Shown here piece after piece: positions 1 through 64,000 of a stretch of 64,000 bases of DNA. This DNA is from an uncultured Anaerolineales bacterium. GTDB lineage: Bacteria; Chloroflexota; Anaerolineae; Anaerolineales; UBA11858. Location: positions 38,022-102,021 of the forward strand of contig CAYZTL010000011.1 in the NCBI GenBank assembly GCA_964481465.1, in the 5' to 3' direction. The position numbers and the translations under genes are program-made. The notes below the pieces were generated by a model. It saw nothing but the letters and a program-made list of their open reading frames with translations. It was not told the DNA's origin and did not search any database. Positions within the stretch are counted from its first letter, which is position 1, and every line of letters starts with the position of its first letter.

Positions 1-1
1 C

Positions 2-3000
2 GACTTTGTTTCTCACATCGGGATGAGTTTAATCCGGGAGGAGGAAGGGAATCTTCAGTCTGCAGTAACGCACATGGAAAGGGCCTTTGAAAAACAGCCC
101 TATAATAACGCCATTCAAGAGGAGATCAGGCGTTTATATGGAAAACGGGATGGAATTGAACCTCCCAAAGTCCGCTTGACCCAAGGCTCCCTGGCGCGTA
201 TGTATCTAAAAGGAGGGCTGATTTCCCAAGGTATTGCGGAACTCCGTTCTGCACTTTCAGATCAACCAAGCCGGTTTGATTTACGAACCCTTTTGGCTGA
301 AGCTTACCAAGAAGCTGATCATATGGGAAAAGCCATTGAGACAGCAAGCACTATCCTCAAAAAATTCCCGTTTAATCTCGTGTCCAATAGAATCCTTGCT
401 CACACTTTAAAGACGCATGACCATCCAGAAGAGATGGCAATTTGTCGGAAAAGGTTGTATGCCCTTTCCCCCTATGAAGCCTATGTTTCCGAACATGCCC
501 CTACTGTAGAAGAAGTCCCAGACAGGGCGATCGAAATCGAAAGATTAGACTGGTCTGAGTTCCAGGAAGAGTTTGAAGCCGCACCTGACGAAACAAGCAT
601 TGACTGGGCTTCTGCCCTCTCCGCAAAAAAAGGAGCCTCCGAAGAAGAGGAAGTTGAGGAAGAACCTGTCCCTGAATGGTTAGCCGGAGTGGAAGAAGAG
701 GAAGCAAGTGAAGAGAAAGAGATAGAAGCTGAAGCGGAAGAGATGGATACCGAAGAAGAGATCGAAGCCCCTTTGGAAGAAGAACCTGAACTCCCTGATG
801 CGCTAGATGAAAAAGAAGAACCATGGGGTGAACCACAAGCAGCGCTTGAGGATACATCTAAAGAAGTTGAAATGAGCGAAACCCTGGAGATTGAAGAAGA
901 AACCTTTGAGGAGGAAGAAGAAATCCCGGATTGGATGGCTGAAGTTGGATGGGAAGCTTCAGAGGGAGAAGCCGGGGAACCAGAAGAGATATACAAGGAA
1001 GAAATCAGCATGCAAGACGAGGAACTTGAGCCAGCGGATATACCAGATTGGCTGCAACCAGAATCCCCTCCATCCGAAGAGGAAATCTCTGCTGAAGCGG
1101 AAATTGAGGATACGGAAGAACATATTCCGTCTCCCGAAAAACCTCCCCAGGAAATGGAAAGATTGGAAGAAATCGATCAAGAAGGCGTTCCAGAATGGCT
1201 AACTGAGGAACCCGAGCCAAGTCCAGGTATGGAAGCTGAAGACGCAACAGAGGAAGGACTTCTGCCCCGGGAAGAAGCTCCGGAAATGGAAGATATCGAA
1301 GATGAGGAATTCGCCCCGGCTGCATTTGATGAAGATTTTATAGAAAGGGAATCAGAAGATTTTCCAGATTGGCTTAAAGACATTAAATCAGACGAGGATG
1401 ATCAAAAGACAACCGTCGCCTGGTTGAATAACCTCCATGAGGAATCCCCTTTGGAAGAAGAAGATGTGGCGGCTCGAGAGGGTGAGGATTTCATTGAACC
1501 TGAACCTTCTCCAGAATCGATGGAAGATATCGAAGAACCGGATTGGATCAAAGACCTAAGCCAAGCGGATTCCGCACAACCCCCAGATTTGTTAAGGGAT
1601 GAGCAAGAAGAAGGCGAAGAAGCAGAATTCCCCTCCCTGCCTTTCGAATCGCCTGAAGATGAAGCCATCTCCGAAGCTCCTGTTGAAGAAGGGGGCGAAA
1701 CCACAGATCTCTGGGCAGAGGAACCCGAAGATTATGATGAGGATCCCATCTCCAAGTTCGAAATGGGCGAAGGTTTAGTATCCGATCAGATGGAGGGAGG
1801 AGAAGAGGATTTCCCGGATTGGTTAGCCAAATTGGACGAAGCAGAAGACATTTCTGAATTTGAGCTTGAAACGCGTGCAGAAGAGGGCGCTGATTTTGAG
1901 TGGCCGATCCCCTCCGATGAGGTGGAAGAGGAAGCGGGCATTCCAGACGAAGGGCTTGAATTTGAAGAGGAGCCCAGCCCCCCATCCTCCGAAACCGAAT
2001 TTGAAACGCTGCAGGAGGAAGAGGACATTCCAGGTTGGCTTGATATGCTAGATAAGGAAGAAGAGGAAGAAGAAACCTGGGGTGAACCGCAAGCGGAAAT
2101 GGAGGATGCTTTTGAAGAAGCAGATATAAGCAAAGCCCCGGAGATCGAAGAAGAAGCTATTGAAGAGGAAGAAGAAATCCCGGATTGGCTGGCAGGTATT
2201 GAACCTGACCTTGAAAAAGAAGTAACGGAGAGGGCTCCGAGCGCAGTTGAAGAATCAGAGGAAGAGATTATCACACCTGAGATCAAGCCGGAAGTTGAAA
2301 AACCATCAGCCATGCCAGACCTGGAAGATGAAGATGAAACCATGGCCTGGCTGGAAAGCTTGGCTACAAAACAAGGGGCTGATGAAGAGGATTTCGTCAC
2401 TTCCGCGGAAGAACGAGCCCGCGTAAAACCTCCCCAAGAAGAGGACGAAGGGCTCCCTGAAGTAACAGAGGAAGCAGAACTCCCCAAGGCTGAAATGCCT
2501 GATTGGTTGTCTGATTTGGAACCCAAAGAAGAGGTCGAAGCTGAAGACCTCAAGGATACCTTTATAGAGCGGAAAGCCCCCCCTGAATCCGCAGAAGAAA
2601 CAGTAGAAGAAAAGGAACAAATCGAGGAAGAAGGGATTCCGGATTGGCTTGAAAAATTAGAACCCAAAGACAAAGAGGAAGTGTTTGAAGAGCCCATTTC
2701 GGAAGAGGGAGAGCAACCGGTTGAAGAACCTGCTGTGGAACCTGGCATCGAAACCCCTCCGGAATCCATAAAAGAGATCGAAGAAGAGGAAGAAGGCATC
2801 CCGGATTGGTTGGGAGAATTAGAAAAGGAAGAAGAGGAGCAGGAATTTGAAGACCTCCAACCGGTCTCCGGCGAAGCCGAAATAGAACCCCCTCCCGGCA
2901 TGGATATTTCTGGAGAAGAGGAAGATGTTTCCTATTCATCTGCCTTTACTGAGGAAATTGAAGAAGAAGACATGGCTTGGCTGAGAAGTCTGTCCCAAAC

Positions 3001-4627
3001 AGGGGATTTAAACCTGGAGGACATCTTATCCGCTAAAGAGAAAGAGGAGGACATCTCTCCCCAACCTGAAATGGAACCCGACGAAGATGACCTTCCGGAA
3101 TGGTTCTCCAAACTTGATGAAGAAGACAGGGAAACCAGAGAAGAAGATATCTTTGCACCTTCCGATGCTGGTGTCGAAGCTGAGGAAAAAGTAAAACCAC
3201 TTGAGGAAGATGAAGAGGAAGAGGAAGAAGAGGGGATGCCTGATTGGCTTGCAGAACTTGAAACAGCCGAAGATGAAGCCAGGGAGTTCATTGAAGCGGA
3301 AGACGAACTCGAAGTAGAAGATCTGGCAGAAGCTGCCCCTTCAGAAGGCATGCTCAAACGACTGGGGGAAAAGGAAAGAGACGAGGAAGCAGAAGTAGAA
3401 GAAGAGGAAGTCCCTGATTGGTTGGTTGATTTCAAAGAGGAAGAAGACCCCCAGGAAACCGCTGTCCTCTGGTTGCGGAGATTCGTCGAAAGGGGTAAAG
3501 ACGTTGACGTAAAAGAAGAAATCAACCGCTATACGGATGAGTTGGATTCGGACGAAATCCCTGAATGGATGGAAGATCTGAAAAAAGAAGAGGATCCAAC
3601 CTCAACGGCTATGTTGTGGTTGAACAGGTTAGAGCGCGAAGGGAAGCTCCGAAAAGAAAGGGAAGCCGAAGAGGCTGATGAATTCGATGAGTCCAACTGG
3701 ATTGCCGAACTGGAGAAAGAACAAGAACGGCTTAAATCTAAAGAGACGTTTGAGGAGACTGAGGATTTCGAGATCGATGAAGGGGATTGGTTGGCTGACC
3801 TGGAACGCGAAGAACAGGTAGAACCCAAAGAAGAAAAGGACACGCCTCTCGTCAAAGATTCGGAAGGGGAAGGAAAGAAACCTGACCAAGAAGAAACTCC
3901 TCCCTGGATGTTAGCCACATCCCCCCTGGAAGGCGATTTGCTGACCAGTGATTTAACCCAAGAAGAGGAAGAAGAAATTCCTGAATGGTTAGCTGGTTAT
4001 GAGGAAGAACCCGAAGAACTGGGAGATGAAGAAATAGCGGAAGAGGAAGAAGATGAATACGCTTGGTTATCTGCTTATGGAGATCAGAAAGTCCAGCCGG
4101 GCCAGATCATAAACCTCAATGAGGCCGCTATCTCGCAACTCGAATCTATCATCGGAATCAGCTTTCAAGTCGCCGAGGGTATCGTTTCTTATCGAGAGGA
4201 ACATGGTCCTTTCCAATCCTTTGAAGATCTCAGAGATGTCCCAGAAATCAAAGATGATCAAACCATCGACATCTTGCGCGCAGAAGTTGTCTTGGAGACA
4301 CCTGAAGTCGCCAAAGAAGCAAAACAAATCGAAGAAAAAGAAAGGGAAAAAGTCCAACCGAAGGCAAAGGAACCTGCCCAGAGCACCCTTCAGATAGCCC
4401 GGGAGAAGATGGCTACTGGAGCGATCGAGGAAGCTCTTGCAAGCTATGAAAAACTGATCGAGGAAAAAGAAAACATCGATCAAGTCATTGATGATCTCTC
4501 TGAAGCTACCTATGATCACCCCATGAACATACCGATCATAAAGACCCTGGGGGACGCCTATATGAGCATTGACAAGCTTCAAGAAGCCTTGGATGCATAT
4601 TCAAAAGCGGAGGATCTACTCCGGTAA
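2..4627 (+). CDS. Very large acidic TPR protein (5' end outside the window): N-terminal TPRs, ~1150-aa Glu/Asp/Pro-rich region with repeated P[DE]W[LM] motifs, ComEA-like helix-hairpin-helix domain, C-terminal TPR
   Basis: The frame is open from base 2 (DFVSHIG-MSLIREEE), so ATG 23 is internal. TPR-like helices occur at both ends. INLNEAAISQLESIIGISFQVAEGIVSYREEHGPFQSFEDLRDV matches the ComEA/HHH_3 pattern. Confidence 0.85.
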   Translation, partial: DFVSHIGMSLIREEEGNLQSAVTHMERAFEKQPYNNAIQEEIRRLYGKRDGIEPPKVRLTQGSLARMYLKGGLISQGIAELRSALSDQPSRFDLRTLLAEAYQEADHMGKAIETASTILKKFPFNLVSNRILAHTLKTHDHPEEMAICRKRLYALSPYEAYVSEHAPTVEEVPDRAIEIERLDWSEFQEEFEAAPDETSIDWASALSAKKGASEEEEVEEEPVPEWLAGVEEEEASEEKEIEAEAEEMDTEEEIEAPLEEEPELPDALDEKEEPWGEPQAALEDTSKEVEMSETLEIEEETFEEEEEIPDWMAEVGWEASEGEAGEPEEIYKEEISMQDEELEPADIPDWLQPESPPSEEEISAEAEIEDTEEHIPSPEKPPQEMERLEEIDQEGVPEWLTEEPEPSPGMEAEDATEEGLLPREEAPEMEDIEDEEFAPAAFDEDFIERESEDFPDWLKDIKSDEDDQKTTVAWLNNLHEESPLEEEDVAAREGEDFIEPEPSPESMEDIEEPDWIKDLSQADSAQPPDLLRDEQEEGEEAEFPSLPFESPEDEAISEAPVEEGGETTDLWAEEPEDYDEDPISKFEMGEGLVSDQMEGGEEDFPDWLAKLDEAEDISEFELETRAEEGADFEWPIPSDEVEEEAGIPDEGLEFEEEPSPPSSETEFETLQEEEDIPGWLDMLDKEEEEEETWGEPQAEMEDAFEEADISKAPEIEEEAIEEEEEIPDWLAGIEPDLEKEVTERAPSAVEESEEEIITPEIKPEVEKPSAMPDLEDEDETMAWLESLATKQGADEEDFVTSAEERARVKPPQEEDEGLPEVTEEAELPKAEMPDWLSDLEPKEEVEAEDLKDTFIERKAPPESAEETVEEKEQIEEEGIPDWLEKLEPKDKEEVFEEPISEEGEQPVEEPAVEPGIETPPESIKEIEEEEEGIPDWLGELEKEEEEQEFEDLQPVSGEAEIEPPPGMDISGEEEDVSYSSAFTEEIEEEDMAWLRSLSQTGDLNLEDILSAKEKEEDISPQPEMEPDEDDLPEWFSKLDEEDRETREEDIFAPSDAGVEAEEKVKPLEEDEEEEEEEGMPDWLAELETAEDEAREFIEAEDELEVEDLAEAAPSEGMLKRLGEKERDEEAEVEEEEVPDWLVDFKEEEDPQETAVLWLRRFVERGKDVDVKEEINRYTDELDSDEIPEWMEDLKKEEDPTSTAMLWLNRLEREGKLRKEREAEEADEFDESNWIAELEKEQERLKSKETFEETEDFEIDEGDWLADLEREEQVEPKEEKDTPLVKDSEGEGKKPDQEETPPWMLATSPLEGDLLTSDLTQEEEEEIPEWLAGYEEEPEELGDEEIAEEEEDEYAWLSAYGDQKVQPGQIINLNEAAISQLESIIGISFQVAEGIVSYREEHGPFQSFEDLRDVPEIKDDQTIDILRAEVVLETPEVAKEAKQIEEKEREKVQPKAKEPAQSTLQIAREKMATGAIEEALASYEKLIEEKENIDQVIDDLSEATYDHPMNIPIIKTLGDAYMSIDKLQEALDAYSKAEDLLR
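824..2195 (+). repeat. Intragenic duplicated block (~39 codons) at 824-941 and 2078-2195
   Basis: WGEPQAALEDTSKEVEMSETLEIEEETFEEEEEIPDWMA vs WGEPQAEMEDAFEEADISKAPEIEEEAIEEEEEIPDWLA; the DNA is also similar (tggggtgaacc.caagc ... gaagaagaaatcccggattgg). Confidence 0.75.
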
Positions 4628-4660
4628 CCATTTTTCATGCGTTCGGCTCGAATTGCATCA

Positions 4661-4697
4661 AAGACCGGCACATAAGCGTGCCGGTCTTCGTTTGCCT
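4661..4697 (+). terminator. Probable intrinsic terminator after the TPR protein gene
   Basis: Perfect 11-bp stem aagaccggcac/gtgccggtctt with a 6-nt loop and a T-rich tail. Confidence 0.6.
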
Positions 4698-4779
4698 GTC
4701 TTTTCCCATTCTCAATTCCCTAAGGAACATGTATACTTAATACGGCGCATGACAGCTAATTCATAATATGGAGGAAGTC

Positions 4780-5229
4780 GTGGAAAGAACGTTAGTATTG
4801 ATCAAACCAGATGCTGTACAAAGGGGATTAATTGGAGAAATCATTCACCGCCTCGAACGACGAGGGTTACGTTTGATCGCTGGCAAATTCATCCAGGTCA
4901 GCCAGGATTTGGCTGAGACCCATTACGGGATCCACAAAGGAAAGCCATTTTACGAATACCTGCTCAATTACATCACCTCTGCTCCCGTGATGGCAATGGC
5001 TTGGGAAGGTCCTAATGCGGTTGGTGCAGTTCGACAAACCATGGGGGCAACCAACCCTCTCGAAGCTTCCCCAGGCACGGTAAGGCATGATTATGGATTA
5101 GAGATCGGTTTGAACCTGACCCACGCCTCCGATTCCATTGAAAATGGAGAAAAGGAAGTCGCACTTTGGTTCGACGAGGATGAATTAATTGACTGGGAAC
5201 GAGATGTAGATCGCTGGGTCTTTGAATAA
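4780..5229 (+). CDS. ndk: Nucleoside diphosphate kinase
   Basis: ERTLVLIKPDAVQRGLIGEII, PVMAMAWEG, PGTVRHD, NLTHASDS (catalytic His). GTG 4780 follows the GGAGGA RBS; ATG 4768 is an alternative start. Confidence 0.97.
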   Translation: MERTLVLIKPDAVQRGLIGEIIHRLERRGLRLIAGKFIQVSQDLAETHYGIHKGKPFYEYLLNYITSAPVMAMAWEGPNAVGAVRQTMGATNPLEASPGTVRHDYGLEIGLNLTHASDSIENGEKEVALWFDEDELIDWERDVDRWVFE

Positions 5230-5253
5230 TGAATCCCCCGTAAATCGCAATCC

Positions 5254-5286
5254 GGTTCCGGGGTACACACTTCGGAACCTTTTTTA
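5254..5286 (+). terminator. Intrinsic terminator after ndk
   Basis: Stem ggttccggggt/acttcggaacc, loop acac, followed by a T6 tract. Confidence 0.85.
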
Positions 5287-5341
5287 TTTCAATACGACTG
5301 GTATGTTTGATCGTCTCTTATGTTGAGAGTAAATTACCCGT

Positions 5342-7216
5342 ATGATGGAACCCACAACCCTTATAAAAAAACTGGAAAAAATCCTTCCCCATGTGGAAAA
5401 ACCCGGTCGCTATACTGGAGGGGAGTTGAACCAGGTAGTGAAAAACTGGGATGAGGTAACGACCCACATCGCATTGTTATTCCCTGAAATCTATGATTTG
5501 GGGATGTCCAATCTGGGTTGGATGATCCTCTACGAAATTTTGAATCAGCGCGAAGGCCTGCTGGCGGAACGAGCGTTTTTACCCTGGACGGATATGGAAG
5601 AAGCCATGCGCTCTTCAAACATTCCCCTCTATTCGCTAGAGACGAAACATCCACTGGCAGATTTCGATATCATAGGGATTTCACTGCCCTATGAAAGCTT
5701 ATACACAAACATGCTGAACGCCCTCAATTTAGCAGGGCTCCCCCTTCACAGTCAAAAGAGATCCGAAGAAGACCCATTGATCATCGCTGGCGGTCATGCA
5801 GCGTTCAACCCGGAGCCAGTGGCGCTCTTTATTGACGCTTTTGTGATCGGAGAAGGGGAAGAAGTTATCCTGGAGGTCATCGACACTCACCAAACGTGGA
5901 AGAAACAGGACGGTTCGAAACGTGACCTCCTCCAGGATTTGAATGAAATCGAAGGCATCTACATCCCCTCTTTTTACCGCCCTCATTATCACCAGTATGG
6001 TACCTTTTCACATCTGGAAAAACTCTCCGATCAGGCGAAGGATCGCATCTTAAAAAGGATCGTCCCGGAATTGCCCCCTCCCCCCACAGACCTGGTTGTC
6101 CCTTATATTGATATTGTCCACAATCGCGCCCCGTTAGAGATCATGCGCGGCTGCACCCGGGGATGCCGTTTCTGCCACGCTGGCATGGTCAACCGCCCGG
6201 TTAGAGAAAGACCTGTCCAGGAAATTATCGATGCGATGGAGGAAATGGTGGCCAAGACAGGATTCTCGGAAATTGGCCTCCTTTCATTATCCTCTTCTGA
6301 CTATACGAATATTGTGGAGCTCGCGGAACAGTCCCGGGACCATTTCCAAGACGCCCATATCTCGATCGCTTTGCCGTCCCTGCGAATTGAAACCATCTCC
6401 GTCAATTTGATGGACGCCTTGGCTGAAAAACGACGGAGCGGCTTCACTCTCGCGCCAGAAGCCGGGACCAACCGGATCCGTAACATGATCAATAAACCCA
6501 TTACCGATCAGCAACTTCTCCACACAGCTCAGGAAATTTATCAACGGGGATGGCACACGATTAAGCTTTATTTCATGATCGGGTTCCCTTCGGAAAGCAT
6601 GGCAGATGTAAAAGCCATCGCTGATTTATCGAAAGCAGTTAGAGATGTAGGCGAAAAGGTCATCGGACGACGGGCGAAGGTCCATGCCAGCATCAGCACA
6701 TTCGTACCCAAACCCCATACACCCTTCCAATGGGTCCCCTGTATCGATCAAGATCAAATCCAACGCAAAATTGAATGCCTTCAAAAGGAACTCAGAGGAT
6801 GGGGTTTGAAACTCAGCTGGAACGACCCCCAAGAAACCGTCCACGAGGCTTGGCTCTCCCGGGGGGATCGGAGGATTGCGGAAGTCATTCACCATGTCTG
6901 GCAAAACGGTGGTAAATTCGATGCCTGGGAGGAACACTTTGATTACCAGCTATGGATGGACGCCTTCCAAGAAGCTGGCTTAAATCCCTCCTTTTACGCC
7001 CACCGCCAACGATCCACAGAAGAGCGTTTTCCCTGGGATCATATTGACATCGGGGTCAAGAAATCGTTCCTCCTGGAGGATTACCAATGGGGAAAGGAGG
7101 GAAAAACGCGCTTAGATTGCCGTGAACAGTGTTACGCATGTGGAATATTGCCCACCTACAGCCAGCTCCGCAGAACGCATCCTCGGGACACCTGGAAGTG
7201 TCCTGAAGTCAAATAA
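5342..7216 (+). CDS. TIGR03960-family B12-binding radical SAM protein
   Basis: VEKPGRYTGGE N-terminus, FPEIYDLGMSNLG, radical SAM motif GCTRGCRFC, APEAGT, C-terminal CREQCYACG. Confidence 0.92.
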   Translation: MMEPTTLIKKLEKILPHVEKPGRYTGGELNQVVKNWDEVTTHIALLFPEIYDLGMSNLGWMILYEILNQREGLLAERAFLPWTDMEEAMRSSNIPLYSLETKHPLADFDIIGISLPYESLYTNMLNALNLAGLPLHSQKRSEEDPLIIAGGHAAFNPEPVALFIDAFVIGEGEEVILEVIDTHQTWKKQDGSKRDLLQDLNEIEGIYIPSFYRPHYHQYGTFSHLEKLSDQAKDRILKRIVPELPPPPTDLVVPYIDIVHNRAPLEIMRGCTRGCRFCHAGMVNRPVRERPVQEIIDAMEEMVAKTGFSEIGLLSLSSSDYTNIVELAEQSRDHFQDAHISIALPSLRIETISVNLMDALAEKRRSGFTLAPEAGTNRIRNMINKPITDQQLLHTAQEIYQRGWHTIKLYFMIGFPSESMADVKAIADLSKAVRDVGEKVIGRRAKVHASISTFVPKPHTPFQWVPCIDQDQIQRKIECLQKELRGWGLKLSWNDPQETVHEAWLSRGDRRIAEVIHHVWQNGGKFDAWEEHFDYQLWMDAFQEAGLNPSFYAHRQRSTEERFPWDHIDIGVKKSFLLEDYQWGKEGKTRLDCREQCYACGILPTYSQLRRTHPRDTWKCPEVK

Positions 7217-7255
7217 GGGCCAATATCCTCCCGTTTTCTATGTTCTCGTAGCTGC

Positions 7256-8053
7256 ATGAAGGTGTATATGAAAGCACAACGGATCAGGATCTATTTTTCA
7301 AAGACAAAAGCCATGCAGTTCACAGGTCATTTGGATCTACGCAGGGCCTGGGTGCGAACGTTTCGCAGGGCAGATCTCGCGCTGGCATACAGCCAGGGCT
7401 ACACGCCCCGTCCGCAATTGAACCTCGCCACTCCCCTTCCCCTGGGCTTCTTAAGCACCGCAGAGGTCGGTGATTTTTGGCTGGAAGAGTCGTACCCGCT
7501 GGAGGTCATCAAAAATCGTCTCCAGTCTGCCACCCCTCCCGGGATAAAGGTCGATCGCATCGAAGAGATCCCTGATATACACGGTGATAAACTCCCCACT
7601 TTGGTGACAGCGGCGTCGTATGTGGTCACCCTGTTCACGGATCCCAAACCGTTAAAAGATAAAATCAAACAATTATTGGAAAAAGGGGAAATTCTCCAGG
7701 AGAGGAAAGGGAAAACATATGATCTCAGACCCTTGGTTTACGAGTTAAAGTCTTTGCCGCCAGACGAAAATGGCCGACAGCGTATGGAGATGACCCTCTC
7801 CCACCTCCCAGGGGCAGTAGGTCGCCCTGATGAGGTCCTTAGAGAACTGGGTATTGATCCAAATCAGGCGCAAATTTACCGCACAAAGATACACCTAAAA
7901 GGATATAAACGAGGAACGGACTCTTCGAGGTGTTTACCTTGCGTACCTTACAACTTGGATGGACCCATCCATTTTACACTTCTTTTATTGGCATGGGTTT
8001 GGCTGTGGCCCGGACGTCAAATAAGGCTTCCAAGCGAATATTGGCTCCTCTAG
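7256..8053 (+). CDS. TIGR03936/DUF2344 radical SAM-associated protein with an aberrant ~50-aa read-through tail
   Basis: QRIRIYFSK, FTGHLDL.R, LAYSQGYTPRP.L.LA.PLPLG..S..E; usual partner of the upstream gene. Recognisable sequence ends near RTKIHL (~7895). Confidence 0.85.
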   Translation: MKVYMKAQRIRIYFSKTKAMQFTGHLDLRRAWVRTFRRADLALAYSQGYTPRPQLNLATPLPLGFLSTAEVGDFWLEESYPLEVIKNRLQSATPPGIKVDRIEEIPDIHGDKLPTLVTAASYVVTLFTDPKPLKDKIKQLLEKGEILQERKGKTYDLRPLVYELKSLPPDENGRQRMEMTLSHLPGAVGRPDEVLRELGIDPNQAQIYRTKIHLKGYKRGTDSSRCLPCVPYNLDGPIHFTLLLLAWVWLWPGRQIRLPSEYWLL

Positions 8054-8493
8054 CCGGTTTGGGTTTGGCTATCTCCACCCACACCATCCACAATCTGATT
8101 GTCGTTCTCCTGGCAGGCTCCCAGGGGAGGATCATCCGCCTGCTCTGGGATTGGGGCGGGTGGTTTGTCGTGATCGGGATCATCATCTGGGCGATTTCCC
8201 GGGAAAAACGCAATATCCAAATCCATTTGCAGCCAGAAATCGAGAGAGAAACAATAACCTTTTCTCAATACAAAACCGCTTCCTCCGCATGGCGGCAGTG
8301 GATCGCCAAAATAAACGCCCTGTTCCAAGGACGATTCAGGGAAACGCACCGCTTTTACCAGTTATGTGGTGAATTAAGCCATTTGAAACAACACCGAATC
8401 CAGTCCGATGAAGGAAGGGAGATTTCGGAGCGGATATCCACGTTGAGAAAACAATTGGCGACCTTGTCCACAGAAGTCCAGGGCCAAATTTGA
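7909..8493 (+). pseudogene. prsW: 3' fragment of a PrsW-family intramembrane metalloprotease
   Basis: Retains LR...GWTHPFYTSFIGMGLA and THTIHN (His motifs 3/4) but lacks the N-terminal EExxK and FxxxE motifs. In-frame TAA at 7906-7908 and no RBS. Confidence 0.65.
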
Positions 8494-8665
8494 TCCGACA
8501 CGAACCCCGCCCATTAAATGGTTACGCATGATAGGACCCTCTGTTATAGTACAAAGGTATCGTTCCGGATAATCTGAAATTTAGGAGAGGGTTCTTTGGA
8601 CCTCATGTAAAGCGAAAGATTACCTCATAATACTCATGCAAACCATTATTCTCTAGGAGTTCCCT

Positions 8666-9571
8666 GTGAACAGCATTAAAAAAGCCCTTAAAATTGACCC
8701 CCAAAAAACGCAGCAGGAAATCAGCACCTTTCTCCAGAACCGCTGTCAGGATCTCAATCGAAAGGGGATCATCTTGGGATTGAGCGGAGGTCTCGATTCT
8801 TCTTTGCTCGCCTATCTTGCTGTGTCCAGCTTTGGCAAAGAAAAAGTACATGCCCTTTATCTCCCGGACCGGGACAGTAAACCCCTTCACAAAAAGCACG
8901 CTCAATTGGTGGCGGACTCCCTCCAAATTCCCTTTATCGCCCAGGACATCACCCCCAGCCTTGAAACGCTGGGGGTATACGATTCGCTTCCTTTGAAATA
9001 TATCCCTGGGAAAAGGCTCCAAACATGGACGGTTAAATTAGGGAGATATCTTTTCAGCGCCAAAGATAAAGGGGATATCCTCCATGCCCGTTTGTCAACC
9101 ACGGGGAGTGAATGGATCGCAAAAGGAGACGCCTATATAAACAGCAAACACAGAATACGGATGATCGCCCTCTACCACAAAGCTGAGCGCCAGCAACTTA
9201 TGGTGGCTGGGGCTGCGAACAGGACGGAATGGCTGACGGGGACCTTTACCAAATGGGGCTGCGACCACTGCGCAGATGTCATGCCTTTTCTCCACCTATA
9301 CCGGAGCCAAATCAGAGCTCTTGCTGAATATATGGGCTTGCCAGAAGTTATCCTTGCCAAATCTGCTGACCCAGACCTCATTCCTGGATTAGATGATAAA
9401 GAGGAACTATTGGGTTCCTTTGAAAACGTGGACCTCATCCTTTACGGGCTGGAAAACGGAGTGGATCGCAATGTGCTCCAAGATCATTTACCCAATGCGG
9501 AAATTAATAAATTAGAACGGTTGATGAAGGAATCCACCCATATGCGACTCTCCCCTTACACACTCCTTTGA
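8666..9571 (+). CDS. nadE: NH3-dependent NAD+ synthetase
   Basis: ILGLSGGLDSS PP-loop, RIRMIALY, GAANRTE, FTKWGCD, LYRSQIRALA..LG.P. GTG start after AGGAG. Confidence 0.93.
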   Translation: MNSIKKALKIDPQKTQQEISTFLQNRCQDLNRKGIILGLSGGLDSSLLAYLAVSSFGKEKVHALYLPDRDSKPLHKKHAQLVADSLQIPFIAQDITPSLETLGVYDSLPLKYIPGKRLQTWTVKLGRYLFSAKDKGDILHARLSTTGSEWIAKGDAYINSKHRIRMIALYHKAERQQLMVAGAANRTEWLTGTFTKWGCDHCADVMPFLHLYRSQIRALAEYMGLPEVILAKSADPDLIPGLDDKEELLGSFENVDLILYGLENGVDRNVLQDHLPNAEINKLERLMKESTHMRLSPYTLL

Positions 9572-9587
9572 GTAAGGTTCATTCTCC

Positions 9588-9616
9588 TTGTCCATAGCTT
9601 TTCCCTTTGGTAAAAT
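9588..9616 (+). promoter_or_regulatory. Sigma70-type promoter of the tRNA
   Basis: TTGTCC-N17-TAAAAT with TG extension, 9 nt upstream of the tRNA. Confidence 0.7.
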
Positions 9617-9625
9617 GGGGACGAT

Positions 9626-9697
9626 GCCCCCATAGCTCAGTGGACAGAGTGTCGGCCTCCGGAGCCGAAGACCTGCGTTCGAATCGCAGTGGGGGTA
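9626..9697 (+). tRNA. tRNA-Arg (anticodon CCG); CCA not encoded
   Basis: Cloverleaf: acceptor GCCCCCA/TGGGGGT, D arm GCTC..GAGT, anticodon stem TCGGC/GCCGA with loop CTCCGGA, T arm CTGCG-TTCGAAT-CGCAG. Confidence 0.97.
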
Positions 9698-9707
9698 CAA
9701 AATTTTC

Positions 9708-9733
9708 AGGTTGGCTTCTGGCCAACCTTTTTT
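9708..9733 (+). terminator. Intrinsic terminator after the tRNA
   Basis: aggttggc-ttctg-gccaacct followed by a T tract. Confidence 0.85.
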
Positions 9734-9797
9734 GTAGTACACATTTGTCATTATATAATCATCCGCTTTATATGAGCTCTTATCAGGGTGTCGCCAC

Positions 9798-10820
9798 GTG
9801 AAAAGGACTGAAGTAGAACCTCTCCCCTCCAACCAGGGGATCTCTAAATGGATTGCCGGGCTGTGGATTTTGTCCATCGGTTTCCTGGTCACCTTTTCCG
9901 CCTACCACTTAACCCAAAACAACCCCTCAACTCCCCAGGTCACCCCCTCCATCTCCCCCACCAAGCGCATAACGCAAGTGCTCGCATTGGCAGCTACAGA
10001 AACAAGTACAATTCAACCCACCAAGAAATCCCATCCTCCTACACCAACCAAGAGCAACCCTGCACCAACCCCAACGGTCCCTACGCCAACGGCTGTCTTT
10101 GGTAAAAGGATCGTCATCGGAAAATCAGTGGAGGAGCGACCTTTGGAGATCTTTCAATTTGGCAATGGCAGCATAGAACGGCTGATTATCGCCGGCATCC
10201 ATGGTGGATATGAATGGAACACGATCACCTTAGCGGATGAAATCATCGAACACTTGAAGGAACACCCTGACCTGATACCTCAAGAAGTCTCCCTGTATAT
10301 CTTACGATCTCTCAATCCGGATGGCGAAGCTCGCTCGAAGGGATACCAGGGTCGTGCTAACGAAAATGGGGTCGACATCAACCGAAACTTTCCCAATCAT
10401 TGGCAAGCTGATTGGCCAAGGGACGGATGTTGGAATTATTTACCCATCTCAGCTGGATCAGCGCCGGAATCAGAGCCAGAAACGAAAGCATTGATTTCAT
10501 TTATTAACGCTCATCAGATAGATGCCTTGATCAGCTATCACAGTGCTGCTCTGGGTATCTTTCCAGGGGGCCAACCAGCGACCTCTCTCTCTGTGGATCT
10601 TGCCGAGGAGATCGCTTCCGTAAGCGATTATCCGTATCCGCCTTTAAAAACCGGCTGTGTTTACACCGGCCAATTGATCGATTGGGCTGCAGAAAAAAGG
10701 ATCGCTGCCCTGGATATTGAACTCACCAACCATTCGGATACGGATTTCGACCAAAATCTGTTGATCTTACAGAAGTTTCTGGCTTGGAAACCTCAAGAAC
10801 ATGGCATGGAGGATTATTAA
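9798..10820 (+). CDS. Membrane-anchored M14 zinc carboxypeptidase (MpaA-like)
   Basis: N-terminal TM, Pro/Thr linker, then HGGYE (HxxE), NPDG, RANENGVDINRNFP, ISYHS and the C-terminal catalytic Glu (DIEL). Confidence 0.88.
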   Translation: MKRTEVEPLPSNQGISKWIAGLWILSIGFLVTFSAYHLTQNNPSTPQVTPSISPTKRITQVLALAATETSTIQPTKKSHPPTPTKSNPAPTPTVPTPTAVFGKRIVIGKSVEERPLEIFQFGNGSIERLIIAGIHGGYEWNTITLADEIIEHLKEHPDLIPQEVSLYILRSLNPDGEARSKGYQGRANENGVDINRNFPNHWQADWPRDGCWNYLPISAGSAPESEPETKALISFINAHQIDALISYHSAALGIFPGGQPATSLSVDLAEEIASVSDYPYPPLKTGCVYTGQLIDWAAEKRIAALDIELTNHSDTDFDQNLLILQKFLAWKPQEHGMEDY

Positions 10821-10896
10821 ATATCCTTCTCCGTTTGCTGTCAGATATAGATCATGGACAGCAACGGGATGAAATATATCCGATCCCGAATATAAA

Positions 10897-10933
10897 AAAA
10901 CACACGGGTATTGGCCATTCACCTGTGTGTTTT
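10897..10933. terminator. Bidirectional terminator between convergent genes
   Basis: 13-bp stem aaaacacacgggt/acctgtgtgtttt. Confidence 0.7.
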
Positions 10934-10956
10934 CCCATGTTTTCCACGATTTCTAT

Positions 10957-11496
10957 CTAAGATGCAGTCATCGTTTCTTCCACGAATTCCAAGATCCTAT
11001 CCGCGATATAGTATGCGGCTTTTTGCTCCATCTCCTCTTCCATCATGAGAGAGGCAGCAAGTTGGGATCGACCTTGTTCCAAAATGGCCTGGGGTTCTTG
11101 AGAAGGTGTAAACGTCTCATATATCTCTTGGGGCGATAGTTCATAAAGCTTATGCGCTTCCATTTTCTTGGCTTTCTGACTTTTTTCCTTCCGCCTGGCT
11201 CGCTCCTTTCGAACCTGCCGTTCAACCGTTGTTAACGCATCCTTAACCGTCTTTCGAATGGCTTCCCCCTTTTCAACGACAGCGATATTTTCCGGGCGCA
11301 TGTAAACCACGATGCGAACTTCGTAGAGATATGGGGTTTCCTCTCCCGCGATATCCTCTATGGCGATCGACGACTCAATGATGTCCTTGTGGCCTTCTGT
11401 TAACGCTTCCAGACGGTCCCTAACCTCTCTCCTGATATCCTCCGTAACGGATGGAATCTCACTATAGAATTCAATTTGTAGTTGGGAGTTATCCAT
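10957..11496 (-). CDS. hpf: HPF/RaiA-family ribosome-associated protein with a C-terminal extension
   Basis: LQIEF..., RDRLEAL...DII..SIAIE, YEVRIVVYM.PENIAVVEK...VKDAL..VERQVRK pattern. Confidence 0.75.
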   Translation of the reverse strand: MDNSQLQIEFYSEIPSVTEDIRREVRDRLEALTEGHKDIIESSIAIEDIAGEETPYLYEVRIVVYMRPENIAVVEKGEAIRKTVKDALTTVERQVRKERARRKEKSQKAKKMEAHKLYELSPQEIYETFTPSQEPQAILEQGRSQLAASLMMEEEMEQKAAYYIADRILEFVEETMTAS

Positions 11497-11565
11497 GGTT
11501 GTCTCCTACATTGGTGATTTTCCTGCGCCTAAACCTTCCTAGACAGAACCAGTCCTTTTCTGTAG

Positions 11566-12231
11566 TTAATGATTAGTTTTAAAAGGTGTATTTTCCTCTT
11601 TATGATATTCCGGGAGATTCTCAATCACCTTTCTATCCACAGCCAGATGGATCTCCTCCTCATCGTAATCACCCACCCAACTAATGGGGACAAGTTTTTC
11701 TTCAACCAATAACAACCCTTCTGAAACCACGAGATGGGTTGCCTCGTCCGTTTGGGGATCAATAATCACTTCCCCCACATTTCCCACATGTTGATCATCC
11801 AAAGTGATCACTTTTGCACCATTTTTAATCGGCGTTACATCTTTGGGAATGTTCTTGATTTTTTCCTTTTTAAACGTCCTAATTTCAAGATCTGCCTTCT
11901 GATAAGGTCCAACAGGGGGATAATTGTACAAAAAGGGAGGATTGCCAACAACCGGATTATTAACCTCTGCTTCACGCACCTCAACAAATTGTTCTTCCTT
12001 ATATTTTGGTAAGTCATCTAAAGATTCTTCTAATGGATAGAGTTTTACCCGCTCCCTGTCAGCATCCTCCACAAGGCTGATGGGTAACACCTTGTCTTCC
12101 GTCAACAGAAGCCCTTTTTCGATGATGATATGCGTTACATCTTCCGTTTTTGGGTCAATGACAACTTCTTTGACTTCTCCAATTTTCTCTCCGTTCTCTT
12201 TGATCACATCAGATCCATAATTGAATATCAT
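11566..12231 (-). CDS. Tandem PRC-barrel domain protein
   Basis: Two copies of G..V...G..VG.V..V.IDP.T...THIII..G.LL...K.LPIS.V. Start at ATG 12231 after GGAGG. Confidence 0.88.
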   Translation of the reverse strand: MIFNYGSDVIKENGEKIGEVKEVVIDPKTEDVTHIIIEKGLLLTEDKVLPISLVEDADRERVKLYPLEESLDDLPKYKEEQFVEVREAEVNNPVVGNPPFLYNYPPVGPYQKADLEIRTFKKEKIKNIPKDVTPIKNGAKVITLDDQHVGNVGEVIIDPQTDEATHLVVSEGLLLVEEKLVPISWVGDYDEEEIHLAVDRKVIENLPEYHKEENTPFKTNH

Positions 12232-12411
12232 CTCAACCTCCACCTTTTTGATAATCACCCTGGTTTCTTTGCCTTTGACATATATCATGTTAATAAACAG
12301 TAAAGCCCCCGTATATGCATCGAGGTAAAAATACGGTTATATCCATGGTTATAAATCTAAAGGCTTTTACAGGAATAATGACCTACGTATACGTGATAAC
12401 AAAACAGCACC

Positions 12412-13500
12412 TTAGGCGAATTTTGTATTCCCCTCAAGGATATCTTTGATATACAGCTCTTTGACGATCACCTGACCGACAACCGCCACGGGATAAGCCA
12501 AGGCGATCCCAAAGGGTCCCGCGACGATTCCCATCAGTAATTGAATAATTAGCGCAATCGCAGGCGCAAGGGAAACCGTTTGGCGTTGGACAATTGGCGT
12601 TAACAGATAATTTTCCACCGTCTGGGCACCCATATACAGAAGAAATACGGAAAACAACATTAAGGGACTTTCGGCCAAAGCTACAAAACCCGCCGGCACA
12701 AAAGCTACGAACCCTCCGATGATCGGCACAAAGGAAAGCAATCCTGTGAAAATCCCCAAACTCAAAGGGAGGGGCACGCCGATAATGGCCAGACCAATTC
12801 CCACCAGGGTTCCCAGAATGAACATGGCGATGACCCGGCCTATCAACCACCATTTCAAAGCATCGCCGATTTCCGTGATCACCTCTTGAGCTCGGCTTCT
12901 ATGCTGGGGAGGAAAAAGCCTTACCAATCCACCTACATAGGTTTGGGGTTCATATGCAAAATACACAGAGAGGACGAGGAAAATGATCAGATTGGCTACA
13001 AATCCAAAAGCCCCTGAAAAAATACCAGACACTCTCTCAAGGATATTTCCCACCCCTTTCACTTCAGCGAGCACATTGGGGATTTCCTTAACCTGCTCAA
13101 TCCACTGCTGAGCCCAAGGGTACTGCTGCAAATTCGAATTGATGCTTTTCGCAAAGTGGGGGATTTGTCGGGTGATTTTCTCTATCTGCTGTGAGATATT
13201 CGGAGCCAATAGCACTCCAAGCAGGACAAACAACGACAACACCACCAATAAAGAGATCAAAGTAGCCCATCGCTTGGGAATCGGCGTGACTTTGTGAATC
13301 CAATCCCCTGGAATTCGGAGAATGACAGCCATGAGTATCGCTGCAAAAACCAACAGCACCACATCCACCACGTAGGATCTCAAGAAAAGCCCAGCGATGA
13401 TCAATACTGCTAAGAACAGCCCCCAAACCAGACGGTAATTAATTCCGGGATTTCCTCCTTCACTTTGATATCGATTTACCTGTTTTTCTCCTTGCTTCAT
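12412..13500 (-). CDS. AI-2E family transporter
   Basis: Multi-TM; GLLSFVPIIGG, QTVENYLLTP, GPFGIALAYP. Start at ATG 13500 after GGAGG. Confidence 0.9.
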   Translation of the reverse strand: MKQGEKQVNRYQSEGGNPGINYRLVWGLFLAVLIIAGLFLRSYVVDVVLLVFAAILMAVILRIPGDWIHKVTPIPKRWATLISLLVVLSLFVLLGVLLAPNISQQIEKITRQIPHFAKSINSNLQQYPWAQQWIEQVKEIPNVLAEVKGVGNILERVSGIFSGAFGFVANLIIFLVLSVYFAYEPQTYVGGLVRLFPPQHRSRAQEVITEIGDALKWWLIGRVIAMFILGTLVGIGLAIIGVPLPLSLGIFTGLLSFVPIIGGFVAFVPAGFVALAESPLMLFSVFLLYMGAQTVENYLLTPIVQRQTVSLAPAIALIIQLLMGIVAGPFGIALAYPVAVVGQVIVKELYIKDILEGNTKFA

Positions 13501-13532
13501 GGTGGCACCTCCCATCAAGTCCAGTCTTTCGT

Positions 13533-14684
13533 TTAGTACCGCTTAATGGCAGCTATCTTTTTGGCCTGCTCGGGCATCTTCTGCTTTTCAAGGTCGAAGA
13601 CGACACCGCCATTCAACAATGTATGAGCAGCTGCAAAGCCAACCATCTCCCTGCTATCTTCATCCTCCGGATCTCTTTTAGTATATTGGTTTGACTCAGG
13701 GTCATAACTCCCCCAACTGTACTCCCCTTTGGCGGTCATCAGGGTATCGATCTGTCCATGATACGCAGCGGGTACAATTTCCCCAATTTCATGGGCAGCC
13801 TGATCCCGGACAAGCAGTGCTTTATACGAATCTTTAACTTTTTGGATTTCCTCTTCCAGAACCGGTTCCATCATGTCCCAAGCCAGCTGATGAAGTTCAT
13901 CAGGATCTAAAACATTGGGGTTCCCACGCTTGATACCCTCTAAGAGGCGGGGGTAGGAATTGATCTCTTCATAAATGGGGAGGAGATGTTCCGCTCCAAT
14001 CAGGAATAATGGGGCACTTTCACCTCCAATTACATCCAGCAAGCCCTGGTCTACTTTATTGAAAAAGCGGCGAATGTCCTCCTTTTCCTCTTCTTCGGGG
14101 AGGTGTTGATGGAAGACGCCTTTGTGACCTTTCTGGCTGGGAGAACTGGTATTGTGGAATCCAAGCCTTTTCTCTGGATCCTCATAAACGAGCGCTTCAT
14201 CCATATTTCTCGGCGTATCCCCAAGGTCAATTTCGCTGACCGTGAAACGGGTACCGGCAAGCAATCTCACATTGGAAAGGTCCAATACCAATAGATAAAA
14301 ATTCTCATTCTCCACGAACATCGGGATCAGGGGTCGAACATAATAACGGTCGCTGAGAAATACTTTCTCCTTAAAATTCAGAGGGAGACGATAGGCACGA
14401 AATTCAACGCCCTGATAAAAAACCGCCAATCCAGATGCCTGATTCCTCCAAAACGTATCATCGGTAATCAGATCTTTGAGAGGCTGGAGGTACTCTTCCA
14501 GCTCTGCTTTTCCCATATTCTGATCCTCTAATTCGTCCTCAATTTCCTGGAGGATATTTTTATAGCGGATGGGATTCTGCCTTGCTTCCTTCCCCGCCTG
14601 GATCGTGGGCATGTACAGGGAAATGCAATTTTTCCCTCGGAATTCCAACAATTCATTAAATGCCGCTAAAGGTAATAGATCCAT
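13533..14684 (-). CDS. Bacterial archaeo-eukaryotic release factor family (baeRF3/7-like) protein
   Basis: CISLYMPT, QNPIRYKN, FWRNQASGLAVF, YYVRPLIP, FFNKVDQGL, EIVPAAYHGQIDTL, AAAHTLLNGG.V, AAIKRY. Confidence 0.85.
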   Translation of the reverse strand: MDLLPLAAFNELLEFRGKNCISLYMPTIQAGKEARQNPIRYKNILQEIEDELEDQNMGKAELEEYLQPLKDLITDDTFWRNQASGLAVFYQGVEFRAYRLPLNFKEKVFLSDRYYVRPLIPMFVENENFYLLVLDLSNVRLLAGTRFTVSEIDLGDTPRNMDEALVYEDPEKRLGFHNTSSPSQKGHKGVFHQHLPEEEEKEDIRRFFNKVDQGLLDVIGGESAPLFLIGAEHLLPIYEEINSYPRLLEGIKRGNPNVLDPDELHQLAWDMMEPVLEEEIQKVKDSYKALLVRDQAAHEIGEIVPAAYHGQIDTLMTAKGEYSWGSYDPESNQYTKRDPEDEDSREMVGFAAAHTLLNGGVVFDLEKQKMPEQAKKIAAIKRY

Positions 14685-14700
14685 ACCGCTCCTTTTCTAT

Positions 14701-15132
14701 TCATTTCTCTTTACGCAACTTCGACTGGACTTCAATCCCTTCTTCAAACATCTTTTGAATCGGACATTGATGGGCTATACGTAACAATTTGCGCTCCTCA
14801 TCCTCAGCAAGGTCCCCCGTGAACTTGATCGATTCTTCTATCTTCTCATCATACCGGTCGATGTCTTGGCAATTTTCACAGTCCTCCTTAAAGATCCGTT
14901 TATAGGTGGCATCCAGCTCGACTTCCTCTACAGGTACTTGGTGATGCTCCGCATAGGACATCACAACCTGGGCTGTGCAAGAAGCAAGGCTGAATAACAT
15001 CATCCCGTAGGGCGTGACTTCATGCAACCCCTGCACAGGGGAAACATCCAGTTCTTCAGGGGTGCGCGGATTGGAAGCCAGAAATTCCACTTCAAATTGC
15101 CTGTTCTGCCGAAATATGATCCTTTCCGCCAT
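14701..15132 (-). CDS. OsmC-family protein
   Basis: TPYGMMLFSLASCT and IAHQCPI (two conserved Cys), with an EDCENC insert. Confidence 0.85.
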   Translation of the reverse strand: MAERIIFRQNRQFEVEFLASNPRTPEELDVSPVQGLHEVTPYGMMLFSLASCTAQVVMSYAEHHQVPVEEVELDATYKRIFKEDCENCQDIDRYDEKIEESIKFTGDLAEDEERKLLRIAHQCPIQKMFEEGIEVQSKLRKEK

Positions 15133-15215
15133 GCATTTCTCCTTTTTCTATCTGATTATGGAACAACCTTTGTATCATGGTCAGAGCACAGAAACGTGCC
15201 TGGAAAAACCGGCAG

Positions 15216-15515
15216 CTAATTAAACTGCGCTATCGCATCCTCAATGGAGTCCCGGAGTTCGTGGATCGCCTCATCCACTCCAGTTTTCACTTCTTCCCAG
15301 GCGACCTTTGAATCTGACTGCAGATCTTGGATTTTCCGCTCCGTCTTTTCATATTTCGCTTTCACGCGTGTCATCTGCTTTTTCGCCTCTATCCTGGCCT
15401 CTGCACTCGCTTTCCTGGCCTTGGCAATCAACAGGCTGATTCTGGCTTCCAATTCTTCTAATTCGGCTTCAACTTTCTTCTGATATGCGTTCCGATTGTC
15501 CTTATCTTGCGACAT
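15216..15515 (-). CDS. Small coiled-coil stress-associated protein
   Basis: AYQKKVEAELEELEARI.LL.AKA, AWEEVKTGVDEA pattern; GGAGG RBS. Confidence 0.75.
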   Translation of the reverse strand: MSQDKDNRNAYQKKVEAELEELEARISLLIAKARKASAEARIEAKKQMTRVKAKYEKTERKIQDLQSDSKVAWEEVKTGVDEAIHELRDSIEDAIAQFN

Positions 15516-15622
15516 AATCCATAAACCTCCTCGCTCTCATTTCCCTAGTAGCAAGGTGCCGAATGGGATCCTGCTCAGTTAACTAACTCACGAAATCCTT
15601 TGCAATGCTGCTTCAGCAAAAA

Positions 15623-16900
15623 CTAAACCTGGCTTTTCTCTCGCTCTTCGGAAAGATTGAATTCTCGTTCTTGATTCGAAATCCCCCCGCCCATTTTTGC
15701 GGACATGGCCGTCATACTTCCCAAAACAGATTTCGCGTGAATTCTCAGCCATTTAACAATTTCCTCACGCCGAAGGACACCGATAATTTTATCTCCTTCT
15801 ACCACCGGCAACTGGCGAACAGATTCTTGGCTTAATTTGGTAAACGCATCTGATGTGTCTTCTTCAGCAGTCACCGTTACCAAATCTGCCTTAGGGGTCA
15901 TGATCTCTTCGATCATCACATTCTCCCAATCCTCCTGAGGGACACCTCTTACATCTTCTAGAGTCACCATTCCCACCAAGGCATCCCCATCCACGACGGG
16001 GAAAGCGTGATCATCCTTCTGCATGATATATTCATGTACTAATGTATATACATTTTCATTTCCAGGCACGGTAGGAGGTTCCCTGCGCATGATTTCTTTT
16101 ACCTGAACCCCTTCTAAAATGTCCTGGACCACTACTTCTTGATAGCTCTGAACCGCTGCGCTGTTAAGGAACCATCCAATGAAAGCCAACCACAATCCAT
16201 CAATCAAACCGCTTCCAAAGAATGGAATTTGCGCGCCAAAGATCATCGACACGCCTCCAATGATCATCATCCAGGCGATCCCTTGACCCACCCAAGAAGC
16301 CCACCGGGTTGCCTTTCGAAGATCTTCCGTGACGCTCCAAAGGATGGACCGCAACACTCTCCCTCCATCCAAAGGAAATCCCGGGATCATATTAAACACA
16401 CCTAAAATCAAGTTGATCGGACCTAACCATAATAAGAGTGTCGTGATGGGGCTCATTTGGGATACAAGCTCAGAGGGATTGGCGGCTTGGGCTCCCAGCA
16501 ATCCCATTCCAACGCCAGACAGAAATATGAAGACGATCCCCAAGAAAACGCTCGTTAAGGGGCCGACAATCGTGATTAAAAATTCCGACAAGGGTGAATC
16601 CGGATGGCGCTGAATGCTGGACACCCCTCCAAAGAGGAACAGGGTAATTCCCGACACAGGCACGCCCCTGGCTCTTGCCATCAGAGAGTGCGCTAATTCA
16701 TGAGCCAGCACAGACATGAAAAACAGAATAGCAGCCAGGAAAGAAACGAACAAACGAAGACTCAAACTCCAGTCCGGATGCATGTTCCCGAAAGCGCTGG
16801 TTAAATTCCAGGTGACTAAGATCAAGATGAACAGCCAGCTCCAGTTTATTTTTATCTTGATACCGAAGATCTTACCGACCCTTAGGTTATTCCCCATCAT
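15623..16900 (-). CDS. Site-2 protease (M50) with a CBS pair
   Basis: HELAHS (HExxH), NMIPGFPLDGGR, two CBS domains. Confidence 0.93.
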   Translation of the reverse strand: MMGNNLRVGKIFGIKIKINWSWLFILILVTWNLTSAFGNMHPDWSLSLRLFVSFLAAILFFMSVLAHELAHSLMARARGVPVSGITLFLFGGVSSIQRHPDSPLSEFLITIVGPLTSVFLGIVFIFLSGVGMGLLGAQAANPSELVSQMSPITTLLLWLGPINLILGVFNMIPGFPLDGGRVLRSILWSVTEDLRKATRWASWVGQGIAWMMIIGGVSMIFGAQIPFFGSGLIDGLWLAFIGWFLNSAAVQSYQEVVVQDILEGVQVKEIMRREPPTVPGNENVYTLVHEYIMQKDDHAFPVVDGDALVGMVTLEDVRGVPQEDWENVMIEEIMTPKADLVTVTAEEDTSDAFTKLSQESVRQLPVVEGDKIIGVLRREEIVKWLRIHAKSVLGSMTAMSAKMGGGISNQEREFNLSEEREKSQV

Positions 16901-17031
16901 TATCTCCTTTTCATTTGATTTTTCTCATTATTAGCCTAGCACAGATATACACCCTTGTTTATAGATCTAAGCTTCCTTCCAGTTATAGTTTTCGATATAG
17001 TCGTCTTCAGGTAAACACTGGACAGGTGCGA

Positions 17032-17934
17032 TCAATATGCCTTTCGCTTGGATTTAATATCTTCCTTTTCTGTGGCCGTCAGCACCATAGAAAGTGTCTT
17101 ACAAAGGTGAGCCCCGAAAAAGATGATCAAACTGCTTAAATATATCCAAAACAATAAGACCACAATTGCGCTTAAAGAGCCATATACAAATTGATAACGG
17201 GCCAATCCGCTGCTCAGATACCAGTTAAATCCAAATGATGCACTTTTCCAGATAAAGGTGATAAATATCGCGCTCCCCAGGCCTGCGATAAGGTTAACTT
17301 TGGTCCTCGGTAATAGGACATACAAACTTAGGAAAAAAAGAAAGGGAGAGACCCAGGAAATGGCATTGGCAATCAAGCTTACCAGATTTAATTCAGAGAT
17401 CTGCGGAATGTGAGTAAATGAAAAATCAACCCGGGCAAGCAAATCAAAAACCGTGGATGAAAGCATCAACAAGATGAGCAAGACGATGATCACCCCTACC
17501 ATGGTAAGTCCCAGCAGGCGTTTCTGAACGAAACTCCTCCTTTGCGAATTAGGCCAAGCACGGTTGATGTTGTCAACCAGAATAGAAAACGCATTGGAGG
17601 CTGACCACAGAAAGCCGATGGTCCCAAATAAACCGATTGAATTTCTCACCTCCATGATCCGTTGAATATTCTTTTCCACGATGGATTGGGATACCGGGAT
17701 CACAGAAGTCATCACCGTTTTGATCTGCGAGATAGCTTTAGTGCCTGCGACAAAATAACTTGCCACGGTGACCATGACGATCAACAACGGAGAAAGGGAG
17801 AACAAAACGTAATAGGTCATTCCTGCAGTTGCCCTCGATGCTTCTTGTCGCTGAAAGCTGTTGAACGTCCGTTTGAAAATCTCAAACAGCCATTTGGCTA
17901 CCCTTTTTACGACTCGCGTGATCCTTCTGAACAT
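17032..17934 (-). CDS. YihY/virulence factor BrkB family membrane protein
   Basis: AAGMTYYVLFSLSPLL, LWSASNAFS.L...IN.AW, YGSL.AIVVLLFWIYLSSLIIFFGA. Confidence 0.92.
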   Translation of the reverse strand: MFRRITRVVKRVAKWLFEIFKRTFNSFQRQEASRATAGMTYYVLFSLSPLLIVMVTVASYFVAGTKAISQIKTVMTSVIPVSQSIVEKNIQRIMEVRNSIGLFGTIGFLWSASNAFSILVDNINRAWPNSQRRSFVQKRLLGLTMVGVIIVLLILLMLSSTVFDLLARVDFSFTHIPQISELNLVSLIANAISWVSPFLFFLSLYVLLPRTKVNLIAGLGSAIFITFIWKSASFGFNWYLSSGLARYQFVYGSLSAIVVLLFWIYLSSLIIFFGAHLCKTLSMVLTATEKEDIKSKRKAY

Positions 17935-18194
17935 AACCTCACTCCCCGGTTAACGTCGCTTCTCGATCCGATCCAAAGCAACCTGTTACAGACATACACC
18001 TACATCATATCCTAAATCACGGACCCGGACTATCGCTATACGCAATTAACAGTTTCAAATCTGCTGGATTTTTACTTCAGATCCAATCCTATCCAGAAGT
18101 GAGTGGGCAAGTGAATCGGATCCAAAGTGAGTCAGGAGACCCTTATCCCCACCCACACAGGCAACCCTTTTTTCATTTTAGTTTTCTGAGTAAC

Positions 18195-18695
18195 CTACTT
18201 TCTCCGCGGCCATCGCCAAAGTAGGACCAACACAAACACCAAGCCAATCCAACCCAACCAATAATCGAGTGGTCCAAAAAACTTCCCCAGATGATCAGCG
18301 GAGGCCTTACGATTCTTCAATTCTGCGATGAAAGCTTGCGCGGCTTCGGGGTTGTCTACGTTATCAAATTGCAACAAAATGGGAGCCGCTCGCAGTCCAC
18401 CAACCCGTTTCCAGATGGTGAGTTTCAATTGATCCTCCCCTGCCACCTCCCCTTTGACATCGGAAATATGAATTGGGCCGGATAATTCTTCCATCACTTT
18501 CAAGGCTGCTGGCTTGGCCTGCGTTTTGATTTTCTTTTCAACAGCTCGTTTTCTCTCTTCTCCAGAAACAACCTCGCCTATATGTTCCAACATACCTGTG
18601 ACGTTGATCTCTAGATATTCATCCCGCAAGGTAAAGGTGATGACCTTTTGAGGGTCATCTGCGCTCCTCGCTGTATATGTATATGTATCCATCAT
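18195..18695 (-). CDS. Hypothetical protein with a C-terminal TM anchor
   Basis: 166-aa ORF with GGAGG RBS and a C-terminal hydrophobic helix plus basic tail (WRWPRRK). Confidence 0.75.
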   Translation of the reverse strand: MMDTYTYTARSADDPQKVITFTLRDEYLEINVTGMLEHIGEVVSGEERKRAVEKKIKTQAKPAALKVMEELSGPIHISDVKGEVAGEDQLKLTIWKRVGGLRAAPILLQFDNVDNPEAAQAFIAELKNRKASADHLGKFFGPLDYWLGWIGLVFVLVLLWRWPRRK

Positions 18696-18708
18696 TTTTT
18701 AACCTCCA

Positions 18709-18915
18709 TTACTCGAGTTCAAGATTTTTTAACAACTGGAGATTGATCGCGACAATCACGGTGCTCACGACATCAATAAGGCACCGAATGAATAAAATCC
18801 AGAATCGACGTCGAAACATTTTTTCGTGATGGTGTTCATCTCCGTGACCACGGGCATGGTCCCGCGATCCACTATGTTGAGAATGGTGTTGATTTGAGTT
18901 TACTTTTCTCACCAT
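18709..18915 (-). pseudogene. copB: Internally deleted Cu-transporting P1B-3 ATPase (CopB) remnant
   Basis: His-rich N-terminus ending HEKMFRRRFWI is joined to the CopB C-terminus. The alternative frame reads FGALLMS, then STVIVAINLQLL after a 1-nt loss. Confidence 0.8.
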
Positions 18916-19207
18916 CTCCACACCTCCAAACAATAAAATAATTTCGGATGCAGATTAATGGTAATTCACAATTTTTTATTCCTACTTAAACTTTAAGGCA
19001 AATAATGTCATATTTCCATAGATATGAGGGTTTTTATAGTTATATGTTTGGGTATATCAATGAATAAAAGTGATTTGTACATTGAAATATACCCATTTCC
19101 CTACCCTTGATATATTGGTTTTCTTTTCCATCATGCTAAGCTATAGGTGTATTAATCGTTGATGTTTGAGGTCAACTTTTTCAGGCAGGTAAAGAAGAGG
19201 ATGAAAT

Positions 19208-19582
19208 ATGAAAACACGTCGCATTGTCTTAGCCAACGAATCCCGGCTGTTGAGGAAAATGCTCAAATGCGTGATTGATAAATCTTCCAGTTTGGAAATC
19301 GTGGGCGAGACACAGCAATTTTCAGAAATTAAACGGTTGGCAGAAAAGCACAATGCCCATTGGGTCATTGTCACTCTCTCCTCTACAGGAGACATCCCCG
19401 ACCAAATAAACAACCTGCTCATCCCCGATTCTGCGATCTCCATCTTGGCCATCAGCAACAAAGGGGAGAAAGCCAAAATCCGTTGGGTTGACCTCCATGA
19501 AGAAACCTATATCGATTGGTCTTTAGAGGAAATGTTGACATTGTTACATGAAAAAGTCCCCCATGATGAGTGCTATTCTTAA
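19208..19582 (+). CDS. Stand-alone atypical receiver-like domain protein
   Basis: RIVLANESRLLRKML...LEIVGE receiver fold pattern; Thr occupies the phosphoacceptor position (HWVIVT). Confidence 0.7.
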   Translation: MKTRRIVLANESRLLRKMLKCVIDKSSSLEIVGETQQFSEIKRLAEKHNAHWVIVTLSSTGDIPDQINNLLIPDSAISILAISNKGEKAKIRWVDLHEETYIDWSLEEMLTLLHEKVPHDECYS

Positions 19583-19626
19583 ATGAACACTCTGACAACA
19601 TTTCCTAAAAACCTACAAGGATCGTC

Positions 19627-20745
19627 TTGGATCTGATTTTAGAGATTGATAAAGATATGAATGGGAAAACAGATTTGCTTTCCATACTTAAAGAACATAA
19701 AGGTGAACATCACATTGCAGTGATCCAGGATTACCCGGATCCGGATGCCATTGGTTCCGCTTTTGCGCATCAATTGATCAGCGAGGAATTCGACATCACG
19801 CTGGATATCGTTTTCGATGGCAAAATCAGTCACCTGCAAAACAAAGCTTTGGTTAATTTACTGGGTTTGGAGATGATCTCTTTTCAAGAAGGGATCAATA
19901 TGGATCAATATGATGGTGCAGTTTTCATTGATAATCAAGGGACAACGGCTCCCAGTGTTGTCGAAGCTTTGGAAAATGCCAATGTGCCCGCCTTAATCGT
20001 AATCGACCACCACGAACCTCAAGACAATCTAACCCCAGCATTCAGCGACATCCGCAGGGTGGGAGCCACAGCCACCATCTATGGGATTTACCTGAAGCAA
20101 GGGATAATGTCATTAGATCCGGAGAAAAAGGATCACAACCTGGCAGCGACTGCCCTCATGCACGGCATTTTGACGGACACCCAGAATATGATCCGCGCTG
20201 ACGAAGAGGATTTCCAAGCCGCGTTGTACCTTTGCGCTTATTATGATCGGGATATGCTCGAACAGATCATGAGTCAACCGCGATCCAAACGCACCATGGA
20301 GATCATTCATGTCGCTTTGGGAAACCGGAAAACGGTGGAAAGTTATTCTATCGCCGGGGTTGGGTACTTGCGATCTGATGACCGGGATGCCATTCCACAA
20401 ACCGCAGATTTTCTGTTATCGGAAGAAAACGTTCACACAGCCATCGTGTATGGCATCGTTGAGGAGGACAACGAAGAGGAGAATCTCATCGGTTCCTTGC
20501 GCTCCAATAAATTGACCATGAATATCGATCAATTCATCAAAGACACATTCGGAAGAGACAACAGCGGTATCTATTATGGCGGCGGGAAATTATCTGCCGG
20601 CGGCTTTGAAATCCCCCTTGGTTTTTTATCCGGTGAATATGGCGAAGATTATCAAAGCCAAAAATGGGACGTCTACGACCGGCATATGAAACACAGGATT
20701 CTGAGGAAGATTGGGGTTGAAGAAGAAGCGGAAGAGAGTGATTAA
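19627..20745 (+). CDS. DHH-family phosphoesterase (NrnA-like)
   Basis: QDYPDPDAIGS, FIDNQ, IDHHE, GILTDT, SLRS, GGG..AGG motifs. Confidence 0.9.
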   Translation: MDLILEIDKDMNGKTDLLSILKEHKGEHHIAVIQDYPDPDAIGSAFAHQLISEEFDITLDIVFDGKISHLQNKALVNLLGLEMISFQEGINMDQYDGAVFIDNQGTTAPSVVEALENANVPALIVIDHHEPQDNLTPAFSDIRRVGATATIYGIYLKQGIMSLDPEKKDHNLAATALMHGILTDTQNMIRADEEDFQAALYLCAYYDRDMLEQIMSQPRSKRTMEIIHVALGNRKTVESYSIAGVGYLRSDDRDAIPQTADFLLSEENVHTAIVYGIVEEDNEEENLIGSLRSNKLTMNIDQFIKDTFGRDNSGIYYGGGKLSAGGFEIPLGFLSGEYGEDYQSQKWDVYDRHMKHRILRKIGVEEEAEESD

Positions 20746-20850
20746 CTAAAAGTTTCAGAAATAAAAACGAGAACCCCTTGCGTCTATTCCGCGTTAGGGG
20801 ATTCAAGTTTTTACACCTCTGCATTCGTCACGAAGACCGAAATCATTGAC

Positions 20851-21639
20851 TCACTTCTGACAGGATGGACAAAAATAGCTGGACCGCCCCGCAACTTTCA
20901 CCCGTTCCACTTCTTCCCCACAACGGGGACAGGTACCGCCTTCATGTCGATGGGGAGTGAGATAGTCAGGGGGAAAATTTTCGGGGAGAGCCTGGTAATC
21001 AATGGTCGTCTCTAACACGTCCTTCATCGTCTGGTAAATCTCTTCTTTTTCTTCATCCGTTAATTCCCGAAGGGGCCTCCGGGGATGGATTTCCACTTGA
21101 AAGAGGATCTCATCGGAGTAAACGTTCCCAATTCCCGCCATCAAATTCTGGTTCATCAGTTGAGATTTGACCATCCCTCTCCGTCCAGATATCAAATCCA
21201 GGAAGGTTTCTTTGTCGAAATCCTCTTTAAACACATCCGGTCCTAACTCCTTCCTTTCTACAAGATCTCGAATACGTTCTACGATGAAGATTGATCCAAG
21301 TTTGCGAGGCATGATTAAAGCCAGATGGTAATCGCCCTCGAAGTCATATAATGCTCGCGTATGTTCGGGGAATCCACTCTCATTTTTATAGTATTTTAAA
21401 TTCCCGGTCATCCCAAAATGTAATCCCATCCATCCTTTTCCATCCACATTCAAAAATAAATATTTGCCATGCCGTTCCGTGCCTTGAAAGGTTTGTCCTA
21501 TTAAAAATTTTTTAAGGTCACCTTCCGTGATGCCATCCAAAATTCGTTCGCTGTGCACTGTGACATCAGTGATCGTTTGCTGTAAGCTGGTGGATTGACA
21601 ATATCGCCTAAACACTTCTACATCGGGAAGTTCCGGCAT
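20851..21639 (-). CDS. Fpg/Nei-family DNA glycosylase/AP lyase
   Basis: MPELPDVE, RHGKYL, HFGMTG, AGIGNVYSDE, zinc finger CPRCG...CPSCQ. Start at ATG 21639. Confidence 0.93.
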   Translation of the reverse strand: MPELPDVEVFRRYCQSTSLQQTITDVTVHSERILDGITEGDLKKFLIGQTFQGTERHGKYLFLNVDGKGWMGLHFGMTGNLKYYKNESGFPEHTRALYDFEGDYHLALIMPRKLGSIFIVERIRDLVERKELGPDVFKEDFDKETFLDLISGRRGMVKSQLMNQNLMAGIGNVYSDEILFQVEIHPRRPLRELTDEEKEEIYQTMKDVLETTIDYQALPENFPPDYLTPHRHEGGTCPRCGEEVERVKVAGRSSYFCPSCQK

Positions 21640-21659
21640 AAAACTCCTCTCTAGCCGTT

Positions 21660-22676
21660 TTACTCCGCCATCCCCACGCCTGCTACCCTCGCGCCACAAT
21701 GGGCACACCTGGATTTCCCGTTGATTCTATTTTCAAGAACCATGTACCCTTGGCGATCCACCAAAACCCGACCGCATTCAGCACAATGGGTTTCACTGCC
21801 TTCTTTAACATAACGGGTATAAATATGCTGCAAACCTTCTTCCGTCCCGATTCGATACGCTTCTCGCAAGCGCTCCTCCGGTGTGGGAGAGACATCTCGC
21901 ATCTCATACGCGGGATAGAACCGGCTGATATGCCAGGGGGTTTCCTTCCCTAATTCTTCAGCGACGAATTTCGCCGCTTCCCGTAATACTTGACTGCTGT
22001 CGTTTAGTCCTGGGATTACCAGCGTCGTGACCTCCAACCATATATCCAATTTCTTCATCGTCCTTAAATTTTCTAGGACTGGATCGAGCTTTGCTCCCAC
22101 ATATTTACGGTAGAAATCATTTTGAAAACCCTTCAAATCTACGTTCGCTGCGTCCAGATATGGTTCGATGTTTCGGAGGGCTTTCTCCGTCATATACCCG
22201 TTAGTGACAAATATATTTTTCAATCCCCGCTCATGGGCGATTTTCGCTGTATCATAGGCGTACTCGAAAAAGATCGTAGGCTCCGTATAGGTATAGGCAA
22301 TGCTTTTACAGCCCTGATTGATGGCGGATTCCACGATCTGTTCGGGACTGGCTTCGCTTCCCATGACCATCTGTCGTTCTCTGGGCATTTGAGAGATGTC
22401 CGCGTTCTGGCACCATTGGCAGCGGAAATTACATCCCGGAGTAGCGATCGAGTACGCTCGGCTTCCAGGATAAAAATGGAGTAAGGGCTTCTTCTCCACC
22501 GGGTCCACATTTTGGGAGATGGTTCGCCCATAAGCCAGGGTTTTTAATGAACCACCTTGATTTACCCTAACGTGGCAAATCCCCCGTTGGCCATCTTGGA
22601 TTTTACAGTGATGGGCACATAAATTACAGCGGACTTCATGGTCCCCTATGGGCTCATACAACATCGCTTCTCTCAT
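21660..22676 (-). CDS. amrS: AmmeMemoRadiSam system radical SAM enzyme
   Basis: CNLCAHHC, DPVEKKPL.HF.PG, GCNFRCQWCQN, YTYTEPTIFFEY, C-terminal CxxC pairs. Confidence 0.92.
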   Translation of the reverse strand: MREAMLYEPIGDHEVRCNLCAHHCKIQDGQRGICHVRVNQGGSLKTLAYGRTISQNVDPVEKKPLLHFYPGSRAYSIATPGCNFRCQWCQNADISQMPRERQMVMGSEASPEQIVESAINQGCKSIAYTYTEPTIFFEYAYDTAKIAHERGLKNIFVTNGYMTEKALRNIEPYLDAANVDLKGFQNDFYRKYVGAKLDPVLENLRTMKKLDIWLEVTTLVIPGLNDSSQVLREAAKFVAEELGKETPWHISRFYPAYEMRDVSPTPEERLREAYRIGTEEGLQHIYTRYVKEGSETHCAECGRVLVDRQGYMVLENRINGKSRCAHCGARVAGVGMAE

Positions 22677-22710
22677 GGCTACCAGCCTTGTTTCTTATCA
22701 GAGATGAACG

Positions 22711-23343
22711 TCAACTTTCTTTCCCGGGGAGGTTTTCCAGCGTTTCCGAATCCACAGAGAGCAATACTTCATTCTCCCTGACCTCCTGGATCCATTGGGA
22801 GGGGATGGCCTTCTGCTCTGTAAACAATAGACCGGCGCTGATCACCAGATGGGTGACCCGGTCTGCTTCTGTTTCTACTTTTTTAACATGCCCAACATGT
22901 TCACCATCCTGGGTGATGACATTGGCGCCTTCCTCAAGTGCCACCGTACCCTCAGGGACATTCCTTTCTGCCTTGAGCACATATTGAGGCATCGCATACC
23001 CGAGGATGTTCCCCATATTCCACCACCCGCCTACTGGGGGGTACCAATACAGGGCATCCACATCCCGGAAAGGCTGTTCCTCCTCGCCTAGCTGCACAAA
23101 TTGAGCCTCTTCAAATACCGGAACGGAATCCAACTCGTCGACTTCTTTCTCCAAGCGGACTTCGTCTTTTGTTGTCGATGCCACCATCTCAATGGGGATC
23201 ACCTTCCCGGTTGCGAAAAACAACCCCTCCCCAACCACAATATGGGATATCTCCTTATCCGCAGGATCGATGATCACCCGATCCACGGTGCCTATTTTTT
23301 CACCATCTGTCGTTATGACATCCGCACCTTCAAAGAATCGCAT
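22711..23343 (-). CDS. Tandem PRC-barrel domain protein (paralog of 11566-12231)
   Basis: GADVITTDGEKIGTVDRVIIDP and GANVITQDGEHVGHV repeats. Confidence 0.88.
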   Translation of the reverse strand: MRFFEGADVITTDGEKIGTVDRVIIDPADKEISHIVVGEGLFFATGKVIPIEMVASTTKDEVRLEKEVDELDSVPVFEEAQFVQLGEEEQPFRDVDALYWYPPVGGWWNMGNILGYAMPQYVLKAERNVPEGTVALEEGANVITQDGEHVGHVKKVETEADRVTHLVISAGLLFTEQKAIPSQWIQEVRENEVLLSVDSETLENLPGKES

Positions 23344-23406
23344 CCTTGACCTCCTTTGCCAGACTGAATTTACCTTTTTGAGCAGTTATTAATAACTTCG
23401 CCTAAA

Positions 23407-23664
23407 TTATTCCTCTTCTTTATTATCTCTTTCGGGGAGGAGATCTTCTTGCTGATCTTGGCGAGGTTCCAACCTTTTTTCCCTGCGCTCTTTTAATTTC
23501 TTCTCAATATTCAAAGGTTCATCATCTTCGTAGGTAATCCCCACCGCTTCACCTAGCTCATCCACCACATCCTGATCCGGGGTGGGCTCCGTTCCACCAA
23601 CAGCTTCTGCCCCGCTGCCCGTATCCGCGCTCTCCCAAACCAATAACTCCCCTTCGGAACCCAT
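23407..23664 (-). CDS. DUF6335-like small acidic protein
   Basis: EAVGGTEPTPDQDVVDELGEAVGITYEDDEPL motif. Confidence 0.75.
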   Translation of the reverse strand: MGSEGELLVWESADTGSGAEAVGGTEPTPDQDVVDELGEAVGITYEDDEPLNIEKKLKERREKRLEPRQDQQEDLLPERDNKEEE

Positions 23665-23679
23665 CCCCAGGCATCAACT

Positions 23680-24702
23680 TCACATGTGTTCCATGGACAG
23701 CGCGCGTAACTCCCGAGCATCTTCCTCGGGAATGGAGGGATTGATATTCATCCCAGAACCGATTTCGAAACCCGCTCTTTGGGTTACCCAGGGATGGATT
23801 TGCATGTACCAATGATGATAAGGCTGTCCCTTTTGATCATTCGAGCTCGAATGAATGACATAGTTATAATCGGGATCCTGCAAGTGCTCATACAGGCGCG
23901 TGATCTGGTCCCGCAGCATCATCCCAAAATCCCCTTTTTCACCCTCATTAGTATTCCCAAAGCTAGATTGATGTCCTTTAGGTATGATCCAGATCTCATA
24001 AGGGGTTTTCGCAAAATAGGGGACGATACTTATAAATCGTTCGTTCTCCGTGATGACCCGCAGGTCTTGATCCTCTTCTTCCTGGATCAAATCGCAATAT
24101 ATGCATCGTCCCCAGTCATCATAATATTGCCTGGCTCGGTTTTCTCTGATCCGGACATACTGCGGGACCACGCTGGTTGCGACCAGTTTGGAATGAGGAT
24201 GACGGAGGGACGTACCCGCGTTTGGCCCATGGTTTTTGAAGAGGATCACCATTTTGTTTTTCTCATCCTCTTGCTGAATCATATATCTGGTGTGATACAT
24301 CTCGATTACGTTTCGAACCTCATCTTGGGTTATGCCAGATATACATTTATTATGTACATAACTCTCTATGAGCACTTTATGGTGACCATACCCTGACATC
24401 CCGAGGAAGAGGCCTTTTTCGAAACGCTGATTATCTCCTTCTGGCGTAAGCGCAGGGTACTTATTTGGCACGACCCTTGTTTGCCAATGGTCTTCTACAG
24501 GATGATCCCTTTCCGTCAACACGCCGGGAAGTTCCTCTTCATTGCCGGGACAAAAGGGGCATTCCGGATCCCGGTCCGGGATTTGGACGGGTCTCTCCTC
24601 CCGAGTTTCGACATCCTTCGGCCTTTCTTTCCGAGCGGGAGAATAAATGACCCATTCTTTAGTGATGATATTTTGCCTGAGCTCACTTGATCCTGATGTC
24701 AT
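23680..24702 (-). CDS. galT: Galactose-1-phosphate uridylyltransferase family (HIT) protein, possibly degenerating
   Basis: SELRQN.IT.EWVIY.P.R..RP, CPFCPGNE, RVVPNKYPAL, GTSLRHPHS, CIYCD, AGFEIGSG..IN...PE. Confidence 0.88.
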   Translation of the reverse strand: MTSGSSELRQNIITKEWVIYSPARKERPKDVETREERPVQIPDRDPECPFCPGNEEELPGVLTERDHPVEDHWQTRVVPNKYPALTPEGDNQRFEKGLFLGMSGYGHHKVLIESYVHNKCISGITQDEVRNVIEMYHTRYMIQQEDEKNKMVILFKNHGPNAGTSLRHPHSKLVATSVVPQYVRIRENRARQYYDDWGRCIYCDLIQEEEDQDLRVITENERFISIVPYFAKTPYEIWIIPKGHQSSFGNTNEGEKGDFGMMLRDQITRLYEHLQDPDYNYVIHSSSNDQKGQPYHHWYMQIHPWVTQRAGFEIGSGMNINPSIPEEDARELRALSMEHM

Positions 24703-24725
24703 AATCCCTACAAATCCTCGAGGAC

Positions 24726-25705
24726 TTAGCTACTTTTTATATATGAGTAGGTCGTTTCGAAGTTATCCAAAAGGTCCAAATACTGTTCTAAGAGCCGGAT
24801 CATCAAATAGTCGTCCCGGACGGATTCCCTGGCTTTATGACCCATTTCCTCCCGCAGATCCGGATCTTCAACTAAAGTCACGATTTTCTCTGTCGTTTCC
24901 TCAATGGAAGAAACCAAATACCCGTTTTCTCCATCCTCTATTTGATACCTGATACCTCCTACATTACCACCAATGACCGGAGTGCCTTTCCACATCGCTT
25001 CGGTCACCGTCAATCCAAACCCTTCCCGAATCGACTTTTGAAGGATGACCACAGACCGCGTCTGAAGGGCATTGACAAGGGCTGTATCCTCTTTTGCCAG
25101 GATGATGATGCGCTCCTCACGGGAATCCAACAAAGATTGATACACTTTTTGACCTTCCGGATCATCGGTGGCAATACTGCCCAGGAGAACGAGAGTGGCA
25201 TCGATTTCCTCTTGGGCCATCTTAAACGCTTCTATGACACCCTCAGGGTCTTTCCAACGATCAAAGCGCGAAACTTGGGTCACGATGGGTAAATCCGTGG
25301 GGATATCATAGTAATCAAGGCGATCATCAATTTCCTCCTCTGATAAACGCCGGTTCTTGATGCTGAAAGGATTGATAGCCGGCATGAAATGCTCCTGGGG
25401 AACGGAAATATCTTGTTTATATTCTTCCAGACTCACGATCATAGCGTCATATTTTTCTATGAACTGGGTCAGATATTCCCATACCTCTCGATTCGGCTCT
25501 GTAAGGTCGAGGTGGCAACGCCAGATCCACGGTCCGCGCTTTTCGTAATGGGAAATCATGGGCAGCGGCTGCGGATCGTGGATGATCACCCGGTCGTGGT
25601 CAAGATGGTTTCGAATTTTCCCGCTTTGTCTTTTACCCGCTCAACAGTCTCTTTTCCCACAAAACGCTGATAATCTTCAAGTTGGGGTATCGGTTCATTC
25701 TGCAT
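24726..25705 (-). pseudogene. treT: TreT-like GT4 glycosyltransferase (trehalose synthase) with a frameshifting internal deletion
   Basis: ATG 25705 gives MQNEPIPQLEDYQRFVGKETVERVKDKAGK, then the sequence continues in another frame as IRNHLDHDRVIIHDPQP..WIWRCH. The NST..GGGV segment is missing. The C-terminal part is intact (VSRFDRWKDP, QKSIREGFGLTVTEA). Confidence 0.8.
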
Positions 25706-25995
25706 ATCTCATTCCCTTACTTATGGTTCTCAACCTATCGCTTTTTCTTAGTTAAATGATAGGAAATCTATCCCATTTTAGAATGTATCCTTTCCCCGAT
25801 TGAGGATACAAGCAGGGGTACATTTCAACCCATGTTCCTTCCCTAATCCGGGTTATGACCTTTTGGCATAAGGGTTTTGCCCAAAATACCTTATTAAAAA
25901 GAAAAGCCACGGGCTGATATTAAAATGCGTCATGGCTTTATTTTTCTAACTGACCACAGGGGTTCCAAATGCTTCTGATAATTAGCGCCTTCTCG

Positions 25996-26409
25996 TTAAC
26001 CTTCTCTGTTTGGCCACCAGTACGAGACCTGTTCGGGTTGTATTCGGAACAGCTTGCGTCCCTCCGCTTGATGCGGATGTTTTTCCAGATCGAGATAGCG
26101 CTGCGCTTGTTTATCGATATGCTCGTCAGCGCCCTCGAAAGTCGTTTCCACAACCTTCCCGCGAATCTGTAAATACCGGTAGGGATCATCAGGGTCCTGG
26201 ATGCTGATGGCCACCCGGGGATCCCTTTCCATATTGAGATCTTTTTGTCGACCTTTGACACTGTTGATCAGGATACATTCACCCTCGTAATCCACCCATA
26301 CCGGGGTGACCTGAGGGCTTCCATCAGGCATCAAGGTCGCCAGATGACCGAAAGACCGCTTTTCAAATAAATCTTCGAACCTTTCAGGGATCGATTCCAC
26401 ACTCATCAT
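25996..26409 (-). CDS. PPOX-class F420-dependent oxidoreductase (pyridoxamine 5'-phosphate oxidase family)
   Basis: FGHLATLMPDGSPQVTPVWVD, GRQKDLNMERDPRVAISIQDPDDPYRYLQIRG. Confidence 0.9.
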   Translation of the reverse strand: MMSVESIPERFEDLFEKRSFGHLATLMPDGSPQVTPVWVDYEGECILINSVKGRQKDLNMERDPRVAISIQDPDDPYRYLQIRGKVVETTFEGADEHIDKQAQRYLDLEKHPHQAEGRKLFRIQPEQVSYWWPNREG

Positions 26410-26691
26410 TCCTCCTTTTCAGAAGCATACATTTTAATTTTACTCCTTTTGGGTTGGGACGGAAAATCGAAGTTGCGATCCAAATTGGGTTTCCGGTAAG
26501 AAATCATTTTATAAAAGATCATCCTTCCCTTTTTTCTGATCATTTGATATATATCGAAAGATAGATCGTCTTTTATTTCTTTACCCATAGACACTTAGTA
26601 GCCCGGCTCGTTCATTTAAAGTAGATATAATAGGGAAATCAGGACACGGAATTTGAGTTCAAACCCAGTCTTGAATGAATAGGAGGTCAAA

Positions 26692-26925
26692 ATGCAAATC
26701 TTCCAATTTTTAGGCAGCGAAGCTGGGCGAATCATCCGCGGTTTGGCGGGTTTGATTCTGATCGCCCTCGGTATTTGGGGGGTACAAGGGACCTGGCAGT
26801 GGATACTCATCATCATTGGGCTTGTACCGCTAGCCGCAGGTTTATTTGATTTCTGCCTTTTCGCACCCCTATTCGGCCTGCCCTTAATTGGCGAACGCCT
26901 TCGCGATAAACTCTCCCAAAGCTAA
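26692..26925 (+). CDS. DUF2892/YgaP-family membrane protein
   Basis: GRIIRGLAGL, IIGLVPLAAGLFDFCLFAPLFG; GGAGG RBS. Confidence 0.88.
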   Translation: MQIFQFLGSEAGRIIRGLAGLILIALGIWGVQGTWQWILIIIGLVPLAAGLFDFCLFAPLFGLPLIGERLRDKLSQS

Positions 26926-26991
26926 TCAGTGGAACCCCTGAACGTATCCCTTAGGGATATCGGGGCGGGATCATGACCCTTTTTTCAAACA

Positions 26992-27678
26992 ATGCCCTAC
27001 CTTGATTTAGATGTCGACATCGCCAGCGTGAAACGCACAAAAGCGGAAGCCCGAGATTTTTACAACGCCATCAGCAAATATTACGATACGCTGGCCACGT
27101 CGAGTGAAAAGAAATATATCGACACCGGACTGGATATGCTCGCGGTTCAAGAGGGCGAGCGTGTCCTGGAAATCGGCTTTGGCACCGGTCATGCTCTGGT
27201 GCAAATCGCGCGAAGTACAGGAAAGTCAGGATACGTTTATGGAGTCGACATTTCGGAGGGAATGACTCAGATCAGCAGAGAAAGGATACGGGGTCACGGT
27301 CTGACTAACAGGATCAGTCTGGTGATGGATGACGCGAGCAAACTTCCCTTCTCGTCAAAGTCGATGGATGCGATCTTCATCAGTTTTACACTAGAATTAT
27401 TTCATTCCCCGGACATCGTTCAAGTCCTCGCGGAGTGTCACCGAACTCTGAAAAGTCAAGGTCGTATTTGCATCGTCTCATTAGCAAAAGACGAACCGCT
27501 GAACTTTTTCGGTCGACTTTACGAATGGCTGCATGAGAGATTCCCCAAAGCACTGGATTGCCGACCCATTCCCGTTCAGTCCCTCCTTTGTCAAGCTGAT
27601 TTCACCATCCAGAAACACCGAAGAGAAACCATGTGGGGGCTGCCTGTCAGTATGACCTTGGCTACTGCAGCCAAATAA
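26992..27678 (+). CDS. Class I SAM-dependent methyltransferase (UbiE-like)
   Basis: VLEIGFGTG, VYGVDISEGM, DASKLPF, LKSQGRICIV. Confidence 0.9.
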   Translation: MPYLDLDVDIASVKRTKAEARDFYNAISKYYDTLATSSEKKYIDTGLDMLAVQEGERVLEIGFGTGHALVQIARSTGKSGYVYGVDISEGMTQISRERIRGHGLTNRISLVMDDASKLPFSSKSMDAIFISFTLELFHSPDIVQVLAECHRTLKSQGRICIVSLAKDEPLNFFGRLYEWLHERFPKALDCRPIPVQSLLCQADFTIQKHRRETMWGLPVSMTLATAAK

Positions 27679-27772
27679 GCCAATCATTCAACCGGTAAGC
27701 GTTCACCAATCATTGATCTTGGTAAGAGAATCGACCGTTAGTTCATCAATAGAAACAGAAATGGAGGGAATT

Positions 27773-28234
27773 ATGAAGCTTTATCTCGTTCAACATGCGG
27801 AAGCGAAATCTGAAGAACAGGATCCGGAACGATCCCTGACTCCAAAGGGTAGAAAGGATGCGATTCAAGTCGCTAAGATTGCGAAAAGGCTTGGTATTGA
27901 TATCGACCAGATCCGCCACAGCGGAAAGACTCGCGCCCGGCAAACAGCAGGGATCTTCGGCCAACACCTTTCCCCTCAAGCTGGTATAGTTAAGGCATCT
28001 GGGTTGGGTCCCGTCGATGATGTCAAACCCATTGGGGACGAGATCGCTGCTGGCGATGAAAATTTAATGCTGGTTGGACACCTACCTTTCATGGAACGGT
28101 TGGCAGGATACTTGATAACCGACAATGCTGATCACAAAATCATCGATTTCCAAAACGCAGATCTCGTCTGCCTGAAACGTGACCGAGAGGCGTGGGTGGT
28201 AGATTGGATCATTCCCCCGGAAATTGGATCTTAA
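27773..28234 (+). CDS. sixA: Phosphohistidine phosphatase SixA
   Basis: MKLYLVQHAEAK, R.LT.KG, HSGKTRARQTA, MLVGHLPFM. Confidence 0.9.
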   Translation: MKLYLVQHAEAKSEEQDPERSLTPKGRKDAIQVAKIAKRLGIDIDQIRHSGKTRARQTAGIFGQHLSPQAGIVKASGLGPVDDVKPIGDEIAAGDENLMLVGHLPFMERLAGYLITDNADHKIIDFQNADLVCLKRDREAWVVDWIIPPEIGS

Positions 28235-28251
28235 TTTAAAGGAGAAAAGTG

Positions 28252-29355
28252 ATGTCGCAAACGAAACTTCACGAGCTCAAGGAACTCGGCCAATCGATCT
28301 GGTTGGATTTTATCCGCAGATCAATCCTTGAGAATGGGGAATTGGCAAATTATGTTCAAAAAGGATTACGTGGGGTGACCTCAAATCCCAGCATATTCGA
28401 CAAGGCGATCTCGAAAGGGGAAGAATACGATCAAGAGATCGCCGCTTTGGCTGCCCAAGGTAAATCAACCTATGAAATCTATGAAACCCTTGCGGTACAA
28501 GACATCCAAAACGCTTGTGATATCCTGAAATCCGTCTATGATGAAAGTGAAGGGAGGGACGGATATGTCAGCTTAGAAGCCAATCCCCATTTGGCGCACG
28601 ATACGGAGGGGACGATCAAAGAGGTTCAACGGCTGTGGGAACTCGTGGATCGGCCCAACTTAATGATCAAAGTCCCTGCCACTCCCGAGGGTATTCCAGC
28701 CATCGAAAAACTCATCAAGCAAGGCTACAACATCAACGTGACTTTATTGTTCTCCCGAGAACAATACGACCAAGTCTCAGATGCTTTCCTTTCTGGCCTT
28801 GAAGGATACATAGAATCTGGTGGAGACCCAAAAGGGATCGCTTCGGTCGCTTCCTTCTTTGTCAGTCGCATCGATGTCAAACTGGACAGAATCTTAGGGA
28901 CAATGGACCAACCAGAAACAGAAAGGTTGCAAGGCAAAATCGGCATTGCGGCAGCGAAAATGGTCTATCAGGATTTCTTGGACAAATTCACGGGGGAACG
29001 CTGGAAATCCTTGGCCGAGAAAGGTGCTCGGGTTCAACGGGTTTTGTATGGCAGCACAAGTACGAAGAATCCCGCTTATCCCGACACCCTTTACCCCGAT
29101 CATCTGATCGGAAAGGATACCATCAATACCCTTCCCCCTCGGACACTGGATGCTTTCTTAGACCACGGCACGGTTTCAAACTCCTTGACGGAAGGCATTC
29201 CGGAAGTGAAAAAGGATTTGGAATCGTTATCATCTTTAAGGATAAAGCTCAAAAACATCACCCAGGAATTATTAGATGAAGGGGTGGTTATGTTTGCCAA
29301 TTCATTTGACGAATTGATGGTTTCGATTTCGGACAAGAAGTCAACTTTTGATTAA
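28252..29355 (+). CDS. tal: Transaldolase
   Basis: GQSIWLDFI, GVTSNPSIF, VSLEANP, MIKVPAT (Schiff-base Lys), INVTLLFS, SVASFFVSR, STSTKNP. Confidence 0.95.
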   Translation: MSQTKLHELKELGQSIWLDFIRRSILENGELANYVQKGLRGVTSNPSIFDKAISKGEEYDQEIAALAAQGKSTYEIYETLAVQDIQNACDILKSVYDESEGRDGYVSLEANPHLAHDTEGTIKEVQRLWELVDRPNLMIKVPATPEGIPAIEKLIKQGYNINVTLLFSREQYDQVSDAFLSGLEGYIESGGDPKGIASVASFFVSRIDVKLDRILGTMDQPETERLQGKIGIAAAKMVYQDFLDKFTGERWKSLAEKGARVQRVLYGSTSTKNPAYPDTLYPDHLIGKDTINTLPPRTLDAFLDHGTVSNSLTEGIPEVKKDLESLSSLRIKLKNITQELLDEGVVMFANSFDELMVSISDKKSTFD

Positions 29356-29677
29356 AGTTCGAGGATGGGGGATCCTCAAACGGAACCAATCTTCCCTTCG
29401 TTTCATGTACGGCAGGACACCATGTCCACCATCCCCCTCAGAGAAATGCCACACAAATTGGATGTCAACTTGCTAAAGGGCAGAGATGTCACTGATCCAT
29501 CTCCGCTAGACCAAACTGTCACTCTGGTAGTTGGTGAAAAGATTTGCGAAAAGAAATTCCTGATCAACACTGGAGATATTGCGATCCGTCTCCCCCTTTG
29601 GGGCAATGAATTAGAGAATGTCTTATATAGAAAAATGATGGCGTGCCAGGTGTGAAGGCTGTTTCCCCGTTTGGATT

Positions 29678-30358
29678 TCATCTAACATCTTCATTATTGG
29701 CTTCGCTTTCATTGATCAAAGCGAGGTACGCAGCAGCTTCTTCCCGATTGTCCACATCCAACTTTTGGAGGATGCTGTGGACGTGGTTTTTCACGGTACC
29801 CAATTCAATATGTAATTCGTTAGCGATCTCCCTATTGGTTAACCCTTCCCCTATATGCTCCAAGACCTCCATTTCCCGAGGGGTAAGATCGATAGGATCT
29901 CGGATCACGTCTTCTACCTCAGAGAACAAATCAGACAGAGTCGCCAGTCGATCCATGATCGCTTCTGCAACTCGGGGGGAAACGACCGCTTTGTCTTCCG
30001 CTGTAACATGAATGCGTTCAATTAGCTCTTCTACCGAATGTTCTTTTAAAACGTACCCATCTGCTCCAGCCTCTATGAACCTGAGAATTTGCGTTTTGGA
30101 TTCCGTCATCCCCAAAACGATGATTTTTTTATCTTCCTCCGAAGCAGATAATGCCTTCACCAATTTCATGGCTCCATTATTGGGAAAACCAGCGCTGACC
30201 AACAACATATCATAACTCTCTCTTGCGCTTAAGACCTCCTCCACTTCTGAAGCTGTGCTGACCACTTCGATATCGGGGTCATCATCCAATAGCGAAACCA
30301 GCATATTAGAGACGAGTTGTGTTTCACTGGCAACGAGAACCTTAATTGGTCCGGGCAT
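29678..30358 (-). CDS. NarL/LuxR-family response regulator with an atypical receiver
   Basis: C-terminal LTPREMEVLE..G.GLTNREIA..L.I...TVKNHVHSIL.KL HTH; Ser at the phosphoacceptor position (DMLLVS). Confidence 0.9.
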   Translation of the reverse strand: MPGPIKVLVASETQLVSNMLVSLLDDDPDIEVVSTASEVEEVLSARESYDMLLVSAGFPNNGAMKLVKALSASEEDKKIIVLGMTESKTQILRFIEAGADGYVLKEHSVEELIERIHVTAEDKAVVSPRVAEAIMDRLATLSDLFSEVEDVIRDPIDLTPREMEVLEHIGEGLTNREIANELHIELGTVKNHVHSILQKLDVDNREEAAAYLALINESEANNEDVR

Positions 30359-30535
30359 TCACACCTCACGTTTTTATTGTATATCAACCAACCGCATTTT
30401 ACCATTACATGCTTCTATTTTTCACACAAAACAATTCCCAAAGTCTTGCTTTCCATCCCCCTGATCAGGTTTTCTAAAAAGAGTATAATGGGATCGTACA
30501 CATGTCTTTAAAGCGTTATCTAAGGAGCCTTCTCC

Positions 30536-31447
30536 ATGAGATCTGATTATATTTGGATGGACGGCGAACTCATCCCCTATCAAGACGCGAAAGTTCACGT
30601 TCTAACGCCAACCTTGCATTATGGTCTGGGAGTATTCGAAGGCATCCGCGCATACCAAACTTCACAAGGAACTGCGGTATTCCGGTTAAAAGATCACCTG
30701 GAGAGGTTCCTGGAATCCGCCCACATTGCCGGCATACGCGATTTCCCTTATTCTTTGGATGAGTTATTTTCGGCGACAATGGAAACCATCCAGGTCAACA
30801 AATTAAAAACCTGCTACATCAGGCCCTTCATTTACATGAAAGGCCCTTTGGGGATCAATCCCGATGAATGGAGCCCAGCGGTGAGCATCGCTGCCTGGGA
30901 ATGGGGACCTTATTTAGGCGAAGAAGCGGTTGAAAATGGGATTCACCTCATGGTCTCCTCCTTTACCCGTCATCACATAAACGTGATGATGACTAAAGCG
31001 AAGATCTCTGGAAACTACGTCAATTCAGCGTATGCTAAATCCCTGGCTGTAAGGTCGGGGTTTGACGAGGCTGTATTGTTGGACCCCGAGGGATATATCG
31101 CAGAATGCAGCGGAGAGAATATCTTCCTCATCAAAAATGAGACGTTGTACACGCCCCCCCTGGGCGCTATATTGGAAGGGATTACCAGAGATTGCATCAT
31201 CACCCTGGCTGAGGATCAAGATCTAACAGTGAAGGAAGAGCAGATCTCCCGAGACCAATTGTATGGCGGGGATGAAGTCTTTATCTGCGGCACCGCCGCG
31301 GAAGTGGTTCCTGTCCGGGAGATCGACCATCGCTTGATCGGGAAAGGAGAGCGGGGACCAATAACCACCCGGCTCCAAAAGGCCTATCATGATGCTGTCC
31401 GAGGCCGCCATCCCCGATCTGATCAGTGGCTGGACTACCTCACATAG
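30536..31447 (+). CDS. ilvE: Branched-chain amino acid aminotransferase
   Basis: LHYGLGVFEGIRAY, AKISGNY (PLP Lys), ECSGENIF, LEGITR, GTAAEV.P. Confidence 0.97.
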   Translation: MRSDYIWMDGELIPYQDAKVHVLTPTLHYGLGVFEGIRAYQTSQGTAVFRLKDHLERFLESAHIAGIRDFPYSLDELFSATMETIQVNKLKTCYIRPFIYMKGPLGINPDEWSPAVSIAAWEWGPYLGEEAVENGIHLMVSSFTRHHINVMMTKAKISGNYVNSAYAKSLAVRSGFDEAVLLDPEGYIAECSGENIFLIKNETLYTPPLGAILEGITRDCIITLAEDQDLTVKEEQISRDQLYGGDEVFICGTAAEVVPVREIDHRLIGKGERGPITTRLQKAYHDAVRGRHPRSDQWLDYLT

Positions 31448-31466
31448 ACAACCCATAGAATCATAA

Positions 31467-31498
31467 AAACCTGAAGCGGAAATCACTACTTCAGGTTT
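31467..31498. terminator. Bidirectional terminator between ilvE and fpr
   Basis: 10-bp stem aaacctgaag/cttcaggttt. Confidence 0.75.
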
Positions 31499-31522
31499 AT
31501 CTACTGCCGTTCAAACCTCCGC

Positions 31523-32329
31523 TCAAGTCCAATATTCTTCGATATGCAGCGAGCCAGGATCCCGCCTGGTGTGCCGCTTGTAGCCACGCTCCTTTAATAT
31601 CTCAGATACATTCTCCACCATCTTGGGATTTCCGCATAAGAAAAAGTGCGTCTTTTCAGGGTTGATTTCAATGCCCGTCTCCGATTCGATAACTTTCTCC
31701 TCCAGCATCTCCTCAATCCACAACTCGTATCCTGTCCAAGTTTCGTTCGCGCTTGTCAAGGTGGGGATATATCGGAAGTTTTGAAAATTCTCTTCTAAAA
31801 ATGTCAGTTCACTCGAATACCCTAAATCCCACTGCTTTGCAGCCCCCTGGATTACGACCATTTGTTGTTCAGGTCGACTCGTGATATAAGAACGCAGAAA
31901 ACTGATGTAGGGCGCAATGCCGGTCCCAGTGGCGATCATGACGATGTCATTCCCGGGAGGGGTATCCGCTAATTTGAAGGTGCCCACGATCCGCTTACTG
32001 ACATAAAGCCGATCTCCCGTGTTTAACTGGAAAAGTCGCGGCGTCAGCTGACCTGATTTCACCTGGGTGATATAAAACTCAAATTGTTTCTTTTGGTGTT
32101 TGGAAGAGGCAATAGAATATGGGCGTTGGATCAATTCATCTTTTTCACAGGGGATAGACTCCTCCGTTGAATTCGGCGATCGAGCCTCGTAACCATATAA
32201 ACCGATCACGGTGTACTGCCCAGCTTCAAATTCATCTCGCGGTTCATCTGTGACCACCTGTAAAATAATAAGATCGGGCGTCAATTGGATTTTCCCAACC
32301 ACCGTCGCGTTGTATTTGGATTCCTGCAT
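31523..32329 (-). CDS. fpr: Ferredoxin--NADP+ reductase
   Basis: AGQY, RPYSIAS, G.LTPRL, MIATGTGIAPY, FLCGNPKMV, H.EEYW. Start at ATG 32329 after GGAGG. Confidence 0.92.
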   Translation of the reverse strand: MQESKYNATVVGKIQLTPDLIILQVVTDEPRDEFEAGQYTVIGLYGYEARSPNSTEESIPCEKDELIQRPYSIASSKHQKKQFEFYITQVKSGQLTPRLFQLNTGDRLYVSKRIVGTFKLADTPPGNDIVMIATGTGIAPYISFLRSYITSRPEQQMVVIQGAAKQWDLGYSSELTFLEENFQNFRYIPTLTSANETWTGYELWIEEMLEEKVIESETGIEINPEKTHFFLCGNPKMVENVSEILKERGYKRHTRRDPGSLHIEEYWT

Positions 32330-32408
32330 CCGTACCTCCCTCAACGAATAAAATCGAAAATCGAAGGTATTATATGTCAAGAGGGAGGAAAAAGAAAGCG
32401 GGAATGGA

Positions 32409-33263
32409 TCACCGCTCAACCACAAAAGCCACACCCACCAACCCTGACCCCGCATGCACCGATAAACCGGGATTGATTTCGTAATATGGCGTAGATTCCA
32501 GGCATTGAATCTCGTTGCATAACTGTTCTTTGAAAACCTCGGCGTCTTCTAAGGCGTCCGCGTGCAATACGGATAACTTTTCAACCCCCTTGTTTCCAAC
32601 CTGTTCACGGACGAGTTCAACCACACGCTGCCAGGATTTCCCTTTCGTGCGAACCTTCTCAAGCAGGTCCAGTTTCCCATCCTGGATTGAGAGGATGGGC
32701 TTTATGTTGAGCAAATTAGCCATACCCGCAGATAAATGGCCGATCCGTCCACTCATGGCCATATACCTCAAGGTGGAAAGGGCAGCGTACAAATGCGACC
32801 TGTCCCTGATTTCTTGGACTTGATCGACGATCTCGTCTACCTTTTTCCCTTGTCTGGCGAGTTTTGCCGCCTCCAAGACCATATATCCTTGACCCAAGCT
32901 CAAGCTTCTGGTGTCCACAACCCTCACCATCCCACCCTCGATCATGTCCTTTCCGGTCAAGGCGGATTTATAGGTCGCGCTCACCTCACCGCTGACCGTG
33001 AAACATAAAATCTCTTCAGCCCCGCTATCCAACGCTTTTTGATAGGCATCCGCAAAATCACCCGGTGAAGGTGCTGAGGTCGTCGGCAATTCCCCTTCCC
33101 GGTCTATCCTCGCAAATGTCTGCGCACAATCGATCTCTTCCACGTCTTTGAATGTCTCCTCACCGAAATGAATGGTAATCGGGACCTGGATAATCCCATA
33201 CTCTTCTGCAACTTGTATGGGAAGGCTGGAATCCGTATCGGTGACTATCCTTATTCTTGGCAT
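32409..33263 (-). CDS. DegV-family fatty acid-binding protein
   Basis: IVTDTDSSLP, PTTSAPSPG, VSGEVSATY, VDTRSLS.G.G, GRIG, LNIKPIL, VHAG.G.VG. Start at 33263. Confidence 0.93.
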   Translation of the reverse strand: MPRIRIVTDTDSSLPIQVAEEYGIIQVPITIHFGEETFKDVEEIDCAQTFARIDREGELPTTSAPSPGDFADAYQKALDSGAEEILCFTVSGEVSATYKSALTGKDMIEGGMVRVVDTRSLSLGQGYMVLEAAKLARQGKKVDEIVDQVQEIRDRSHLYAALSTLRYMAMSGRIGHLSAGMANLLNIKPILSIQDGKLDLLEKVRTKGKSWQRVVELVREQVGNKGVEKLSVLHADALEDAEVFKEQLCNEIQCLESTPYYEINPGLSVHAGSGLVGVAFVVER

Positions 33264-33440
33264 AGCAAAACCTCTCTTCCTGGATAATAGTCCTTTCATA
33301 AAACGTATCATGTAGTATAACCAAAACCCATCCCCAATAGTTACGGGAAATAATGGAGAAGAAGTCACTAAAAAATATTTCCCTTACACACCCTTTGCCA
33401 TCTGGTATGATTGAATACAAGTTGCAGACAGGAGAAAAGA

Positions 33441-34541
33441 ATGCCGCTCAGGATTGGAATTATCGGTTTGCCTAATGTAGGTAAGAGCACGACCTTCAAT
33501 GCCCTTACCCAAGCTCAAAATGCAGAAGTAGCCAACTATCCATTTTGCACCATTGAACCTAATAAAGCCATCGTCCCCGTCCCCGATGACCGCCTGGATA
33601 AACTGGCTTCACTGGTCAATGTGGATCAAGTCATTCATACGACCATTGAGTTCATGGACATCGCTGGTTTGGTCAAGGGGGCCAGCGAGGGAGAGGGATT
33701 AGGGAACCAGTTCCTGGGACAAATCCGCAACACGGATGCCTTGCTCCATATCGTGCGCTGTTTTGAAGACCCTAATGTCGTCCATGTCAGCGGGGATATT
33801 GAACCCCACACCGATATCGAAGTCATTCAAGTGGAATTAGCCTTGGCTGACCTAGAACAAATTGATCGAAAAATCGAGAAACTCCAACGCGAAACCAAGG
33901 GGGATAAAAAATTGCTGCCCACCCTAGAAATGGCGCAAGAAATAAGAGACCATCTCCAAACCGGATCCCCACTTTTGTCTTTTCCCCTCCGCTCGGATCC
34001 CCATTTCCAAACCCTTAATAAAGAAATGCGTTTTTTAACCAGCAAACCGGTCATCTATGTCGCCAATGTTGACGAGAGTGAACTCGACCATGACAGCGAA
34101 TCCGTAAAAATAGTGAAGGAGATCGCTCAAAAACAGGATGCAGAAGTGGTCAAACTTTGCGCTGTATTGGAAGAGGAAATGATCGGCTTGGAAACTGAAG
34201 AGAAAGAAGAACTCCTCGCCTTGGTGGGTGTAGACGAGAGCGGTTTAAACCAGGTGATCCGGAAAAGCTACCGGATTCTAGATCTGATCAGTTTCTTTAC
34301 ATTCAACGAATACGAAGCTCGGGCATGGACTGTCCCGCAAGGCACAACCGCGCATGAAGCAGCTGGCGTTATCCATACCGATTTCCAAAAAGGGTTCATA
34401 AAAGCGGAAGTCATCCCTTTCCCGGTAATTGAGAAGTACGGTTCTAAATCAGCCGCCAAAGAAGCTGGTAAAGTCCGTGTGGAAGGCAGGGATTACGTGG
34501 TTCAGGATGGGGACATCATCTATTTCCGCTTCAACGTTTGA
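33441..34541 (+). CDS. ychF: Redox-regulated ATPase YchF
   Basis: GLPNVGKST, NYPFCTIEPN, DIAGLVKGAS.GEGLGNQFL, HTDF.KGFI.AEV, Y.VQDGDII.FRFNV. Confidence 0.98.
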   Translation: MPLRIGIIGLPNVGKSTTFNALTQAQNAEVANYPFCTIEPNKAIVPVPDDRLDKLASLVNVDQVIHTTIEFMDIAGLVKGASEGEGLGNQFLGQIRNTDALLHIVRCFEDPNVVHVSGDIEPHTDIEVIQVELALADLEQIDRKIEKLQRETKGDKKLLPTLEMAQEIRDHLQTGSPLLSFPLRSDPHFQTLNKEMRFLTSKPVIYVANVDESELDHDSESVKIVKEIAQKQDAEVVKLCAVLEEEMIGLETEEKEELLALVGVDESGLNQVIRKSYRILDLISFFTFNEYEARAWTVPQGTTAHEAAGVIHTDFQKGFIKAEVIPFPVIEKYGSKSAAKEAGKVRVEGRDYVVQDGDIIYFRFNV

Positions 34542-34579
34542 GACTCTTTCTTTCATCCCCTTTCTTTCGTAAAAACCCT

Positions 34580-34795
34580 TCATGGCGGAGTAATTCCCTG
34601 AAATAAGTCCTTTCTTGAGATCACCGTTTTCGCCCCGTTCACGCCCACAATGATTTGGGCTGCTGAAGGAGAATAACCCAGAAATGTCACCGTTCGATAT
34701 GTGACAGATTTACTAGATAGTCCCTTCTCTTTATAAAGGTATCTTTGCCCTTGATCAAGCTTTTCTGGCCGCTCAAGATTCCTACTCCCCATCAT
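34580..34795 (-). CDS. Small hypothetical protein
   Basis: RBS and ATG 34795; V.FLGY.PS.A.IIV...G....SR.DLF pattern that I recall from small Anaerolineae proteins (recollection, not a search result). Confidence 0.55.
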   Translation of the reverse strand: MMGSRNLERPEKLDQGQRYLYKEKGLSSKSVTYRTVTFLGYSPSAAQIIVGVNGAKTVISRKDLFQGITPP

Positions 34796-35029
34796 CTCTT
34801 CTTCCCTCGATACCTCTCCTAATGTCAACGCTGCACCCCCTTCAACCTAAAAATACCGAACGTTTGTTCGAGATTATTATAACGGAAAGTTGCCATTTAC
34901 CAAGGGGAAATGGAGAGTACACCCAGGGGGTAACCACATAGGGGATCTTCGAAAATCCCCCATCATTATTTGCCTAATGACTATTTTTGGGAAACAAAGG
35001 ATGCATCTCCCCCACAATACGCAAGATAT

Positions 35030-35437
35030 TCAGGCGAGCTGCGTGCGAATGCGCTTGACAGCTCGGTTCGTCACTCGGCGGTAATAATGGTCAGGAGGGA
35101 CTAAAGCAGCCAGGACCAAAGTGTCCTCCTCGTACGCGATACATCGACATACCAGGCAGAATCGGTTCTGATCCCGAATGGTAATTTCATTGATACCATT
35201 CATATCAAGTTGATTTTGGAGATCACGACTTAATCTCTGCAGCATAGCTACCAAAGCGCCAGTAGAGTCACCTTCCAAATCATCAGGCGCGACAGCGATA
35301 GGCAACCCTTCCCCGGTTGCCAAAACAGACTGGTGAAAGCCCCCTTCGGCATTCATTTTTTTCAAGATATCGACAAATGGCATTTCCTGGTCGTGATCTT
35401 CACCATGCATGTTACTTACCATCCATACCCTCGTCAA
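35030..35437 (-). CDS. Roadblock/LC7 domain protein
   Basis: LKKMNAEGGFHQSVLATGEGLPIA, ALVAML, NEITIRD, L.L.ALVP pattern. Confidence 0.85.
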   Translation of the reverse strand: MTRVWMVSNMHGEDHDQEMPFVDILKKMNAEGGFHQSVLATGEGLPIAVAPDDLEGDSTGALVAMLQRLSRDLQNQLDMNGINEITIRDQNRFCLVCRCIAYEEDTLVLAALVPPDHYYRRVTNRAVKRIRTQLA

Positions 35438-35450
35438 TCACCTTCGAAAT

Positions 35451-36035
35451 TTAGAATCTATGCTGCGTTTTGTTTACCACGCGATTGATGATCATTTTCA
35501 GCCCGTCTAAAACCCCGTCTCCCCGGATGGCGATCGTCTCAATGGTGGGAATCCCGTTCATCCCTAAATGCCCTTTGATCACATGGACGGGAACGATGTC
35601 TTCTAAATCCCGTTTATTGCACTGCAGAACCAGGGGCATTTTTTCAGGATCGAACCCCAAATCCCGTAAATCCCTTCTCATATCCCTCACTGCCTGCACA
35701 TTTTCGACCAGCCGTCGCCGCTGGGAGTCCGCAACAAAAACGACCCCATCTGACCCTTTCAGGACCAATTTTCGCGTCTGTTTGTAATACACTTGCCCGG
35801 GTACCGTGTATATGTTAAAGCGAGGTTTCAACCCCGCAATTTTCCCCAATTCTATTTGCATGTAATCGAAATAGAGCGTCCTGTCCTCCCGCGTTTTCAG
35901 CGAAACCAAATCCCCCCGTCGATTGGGATGTGTCTTCCTGTGAATATACTGCAAGGTGGTCGTTTTTCCGCTCAGGGAGGGACCATAATAGACGATTTTA
36001 AGGTTGATTTCCCTTAGTTTCCAATTTATGTACAT
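35451..36035 (-). CDS. mglA: MglA-family small GTPase
   Basis: INLKIVYYGPSLSGKTT, DRTLYFD, YTVPGQVYY..TR.LVL.G.DGVVFVADSQ, Q.NKRDL, A..G.GV. Confidence 0.95.
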   Translation of the reverse strand: MYINWKLREINLKIVYYGPSLSGKTTTLQYIHRKTHPNRRGDLVSLKTREDRTLYFDYMQIELGKIAGLKPRFNIYTVPGQVYYKQTRKLVLKGSDGVVFVADSQRRRLVENVQAVRDMRRDLRDLGFDPEKMPLVLQCNKRDLEDIVPVHVIKGHLGMNGIPTIETIAIRGDGVLDGLKMIINRVVNKTQHRF

Positions 36036-36044
36036 ACCTTTAAA

Positions 36045-36539
36045 TCAATCATCAGAAAATGCTTGCTCTAACTCTCTTGTCAGTCCCGACTTGAAATCTT
36101 CTGAATCAACCGGGTTGGGTTGGCCAATGACCTCTTCGAATTCAATGGTCAACTCCCGTAATTTTTCAACTGCCCGTTTGGCAAATAATCGCACCAAGCC
36201 GATAGGCGTCTCTGCCCTGAAGATGACAATCAAGATGAAACTTCCAGCGATATTATGGAGATAGATGCTCTTTTTATCCCCCTCATGAAAAAAGGATCCA
36301 TGCGGGTTATCCTCTCCGATTTGGCGGGTAAGTTCTCCCATCGCAGCCACATCACCAGCCGCTAAAGCGGCTACAGTGGAAGGCGTACCATCCACCAGTT
36401 GTCCCTGCGTGGCAATAACCTGCCCACTCACATCCGCTAAAATAATGCAATCCGTTCGCGTTTTCTGCTGCAAGTGGTCCAGGATATGGTCTATCTTCCC
36501 CATTAGATCTTCAGGCAAAGAAAGTCCATTTGACATCAT
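36045..36539 (-). CDS. mglB: MglB-like roadblock protein (GAP)
   Basis: ILADVSGQVI, AALAAGDVAA..EL...IGE, FFHEG.K.SIY, LIVIF....PIGLVRL. Confidence 0.9.
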   Translation of the reverse strand: MMSNGLSLPEDLMGKIDHILDHLQQKTRTDCIILADVSGQVIATQGQLVDGTPSTVAALAAGDVAAMGELTRQIGEDNPHGSFFHEGDKKSIYLHNIAGSFILIVIFRAETPIGLVRLFAKRAVEKLRELTIEFEEVIGQPNPVDSEDFKSGLTRELEQAFSDD

Positions 36540-36571
36540 TTGCTCCTCATCTACTGCTAATGCTTTCCCGC

Positions 36572-36600
36572 ATTATACCCTCAACCCGCTTCCAGGTGAA
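36572..36600 (-). promoter_or_regulatory. Internal sigma70 promoter for mglB-mglA-roadblock
   Basis: TTCACC-N17-TATAAT on the minus strand, ~30 nt upstream of the mglB RBS. Confidence 0.65.
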
Positions 36601-36675
36601 AGACAACTTCAATAACAGCTCCGATCTTTACTTCAGGGGTTTATTTCTTATCCCTTATCCGGTCCAGGAAACACT

Positions 36676-37458
36676 TCACTTTCGCAGCCTTTCGATTGCC
36701 GCCTTTAAACTGGTCCTCATTCGTTCAATGGATTCAGCCAACTCTTCCATTTCATCACCGGTATTAACTTCGATGGGCACATCCAAATCACCCCGGCTGA
36801 TGGAATCTGCGGCTTTACCAAGTTGAGAAACGGATCGCGTGATCCCCCGACTGATGATAAATGCCGAAACAACGGCTATGATGATGCTGACCCCGCCTAA
36901 TCCGATCGCGACATAGATCATAATATCTGTGTTCCTTTCCAGGGCGTCAGCTTTCCTGCTTAGTTTTTCCAGTTCTTTCTCATAGAACTGGTCGATAAGA
37001 GGGTTCAAATTATCCTCAGCAAAGCCGTCTGCTTCTCCCAATTCTCTTTTTATTTCCGATGTGTTCCCGGGATAATTTTCATAGACATAAATGGCATCAT
37101 CCAACATCTTTTTATGTTTTTTTCGGGCGGAGAGGATCTCACGCAATCCGGAGGGGATTTCTCCGGGCATGGCCTCAATGGCAGTCTCCCATTCTCCAAA
37201 CTTTTCCCGAGCTTGTTGCATTTTTTCCAATCCGCTGGGATCGCCATTAAGAACATATTGACCGATACCCACCCGTTCATTCAACAGCGCCTCTTTGCTT
37301 TGGTTTGTCAGCTGATTCACTTCCTGCAAATAAATCAACTCTTCCGTGAGGTTCTGAGATCGATTTAAACTGTAGATGCTAATCCCCGTCACGATAGCCA
37401 ATAAAAACACAACAATGCCAAACCCAATTGCCAATTTATTCGCGATTGATAATTTCAT
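36676..37458 (-). CDS. Membrane sensor: TM-helical bundle-TM-HAMP, no output domain
   Basis: MKLSIANKLAIGFG TM1, periplasmic-type helices, TM2, HAMP (ITRSV..L..AAD.IS.GDLDVPI....DE...LAESIERMR.SL), then stop. Confidence 0.88.
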   Translation of the reverse strand: MKLSIANKLAIGFGIVVFLLAIVTGISIYSLNRSQNLTEELIYLQEVNQLTNQSKEALLNERVGIGQYVLNGDPSGLEKMQQAREKFGEWETAIEAMPGEIPSGLREILSARKKHKKMLDDAIYVYENYPGNTSEIKRELGEADGFAEDNLNPLIDQFYEKELEKLSRKADALERNTDIMIYVAIGLGGVSIIIAVVSAFIISRGITRSVSQLGKAADSISRGDLDVPIEVNTGDEMEELAESIERMRTSLKAAIERLRK

Positions 37459-37528
37459 CGTTACCTCTCCTTTTGACTTGTCGTGGACGCTTCCATTCTC
37501 ATGAAAGGTGTGAAAGGTCGATCATAGA

Positions 37529-38323
37529 TTAAGAAGCACTTTTCAAGGTTTCCAGGATCACTTTTTGGAAATGAGCTCTTTTCTTGTCCTCTTCGATTTC
37601 CTCGCTTAACCGCTCTACAAGTTTAGCTGCCTTGTGCCTCGGGAATTGATCCCGTTGTTCACCCAGGGATTTTATTTCGTCCTCAATGATCACCGGCCCC
37701 AAAGGCCCTAATATATCTGTGAACTCATCCAACAAGGTTTCGAAAAATTCCCCGCTGACGGTTTCTGCAGTTGGTTTTTCTTTTTCCTCTCCAACTTCTA
37801 ATAACCCCGCCTTGGTCAAGCTGTACAGTATTTTGGCGATTTCAAACTCATTTCTACCCAATATTCTGGACAAATCCTCAATGCTCCGCTTCCCATTCAC
37901 TTGGGCCAAAACCTGCCATTCCGTAGGCTCCAAACTCACCGTCTCAGGGGACCCGGTTGGGGACAGTTTGAAGATAATGTCACTGGTCGGGATCATCTTT
38001 TTGATATCCCGCCACTCTTCATTTTTACGCGCAGCTTCCAGTAAGATCTGTTCGGTTGCCAGCTCGACCGACTCTTCAGGCGCATCAACATCCGGGGTAA
38101 AACTAAAACCCCCATCCATCCAACCCATCATGGTGTAAACCGCCCGCTCTCCCATTTGAGCGCCAGTAGCGGCATGGACCAAACTGCCTTGATGGAGGTA
38201 AATCTCACCCCGGATCCTACCCTGAGACAAGGATAATTTTCCCGTGCGGTCGCTGGAACTCAACATTTTTAATACGTCTATCAAAGGTAATTGCTCTAAA
38301 TTTCCTTTGAGAACTTCAGCCAT
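37529..38323 (-). CDS. DUF4388 domain protein with wHTH-like and helical C-terminal parts
   Basis: LKGNL..LPL.DVL.ML....TG.L.L, G.IYL..G.LVHA..G...GE.AV, EQILLEAARK.EEW, EWQVLA.VNG.RSI. Confidence 0.88.
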   Translation of the reverse strand: MAEVLKGNLEQLPLIDVLKMLSSSDRTGKLSLSQGRIRGEIYLHQGSLVHAATGAQMGERAVYTMMGWMDGGFSFTPDVDAPEESVELATEQILLEAARKNEEWRDIKKMIPTSDIIFKLSPTGSPETVSLEPTEWQVLAQVNGKRSIEDLSRILGRNEFEIAKILYSLTKAGLLEVGEEKEKPTAETVSGEFFETLLDEFTDILGPLGPVIIEDEIKSLGEQRDQFPRHKAAKLVERLSEEIEEDKKRAHFQKVILETLKSAS

Positions 38324-38413
38324 TCTTCTCCTCCTGATACGATTCCCTTGCCTGGATCCATTTAGAATCTACGCTAAAATAAATTCCATATCAAATAAAA
38401 CCCTCTCCTCTCT

Positions 38414-38818
38414 TTAACTAATAGCTTCTCCCTTCAATCTTTGTTTTTGATGGGTTTTCAAAAATTTTCGGACCCGAGGGTTCTCGTCCCACTGATTCAT
38501 GACCACATTCATGGTCAACCGAAGCAAAGAGATGTCCACTTCAAGCTGGCAAATAATGACCAACACCGCTTTCTTCAAATCCTTCAACACGACCCGTGAC
38601 CGCCCAAATACATATTCCACATCAGTATAATTATCACTTTCTGACTCTAGCGCAGCCAGGAATGGAAGGACCAGGTTTCCTATCTCCTGAATTTCATCAG
38701 GATGTAGATCTACCTTAGCCATCTCCCTTAATACATGACCTTGATTATCATATAACAGACATGCCTTAACATCTGCCACATCAAGGATTTCCACCAAACC
38801 CTCTTCCATTTGCTTCAA
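38414..38818 (-). CDS. Roadblock/longin-like small protein
   Basis: ILDVADVKACLLYDNQG.VL, V.Y.FG..RVVL..L...VLVIIC, D..LLRLT.NV pattern. Confidence 0.7.
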   Translation of the reverse strand: MKQMEEGLVEILDVADVKACLLYDNQGHVLREMAKVDLHPDEIQEIGNLVLPFLAALESESDNYTDVEYVFGRSRVVLKDLKKAVLVIICQLEVDISLLRLTMNVVMNQWDENPRVRKFLKTHQKQRLKGEAIS

Positions 38819-38828
38819 CCTCCACTCT

Positions 38829-39833
38829 TTATCCAGGTAGGTGATCGCTGATCCCCAATTCCTTGACGGCGGTCAACCGTTCCTCTTTCACCTCCGCTAA
38901 ATGATCCATGACGATGGTTTCCAATCCAATGCCGGGATGTTCTGAATCGAGATGTTGAATGGTTTCCCGCAAACAAACCCCTACCCCCTCACTCAGCCGC
39001 TTCTCCGGTTCTCCGCGGTATGTGATCTCGCCCTCCTGGTATAGGAATTTCGCCGCAAAAGGATCTAAAAATGGATACTCGTCGGCATGATCGATCATCA
39101 CTTCCTTTAGTGTGTTCAGAAAATGCCCTTCTTCTAAATTGTCATCCATTACGGATTCAACTGCTCCAATGATGTCACCCCAAACCTCTAATATCTGGGG
39201 AAATTGATCGCTGATCCGGATTTCTTCTCCTTCAGCAAAAGATTCTTCTATGGCGGCCCTGTAAACGTTAAATACCGCGCCTTGCGACGAAGAAGCATCC
39301 ATGATGCGATGCAGCATATTAACCCCCGAAATTTCTTCCCCACCTGTTTTCAGCAAACAGTTTATGATCTCACCGGACAAAAAATAAATATAAGCTTTTC
39401 GAGAACCCCCACCGATGCTGACTTCCATATATCCGGTTTGATCCTCATTTCGCAATTTGTTGATCAACCCATCTATACTCGTGAACTCTGTGGTCAGGTC
39501 TTTATAAAGGAGTTCGCTTTGGACGACGCTAGACAGCACAGTCACCATCTCTTCCGTCAAAGTATATACACTAATGGAACCACCTTTCTCTTTAGCCCTT
39601 TCCTTCAAGCGGTTCACCGCATCTTTTCCCGTCGCCCTTTCTCCGTCGATCACTTCCACGGCATTGACGACATTTCCATTATCAATAAACAGATTCCCCT
39701 CATATTCCCAGAAGCTGACCTTCACTGATCCTGTGAAGTTATTCGCACTCAGATCAGAGAGCAGTTCGCCAAAATTTGTGAACGAAGTATTCATATTCTC
39801 ATAGATGACTTCTTCTGTTGGATAAATCATCAT
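38829..39833 (-). CDS. Tandem DUF2226/DUF4388-like domain protein
   Basis: Two repeats of L..L......TG.V.VS.....G..F...G.V.N. Confidence 0.7.
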   Translation of the reverse strand: MMIYPTEEVIYENMNTSFTNFGELLSDLSANNFTGSVKVSFWEYEGNLFIDNGNVVNAVEVIDGERATGKDAVNRLKERAKEKGGSISVYTLTEEMVTVLSSVVQSELLYKDLTTEFTSIDGLINKLRNEDQTGYMEVSIGGGSRKAYIYFLSGEIINCLLKTGGEEISGVNMLHRIMDASSSQGAVFNVYRAAIEESFAEGEEIRISDQFPQILEVWGDIIGAVESVMDDNLEEGHFLNTLKEVMIDHADEYPFLDPFAAKFLYQEGEITYRGEPEKRLSEGVGVCLRETIQHLDSEHPGIGLETIVMDHLAEVKEERLTAVKELGISDHLPG

Positions 39834-39848
39834 TGCTCTCCTTGATTA

Positions 39849-40949
39849 TCACGATTGATAACGCAGAACCGTCGCTCGCACCTCATGGGCCAACAAATCA
39901 GCCTGGGCTCGTTTCGAAACCCATAGGTAGATAATGTCATCCTGATCTCGGAGAACGATCTCCTTTCCATCCCGCTTTTTTAATATCACCCGCATAACTT
40001 GATCGTCATCGAGTGTGCGACCTAACTTCTCGGCTTGTTGGATGATATAGCGGGCGATCACTCCTGCTTTACCAACATCTCCATCCCGTTCATTTGCAAG
40101 GATGCTGCCATTCTGGGAGCAGATCAAGACCTCATGTACACCCTCAATCCTCAATATTGCCTTTGTGATCCGCTCACCGAGATCGACCTCATTATCTGCA
40201 GTCCCTTCCCCCTTTTCCCTCTCGACCTTAAAACTCGCTTCTTGCCAATCGACATCCGCCGGTGCCTGACCCTCATCAATGCGCCGCATCCCCTCTAAGA
40301 TCAATCCCGACCACCCAGCCTCAATCGTCCTTTGCGGGGGAGAGATCCCCATATCCAAGGAAAACGTCCCCTGCTCCCACTCCAAGAGGTGATATACAGC
40401 ATCTTCCCCATAGAGATTCCCCACCTCAGCATGGACGACTCGACCCCCGTCGAAAAATATCCTCCCTTCCTGTCCTTGGCGCCGAAGGTGAAGAAGACCG
40501 ACTATTCGTTCTTCACAATTCATCTGGATGATGCTTGCCAAACTCATTGTGCGCAAATCGCCCTGGAATGCGCTTCCGCTTGACTCCTTCTCCGTTAGCC
40601 GGCGAAATACCGGCAGGAGTGTTTCTACCCGAAGGGGTTTCTCCATAAATTCAGAAGCGCCCATCCGCAGCGCTTTAACGACATGTTCTTTTGTGCCGTA
40701 GTCCGTGTAAAGAATTACCTTTGCGCGAGAATCGTATGACTTTAACAGGGAGAGGATTTCGAATCCATTGACCGCACTCTCGTCCAGGGCTACTAAAACG
40801 ATATCAATATCCCTCGTCTTGTACATTTCCAGGGCTTTTTCTTTTTCCCCCGCTTTATAGACATGGAAATCTCTTCCCTCTAACGCTGTGATAAGAGATC
40901 GCAATGAATTTATTTCATCATCCACGACGAGAATGCTGCTTGATTCCAC
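39849..40949 (-). CDS. Receiver-DUF4388-roadblock fusion protein
   Basis: ILVVDDE...KP receiver (Ala at the Asp site); FQGDL..MSL.SIIQM.C..., G.IFF..G.VVHA, LILEGMRRIDE; C-terminal IEGV..VLI.S.NG.IL. Confidence 0.85.
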   Translation of the reverse strand: MESSSILVVDDEINSLRSLITALEGRDFHVYKAGEKEKALEMYKTRDIDIVLVALDESAVNGFEILSLLKSYDSRAKVILYTDYGTKEHVVKALRMGASEFMEKPLRVETLLPVFRRLTEKESSGSAFQGDLRTMSLASIIQMNCEERIVGLLHLRRQGQEGRIFFDGGRVVHAEVGNLYGEDAVYHLLEWEQGTFSLDMGISPPQRTIEAGWSGLILEGMRRIDEGQAPADVDWQEASFKVEREKGEGTADNEVDLGERITKAILRIEGVHEVLICSQNGSILANERDGDVGKAGVIARYIIQQAEKLGRTLDDDQVMRVILKKRDGKEIVLRDQDDIIYLWVSKRAQADLLAHEVRATVLRYQS

Positions 40950-41001
40950 GCTTCCTCTCCAAAGGTTTGTTTTAAGAGGGAACCCAAGAATTTGTTAGCT
41001 A

Positions 41002-41010
41002 ATTATACCA
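41002..41010 (-). promoter_or_regulatory. Extended -10 promoter of the roadblock operon
   Basis: TGGTATAAT on the minus strand, ~50 nt upstream of the GTG start. Confidence 0.55.
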
Positions 41011-41233
41011 AGGGATACCCCGGTTCCGAGAAGAGGACTTTTCAAAAATGTAACCTCCAAGGGTTCTCCCAAATCGGGAGTTTTTCGTTTTGAAAGGGAT
41101 CTAAATCACCTGGCGATTTCCCCCAAACTTTTATCGTTTATCTCCGGTTCCCGCAGAACAACACTCACCAAAGAAGCGCCGTGGACCAGGGCAAGCGAGT
41201 TTCGGTAAAAAGCCAAAACCAGATCGTCCTATC

Positions 41234-44200
41234 CTACCACGCATCCGTTACCAGATGTACATTCCCCATGTAATTCAAAAAGCATAAAACTGGTTGGGGG
41301 CGCTGTCCGAGTAACTTCTCAGCCGCTAACACATATCTATTTACCTGGGTAAGATAATCCCCTTCCGTGAGAAGGCTGTCTAAATCCCGCCGGCTGTTGA
41401 TTTCATCCGTTTTGAATTCCACGAGGACCCAATCATGGCCTTTCTTGTAAAGCGCGTCGATCATCCCATGTTCATATTGTCCCCCCTCGACCTCCAAGCT
41501 GAAGGGGACCTCATGAAAACGAGAGTCCACTTCATCCATGCTTTGGAAGAGCGCTGTATTTTGAAAGGTGCGTAATATTTGAATGGTCTTTTCAACAGCG
41601 ATTTCAGCGAATGCTTCCCCGGTAAGTCCGCTGTTCCGAGCCTCCCCCATCGCCCAGGTCTTGAAGCGACCCCCATTTTGCCCAGGGAAAAACCATTCCG
41701 CCAATGCCTGGTGAACGAGTTTCCCGATCAACCAGGGCGGGGCTTTGAACCTTTTCCAATCCGGGACCACACGCCAAATCTGCCTTTCCCGTTCCCTCTC
41801 ATCAAGATCTTTTGCTTCTTCACTTGCCGGCAGCGGATCTAAGAGAGTGAGGTCTTCAGGGAAAGACTGGGGTGCCAAGATCGGTTTTCGCTGCGATTCA
41901 ACCTCCAGTTCTGCGTTCGGTTCATATACAAAACATTTAATAGAAGGAGAGTCTTCCCCAAAACAGATTACATGGACCTGATCTCCCTCCTCTTCATAAT
42001 CAATTTCATATTCACCCAAACCCAAAGGGCGACCCAGTTTCCTCAACCAGCCCGTTAAGCGAAACGGCGTGTTGTCCTTTTTTATTCCGCCCAAGACACC
42101 GGAGAGAATGAGTTTTTCTTGAGCCCTTGTTGCTGCTACGTAAAGCAACCGATCCGATTCAGCATCTTCCTCCTCTTCTTCACGGTCTCGTGCCATGCGG
42201 TATACAGCTGATCCCACATCCTGCACAAATTTTTCATCCCCAGCACCAGGCAGTGCCCGCTCATCACGCAAAGGAGGCACAACGCTAAATCGCTCGTCAA
42301 TGATCACATTCCGAGGGTTTGGTGTCCCTCGAGAAAGGTCGCCAATGATCACGAATGGAAATTCTAACCCTTTCGCTTGATGGACGGTCATAATCTGCAC
42401 GGCGCCAGATGAAACCGCTTGCGCTTCCCCCTCCCGGACGGAGACATCCCGCAACTCATCCACGTATGCCAGGAATTGACTTACACCCACCATACCGCTT
42501 TGATGCGCATCTGCCAGCAGTTTCCTTAGATTGGTAACGCTTCGGGTTTGCCCGGACCGAATGAGGGCAGCCAGATAATGGGTCCGATCCAAATAATCCT
42601 TAATGAGTTTCGCCACAGTAACCCGTCCCACCTTTTGGTGTAAGTCATTAAACCATGTGCGGACCCGACACGCCCTGTCTTTCTCTTCATCTAAAAAAGA
42701 CAGAGACCCTTCACAGAGAAGGTCATATAAAGATGGGAGTCCCTTCGCATACTGCGCCTCACGCAACCGGTACAGAGCCATATCGGAAAGACCTACTGCT
42801 GGTGAACGCAGAAATCCGGCCAAGGCCAAATCATCGTATGGATCAGCAAGAGCTCTTAGGGTGTTTAACACATCTCTTACCTCAGGTCGTTCGTAAAATC
42901 CACGCCCAGAAATGGTTAAAAATGGGATCCCCGCTTTTTCGAGAGCGTTCTCATAGGCAGGAAAAGAGGTGGATGCGCGACACAAGATGGCCACATCCCC
43001 ATAATCTAACGGCGATGGGTCCTTTTCTGAACCATCTCCATCCCAATTTTCTGTTCCCTCCACCAGATCTACCAATCGGCAGGCGATCGCCTGCGCAGCC
43101 TTTTCTAGCATTCCCCCAGTTTTGCTTCCTACGGTTAAATGCAATTCTACGAAAGGCGGTTCCACCCCCGGTCTGGGCTGCTCCCTAACCGGCTTGAGGG
43201 GTTCAAAAGGGGCAATGAACTTTCTCTGGGGATCGGCTTCACCTAAGACTGGTTCCAGGAGCGCGTTCAAATCCGCGATTAATTTCTCGTGGGCTCGATA
43301 GGAGGCAGCCAAATGATATCCATCCCCTCGGCGCCGGATCTGTTCTTCCTCATCCTGAAAGACAGCTACATCCGCCCCCCGGAATCGGTAGATGGATTGT
43401 TTCCCATCCCCGACGATAAACAATTTCCCTTGATCCCCGTTGAGCATGTCCATCAAGTCCCGCTGCCGACGATTGGTGTCCTGAAATTCATCCACAAGAA
43501 GCGCTTGGATCTGTTCCTGCCAATAAGTCCGGACATCTCCGTTTCCCATCAATAAAGACAAAGCCTTCCCTTCCAAATCATCAAAATCCAGGGCGCCGAT
43601 CTGAACTTTCTTCTTGGTATAGATACGTAAAGCATGCTGGTACAACCGGTATAAGGCGGGGAGGATCTCATGGGCTAATCTCCGGTCCAGGCTCATATCC
43701 AATCCATTTTTAACCAAAGGCTCTACATGCTGGTCATAAATAGCCTGAATCCGTTTGATATCCTGTTTCGGTTGGGCGGGAGCCCAATTTTCCTGCCGCC
43801 CTTTTTGTTTTAGGGAATCACGCAGAGGCGCTAAATACCATGAAACACGAACCCAATCCCTCGCGTCCTTCGACTTTAGAATGCGTTCCCAAAACATCAA
43901 CCCTCGCTCCAGATCCGGGGCAAGGGCATCCCCCGCCGCTTTCGCTTTTTGAAGCGTGCCGTCCTCCTTTAATTTCATGAGTTTTGCAAAGTGTTCGCGA
44001 ACCTCAGGATCCTCAAGAAACGTTTGTAAAGGCCTGATGATTTCCGTTTTCCATGCAGCCCAAACGTCGTCTGGGGTTTTTTGAATCGCTTGATCCACGT
44101 CAAGCCGCTTTTCCAACAAACGCCGCAATATGCGGCGTAACTCCCTCGCTCCGAAAGTGGAGAATAAACTCACCGTGTGCAGATCATCTACCGCCCATCC

Positions 44201-44662
44201 TAAAGCTTCCTCAACCGCTTGAGATTGCAATAAAGCCATCTCCCCTTCTTCAATCATCTCAAAAGCTGGGTCCACCCCGCTTTCGGCAGGGTGATGGCGG
44301 AGGATATCTGCACATAAGGTATGGATGGTGCTGATTCGGGCAGCGTCCAAACCATCGTAGATATCCCGCCAACGGCTTCTTTCCTGCGGTTCGAGGTCAA
44401 CTTGATGGAGAAACGTTCTCACCTCTTCCCGGACCCGATTGCGCATTTCCCGCGCTGCTTTTTTGGTAAAGGTGATCGCCACCACAGATCGTAAAGGTAA
44501 GCCATCTACGAGAAGGGCCAGAAATCGGGCGACGAGGGTTCGCGTTTTACCAGTCCCTGCCCCTGCGGTAACCACGACATCTTTCCCACGAGACAATATC
44601 GGACCTCGTTGTTCGGGGCTGGGTGACATCTGCTCCAAAATGGGATGTAGGTTTTGGGGCAT
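41234..44662 (-). CDS. addA: AddA-like UvrD helicase/PD-(D/E)XK nuclease
   Basis: AGAGTGKT, AITFTKKAA.EM..R, LLVDEFQDT, VGD.KQSIY.FRGAD, MTVHQAKGLEFP, LLYVAATRA, GMIDAL...VEFKT. ATG 44662 follows GGAG. Confidence 0.93.
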   Translation of the reverse strand: MPQNLHPILEQMSPSPEQRGPILSRGKDVVVTAGAGTGKTRTLVARFLALLVDGLPLRSVVAITFTKKAAREMRNRVREEVRTFLHQVDLEPQERSRWRDIYDGLDAARISTIHTLCADILRHHPAESGVDPAFEMIEEGEMALLQSQAVEEALGWAVDDLHTVSLFSTFGARELRRILRRLLEKRLDVDQAIQKTPDDVWAAWKTEIIRPLQTFLEDPEVREHFAKLMKLKEDGTLQKAKAAGDALAPDLERGLMFWERILKSKDARDWVRVSWYLAPLRDSLKQKGRQENWAPAQPKQDIKRIQAIYDQHVEPLVKNGLDMSLDRRLAHEILPALYRLYQHALRIYTKKKVQIGALDFDDLEGKALSLLMGNGDVRTYWQEQIQALLVDEFQDTNRRQRDLMDMLNGDQGKLFIVGDGKQSIYRFRGADVAVFQDEEEQIRRRGDGYHLAASYRAHEKLIADLNALLEPVLGEADPQRKFIAPFEPLKPVREQPRPGVEPPFVELHLTVGSKTGGMLEKAAQAIACRLVDLVEGTENWDGDGSEKDPSPLDYGDVAILCRASTSFPAYENALEKAGIPFLTISGRGFYERPEVRDVLNTLRALADPYDDLALAGFLRSPAVGLSDMALYRLREAQYAKGLPSLYDLLCEGSLSFLDEEKDRACRVRTWFNDLHQKVGRVTVAKLIKDYLDRTHYLAALIRSGQTRSVTNLRKLLADAHQSGMVGVSQFLAYVDELRDVSVREGEAQAVSSGAVQIMTVHQAKGLEFPFVIIGDLSRGTPNPRNVIIDERFSVVPPLRDERALPGAGDEKFVQDVGSAVYRMARDREEEEEDAESDRLLYVAATRAQEKLILSGVLGGIKKDNTPFRLTGWLRKLGRPLGLGEYEIDYEEEGDQVHVICFGEDSPSIKCFVYEPNAELEVESQRKPILAPQSFPEDLTLLDPLPASEEAKDLDERERERQIWRVVPDWKRFKAPPWLIGKLVHQALAEWFFPGQNGGRFKTWAMGEARNSGLTGEAFAEIAVEKTIQILRTFQNTALFQSMDEVDSRFHEVPFSLEVEGGQYEHGMIDALYKKGHDWVLVEFKTDEINSRRDLDSLLTEGDYLTQVNRYVLAAEKLLGQRPQPVLCFLNYMGNVHLVTDAW

Positions 44663-44676
44663 AAGGTGCGTTCTCC

Positions 44677-47600
44677 CTACCAATTTCTGGGCGTATAATG
44701 CCAGCAAAAATTCGCCGCTGGACAATACTCCGGACATCGATCATCTGGTACCCGGGGGACATAATTCCCTTTGCGCGCGCCGAAGATGGCCTTCCAAGAT
44801 TCATTTACGGAAACCTCCATCGCCGCCCGGGGTCCTCTCTTCCCTTGGTGATAGAACCGTTTCAATTGGAAATTGCTCGGTTCTGCATGTTGAACGTGAA
44901 AATAAAAACCGTCCCGCACCTTTCCCAACTGTAAGGCTTTCTCCGCAGCCAGGGCGTAAAGGGAAAGCTGGACTTTCTTCCCCTCTTGGACTGCTTTATT
45001 ATGGAAACCATAAGGGCCGCTGGTTTTATAATCGATGATCCGCAAGCCTCCCTCTTGATCTCTGTCCACCCGGTCTATATATCCCCGCAAACGAAATCTG
45101 TCCCCTTTCGGACCCTCTACCTCCAAAGGGGGCCCTTCACTGTCTTGAATCCCGAATGTTTTCTCTGCCCGGAAAAACCCAAACGAGAGATCTAAACTCT
45201 CCAGCACCTCGATAGATCGGGCTACATTTGCTTTGATTTCCTGCCGTGTTTGCTGCCACCAGGCTGTCTCTCGAAACCCTTCTCGTCTGGGAGCCTGATC
45301 CAATACCCAATCTGCAACTTCCGGCATTTGTCCTCGCAAATTTTTAAGGGAAGGGTTTTCTCCCACGGATTGATAAAGCCGTTCAAAGATATGGTGGTAT
45401 ATGTTCCCCAATTGTCTTGCGTCCAACCCTTCTTGGGGAGGTTCTCTGGGCTCCAAACCTAAAACATGGCTGGTGAAAAAGAAATATGGACAAGTTTGAT
45501 AACTCTCTAAACGACTCGCGCTCCAGATGTGATCTGGACTAAAACGCTCTCTAAACACCGCTCCTTGGCGATCCAAAGACCCGTCATACAAACCAGCTTT
45601 AGAACGGTTTTCCGGGTCTCTTTCCATTAATATATTTTCTGCCTGTAAAATCGAATCCGCCATTTCCGTTTGTCGACTCCGGAAGGCGATCCACACCGCT
45701 CCATCTTTGGGGCAGGAGCAAATCGATTGGGATAATTCACCCCAGGAAGCAGAATCTTTCAACCCTGGTTTGCTAGATGTGGTTAATTCTTGCGGTTCTA
45801 CCACTACCCGCCGCCGGACCTCTTCCCAGTAGGGGGAAGGCTGCCAGGGTGCTCCGTTGTCTGCAATCCGCGACCGGGTGAACAGCAAAGCTTGGCTGGC
45901 CCGGGTAAGGGCCTCATAAAAATATTCACCTTCCCAACTCAATGTGGATGCAGAAAGAGGGAGATTGCAGCGATCCCTCAAATCACCCCGGTCGACATCT
46001 CGCAGAAAGGGGTCTTCGCGCAATGTGGTAGGAAATTCACCTTCCCCCAAACCCAAGATGGCCACGGCTTTGAAAGGGACACCCCGGGCTGCCACGACAT
46101 CCGCTGCCAGAATTCCCCGCTCCCTTTCCCATTGAGACGGCTGATATGTGGCCCCTTCTACAGCCCGGAGGAACTCATCCAGAAAGGTACCATAAGACAC
46201 AGGAGATGTTCCTACAGTCCTTTCCGCCCACACCATCCCACGCAGGATTTCTTTGAACTGCCTTAACGCCTCTAGGTCCCGTTCCGCTAAACCGTTTGAG
46301 CTTTCAGCGACACAACGCACCAGGTTTAGATCGGTTTTTATCCCATCCCCCTCCTCCTCATCGCCAATGATCCCTTCTACCCAGGCGACGAAATCCCGAT
46401 ACGCATGTTTCCCTTTTGGTGGTTGAATGCGCGCCGCGAATCGAGCAAATTTCTTTCTCAACAATTCAGCTTCCTGTCCTTGGGGAAACCTCTGAGGAGG
46501 TTCAGGGTATTCTTCGTCTTTGGTTTCTCCCCGCAAAGTTTGCTTCCCTAAAATCCCGAAAGCTTCCTCCCACTGGTCCAAGCCCCGAATAACCCTTCCC
46601 CAACGAGCGACCCAAGACAATCTCTCTGCATCCATTTCTTCGATGCCTATGGGCGCATCTGCGTCATCAGTGGGGTAAGCATCCTGCCATTCGAAATAGG
46701 GTGACCGCCAGGACTCTATGGTTTCCCGCCAGGGCAGGTGTTCATCTTCTTTATTGGCAATTTGCAGCAAGTTTACAAGGGCAGCTATGGCTGGGTTTTC
46801 CGCCAAAGACCTGCCTTCCTCAACATGCATTGGTAGACCAAATTCATCCGCTGTTTGGTAAAGGAAAGAACGATATGGTTCAAAGTCCCGAAACAATATC
46901 GCCGTCTGATAAGGTTCCCATCCGTTTTGGATGATCTTCTTTTTCAACCACCGCAAGGCGTTCCGCACCTCCCCTTCCCGATCCGGTGCGGCAATCATGG
47001 AAACCGAACTCCCTCCTTCGATTCTCCCTTCCCCTTCTCGGAAAAGGCTCCTTTCCAGATGCCGGATGGGGGAAGCAAGTGAGTTTCCTTTGCGGGGATC
47101 CAGGATAGTTATGTTCTTGATATTCAAAACACTTTCCAACTCTTCTCTGGTTCGTTGAAACCGTTTATGCACCACAGGGCGAGAAGCTCGATCATTTTCT
47201 CCGCTAAGGGTGATGATCAACTCCGGGATGCGCTTCCCTAACTCACCCAAGATCTGGATCTGCACGGGCGTGAAATCATCAAAACCGTCCACGATGAGTG
47301 GTGACCAACCTGGTGGGATCTCTACCTCCCCCTGTAAAGCTTGCAGGGTTAACCAACCGGCGCCGATGTAATCCATCCACCCTTCCTGCTGTAAGCGCCT
47401 TTGATAAGCCTGGTATATCTCCCCAATCTCTGCCAGCCTTCGTCCGCTTTTTATGCTTTTGACAGCAGACTGAAAGTCCTCCGGAGTGATCCCGCCTGCT
47501 TTCAGTTCCCGGATGACATCCATTAGTATTTGCATGAAACCAGGCAAATCCTGTATGCTCCGGTAATATTCAAGAGGAAGATCCTCCACAACATTTCTCA

Positions 47601-47868
47601 GTACGCGTCTTTGGACTGGCTCCGATAAGCGGGTGAGAATCTTGCCGCTCCGGAACATGATGTCCGTATACAAATCATCGAAAGTCCCCACATGGACACC
47701 TAATGCACCGCCTGCAGATGCCAACCTCCGCTCCCAAGATTGGGCTTGTAAACGGGTAGGCACGATCACGCGCGGTGTGGATCTCAAATCCCGTGCAGCG
47801 TCCCGGGCAACTTTCAGAACATACTCAGTTTTGCCAGCCGCTGCTGGGGCGATGATTAACCGGTTAAT
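44677..47868 (-). CDS. addB: AddB-like PD-(D/E)XK nuclease subunit with an Fe-S staple; probable ATT start
   Basis: N-terminal APAAAGKT, WSASRLESY..CPY.FF, G.IYH...E, RGYIDRVD..IIDYKT, QL.LY, C-terminal CPEYCPAANFC. The frame extends 5' of TTG 47787 to ATT 47868. Confidence 0.9.
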   Translation of the reverse strand: MNRLIIAPAAAGKTEYVLKVARDAARDLRSTPRVIVPTRLQAQSWERRLASAGGALGVHVGTFDDLYTDIMFRSGKILTRLSEPVQRRVLRNVVEDLPLEYYRSIQDLPGFMQILMDVIRELKAGGITPEDFQSAVKSIKSGRRLAEIGEIYQAYQRRLQQEGWMDYIGAGWLTLQALQGEVEIPPGWSPLIVDGFDDFTPVQIQILGELGKRIPELIITLSGENDRASRPVVHKRFQRTREELESVLNIKNITILDPRKGNSLASPIRHLERSLFREGEGRIEGGSSVSMIAAPDREGEVRNALRWLKKKIIQNGWEPYQTAILFRDFEPYRSFLYQTADEFGLPMHVEEGRSLAENPAIAALVNLLQIANKEDEHLPWRETIESWRSPYFEWQDAYPTDDADAPIGIEEMDAERLSWVARWGRVIRGLDQWEEAFGILGKQTLRGETKDEEYPEPPQRFPQGQEAELLRKKFARFAARIQPPKGKHAYRDFVAWVEGIIGDEEEGDGIKTDLNLVRCVAESSNGLAERDLEALRQFKEILRGMVWAERTVGTSPVSYGTFLDEFLRAVEGATYQPSQWERERGILAADVVAARGVPFKAVAILGLGEGEFPTTLREDPFLRDVDRGDLRDRCNLPLSASTLSWEGEYFYEALTRASQALLFTRSRIADNGAPWQPSPYWEEVRRRVVVEPQELTTSSKPGLKDSASWGELSQSICSCPKDGAVWIAFRSRQTEMADSILQAENILMERDPENRSKAGLYDGSLDRQGAVFRERFSPDHIWSASRLESYQTCPYFFFTSHVLGLEPREPPQEGLDARQLGNIYHHIFERLYQSVGENPSLKNLRGQMPEVADWVLDQAPRREGFRETAWWQQTRQEIKANVARSIEVLESLDLSFGFFRAEKTFGIQDSEGPPLEVEGPKGDRFRLRGYIDRVDRDQEGGLRIIDYKTSGPYGFHNKAVQEGKKVQLSLYALAAEKALQLGKVRDGFYFHVQHAEPSNFQLKRFYHQGKRGPRAAMEVSVNESWKAIFGARKGNYVPRVPDDRCPEYCPAANFCWHYTPRNW

Positions 47869-48012
47869 GGGGGACCCCTTTTAGAACTTACCTAATCCAA
47901 ATTGACACACGAATACGTCTTCATTTAGTGTATTTGAAAAGTAGATACTCGTCAAATCACTCCATTTTTCGATGTCGACAATGAAATCATGCCATTTCTG
48001 TTCAGAAACCTC

Positions 48013-48041
48013 TTGTCATATTTTAATTCTTTTGCCATAAT
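48013..48041 (+). promoter_or_regulatory. Sigma70-type promoter
   Basis: TTGTCA-N17-CATAAT with TG extension. Confidence 0.6.
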
Positions 48042-48205
48042 CAGGTTAGTATACAGTACTTCCATTTCTATCACAGCCAGGTCTTGCTCCTTTGCGGAAA
48101 AGATCTTGCTGCTCTGATCCGTTTCATTGATTGGTAAACCAAAATAAATCAACATATAGATGGAAAACCCCGGCCTATCCTTGGGGTTTTTTCTGGAGGT
48201 GGATG

Positions 48206-49474
48206 ATGGCTGGCAATCGCTATACGAAACTCCTTTTGGTTGGACTGACCCTCTTCTTTGCCATCCTGGCTTGCAATATACCCCAAGAAGAACTCTCTGC
48301 ATCGCCGGTCACAGAAGAAACCCGACCAAGCGAAGGAGGGGAAGCAAACGAGGAAACACTCACTCCCGATGAAGACCAAGGGGCTCCGCTGACCTCTACT
48401 CCTTCCCTCACACCTACGATCACTCTTACTCCCACGATCACCCTCACCAGCACCCCAGAGGTGCCCATGGCCAGTGTGACCATGAACACGAACTGCCGTT
48501 CGGGGCCCGGTAAGGATTACCAGAAATTGGGGGTTCTCCTGGTGAGAGAGGAAACCGAGATCGTTGGGATCGGCAGCACGGGATATTACTACATCGTCCG
48601 CAATCCCGATAAGCCAAATCAGGTATGTTGGTTGTGGGATAAATATGTAGAGGTACACGGGAACATCGAGGGGATTCCAAAGATGACCCCGCCACCCAGC
48701 CCAACTCCTATCCCGACTATCTCCTATCAGATCACCCCGGAAAGACTTATCAGCTGCGGTCCAACTGAATACATGGTGTATTGGGTCGGAAACGACGGGG
48801 AAACGGCTTTAGAATCAGCGGAGGTGAAAATCAAGAACCTCGATACCTCGACGACCATCTTCGGGCCCGGTCACACCGATGCCCCTTTCACTCCTAACGT
48901 TACCTCCTGCCCACCGGGATTTGACACCCTGGGACCGGGCGGCGCAGCTTATATGGCTATTATGGTTAATCCCCCACCTAACGCTTTAGAAAAAATCCGC
49001 GCAACCGTGAAAATTTGCTCCCAGAATGGGTTAGGGGAACCCTGCTTGACCAAGCAGGTGGATTGGGAGAATGTTGCCATCTCCGATCGTAACAAAAAAA
49101 CGGATATCACCCCCATCGCTCCCCAAGATGTGCTGGACAAGGTCGCTTCTCTGCCCATCTCATCCTGGAGCTACCAGTACGATGATCCATCCATCCGTCA
49201 CATCGGTCCTATGGCCCAGGACTTCTACCGTCTTTTCCAGGTAGGTGACAATGACACGCTCATCCATGGCATAGACGCATACGGTGTTTCCTTGGCTGCC
49301 ATCCAGGCCTTAAACGAACACATGGTGGATATGGAATCTCGTCTGACAGCTCTAGAAAAACAAACCTCCCCGTCCTTAACCCCACAAGTCCCTTGGTGGA
49401 CCTTACTTTTCGTTCTATGCGCAGGTTTGTGTTTAGGTGCCCTTGGATACCGCTGGTGGAGTCAACGATCCTAA
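48206..49474 (+). CDS. Lipoprotein with SH3-like domain, Peptidase_S74/ICA autoprocessing chaperone domain, coiled coil and C-terminal TM anchor
   Basis: Lipobox ILAC; NCRSGPG.DY..LG.L; SDRNKK, HIGPMAQDF, GVSLAAIQAL; TM WWTLLFVLCAGLCLGALGY plus RWWSQRS. GGAGGT RBS. Confidence 0.88.
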   Translation: MAGNRYTKLLLVGLTLFFAILACNIPQEELSASPVTEETRPSEGGEANEETLTPDEDQGAPLTSTPSLTPTITLTPTITLTSTPEVPMASVTMNTNCRSGPGKDYQKLGVLLVREETEIVGIGSTGYYYIVRNPDKPNQVCWLWDKYVEVHGNIEGIPKMTPPPSPTPIPTISYQITPERLISCGPTEYMVYWVGNDGETALESAEVKIKNLDTSTTIFGPGHTDAPFTPNVTSCPPGFDTLGPGGAAYMAIMVNPPPNALEKIRATVKICSQNGLGEPCLTKQVDWENVAISDRNKKTDITPIAPQDVLDKVASLPISSWSYQYDDPSIRHIGPMAQDFYRLFQVGDNDTLIHGIDAYGVSLAAIQALNEHMVDMESRLTALEKQTSPSLTPQVPWWTLLFVLCAGLCLGALGYRWWSQRS

Positions 49475-49567
49475 ACACAAAGTCAGGGATGAAAAAATCA
49501 AAGAAACAACCCAAAGGAAGGGCCGTAAGGTAAACGAGAAACCACATCTCCCATTGGAGGGTAGGAA

Positions 49568-50353
49568 TCAATCAGACAGCACACCCAGGATCTCTTTGGC
49601 TTCTTTGCGCACGATATAAGCCCGGTCCCACTCAAAATTATCCAAGCCAAGTACTTTTCGGCACAGGTTTTTTAATTCCTGGGTTTCCTCTTTATCAAGG
49701 TGATCATAGCGGGCTAGTTTCCCGTAACTGCGCACGGCTTTCGCTCGCACCCCGGCTTTGGGATCGGACAGGTTCTCACCAATCCGATCCAAGATAGCCT
49801 TTTTTGCTTTCAAAGACAGGTCTTGGGGAGGGATAGCCTCCACGAATTTTCCCAGAACCCGGGTGGCTGTATCCCGCAATTCAGGATGGCCTGCCTGGGA
49901 GGCTTCCAATGCGATATCCAGAGCGCGAATGATTTGGGGAGAATCAATTTTACCTAGCGCGTAGAGAACGAAAATCCGCTGTTCAGGTTCCTTTGCAGAA
50001 CGGTATGCCTCGATCAAAGGCTCAATGGCAGATTCTCCTATCCGCCCCATCGCGTGACCAATGGCTAACTGGGCTTTTAAATCCCCAGCTCCAAGGCTGT
50101 CGACCAGGATGGGAATGACTCGCTCCTCAAAATCCGCTACCAATGTGATCGCCTCATCGACCACAGGCAACAAATCAGGTCGATCTAGCAAATCGATGAA
50201 AAACAAAGACTCCAGCATCCCTACTACCTCATTTAAATCATCCTCTGCCAAATCAGGCATTCTCTCCCGAATTAATGCCAGCCCCCGATGGATATCTTCC
50301 GCGGAGTTGCTTGCCAATAACGTTTTTATCTCCTCATATTCCCTTTTGGACAT
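49568..50353 (-). CDS. HEAT/PBS-lyase repeat protein
   Basis: Repeated A..ALG.IG...I.PL helical pairs (IGHAMGRIG, LYALGKI, TRVLGK, VRSYGKL). Confidence 0.85.
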   Translation of the reverse strand: MSKREYEEIKTLLASNSAEDIHRGLALIRERMPDLAEDDLNEVVGMLESLFFIDLLDRPDLLPVVDEAITLVADFEERVIPILVDSLGAGDLKAQLAIGHAMGRIGESAIEPLIEAYRSAKEPEQRIFVLYALGKIDSPQIIRALDIALEASQAGHPELRDTATRVLGKFVEAIPPQDLSLKAKKAILDRIGENLSDPKAGVRAKAVRSYGKLARYDHLDKEETQELKNLCRKVLGLDNFEWDRAYIVRKEAKEILGVLSD

Positions 50354-50626
50354 CTCAACCTCCTCATAACATACTTATATGTAAACCTCTCCCTCTTGAC
50401 TTCCCAAAAAAGTTTGTGTAGATTAAATGTATCCTTCAAAAATGGAGGTATTTTCACCCTCCATTGTTATATTAACATCCTTATCCACACTGACATTCTC
50501 AACGAATTCACACCATCCTGCTCTCATCATAACATCTGCAAAGGATGTTAAAATGACCTATAATACAAAGATGATCTAATTATACATGTTTACGGGTCAT
50601 CTAATTGATTTAAGAATCAGATAAAG

Positions 50627-53600
50627 ATGAGTATCCCTGTCACCCGAACCAGAATAATCCTTCCCCGTCGGCGTCCAGACCTCCTTTCCCGCGAACGTCT
50701 GCTGGACATGTTAGACGATTTACTGGATTACAAGCTGATCTTGATCTCTGCTCCTGCTGGTTACGGGAAGACATCCCTCTTAGTGGATCTCGCTCATCAG
50801 GTTGAATACCCTGTCTGCTGGTACTCCTTGGACTCTCTCGATCAGGATTTCCAACGCTTTCTAGCACATTTCATATCCGCGATTCAACACCGTTTTCCGG
50901 ACTTCGGAGAAAATTCACTTTCCGTCCTGGAAAACGTGTCCCCTAATCAAATGGACCACAGCCGCCTGGTGAGGACAATCGTCAACGACGTTTTTGAACA
51001 CATTGATGAGCACTTCGCCATGGTGTTGGATGATTATCATCTGGTGGAAGATAACGAAGACATCAACCTTTTCATGAACCGTTTGGTGCAGGAAATGGAT
51101 GAAAACTTCCACCAGGTCATCTCCTCCCGCACTTTACTCAGCCTGCCCGATTTGCCGCTCATGGTCGGCAGATCCCAGGTCAAAGGGCTCAGCTTTGAGG
51201 AATTGTCTTTCCGCCCCGACGAAATCCAAGCGCTGATGCAGGAAAAATACCACCAGGTGATCTCCGAACAACAAGCCCAGAGAATCGCGGAACGTACTGA
51301 CGGCTGGGTCACCGGTCTGCTGCTCTCCGCGGAGACCATGTGGAAAGGGTTGACCGGTCAAACCCGCGTCACCCTGGCCTCGGGCGTGGATCTATATGAC
51401 TATTTAGCTCAGCAGGTGCTGGACCAGCAGTCTCCCGAACTGCGTTCCTTCCTGCTACGTTCTTCCCTCCTTGAAGAATTCAACGCCCCACTCTGTGAAG
51501 CGATCTTGGGAGACCCGCCCCAGGGAGAAAGCTGGCCAAGCATGCTCGCCAAGGTCATGCAGTATAACCTCTTCGTCCAGCCTTTGGAGGATGAAGGCAC
51601 CTGGATTCGCTACAATCACCTCTTCCGGGATTTCCTGCAAGAACGCCTGACCATTGAACGGCCGGAGGAAAAAGAGCGCTTACTGCGCCGGATGATCGAG
51701 GTCTATACGGAGCGGGAAGAGTGGGAGAAGGCGTACTTTGTCTGCCAGCAATTGGGGGATCACGAAACCACGGCAACGCTGGTTGAACAAGCTGGTATTC
51801 CTATGATGATTAAAGGAAGAATTGCAACCCTAGCTAATTGGATTGACACTATCCCACAAGCAACGTTAAACAAGCATCCAAATATCGTTGCCCGTCGTGG
51901 AGCAGCATCTATGATGCTAGGAAATGTTGAGGAAGGATCAACCTTTTTAAATAAGGCAGAAGAATCATTAAGAGGGACAGACTCTGTTGATAAACTAAAC
52001 CTCTCTCGTACATTGGTTTGGCAATCTACCATACATAGATTCCAGGGTAATTATAAAAAATCTCTCTCCTACGCAAATGAAGTCTTAAATATGATCCATG
52101 AAAAAGGAGAAGATATAACAAGAATTAAGGCTGAAGCATTTAGAGAAATGGGACTGGGATATTATCGACTTGGGAAGGTTAATCAAGCCCTCGATCCATT
52201 AATAAAAGCAATAAATCTGTATTCGTCGATAGGTGAAGAAAAAGATGAAGCTTTAGTCAACATGGATATCGGACTCACCTCCATGTATGTTGGCAAATAC
52301 AAAACAGCGTCCACCCATTATCAAAACGCACTACAGCTCTGGCAAAAAAACAACAATATCACACAGCTAGCAAATCTATTAAACAACATGGGGGTTTTAG
52401 CCAATCTCCAGGGTGAGTATACACAGGCTAAAGAATATTTTCAAAAAGCTCTTAAACGTGCCCAAGAAAGCGGATACCGTCGCACAGAAGGGTTTGTCCT
52501 CACCAGCTTGGGGGATTTATACGCGGACCTGGAAGCTTACACGGCGGTGAAGGAAAATTACGCTCAAGCCCAAGAGATCGCGCAGGAAATAGGCGATCAG
52601 TACTTACTAAATTATCTAGACATCACCCAAGCTTCTCTTTCTAGAAAACTCCAAAAACACGTCCGGGCCCACAACCTGCTGGACGATGTCGAACCGTACA
52701 TCGAAGAGTCCGGGTCCAGTTATGAGAGCGGTCTCCACAATCTGGAACGCGGGAAACTCTACCTTTCGGAGGGAAAAGCTGAGAAAGCGGTCCTGCTCCT
52801 GGAAACAGCGGTTCGAGAGTTCGAGAGTGGGGGCCAGCGTGTCGAAAGCGCCCAAGCGCACCTCTACCTTGCCCAGGCCTACCAGGATGAGGGAAGCCAA
52901 GAATCCGCAGTCCATCACATCAGCAGAGCCTTTCAAACGGCTTCCATCCTGCAAAGCCTGCACCCCCTCATCCACAGTGGAAGGGAGGTGAAGCCAGCGC
53001 TGCGCGCAGCGCAAAGTACTTCCCAAATCGGGGATCAGGTATCTCAGCTCTTGGACGCCATCCGCGAATTCGAAAAGGAACTGCCATCCTTGCAGTATGC
53101 CATTTATAAAGATGAAGACGAATTGGAACTCTTCATCCCCGGACTGAGCATCCAGGCGCTGGGGCGCGCCCAGGTCAAGCGCCACGGAAAAGTGGTCACC
53201 GCTTCGGAATTCACAAACCAAAGAGCCGTGCGGGAACTCTTCTACTTCCTCCTTGTCCATCCGGACGGCCTGCGCAAGAGGGCCATCGGCCAGGCTCTGT
53301 GGCCTAACAGCGCACCGGAAGAGCTTAAACGCCAGTTCAAAAACGCGGTCTACCGTCTGCGGCGGGCTCTGGGCAAAGAAGTGGTCCTATACGACCAGGA
53401 AGAAAAGCGCTACCGCTTCAACTGGGGGCTAGACTACCGCTACGATGTGGAGGACTTCCGGACCCACCTCTCCCGGGCCCATAACGCAGAAACGGAAGAA
53501 GAGCTCAAAACGGCTCTGGAAAACGCCATCACCCTTTACCGCCACCCTTATCTGCCCCGGGTCTCTCATTTATGGGTGGAGCCCATCCGCAACCGCCTCT

Positions 53601-53872
53601 TCCGGCAGTATAAAGACGCCGTGCTCACCCTGGCAGAGCTCCACCTGGATGCTGGGGATTTCGAAAAATCGGTTCAAACCTGCCAGCGTTTACTTATCAT
53701 TGATCCCTGCCAGGAAAGGGCCCACCGCCTGTCGATGCGTGCCCATGCCGCTTTGGGCGATCGGGCTGCCGTCGCCCGCCAATACCAATCCTGCCGGAAA
53801 GCCCTTTCCCAAGACCTGGATACCTCCCCTTCCCCGGAAACGGAAGAGCTTTACCGCCGTTTAATGGATTGA
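50627..53872 (+). CDS. MalT-like STAND ATPase-TPR regulator with C-terminal wHTH-BTAD
   Basis: L.RERLL..L, SAPAGYGKT, WYSLD..D, VLDDYH, GWVTGL; TPR array; L.IQALG...V, F...VYRLRRALG, YDVEDF, DP..E.AHR..MR. Confidence 0.92.
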   Translation: MSIPVTRTRIILPRRRPDLLSRERLLDMLDDLLDYKLILISAPAGYGKTSLLVDLAHQVEYPVCWYSLDSLDQDFQRFLAHFISAIQHRFPDFGENSLSVLENVSPNQMDHSRLVRTIVNDVFEHIDEHFAMVLDDYHLVEDNEDINLFMNRLVQEMDENFHQVISSRTLLSLPDLPLMVGRSQVKGLSFEELSFRPDEIQALMQEKYHQVISEQQAQRIAERTDGWVTGLLLSAETMWKGLTGQTRVTLASGVDLYDYLAQQVLDQQSPELRSFLLRSSLLEEFNAPLCEAILGDPPQGESWPSMLAKVMQYNLFVQPLEDEGTWIRYNHLFRDFLQERLTIERPEEKERLLRRMIEVYTEREEWEKAYFVCQQLGDHETTATLVEQAGIPMMIKGRIATLANWIDTIPQATLNKHPNIVARRGAASMMLGNVEEGSTFLNKAEESLRGTDSVDKLNLSRTLVWQSTIHRFQGNYKKSLSYANEVLNMIHEKGEDITRIKAEAFREMGLGYYRLGKVNQALDPLIKAINLYSSIGEEKDEALVNMDIGLTSMYVGKYKTASTHYQNALQLWQKNNNITQLANLLNNMGVLANLQGEYTQAKEYFQKALKRAQESGYRRTEGFVLTSLGDLYADLEAYTAVKENYAQAQEIAQEIGDQYLLNYLDITQASLSRKLQKHVRAHNLLDDVEPYIEESGSSYESGLHNLERGKLYLSEGKAEKAVLLLETAVREFESGGQRVESAQAHLYLAQAYQDEGSQESAVHHISRAFQTASILQSLHPLIHSGREVKPALRAAQSTSQIGDQVSQLLDAIREFEKELPSLQYAIYKDEDELELFIPGLSIQALGRAQVKRHGKVVTASEFTNQRAVRELFYFLLVHPDGLRKRAIGQALWPNSAPEELKRQFKNAVYRLRRALGKEVVLYDQEEKRYRFNWGLDYRYDVEDFRTHLSRAHNAETEEELKTALENAITLYRHPYLPRVSHLWVEPIRNRLFRQYKDAVLTLAELHLDAGDFEKSVQTCQRLLIIDPCQERAHRLSMRAHAALGDRAAVARQYQSCRKALSQDLDTSPSPETEELYRRLMD

Positions 53873-54000
53873 AGGCACCATCTGCACTGCCATCATTACT
53901 TCAATAACACATTAATTTTCCACAGGAAATAAACTCTAGAATGGGAGAGGATTGCTGCCTTTTCCCTAAAAGTAATTCAATTGTAATTGTTTTTTCATCA

Positions 54001-54049
54001 TTAAGAGCATGGTTAAGAGCTACCCTGGGAGACCGGAATAGGTCATAAT
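54001..54049 (+). promoter_or_regulatory. Direct repeat TTAAGAGC x2 upstream of a -10-only promoter
   Basis: Repeats at 54001-54008 and 54013-54020; CATAAT at 54044-54049; no recognisable -35. Confidence 0.5.
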
Positions 54050-54095
54050 GTGTTTCCGAGGATACGAAAGAACCGATTTAGTGAGGAGGTCAACA

Positions 54096-54137
54096 ATGAG
54101 ACAGCCAGGGCAAGACGGCGGACCCGGAGCAATCTAG
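54096..54137 (+). CDS. Putative 13-aa peptide MRQPGQDGGPGAI
   Basis: AGGAGG (54084-54089), 6-nt spacer, ATG; sits just downstream of the predicted promoter; followed by an 11-bp inverted repeat. Confidence 0.55.
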   Translation: MRQPGQDGGPGAI

Positions 54138-54395
54138 ATAACTCCACTCCTGTTTTTAACCGTCTTTCAATTACGGTTAAAAAATTGGGCTCAATAATAG
54201 CGCTATCAAATCCCTGTGTTGAATTGGGTCTGTTAGTTTATTTTGGGTAACACCCGATTTTTATATCACACAGATCCATCTAGGTGATAGCGGCTGACAG
54301 AAAAAATGCATCCATCGCAGAAGGAGCCCAGTGGCTATGATGGACAGGAGTCAGAGAAAACCGTAAATAATAGCTTAATATTTTTTTCGAAGAAA

Positions 54396-54426
54396 GGCCC
54401 GATTCTACAAAGAAGCGGGCTCTTTT
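54396..54426 (+). terminator. Terminator-like hairpin just upstream of the NHLP-like gene RBS
   Basis: gcccg-a-ttct-acaa-agaa-g-cgggc followed by tctttt. Confidence 0.45.
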
Positions 54427-54450
54427 AACTGGAATGAAAAGGAGTAAATA

Positions 54451-54804
54451 ATGAACACCTATTCGATGTACTCTCCCCGTTTGGATACGACAGTAGCCAC
54501 GAGACCGGATCAACCCAGTGAGGGCCTCAACCGCTTGATTGCTGCCGCTGTCATCAACCAAAACTTCTGTGATTCGCTGCTCAACACACCCGAATTAGCC
54601 TTGGAAAACGGCTACTTCGGAGAGCAATTCAATCTTGAGGATCACGAAGTGGGTCTAATCCTATCTATCGAGGCGGATAATTTAAGTGATTTTGCCAACC
54701 AGGTCGTTGAACGAGGACATGAAGAATTTGAATACCGACGAGTCAGTGGAAGCAGCTGCTGGGTCCCAGCGGAACCAGCCATGGTCGTCATGGATCCGAA
54801 CTGA
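54451..54804 (+). CDS. Small protein resembling NHLP-clan (Os1348/Franean1_4349-like) leader domains
   Basis: LNRLIAAAVINQNFCDSLLNTPELALENGY.G..F.L...E..LI.SI; AAGGAG RBS. Confidence 0.7.
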   Translation: MNTYSMYSPRLDTTVATRPDQPSEGLNRLIAAAVINQNFCDSLLNTPELALENGYFGEQFNLEDHEVGLILSIEADNLSDFANQVVERGHEEFEYRRVSGSSCWVPAEPAMVVMDPN

Positions 54805-56755
54805 CTTTGACACCCTTTCATATGATCATGGGGATCGCTCCCCGTCCATCCCTGTTGCAATCTGGATGATTGACCGCCAGGGTCAATTCACCCTGTCAGA
54901 AGGTCATGGCCTTGCTGACTTGGGTTTGGAACCGGGTGAAGTGGTTGGCAAATCCATCTACGACCTTTACGCAGATGTCCCCCAGATTTTAGAGTGTGTC
55001 AAGCGGGCCCTAAACGGGGAAACAGTGGAAGCTACAATCCAGGCGGAAGATACACACTGGAACGCGTATTATTACCCCACCCGGAATGCCAAGGGGCGGA
55101 TTACTGGAGTTATCGGCGTGGCTTTTAACAACTCCAAAGAACACGAACTACTACGGAGACAAGAGTTGTTAATGGATCTCGCGGCCACGTTGCGCTCCAT
55201 AAACACCCGAAAAGAAATGCCCGCCAAAGTCCTTGAGAAATTGGTGGATTTGTTCCATGCCCAGGGAGCCATGATCCTCTCTCGTTCTCCATCCAATCAC
55301 GGTTTGGAAATCGAAGAATGTTCAGGGATAGAGGATCTCCTGCAGGGAAAAACAATCAATTTAGATGATTACCCCTGGTTGCTTGATAGATCTGAACAAA
55401 TCATATCCACCGCTCAACCCCATCTTGATGAGCAGATCTCAGAGCAGCTCCCCTTTATCCATGGCGCTCAGGCCATTGCCGGTGTCCCCATTTCTGGGAG
55501 AGATAAGATCATTGGGGTGATCTGGGTTTTGCGCGATCAGCCGCTCAACAAAATGGAATTGGGTTTGTTGACTGAAGTGGGTGAGATCACAGGCATTTCT
55601 TTCCATCAAGCAGAACAATACGAACAAACGCAACGGCGTCTCCATCGCCTTTCTGCCCTGCATGCCATCGATCAAGCGATCACGGGAACGTTTGATCTTA
55701 ACGTCACGCTCAATGTCATTCTGGATCAGGTCGTCACCCAATTAGAGGTGGACGCGGCTGACATTTTCCTTTATAAGCCAAAAACCCACAACCTCGAGTT
55801 CGGAGAGGGACGAGGATTCAATCACACTGACAGTTCCCACCAGCAAGTCAGAGAACGAGTGGGACTGTTATGGCAAGTAGCCCGCGAACGAGCCTTGGTT
55901 AACATCCCCAACCTGCCCCACCGCACACAGACCTTTGTTCGCCGCTCATTGATTGAGGAGGAAGGGTTTGTTACTTACTTTGGGATCCCTTTAATCGCCA
56001 AAGGTGAGATCAAAGGGGTCTTGGAGGTTTTCCATCGTAAGTCTCTTGAAATCGACAAAGAATGGATAAGCTTCTTTAAGACACTGGCCAATCAAGCAGC
56101 TATCGCGATTGATAATGCAGCCCTCTTCGAAGACCTGCGAAAGTCGAACATGAAACTCGATCTGGCTTATCACTCCACCCTTGAAGGCTGGGTCCATGCC
56201 TTGGATTTGCGTGATGAGGAAAGCCAGGGACACACGAAACGGGTAACGCAGCATACGCTGCGTTTGGCCAAAGCTATGGGGATAAACGGGGAGGATTTGG
56301 TACACATCCGCCGCGGGGCCCTGCTCCATGATATCGGAAAGCTGGCAATCTCAGATGACATTCTCCACAAAAAAGGCTCATTGACTGAAGAGGAATGGGA
56401 ACAGATCAAAAAACACCCCCTTTACGCTCAGGAAATGCTGTCTGAAATTGAATTCTTACATCCTGCCTTGGATATCCCGTACTGCCATCATGAAAAATGG
56501 GACGGTTCGGGGTACCCGCGTGGATTAAAAGGAGAAAGGATCCCTCTTGCAGCTCGTATATTCGCCGTCATCGATGTCTGGGATTCATTAACCAACGACC
56601 GACCCTACCGCAACGCCTGGTCTGAGAAAGAAGCCATCCAATACATTTTGGAACATATCGGAACGCACTTCGATCCCAACGTGGTAGAAACCTGGATGGA
56701 AGTGTTTGACATCGAACCTCCCGAGGAGGAAATCTTAGAAGACCTCTTTCGATAA
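54719..56755 (+). CDS. PAS-GAF-GAF-HD-GYP phosphodiesterase (start uncertain)
   Basis: PAS (IDRQG.F..SEG.GL..LG...VVGKS), GAF domains, RDEES.GH..RV, GALLHDIGK, HHEKWDGSGYP, DRPYR. Confidence 0.9.
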   Translation: MKNLNTDESVEAAAGSQRNQPWSSWIRTDFDTLSYDHGDRSPSIPVAIWMIDRQGQFTLSEGHGLADLGLEPGEVVGKSIYDLYADVPQILECVKRALNGETVEATIQAEDTHWNAYYYPTRNAKGRITGVIGVAFNNSKEHELLRRQELLMDLAATLRSINTRKEMPAKVLEKLVDLFHAQGAMILSRSPSNHGLEIEECSGIEDLLQGKTINLDDYPWLLDRSEQIISTAQPHLDEQISEQLPFIHGAQAIAGVPISGRDKIIGVIWVLRDQPLNKMELGLLTEVGEITGISFHQAEQYEQTQRRLHRLSALHAIDQAITGTFDLNVTLNVILDQVVTQLEVDAADIFLYKPKTHNLEFGEGRGFNHTDSSHQQVRERVGLLWQVARERALVNIPNLPHRTQTFVRRSLIEEEGFVTYFGIPLIAKGEIKGVLEVFHRKSLEIDKEWISFFKTLANQAAIAIDNAALFEDLRKSNMKLDLAYHSTLEGWVHALDLRDEESQGHTKRVTQHTLRLAKAMGINGEDLVHIRRGALLHDIGKLAISDDILHKKGSLTEEEWEQIKKHPLYAQEMLSEIEFLHPALDIPYCHHEKWDGSGYPRGLKGERIPLAARIFAVIDVWDSLTNDRPYRNAWSEKEAIQYILEHIGTHFDPNVVETWMEVFDIEPPEEEILEDLFR

Positions 56756-56844
56756 GTAAGATTTCTGGGTTTACAGGTTGAAACCCCACCTATTAAAAAA
56801 ATAAAATAAACCGCACTATCACCCTCGCATCCATTGCATTCTTC

Positions 56845-57687
56845 ATGATTAGACAAAAAACATCCACCCCAAAGAAATTCCAGGAAAGGAGTTCAGCGTA
56901 CTCTTCTCTCAAAATATCCCTTATCTACGTGATCCTTGGCATTGCCTGGATACTGTTCTCAGATACCATCGCTCTCGTCATTTTTCAACAGGATGTTGAC
57001 CGCCTCTCATCCATCCAAACCTTTAAAGGAACGCTGTACGTGGTTACGACCGCGGTGGTCCTTTTCATCCTCATGGAGCGAGATTTCCGAAAGATCAATC
57101 AATCCCAGCAAGTGTTGAAGGATAGTTATCACGCCACGCTAGGAGGTTGGGTCCAAGCGCTCCACCTGCGTGATGAAGAAACGCAAGAACATACACAGCG
57201 CGTGATCGAAGATTGTATAAAACTGGCAAAAGCAATGAAGGTAGACGAGAAATCGCTCATTCATATCCGCCGTGGAGCGCTTCTCCATGACATTGGCAAG
57301 TTGGGCATTTCCGATGACATATTGATGAAATCGGGTGCGCTTACCCCCGAAGAAAGGAAAATCATTGAGTTGCACCCTGTGTTTGCCCGGGATTTGATCC
57401 GTGATATCGAATTTCTCCAACCTGCGTTAGCTATCCCCTACTGCCATCACGAGAAATGGGATGGCAGTGGATACCCCCAAGGATTGCAGGGCGAGGAAAT
57501 CCCCCTTGAAGCGCGGATCTTTGCCGTCATCGATGTCTGGGATGCCTTGACCAGTGATCGCCCTTACCGCGATGCCTGGACCGACAAAGAAGCGGAACGG
57601 TATATCCTGGAACAATCCGGAAAACACTTTGATCCCCAGGTAGTGGATACCTGGCAGAAAGTTTTCCAGATTTCCAACCACACATAG
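56845..57687 (+). CDS. Membrane-bound HD-GYP phosphodiesterase
   Basis: Two TMs (WILFSD, QTFKG), RDEETQEH..RV, GALLHDIGK, HHEKWDGSGYP.GL.GEEIP, DRPYR. Confidence 0.92.
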   Translation: MIRQKTSTPKKFQERSSAYSSLKISLIYVILGIAWILFSDTIALVIFQQDVDRLSSIQTFKGTLYVVTTAVVLFILMERDFRKINQSQQVLKDSYHATLGGWVQALHLRDEETQEHTQRVIEDCIKLAKAMKVDEKSLIHIRRGALLHDIGKLGISDDILMKSGALTPEERKIIELHPVFARDLIRDIEFLQPALAIPYCHHEKWDGSGYPQGLQGEEIPLEARIFAVIDVWDALTSDRPYRDAWTDKEAERYILEQSGKHFDPQVVDTWQKVFQISNHT

Positions 57688-57972
57688 TAAAGGCGAATGG
57701 TAAGGCAAATACTCATCCTGAGCCTGAGATCAGGGAGAGCGGCCTCACCCATCTCCCTCCAAACAATAGGACCTTTCCAGATCATCATCATCCCCCTTCC
57801 GATAGGGAAACCCATCCCCAGCATCCGCCCCCTTCCCTCACTTTCTAATCGTTGACTTCGACTTCCCCCAATAAACCTCATTCTGTTCATTCAATCTCGT
57901 GTTACACTACCTATGTCACACACGTTTTCATGCATGGGCGTTGGCAAAACCTGATCAGATGAGGAGGAAATC

Positions 57973-58329
57973 ATGGAAAAACGCTTCAAGGTGCTTCGCA
58001 CCATCGGAAAGATTTATAAGATCTTGGGGATCATTGCGGCTGTCTTCACGATCCTTACTGCACTCGGCATATGTGCGTTAAGTGTACTTGGTACAGCTAC
58101 AATGAGTCGTTACGCTCAGGAATGGGGAGGAACTCCCATGCCCATCGGGGTGAGGGCATGGGGTACAATAAGCGGCGTTATCGGCGGTCTGATTATCATC
58201 TTTATTGGAGCGATGATCACAGTTACATTTTATGGTTTAGGGGAAGGTGTGGAACTGCTGATAGCCCTGGAGGAGAACACCCGGAAATCCGCTGACCTGC
58301 TGAATGAGATGGGTTCCTCAACCGAATAA
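57973..58329 (+). CDS. Two-TM membrane protein (DUF4282-like)
   Basis: KRF..LR.IG.IYKILG, C-terminal E...LLIALEENTR; GAGGAGG RBS. Confidence 0.8.
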   Translation: MEKRFKVLRTIGKIYKILGIIAAVFTILTALGICALSVLGTATMSRYAQEWGGTPMPIGVRAWGTISGVIGGLIIIFIGAMITVTFYGLGEGVELLIALEENTRKSADLLNEMGSSTE

Positions 58330-58355
58330 AACCGTTCGCCGCCCGGAGGTCATCT

Positions 58356-59420
58356 TTGAAAATTGCCATCAGCGCCGATCACCATCTTACCACGCAGGAA
58401 ACGCATCCGGAAAGATTCACAGCGATGGAGGATATCCTCCATCGCTGTGCTGACACCGGGGTCGACCTCTTGATCATTGCTGGAGACCTATTTGATCAAA
58501 CCAACCCCCATTATGCTGATTTTGAAGATCTCTTCCGCGAACACTGTCCCCCAGACCTGCTTACCTACATCCTCCCTGGAAACCATGATGTGGGATTGAG
58601 CGGAGATGCCCTAACCTTGGAGGATGTCAATGTCTATGCGAATCCAACCCTGGTTTCACCTCTGGAGGATGGACCCCAAATCCTCCTTCTCCCCTATCAA
58701 GCGGATGCTACTATGGGAGAAGAGATCGCACCCTTTGCGGAAGACCTCACCGCCCACCATTGGCTGTTAGTCAGCCATGGGGATTGGACCCGCGGTCAGA
58801 AATACCCCGACCCCTATGAACCGGGCCTGTACATGCCCCTTACCCAAACTGACTTGGATACCTATAAACCCCGGAAAGTCTTTCTGGGGCACATCCATCG
58901 ACCCATGGACCAGGCTCCCATCCATTATTCGGGATCCCCCTGCCCGTTAAACATCACGGAAACCGGCTTGCGGCGCTTCTTGACCTATGATACGCAGAGT
59001 GGAGAGGTCACTTCTCACTTGGTGAACAGCCCTTTGCTCTACTTTCAAGAAACCTTCTTGGTCTTCCCTGTAGAGGATGAGGTCGCTCATCTGAGCGAAC
59101 AAATCTCAGACCGGGTTCAATCCTGGGACCTACCGGAAGGATGGGAGGATAAGGTCCAGATTCGAGTCACAGTCACCGGCTACACTCGTAACCGAGCTGC
59201 CATTAAAGAGACAATAATCAAGGGATTTGAACCGTACTCATTCGTTGAAGACCAAGGACCAGATCTTTCTGAATTGAAACACTCGCTAGACCCCGATCGA
59301 GCCCATATCGCCCAGCAAGTGAAAATCTGGGTGGATGATCTAGAATGGGCAGACAGCCCTCGCCAGCCGGATAAAGACCAAATTCTCGCTGAAGCCCTGA
59401 AAGCCATCTATGGAGCCTGA
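58356..59420 (+). CDS. SbcD/Mre11/YhaO-like metallophosphoesterase nuclease
   Basis: ADHH, AGDLFD, PGNHD, SHG, LGHIH, YSGS motifs. Confidence 0.9.
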   Translation: MKIAISADHHLTTQETHPERFTAMEDILHRCADTGVDLLIIAGDLFDQTNPHYADFEDLFREHCPPDLLTYILPGNHDVGLSGDALTLEDVNVYANPTLVSPLEDGPQILLLPYQADATMGEEIAPFAEDLTAHHWLLVSHGDWTRGQKYPDPYEPGLYMPLTQTDLDTYKPRKVFLGHIHRPMDQAPIHYSGSPCPLNITETGLRRFLTYDTQSGEVTSHLVNSPLLYFQETFLVFPVEDEVAHLSEQISDRVQSWDLPEGWEDKVQIRVTVTGYTRNRAAIKETIIKGFEPYSFVEDQGPDLSELKHSLDPDRAHIAQQVKIWVDDLEWADSPRQPDKDQILAEALKAIYGA

Positions 59421-59422
59421 TC

Positions 59423-61519
59423 ATGCCCGTGTGGATTGAACGCCTTAATGTCGAAAATTTGGGGCCCATAAGCGAGCAGTTATTCGCCTTTGACCGCTTT
59501 AACCTGATATATGGCGCCAATGAGACCGGGAAAACGTTCCTGGTCGAATTCTTACTTCGCTCCCTTTTCCGCCATGCATCCAAATGGTCTTTGCGAGATT
59601 TGCCCGGGCGTGGAAAGGTCTCTCTGCGGGGTTTAAATGAAGAGTTCGTGGATTTCACACCGGGCAGTCGGAAAAAATTGGAGGATTATTGGGAAGAGGA
59701 TGAAAACGGTCTACCTGCAAACATGGCTCAATTGTTGGTGGTCAAAGGGGGCGAGTTAGACCTCTCCAGAAAAACTCCTGGAGGTGTGGGTCGAGCGGTC
59801 CTTAAAACCGCCCTTTCCCGGGAGACGCTTTTGGATCAAATTTTAGAGTCGATTCGACAAACGGTCCAAAACGCTGAGATCCGGGAAGGAGAAATCATCG
59901 CTGACCGGAGGGCGAAGAATGTTAAACGGAGAGAAGAGCTGAGGGAAAACCTGCGTAAAATGGAGAACATCCAGGATCAGGTGGAGAAAAAGTACTCTCG
60001 AGGTCCCATCCGCACTTTAGAACTCAAATTAGAAAACGTGCAATCCTCCCTTGCAGAACAACAGCGCGCCAAACGGTATCGAGCGTATCAACTGCAAAAA
60101 GAAAGGGAAGAATGGGAGGAGAAACGAAAAAACTTGCCCGATCAAAAAATCGAAGTGCTGCGCGATCACATCCGTGATTACCAACAAACCAAAAAAACCC
60201 TTCTCGATAAAAAGGAACAGCTCCAAGAAAAAAAGGAAGCCAGCCAACATTATCTGTGGCTGAAAAAGGCGGTAGAGACCTGGGAAAGCCAGGACCTCGA
60301 TCGGAGCGGACAGCCGAATCGCATCTTTATGATCGGGGGCTTCCTGCTTATCATAACCGGTTTGGCTTTAATCTTCTTCCAACAACCTGCGCTTGTGCTG
60401 GTTCCCTCTTCCTTAGGCATACTCAGTTTGGCCTATTACTTCTGGCGCTTCCACCGCTGGTCAACTTCCGCAGCTCAATCCCAGGAGCGGGAAAACATCC
60501 AAAAAACTTACCAAGAACATTTCGGAAATACCCTCCGCGGTGTCGCAGAACTCAAAGCCCGCTTGGAAGCAATCCAGGAAACTCACATCAAAGCCGAACA
60601 GATCCAGAAAGACATTGAAGGCTTAGAGAATCAGAAAAAGTCCCTCTCCAATCACATCCAATCTCAATTTCAAGACCTCATAGGGGAGGAAGTTGAGGAA
60701 GAGGATTGGCAAGAGGAAGTGACCACCCTGCGCGAAAAGGCAAAAGAGCTCAATGAAAATATCAAAGACTTGGAATTGGAATCCCGTGCATTAGGTGTGG
60801 CAGAAACTGAATATCGCTCTCAACCTGCTGGTGTACCATATCAAGAACGGAAATTGGAGGATTTGAAGAAGAGAAGAGAAGAAATCAAGGCGGACATCCT
60901 GGCTGCTGAGGACAAACTTAACAATTTAAAGCAAAGCATCTGTACGTGGACTGGAGACGACATCAATACACCTTGGAATAAAGCCCTGGAACATTTACAA
61001 GATGAGTATAGGCGGTTGCGGAAGGACTACAAACAACTCACAGCGGAGATCGTGGCCAAAATCGGGGTCACCCAGGTTCTTGAACAGGTCAGAGAGCAAG
61101 AAGACGAGAAAATACGCCAAGGTCTGCGTTCAAAAGAAGTGATCGAGATCTTAGAATCGGTGACAGAGGTTTATCAATCCCTGGATCTAGCTGGTGAGCA
61201 GGTTCTGGTAAAAGGTGCATATGGCGATTACCCGTTGCGCGAATTGAGCACCGGCGCCCAAGAACAAATCCTGTTGGCCCTGCGCATGGGATTCGCTTCC
61301 CGGTTTGGTGGTGGTCAACCCCTGTTCATGATCCTGGATGATGCCTTCCAGCATTCCGATTGGCAGCGACGGGAGCGGTTAGTGAAGAAAGTGATCCACT
61401 TCGCGAAAAACGATTGGCAGGTCATTTACCTGACCATGGACGATCACCTCCGGGACCTTTTCCGGGAAGCAGGCGAAAGACTATTCCCGAAGCATTTTAC
61501 TTTCCACGAATTGATATAA
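59423..61519 (+). CDS. Rad50/YhaN-like SMC ATPase with an internal TM hairpin
   Basis: GANETGKT Walker A, coiled coils, two central hydrophobic helices, LSTGAQEQ signature, ILDDAFQHSD Walker B/D-loop. Confidence 0.9.
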   Translation: MPVWIERLNVENLGPISEQLFAFDRFNLIYGANETGKTFLVEFLLRSLFRHASKWSLRDLPGRGKVSLRGLNEEFVDFTPGSRKKLEDYWEEDENGLPANMAQLLVVKGGELDLSRKTPGGVGRAVLKTALSRETLLDQILESIRQTVQNAEIREGEIIADRRAKNVKRREELRENLRKMENIQDQVEKKYSRGPIRTLELKLENVQSSLAEQQRAKRYRAYQLQKEREEWEEKRKNLPDQKIEVLRDHIRDYQQTKKTLLDKKEQLQEKKEASQHYLWLKKAVETWESQDLDRSGQPNRIFMIGGFLLIITGLALIFFQQPALVLVPSSLGILSLAYYFWRFHRWSTSAAQSQERENIQKTYQEHFGNTLRGVAELKARLEAIQETHIKAEQIQKDIEGLENQKKSLSNHIQSQFQDLIGEEVEEEDWQEEVTTLREKAKELNENIKDLELESRALGVAETEYRSQPAGVPYQERKLEDLKKRREEIKADILAAEDKLNNLKQSICTWTGDDINTPWNKALEHLQDEYRRLRKDYKQLTAEIVAKIGVTQVLEQVREQEDEKIRQGLRSKEVIEILESVTEVYQSLDLAGEQVLVKGAYGDYPLRELSTGAQEQILLALRMGFASRFGGGQPLFMILDDAFQHSDWQRRERLVKKVIHFAKNDWQVIYLTMDDHLRDLFREAGERLFPKHFTFHELI

Positions 61520-61831
61520 TCTTCCCCCTAAAAGAAAACGCATTTCCGCCATGATCCAAAATAAAGAAACAGATCTCCCTTTCTAAAAACTGAAGATTTT
61601 TCCGCCGCGGTTCCAATATCTGGTTCTCATTGAAAACCCATACAATCCCCTGGATAAACAGCCTCCAATCGGCCAAATCAAAAAGACTTAAAAAATGGTA
61701 AAACCTTATCTCCGTAAGAAAAAACATGCTACAATCCAGTGGAAAGGAAAAGATTTCCGAGAAAAAGAAATGAGATGTTTGACCTTGGAATCTATGGGTC
61801 GAAATTTCTTGATTAGGGAGGTTACTTGCAA

Positions 61832-62014
61832 ATGTCGAACGTCGGCAGAAAAAAAGCAATCACGGTGATCTTAATTTTCATTTTCTCTACAATCCTCGCG
61901 AGTTGCACAAATACAGGGCTGAGTTTCTTAGATGATGTCTACGATACAATTTGCTGCTTTTCCCCGGCGATGATTTTGACGCTGGGTATTGTCGCCCTCT
62001 CTTTCCATAAATAA
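61832..62014 (+). CDS. Mini-lipoprotein 1 (lipobox LASC, CCFSPA motif, C-terminal hydrophobic helix)
   Basis: GGAGG RBS; signal peptide II; paralogous to the next ORF. Confidence 0.8.
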   Translation: MSNVGRKKAITVILIFIFSTILASCTNTGLSFLDDVYDTICCFSPAMILTLGIVALSFHK

Positions 62015-62089
62015 GTTGGCTAATGTACTCTTGCTGGTTGAAGACCATAGAAAAATAAACTTTCATTCATCCTATGTAGGAGGTTATCT

Positions 62090-62272
62090 ATGAAAAAGAG
62101 AGCTGGAATATTGGCGTTGATGATCACGCTGGTGGCATTTTCTGCACTCACCCTCACCGGATGTGTCATGGATCAATTTGGCGAAATGTTCGCAGATTGT
62201 TGCTTTTCACCGGCCATGATATTGCCACTAGGATTCTTGGCCTTAGCTTTTTATAACCGATATACGCCATAA
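62090..62272 (+). CDS. Mini-lipoprotein 2 (lipobox LTGC, CCFSPA motif)
   Basis: GGAGG RBS; CCFSPAMIL identical to copy 1, with 4 synonymous codon differences. Confidence 0.82.
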   Translation: MKKRAGILALMITLVAFSALTLTGCVMDQFGEMFADCCFSPAMILPLGFLALAFYNRYTP

Positions 62273-62547
62273 TCCATTCCGTCCCCTCTCATATTGTCAT
62301 CGCACCCCGAGGAGAAGTAACAATTGGGGACCTTTTATCGTTTAAACTTAAAATCCATCCTCCCCTTTCTTCGGTATTGGTTTGGATGACTACGTCAGGA
62401 CATTTCTCTTTGTTCAAGTCGCCAAACCAAATCAGATATATTTACAACACATGCGAATCCGAGTAAATGACTTACCCAAATATGATCCAAACTGATTGAG
62501 ATAACATCAAAATTTCTGAAACCTTAACGCAGATAAGGAGATTGCAG

Positions 62548-62724
62548 ATGAAGACGAAAGCCATAAAAGCATTCATTGTCTTGAACTTGGCGTTTCTTTT
62601 TTCACTGCTCCTCACCAGTTGTTCAGATTATGACTTCTACGAGTGTTGGGGGCCAGGGTGTTGGACACCTGCAATATCCCTGGTATTCATCGTCCTGACC
62701 GTTTATGGCCAACGTAACATATAA
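62548..62724 (+). CDS. Mini-lipoprotein 3 (lipobox LTSC, C-WGPG-CWTPA motif)
   Basis: AAGGAG RBS; same architecture as copies 1 and 2. Confidence 0.75.
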   Translation: MKTKAIKAFIVLNLAFLFSLLLTSCSDYDFYECWGPGCWTPAISLVFIVLTVYGQRNI

Positions 62725-62819
62725 ACCAGAGATAACTCTTCAAACTCCTTCTGATCTCGCTCTTTGACCTGATGAGTTTGACCAATAAAAACTAGAACCT
62801 AGTCGCAATAATTCTTCCT

Positions 62820-63458
62820 ATGGAATATCTTGACGCCATCCTTATCCCCGGTGGTGGATTGAGCAAAACAGGGCGTCTCCATCCCTGGACGAAAGCCAGG
62901 TTAGACGTGGCTTTAGAGCATGACCAGAATAAGGTTATATATCTGTTATTAAGCGGGGGAACCGTACACAAGCCGCCGCCTTTAAATGAAGATGGATTCC
63001 CCCTATTTGAATCCCGTGTCGCTGCCGAATATCTCATTGATAAGGGCGTCCAGGCGCAGCGCATCCTGACGGAAATCAGCTCGTACGATACAATTGGGAA
63101 CGCTTTTTTCTCCCGGATGATTCACATCCAACCCCGGAAGTTCCAGAATCTGCTTGTAATCACTTCCCAATTCCATCTGAAAAGGGTTCAAACGGCATTC
63201 CACTGGGTTTACAGCTTGACCCCCCTCCCCATCCCCTTTCGAGTTTCCATTAAATCCTCGCCCAATCAAGGCTTGAGCGGGAAATTACTGCAAGCCAGAA
63301 AAGCGAAAGAGAGCCGGAGCCTTAAATCATTGCAAAAACTCACCCAAGACATCCACACTTTGCAAGAATTTCACCGCTGGTTTTTCACCGAGCATGCGGC
63401 CTATGCTGTGGGAAAAATCCCGGATCGGCTTCAGGGAAATATTACGGATTCGTACTGA
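62820..63458 (+). CDS. YdcF/DUF218 (ElyC-like) protein
   Basis: DAILIPGGG, LLSGG, ES.VAAEYL, E..SYDTIGNA, VITS.FH..R. Confidence 0.88.
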   Translation: MEYLDAILIPGGGLSKTGRLHPWTKARLDVALEHDQNKVIYLLLSGGTVHKPPPLNEDGFPLFESRVAAEYLIDKGVQAQRILTEISSYDTIGNAFFSRMIHIQPRKFQNLLVITSQFHLKRVQTAFHWVYSLTPLPIPFRVSIKSSPNQGLSGKLLQARKAKESRSLKSLQKLTQDIHTLQEFHRWFFTEHAAYAVGKIPDRLQGNITDSY

Positions 63459-63503
63459 AATCTAGCTGGTTGCAGATCAAGGAACTTCCTGTCAGATGCG
63501 AAT

Positions 63504-64000
63504 TCATCTCAACCCCCTCTTTTCCTCTTCCGCCCGTTCTGTCAATATCACGTATCCCGTGCCAAGCATGATAGCCAGAGGGTAAACGAGATCCACCCAA
63601 GCCATTTTGAAACCCCACACCAAACGGATAAGCGGGGTGAACGTCAAAATCCAGATCCCCACCATCCATTTCCGCTTTTGGGCCAGGATAGCAAAGGCCG
63701 GAGCCAGCAGGACATAATGGCTTCCAAGGGCGTAGGGGGAAAATAACAAATTAGTGGAAAGTGCCAAAGTCAAGGTTTTTTTGTCTACATCCTTCGCCTT
63801 GATGATGGCAATTAGAAAGACAACGCTTATCACAATGAACAGCCACAACGCGAAATCCCTTTGGATTCCCAAATGTGAGAAAAGTCGCCACAGCGAGGTT
63901 TGTGGTTTGATATTTGGGGGATGCTCAGCCAAAGCCCGGAGGTATCGTAAAGGCCAACGAAGGCCGAAAATCGGGAACGACACAGCAGCGGTTATGCCCA
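63504..64000 (-). CDS. Multi-TM glycosyltransferase family 87-like (DUF2029) protein, 5' part outside the window
   Basis: The frame is open to the window end; hydrophobic helices; LFSPYALGSHYVLL motif resembles the GT87 C-terminal pattern. Confidence 0.6.
   Translation of the reverse strand, partial: GITAAVSFPIFGLRWPLRYLRALAEHPPNIKPQTSLWRLFSHLGIQRDFALWLFIVISVVFLIAIIKAKDVDKKTLTLALSTNLLFSPYALGSHYVLLAPAFAILAQKRKWMVGIWILTFTPLIRLVWGFKMAWVDLVYPLAIMLGTGYVILTERAEEEKRGLR

Follow-up and report, generated by a model that had tools for sequence, protein, structure and literature searches.

Three tandem genes for predicted micro-lipoproteins with a conserved cysteine motif in an uncultured Anaerolineales bacterium

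Three short reading frames and their common layout

The locus described here raises the question of whether three very short reading frames, arranged one after another on the same strand, are genuine genes and, in that case, what kind of protein they encode. They lie within a window of 64,000 nucleotides (the whole stretch of DNA that was analysed), which belongs to a contig of an uncultured Anaerolineales bacterium. A first-pass annotation, made from the letters alone, had described three ORFs, each equipped with a ribosome-binding site (RBS), a lipobox, a short variable core and a Cys motif, and all of these elements were confirmed. They are given below, with the RBSs as read from the sequence and the core designated as linker.

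61815-61821, + strand: RBS of copy 1, AGGGAGG, 10 nt 5' of the ATG
61832-62014, + strand: copy 1, encoding a predicted pre-lipoprotein of 60 aa, with residues 1-24 as predicted signal peptide
61904-61906, + strand: codon of Cys25 in the copy 1 lipobox, LASC
+ strand, between Cys25 and the Cys motif: copy 1 linker, TNTGLSFLDDVYDTI, amphipathic
61952-61969, + strand: copy 1 Cys motif, CCFSPA, followed by an uncharged helix of 18 residues and the tail HK
62078-62083, + strand: RBS of copy 2, AGGAGG, 6 nt 5' of the ATG
62090-62272, + strand: copy 2, encoding a predicted pre-lipoprotein of 60 aa
62162-62164, + strand: codon of Cys25 in the copy 2 lipobox, LTGC, followed by the linker VMDQFGEMFAD
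62198-62215, + strand: copy 2 Cys motif, CCFSPA, followed by an uncharged span of 19 residues and the tail NRYTP
62535-62540, + strand: RBS of copy 3, AAGGAG, 7 nt 5' of the ATG
62548-62724, + strand: copy 3, encoding a predicted pre-lipoprotein of 58 aa
62620-62622, + strand: codon of Cys25 in the copy 3 lipobox, LTSC, followed by the linker SDYDFYE
62644-62673, + strand: copy 3 variant Cys motif, CWGPGCWTPA, followed by an uncharged span of 18 residues and the tail QRNI

Copies 1 and 2 have the peptide CCFSPAMIL in common and encode it with four synonymous differences (tgc/tgt, tcc/tca, gcg/gcc and att/ata), a count that had been given correctly. Alignment of the upstream regions showed purine-rich SD-like sequences at the SD position of copy 1 in relatives as well, and upstream of copy 3 the string TAAGG.GATTGC.GATG is kept in the two relatives designated L007 and L016.

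The published lipoprotein rule G+LPP was run on the six-frame translation of the 64-kb window, with every ORF of 50 aa or longer included and each possible start codon tried, and copies 1, 2 and 3 were the sole matches. Throughout the family documented below, the signal region comprises two to four Lys or Arg residues among the first ten, a hydrophobic core and the sequence [LFI]-[TSAM]-[GS]-C, whose Cys is located at residue 25 or 26. The G+LPP pattern was passed by 20 of 23 members and the PROSITE PS51257-type rule by 21 of them, the criterion for signal peptidase II (SPII) processing being a basic n-region, an uncharged h-region and a lipobox Cys within residues 15-35. Weak NCBIfam matches corresponded to the signal regions of other small lipoproteins, among them LptM, entericidin A, YqiH and Cor. 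Taken as predictions from the protein sequences, these features suggest that copies 1-3 and their relatives are probably SPII lipoproteins.

The part of the protein that would remain after cleavage is equally uniform in layout. A linker of 9-15 residues leads from the lipobox Cys to the Cys motif, and in copies 1 and 2 its helical hydrophobic moment exceeds that of shuffled sequences (p<=0.005). From the Cys motif onwards, 16-20 residues are uncharged and usually include L-P-x-G, after which comes a C-terminal tail of 2-11 polar or basic residues, with basic residues flanking the members at both ends. Cys25 and one Cys of the motif are invariant in the 18 sequences aligned, and CCFSPA is present unchanged in 22 of the 28 intact members. 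The vicinal Cys pair itself is not universal. Copy 3 shows G-C with the second Cys five residues upstream, and copy-3 types follow the motif C-x-G-P-G-C-[WF]-[TS]-P-A, which in the orthologues of L007 and L016 reads C[LW]GPGC[FW][ST]PA. The third copy of another relative, L011, has C-G-L-S-P-A together with a poor lipobox, and the motif of the most distant member is CC-G-A-T-A-L-P.

The first-pass annotation had proposed that these proteins are doubly anchored or doubly lipidated. A double anchor is plausible as a prediction from the lipobox, the C-terminal uncharged helix and the basic end, whereas the sorting-signal reading, under which the peptide would be doubly lipidated, obtained no support. 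The same layout could also be read as that of uncleaved two-helix membrane hairpins, a kind of miniature MerF with both ends in the cytoplasm and an outer loop of 10-16 residues carrying three Cys. The basic residues at both termini would fit the positive-inside rule, MerF, which carries vicinal Cys pairs, is itself a small hairpin of two helices, and the AlphaFold2 model obtained from a 9-sequence alignment consists only of two helices joined by a loop. That model, however, is of low confidence (pLDDT 66) and cannot represent cleavage, and uncleaved hairpins would leave unexplained both why nearly all members keep [LFI]-[TSAM]-[GS]-C in a constant position (residue 25/26) and why they resemble other lipoprotein signal regions. 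We therefore regard the hairpin as unlikely, and the proteins are treated in what follows as predicted SPII lipoproteins.

Homologues, selection on the peptides and turnover of copies

The search that had been suggested with an HMM of the three proteins found relatives, all of them small ORFs. The profile built from copies 1-3 retrieved six more proteins of 58-63 aa, and when 1.84 billion protein representatives were searched exhaustively with HMMER, only about seven genuine clusters emerged, all of 58-73 aa; a wider profile contributed a few additional members. Three other candidates from the exhaustive search (P0013-P0015) were discarded as repetitive sequences with chance matches to the word CCFSP. 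Orthologues were recovered with E-values of 1e-12 to 1e-29 in the profile search. Orthologues at the same locus occur on about ten other Anaerolineales contigs and orthologues of copy 1 on 13 other contigs. Reading the DNA around the homologue matches allowed 28 intact members to be gathered, many copies being uncalled as genes in the source assemblies. Together with the lipobox rules, the presence of orthologues in other genomes upholds the description of the array as a paralogous family of mini pre-lipoproteins.

In pairs of orthologues, synonymous sites are mostly saturated and dN ranges from 0.07 to 0.6, with measurable dN/dS values of 0.15-0.51. By copy, the ratio was 0.18-0.47 for copy 1, 0.15-0.51 for copy 2, where dS is saturated in most pairs, and 0.23 for copy 3 of the window compared with that of L007. 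These values bear out the purifying selection that had been suspected to act on the peptides. Overlapping ORFs on the antisense strand, in turn, have no common frame across lineages. Since the antisense frames are unshared between lineages, and in view of the dN/dS values, it is the frames of the + strand that are under protein-level selection. Copies 1-3 are very probably expressed small membrane proteins with the layout described above.

No above-threshold match for copies 1-3 was obtained in Pfam, NCBIfam or PADLOC, nor did Pfam and NCBIfam scans of 18 members give anything above threshold. A profile search of the PDB returned no family match, and a literature search for the motif string CCFSPA returned no relevant paper. 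The earlier statement that no described family matches these proteins holds across Pfam, NCBIfam and PDB, and copies 1-3 are tandem paralogues of an undescribed family known from few Anaerolineales genomes and metagenome contigs.

The linkers differ strongly among the three paralogues of the window, and the family had been interpreted as displaying a hypervariable loop, possibly for kin recognition, signalling or immunity. Copy 3 could seem to agree with this, as it is the faster-diverging copy between the window and L007 (dS of 0.71, vs 0.13-0.16 for copies 1 and 2). Within each orthologue group, however, the linkers are conserved. The linker of copy 2 follows the consensus [VI]MDQF[GA][ER]xF[AN]D across eight lineages and that of copy 1 the consensus N[ST]G..F[LM][ND]DV.DT. 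across thirteen contigs, although the ATPase and DUF218 proteins flanking the array in those genomes have only 50-65% identity to those of the window. In the alignments the linker is indeed among the best-conserved parts of the protein inside each group, and no polymorphic allele set was seen among the orthologue groups aligned. The orthologue alignments thus largely refute the hypervariable loop, and with hypervariability unsupported, kin recognition and immunity are unsupported too, so that we give this reading hardly any credence. The acidic character ascribed to the cores applies in the window, where the net charge of the linkers is -3, but not across the family, where it is -1 to +1 elsewhere; acidity is therefore a local feature and no family property.

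The distribution of the family is very narrow. A genome pattern scan derived from an 11-sequence alignment and run on one genome per species (185,579 species) gave two confirmed carriers, both of them Anaerolineales MAGs. One of the two bears the isolate label GSL_GB14_7, and the sample label GSL_GB14 is that of a study of Great Salt Lake metagenomes (PMC8506154); the lake is the source of at least one carrier genome. The JGI metagenomes, with 241 million records, provided two further loci. A mobile origin was considered and rejected, since no relatives were found in the viral contigs or in the plasmid collection searched. The composition of the arrays compared is as follows.

Window and L007: copies 1, 2 and 3
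L011: copies 1 and 2 and a divergent third copy
L001: copies 1 and 2, plus the degenerate remains of a third (outside the 28 intact members)
L016: copies 1 and 3
L006, L008 and L013: copies 1 and 2
L004: copies 1 and 2, with a frameshifted extra copy between them
L019: copy 1 intact; copy 2 a pseudogene with a frameshift, its lipobox Cys replaced by Tyr and its CC by PC

Copy numbers of two to three per genome, together with the pseudogenes, indicate birth-and-death evolution of an accessory locus. The array is an accessory trait, whose copies are gained, lost and pseudogenised among close relatives.

Entericidins A and B (ecnA/ecnB) are likewise encoded in tandem by paralogous genes and are very small SPII lipoproteins whose mature segment is amphipathic, and the array could accordingly be seen as an entericidin-like or type-I-toxin-like set, in which one paralogue damages the membrane and another neutralises it, functioning as toxin and antidote or in competition. 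The amphipathic linkers would agree with such a role, and the locus looks dispensable and fast in turnover, as copy number varies and close relatives contain pseudogenes. Weak matches to entericidin A (NF007319, NCBIfam) were found in 2 of 18 members, with a best E-value of 0.041, and the Pfam family Entericidin (PF08085) gave no match at E<=10. Moreover, entericidins possess nothing equivalent to the C-terminal membrane helix or to the invariant Cys motif of the family. The array resides on the chromosome, keeps its synteny and is passed on vertically across lineages with flanks of 50-90% identity, and the phage and plasmid collections searched contained no copies. On balance, a toxin and antidote set appears rather improbable.

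Probable promoter, leader and gene neighbourhood

Two features outside the reading frames are relevant to the expression of the array and to its possible partners.

61727..61735, + strand: putative extended -10 element TGcTACAAT, upstream of copy 1
62820..63458, + strand: YdcF-family DUF218 gene, directly downstream of the array (Pfam DUF218, E=6.8e-18)

The upstream regions of five lineages are poorly alignable except for a block, ACATG.TA.AATCCA, which is invariant in all five. We infer that TGcTACAAT represents the array's own conserved extended -10 promoter, which would imply a transcription start near 61742 and a leader of about 90 nt. The consensus scanner used found no full -35/-10 promoter, and the terminator-like sites that it found were inside coding sequence only. 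This leader of about 90 nt folds better than its shuffles (z=-2.4), with the SD paired. In Rfam, the leader and the spacers produced no match at gathering score, the four matches seen (E of 1-2.8) being far below the gathering scores, and no metal riboswitch was detected in the leader. Another candidate element, a GTCCCC...GGGGAC hairpin 3' of copy 2, was set aside, as it folds no better than shuffles (z=-0.84).

Gene order is fixed throughout the clade and comprises a membrane protein of about 115 aa, a Metallophos protein, an SMC-like ATPase of 697 aa with a central membrane hairpin, the mini-genes and the YdcF-family DUF218 gene. The pair formed by the Metallophos protein and the SMC-like ATPase presumably resembles YhaO/YhaN. 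In every genome with an array at this locus, the DUF218 gene lies directly 3' and on the same strand, and the mini-genes and DUF218 are possibly co-transcribed. Other neighbours are GT87 and an ABC exporter, and no metal-resistance, metal-regulator or thiol-redox genes occur in the window's conserved neighbourhood.

Such an arrangement could suggest that the mini-proteins are accessory subunits or partners of a neighbour, either the SMC-like ATPase, anchored in the membrane, and its Metallophos nuclease or the YdcF/DUF218 protein. The order of Metallophos, 697-aa ATPase, mini-genes and DUF218 is strict in every clade member examined, only 50-100 bp separate the mini-genes from DUF218, and the ATPase contains a central membrane hairpin. 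However, all carriers form one clade, and because of this the synteny may be inherited and not functional. In addition, the array has what appears to be its own conserved promoter, and the DUF218 protein has neither a signal peptide nor a membrane segment. Homologues of DUF218 in Anaerolineae number 549 at E<=1e-20, and other Anaerolineae possess orthologues of about 52% identity that are not preceded by mini-genes; for that reason DUF218 was rejected as a required functional partner. The distant family member P0012, for its part, is found in an unrelated context, adjoining a peroxiredoxin gene. Given that DUF218 is widespread without mini-genes and that P0012 is located elsewhere, the neighbours are not required partners, and we consider it quite improbable that the mini-proteins act as subunits of any of them.

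Several of these contextual observations touch on a possible thiol or metal function, which is considered in the next section. The peroxiredoxin gene beside P0012 and the carrier from Great Salt Lake were counted in its favour, and the sub-threshold Mer scores, the lack of metal or redox neighbours and the lack of a metal riboswitch were counted against it.

A possible thiol site and comparison with known families

The Cys motif invites comparison with two groups of known sequences, the first of which are the C-terminal sorting signals of the CGP-CTERM and MYXO-CTERM kind. These signals have the same layout, consisting of a Cys-led motif, a hydrophobic helix and, closing the protein, a short stretch of basic or polar residues, and the conserved helix-breaking Pro and Gly within the helix point in the same direction. 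By this analogy, which had been drawn from the outset, cleavage of the tail and lipidation of its Cys would result in a doubly lipidated peptide of about 15 residues. CGP-CTERM and MYXO-CTERM, however, are carried by many larger, unrelated secreted proteins per genome and depend on a dedicated processing enzyme, whereas the tail described here is found on proteins of about 60 aa at one locus only. Exhaustive HMM and word-index searches, in which tail-only matches could be missed, disclosed no larger cargo protein with this tail, all homologues being of 58-73 aa, and this weighs, if weakly, against a sorting signal. Genome and metagenome scans with the pattern CCFSPA[MAV][IFL]L gave confirmed relatives at this locus only, the 53 pattern matches in 596 Gb being close to a rough chance estimate of about 30. 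Among sorting-domain models, the one match was to VPDSG-CTERM, with E-values of 0.39 (NCBIfam) and 6.4 (Pfam). Neither rhomboid nor CPBP genes occur in the window neighbourhood, and a sortase-like peptidase, whose co-occurrence had been proposed as a check, is not present near the locus either. The sorting analogy is unsupported, and processing of the tail as a sorting signal is very improbable.

The second group are the mercury transporters. The NCBIfam model for MerF (NF033565) matched 4 of 18 members with E-values of 0.002-0.015, at 15.2 and 16.9 bits vs a cut-off of 50, and that for MerT (NF033560) matched 5 of 18 members, at 11.5 bits vs a cut-off of 130. Pfam scans gave no match to the Mer families, and in the PDB profile search a MerF/MerT likeness was absent at E<=10. 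With hhalign, the segment tlCCFSPA.iLPlG was aligned to MerF ALCCFTPVLVILLG, residues 19-38, with 70% probability over 20 columns. This likeness spans only the motif and hydrophobic residues, and the latter inflate the scores. What both have in common is a vicinal Cys pair, F-[ST]-P and a hydrophobic helix, written as CCFSPA.iLPlG in the family and as CCFTPVLVILLG in MerF; as in MerF and MerT, a vicinal Cys pair followed by x-x-Pro is found at the start of a predicted transmembrane helix, with 18-20 uncharged residues after CCFSPA.

A thiol site was proposed because the Cys motif is invariant, is positioned at the membrane boundary and forms a MerF-like helix cap. Our best guess, advanced tentatively and with slightly more doubt than confidence, is that these are doubly anchored micro-lipoproteins whose thiol site, at the membrane interface, serves soft-metal binding or redox chemistry. 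Sec would export the precursor, which would then receive its lipid on Cys25 and be cut by signal peptidase II, leaving a mature peptide of about 35 residues on the outer face of the cytoplasmic membrane, where an N-terminal lipid and the C-terminal helix would hold it, the basic end of the helix staying in the cytoplasm. The amphipathic linker would then lie along the membrane surface, and two adjacent thiols would be positioned exactly at the outer membrane interface. Such a pair could bind a soft metal or metalloid (Hg, Cu, Cd or As) or perform thiol-disulfide exchange, and the peptide might function as a surface buffer, a hand-off site or a sensor, in analogy to the Cys pair in the first transmembrane helix (TM1) of MerT, MerF and MerE. 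In MerT and MerE, that TM1 Cys pair is required for Hg(II) transport (PMC5715351). The paralogues might, in addition, assemble with one another. As to function alone, an interfacial thiol site dedicated to soft-metal binding or thiol-disulfide chemistry is the leading candidate, though it is less likely than not. A bolder proposal would see here a lipoprotein counterpart of the MerT/MerF Cys site, in which peptides of about 35 residues, pinned to the outer face by lipid and helix, use an interfacial dithiol to trap soft metals and metalloids (Hg, As, Cu, Cd), to transfer them or to sense the redox state, independently of a mer operon and in Anaerolineales from settings like Great Salt Lake; alternatively, the Cys-led tail would itself be processed to yield a doubly lipidated micro-peptide. 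We consider this proposal unlikely.

Whatever its function, the array represents a new sequence family of a familiar kind, that of small lipoproteins and small membrane proteins, among which its second anchor and its thiol motif are unusual. Small membrane proteins are both under-called and under-studied, as illustrated by the several genes of this family that were not predicted in their source assemblies, and the family offers a clean example in which a lipobox, a second membrane anchor and an interfacial vicinal Cys pair can be tested separately. Should metal binding or redox activity of the thiol site be borne out, these proteins would make up a minimal thiol device outside the cytoplasm, with the CC-x-x-P helix cap put to a new use beyond mercury transporters. 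Otherwise, they would be an accessory lipoprotein family restricted to one lineage and of purely local interest. The very narrow distribution and the absence of a cultured host limit the wider impact in any case.

Set beside the Mer transporters, the family also shows differences. The second cytoplasmic Cys pair of MerF and MerT is absent in every member, there is no second or third helix of the Mer type, and the locus contains no mer operon (merR, merP, merA). In MerF, the Cys motif opens a helix that enters the membrane from the cytoplasmic side. Here, by contrast, the motif is preceded by a predicted lipoprotein signal and would face outward, so that its orientation is probably the opposite. 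Judged from the sequences compared, the resemblance to MerF and MerT is one shared motif and amounts to neither homology nor membership. With generic SPII lipoproteins of the PS51257 type the family has in common the basic n-region, the hydrophobic core and the lipobox, with its own Cys at residue 25/26, and it is set apart from them by a predicted mature part of only about 35 residues that carries a second, C-terminal membrane anchor.

Promoter-like element and predicted leader of the first gene copy

An extended −10-like element, TGcTACAAT, precedes copy 1 of the three tandem mini-lipoprotein genes, and is followed by a predicted 5′ leader.

61727-61735, extended −10-like element upstream of copy 1
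61742-61834, predicted 5′ leader of copy 1

The element is invariant across five lineages, and the remainder of the upstream regions was scarcely alignable. Copy 3 is preceded by a degenerate version of the copy 1 upstream block, ACATGCGAATCC, a likeness in sequence which suggests that the duplication generating this copy probably took in the promoter region too. For the copy 1 leader as predicted, the fold is more stable than those of its shuffled counterparts (z=-2.4, with 1/200 shuffles equally good), and the Shine-Dalgarno sequence is base-paired within it. Comparison of the predicted leader with Rfam returned no family match.

Divergence and decay of the gene copies

The closest relative of the window is L007, where the array also comprises three copies. 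Between the two genomes, copy 3 (62548-62724 in the window, 4108-4290 in L007) showed a dS of 0.71, far above the values of 0.13-0.16 obtained for copies 1 and 2 in the same genome pair. This excess divergence may stem from faster evolution or from recombination. Pseudogenised family members were found at three of the relatives' loci:

L019 4515-4915, a frameshifted copy 2 in which Tyr replaces the lipobox Cys and PC stands in place of CC
L004 5747-5924, a frameshifted extra copy between copies 1 and 2
L001 2575-2724, a degenerate third copy without signal peptide

A distant member of the family, P0012, lies on L015 in a context unrelated to the usual site directly upstream of the DUF218 gene. 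A split peroxiredoxin gene adjoins it, and near-identical repeated elements occur on both sides (L015 ~930-1120 and ~2455-2950); its placement could reflect a repeat-mediated insertion. L021, from a more distant Anaerolineae genome, bears the DUF218 orthologue and lacks the mini-genes; there (5001-6602), an ORF of 53 aa and an intramembrane protease of the Rce1-like (CPBP) type come after the orthologue.

Genes upstream of the array

Elsewhere in the window, three DUF4388 proteins, one carrying a receiver domain, cluster at 35451-40949 together with a HAMP/4HB protein, a Roadblock/LC7 protein and a small Arf/Ras-like GTPase, a gene set reminiscent of a module for polarity or signalling of the MglA/MglB type. 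An AddA/AddB-type helicase-nuclease pair occupies the minus strand at 41234-47787. A 447-aa protein (48131-49474) contains a Peptidase_S74 domain, the intramolecular chaperone of endosialidase/tail-fibre proteins that is typical of phage tail fibres, in otherwise chromosomal-looking surroundings. Two HD-GYP-type (HD_5) proteins, one of them with PAS and GAF domains, are encoded at 54686-57687, upstream of the mini-lipoprotein locus. A conserved trio also lies upstream of the array:

57973-61519, the whole trio, including a 118-aa membrane protein
58356-59420, Metallophos protein
59423-61519, SMC/SbcC-like ATPase, 698 aa

A membrane hairpin (residues ~303-339) breaks up the coiled coil of the ATPase, whose only matches in PADLOC were weak ones to LmuB. 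Together with the Metallophos protein, this ATPase resembles a membrane-anchored pair of the SbcCD/YhaON type.
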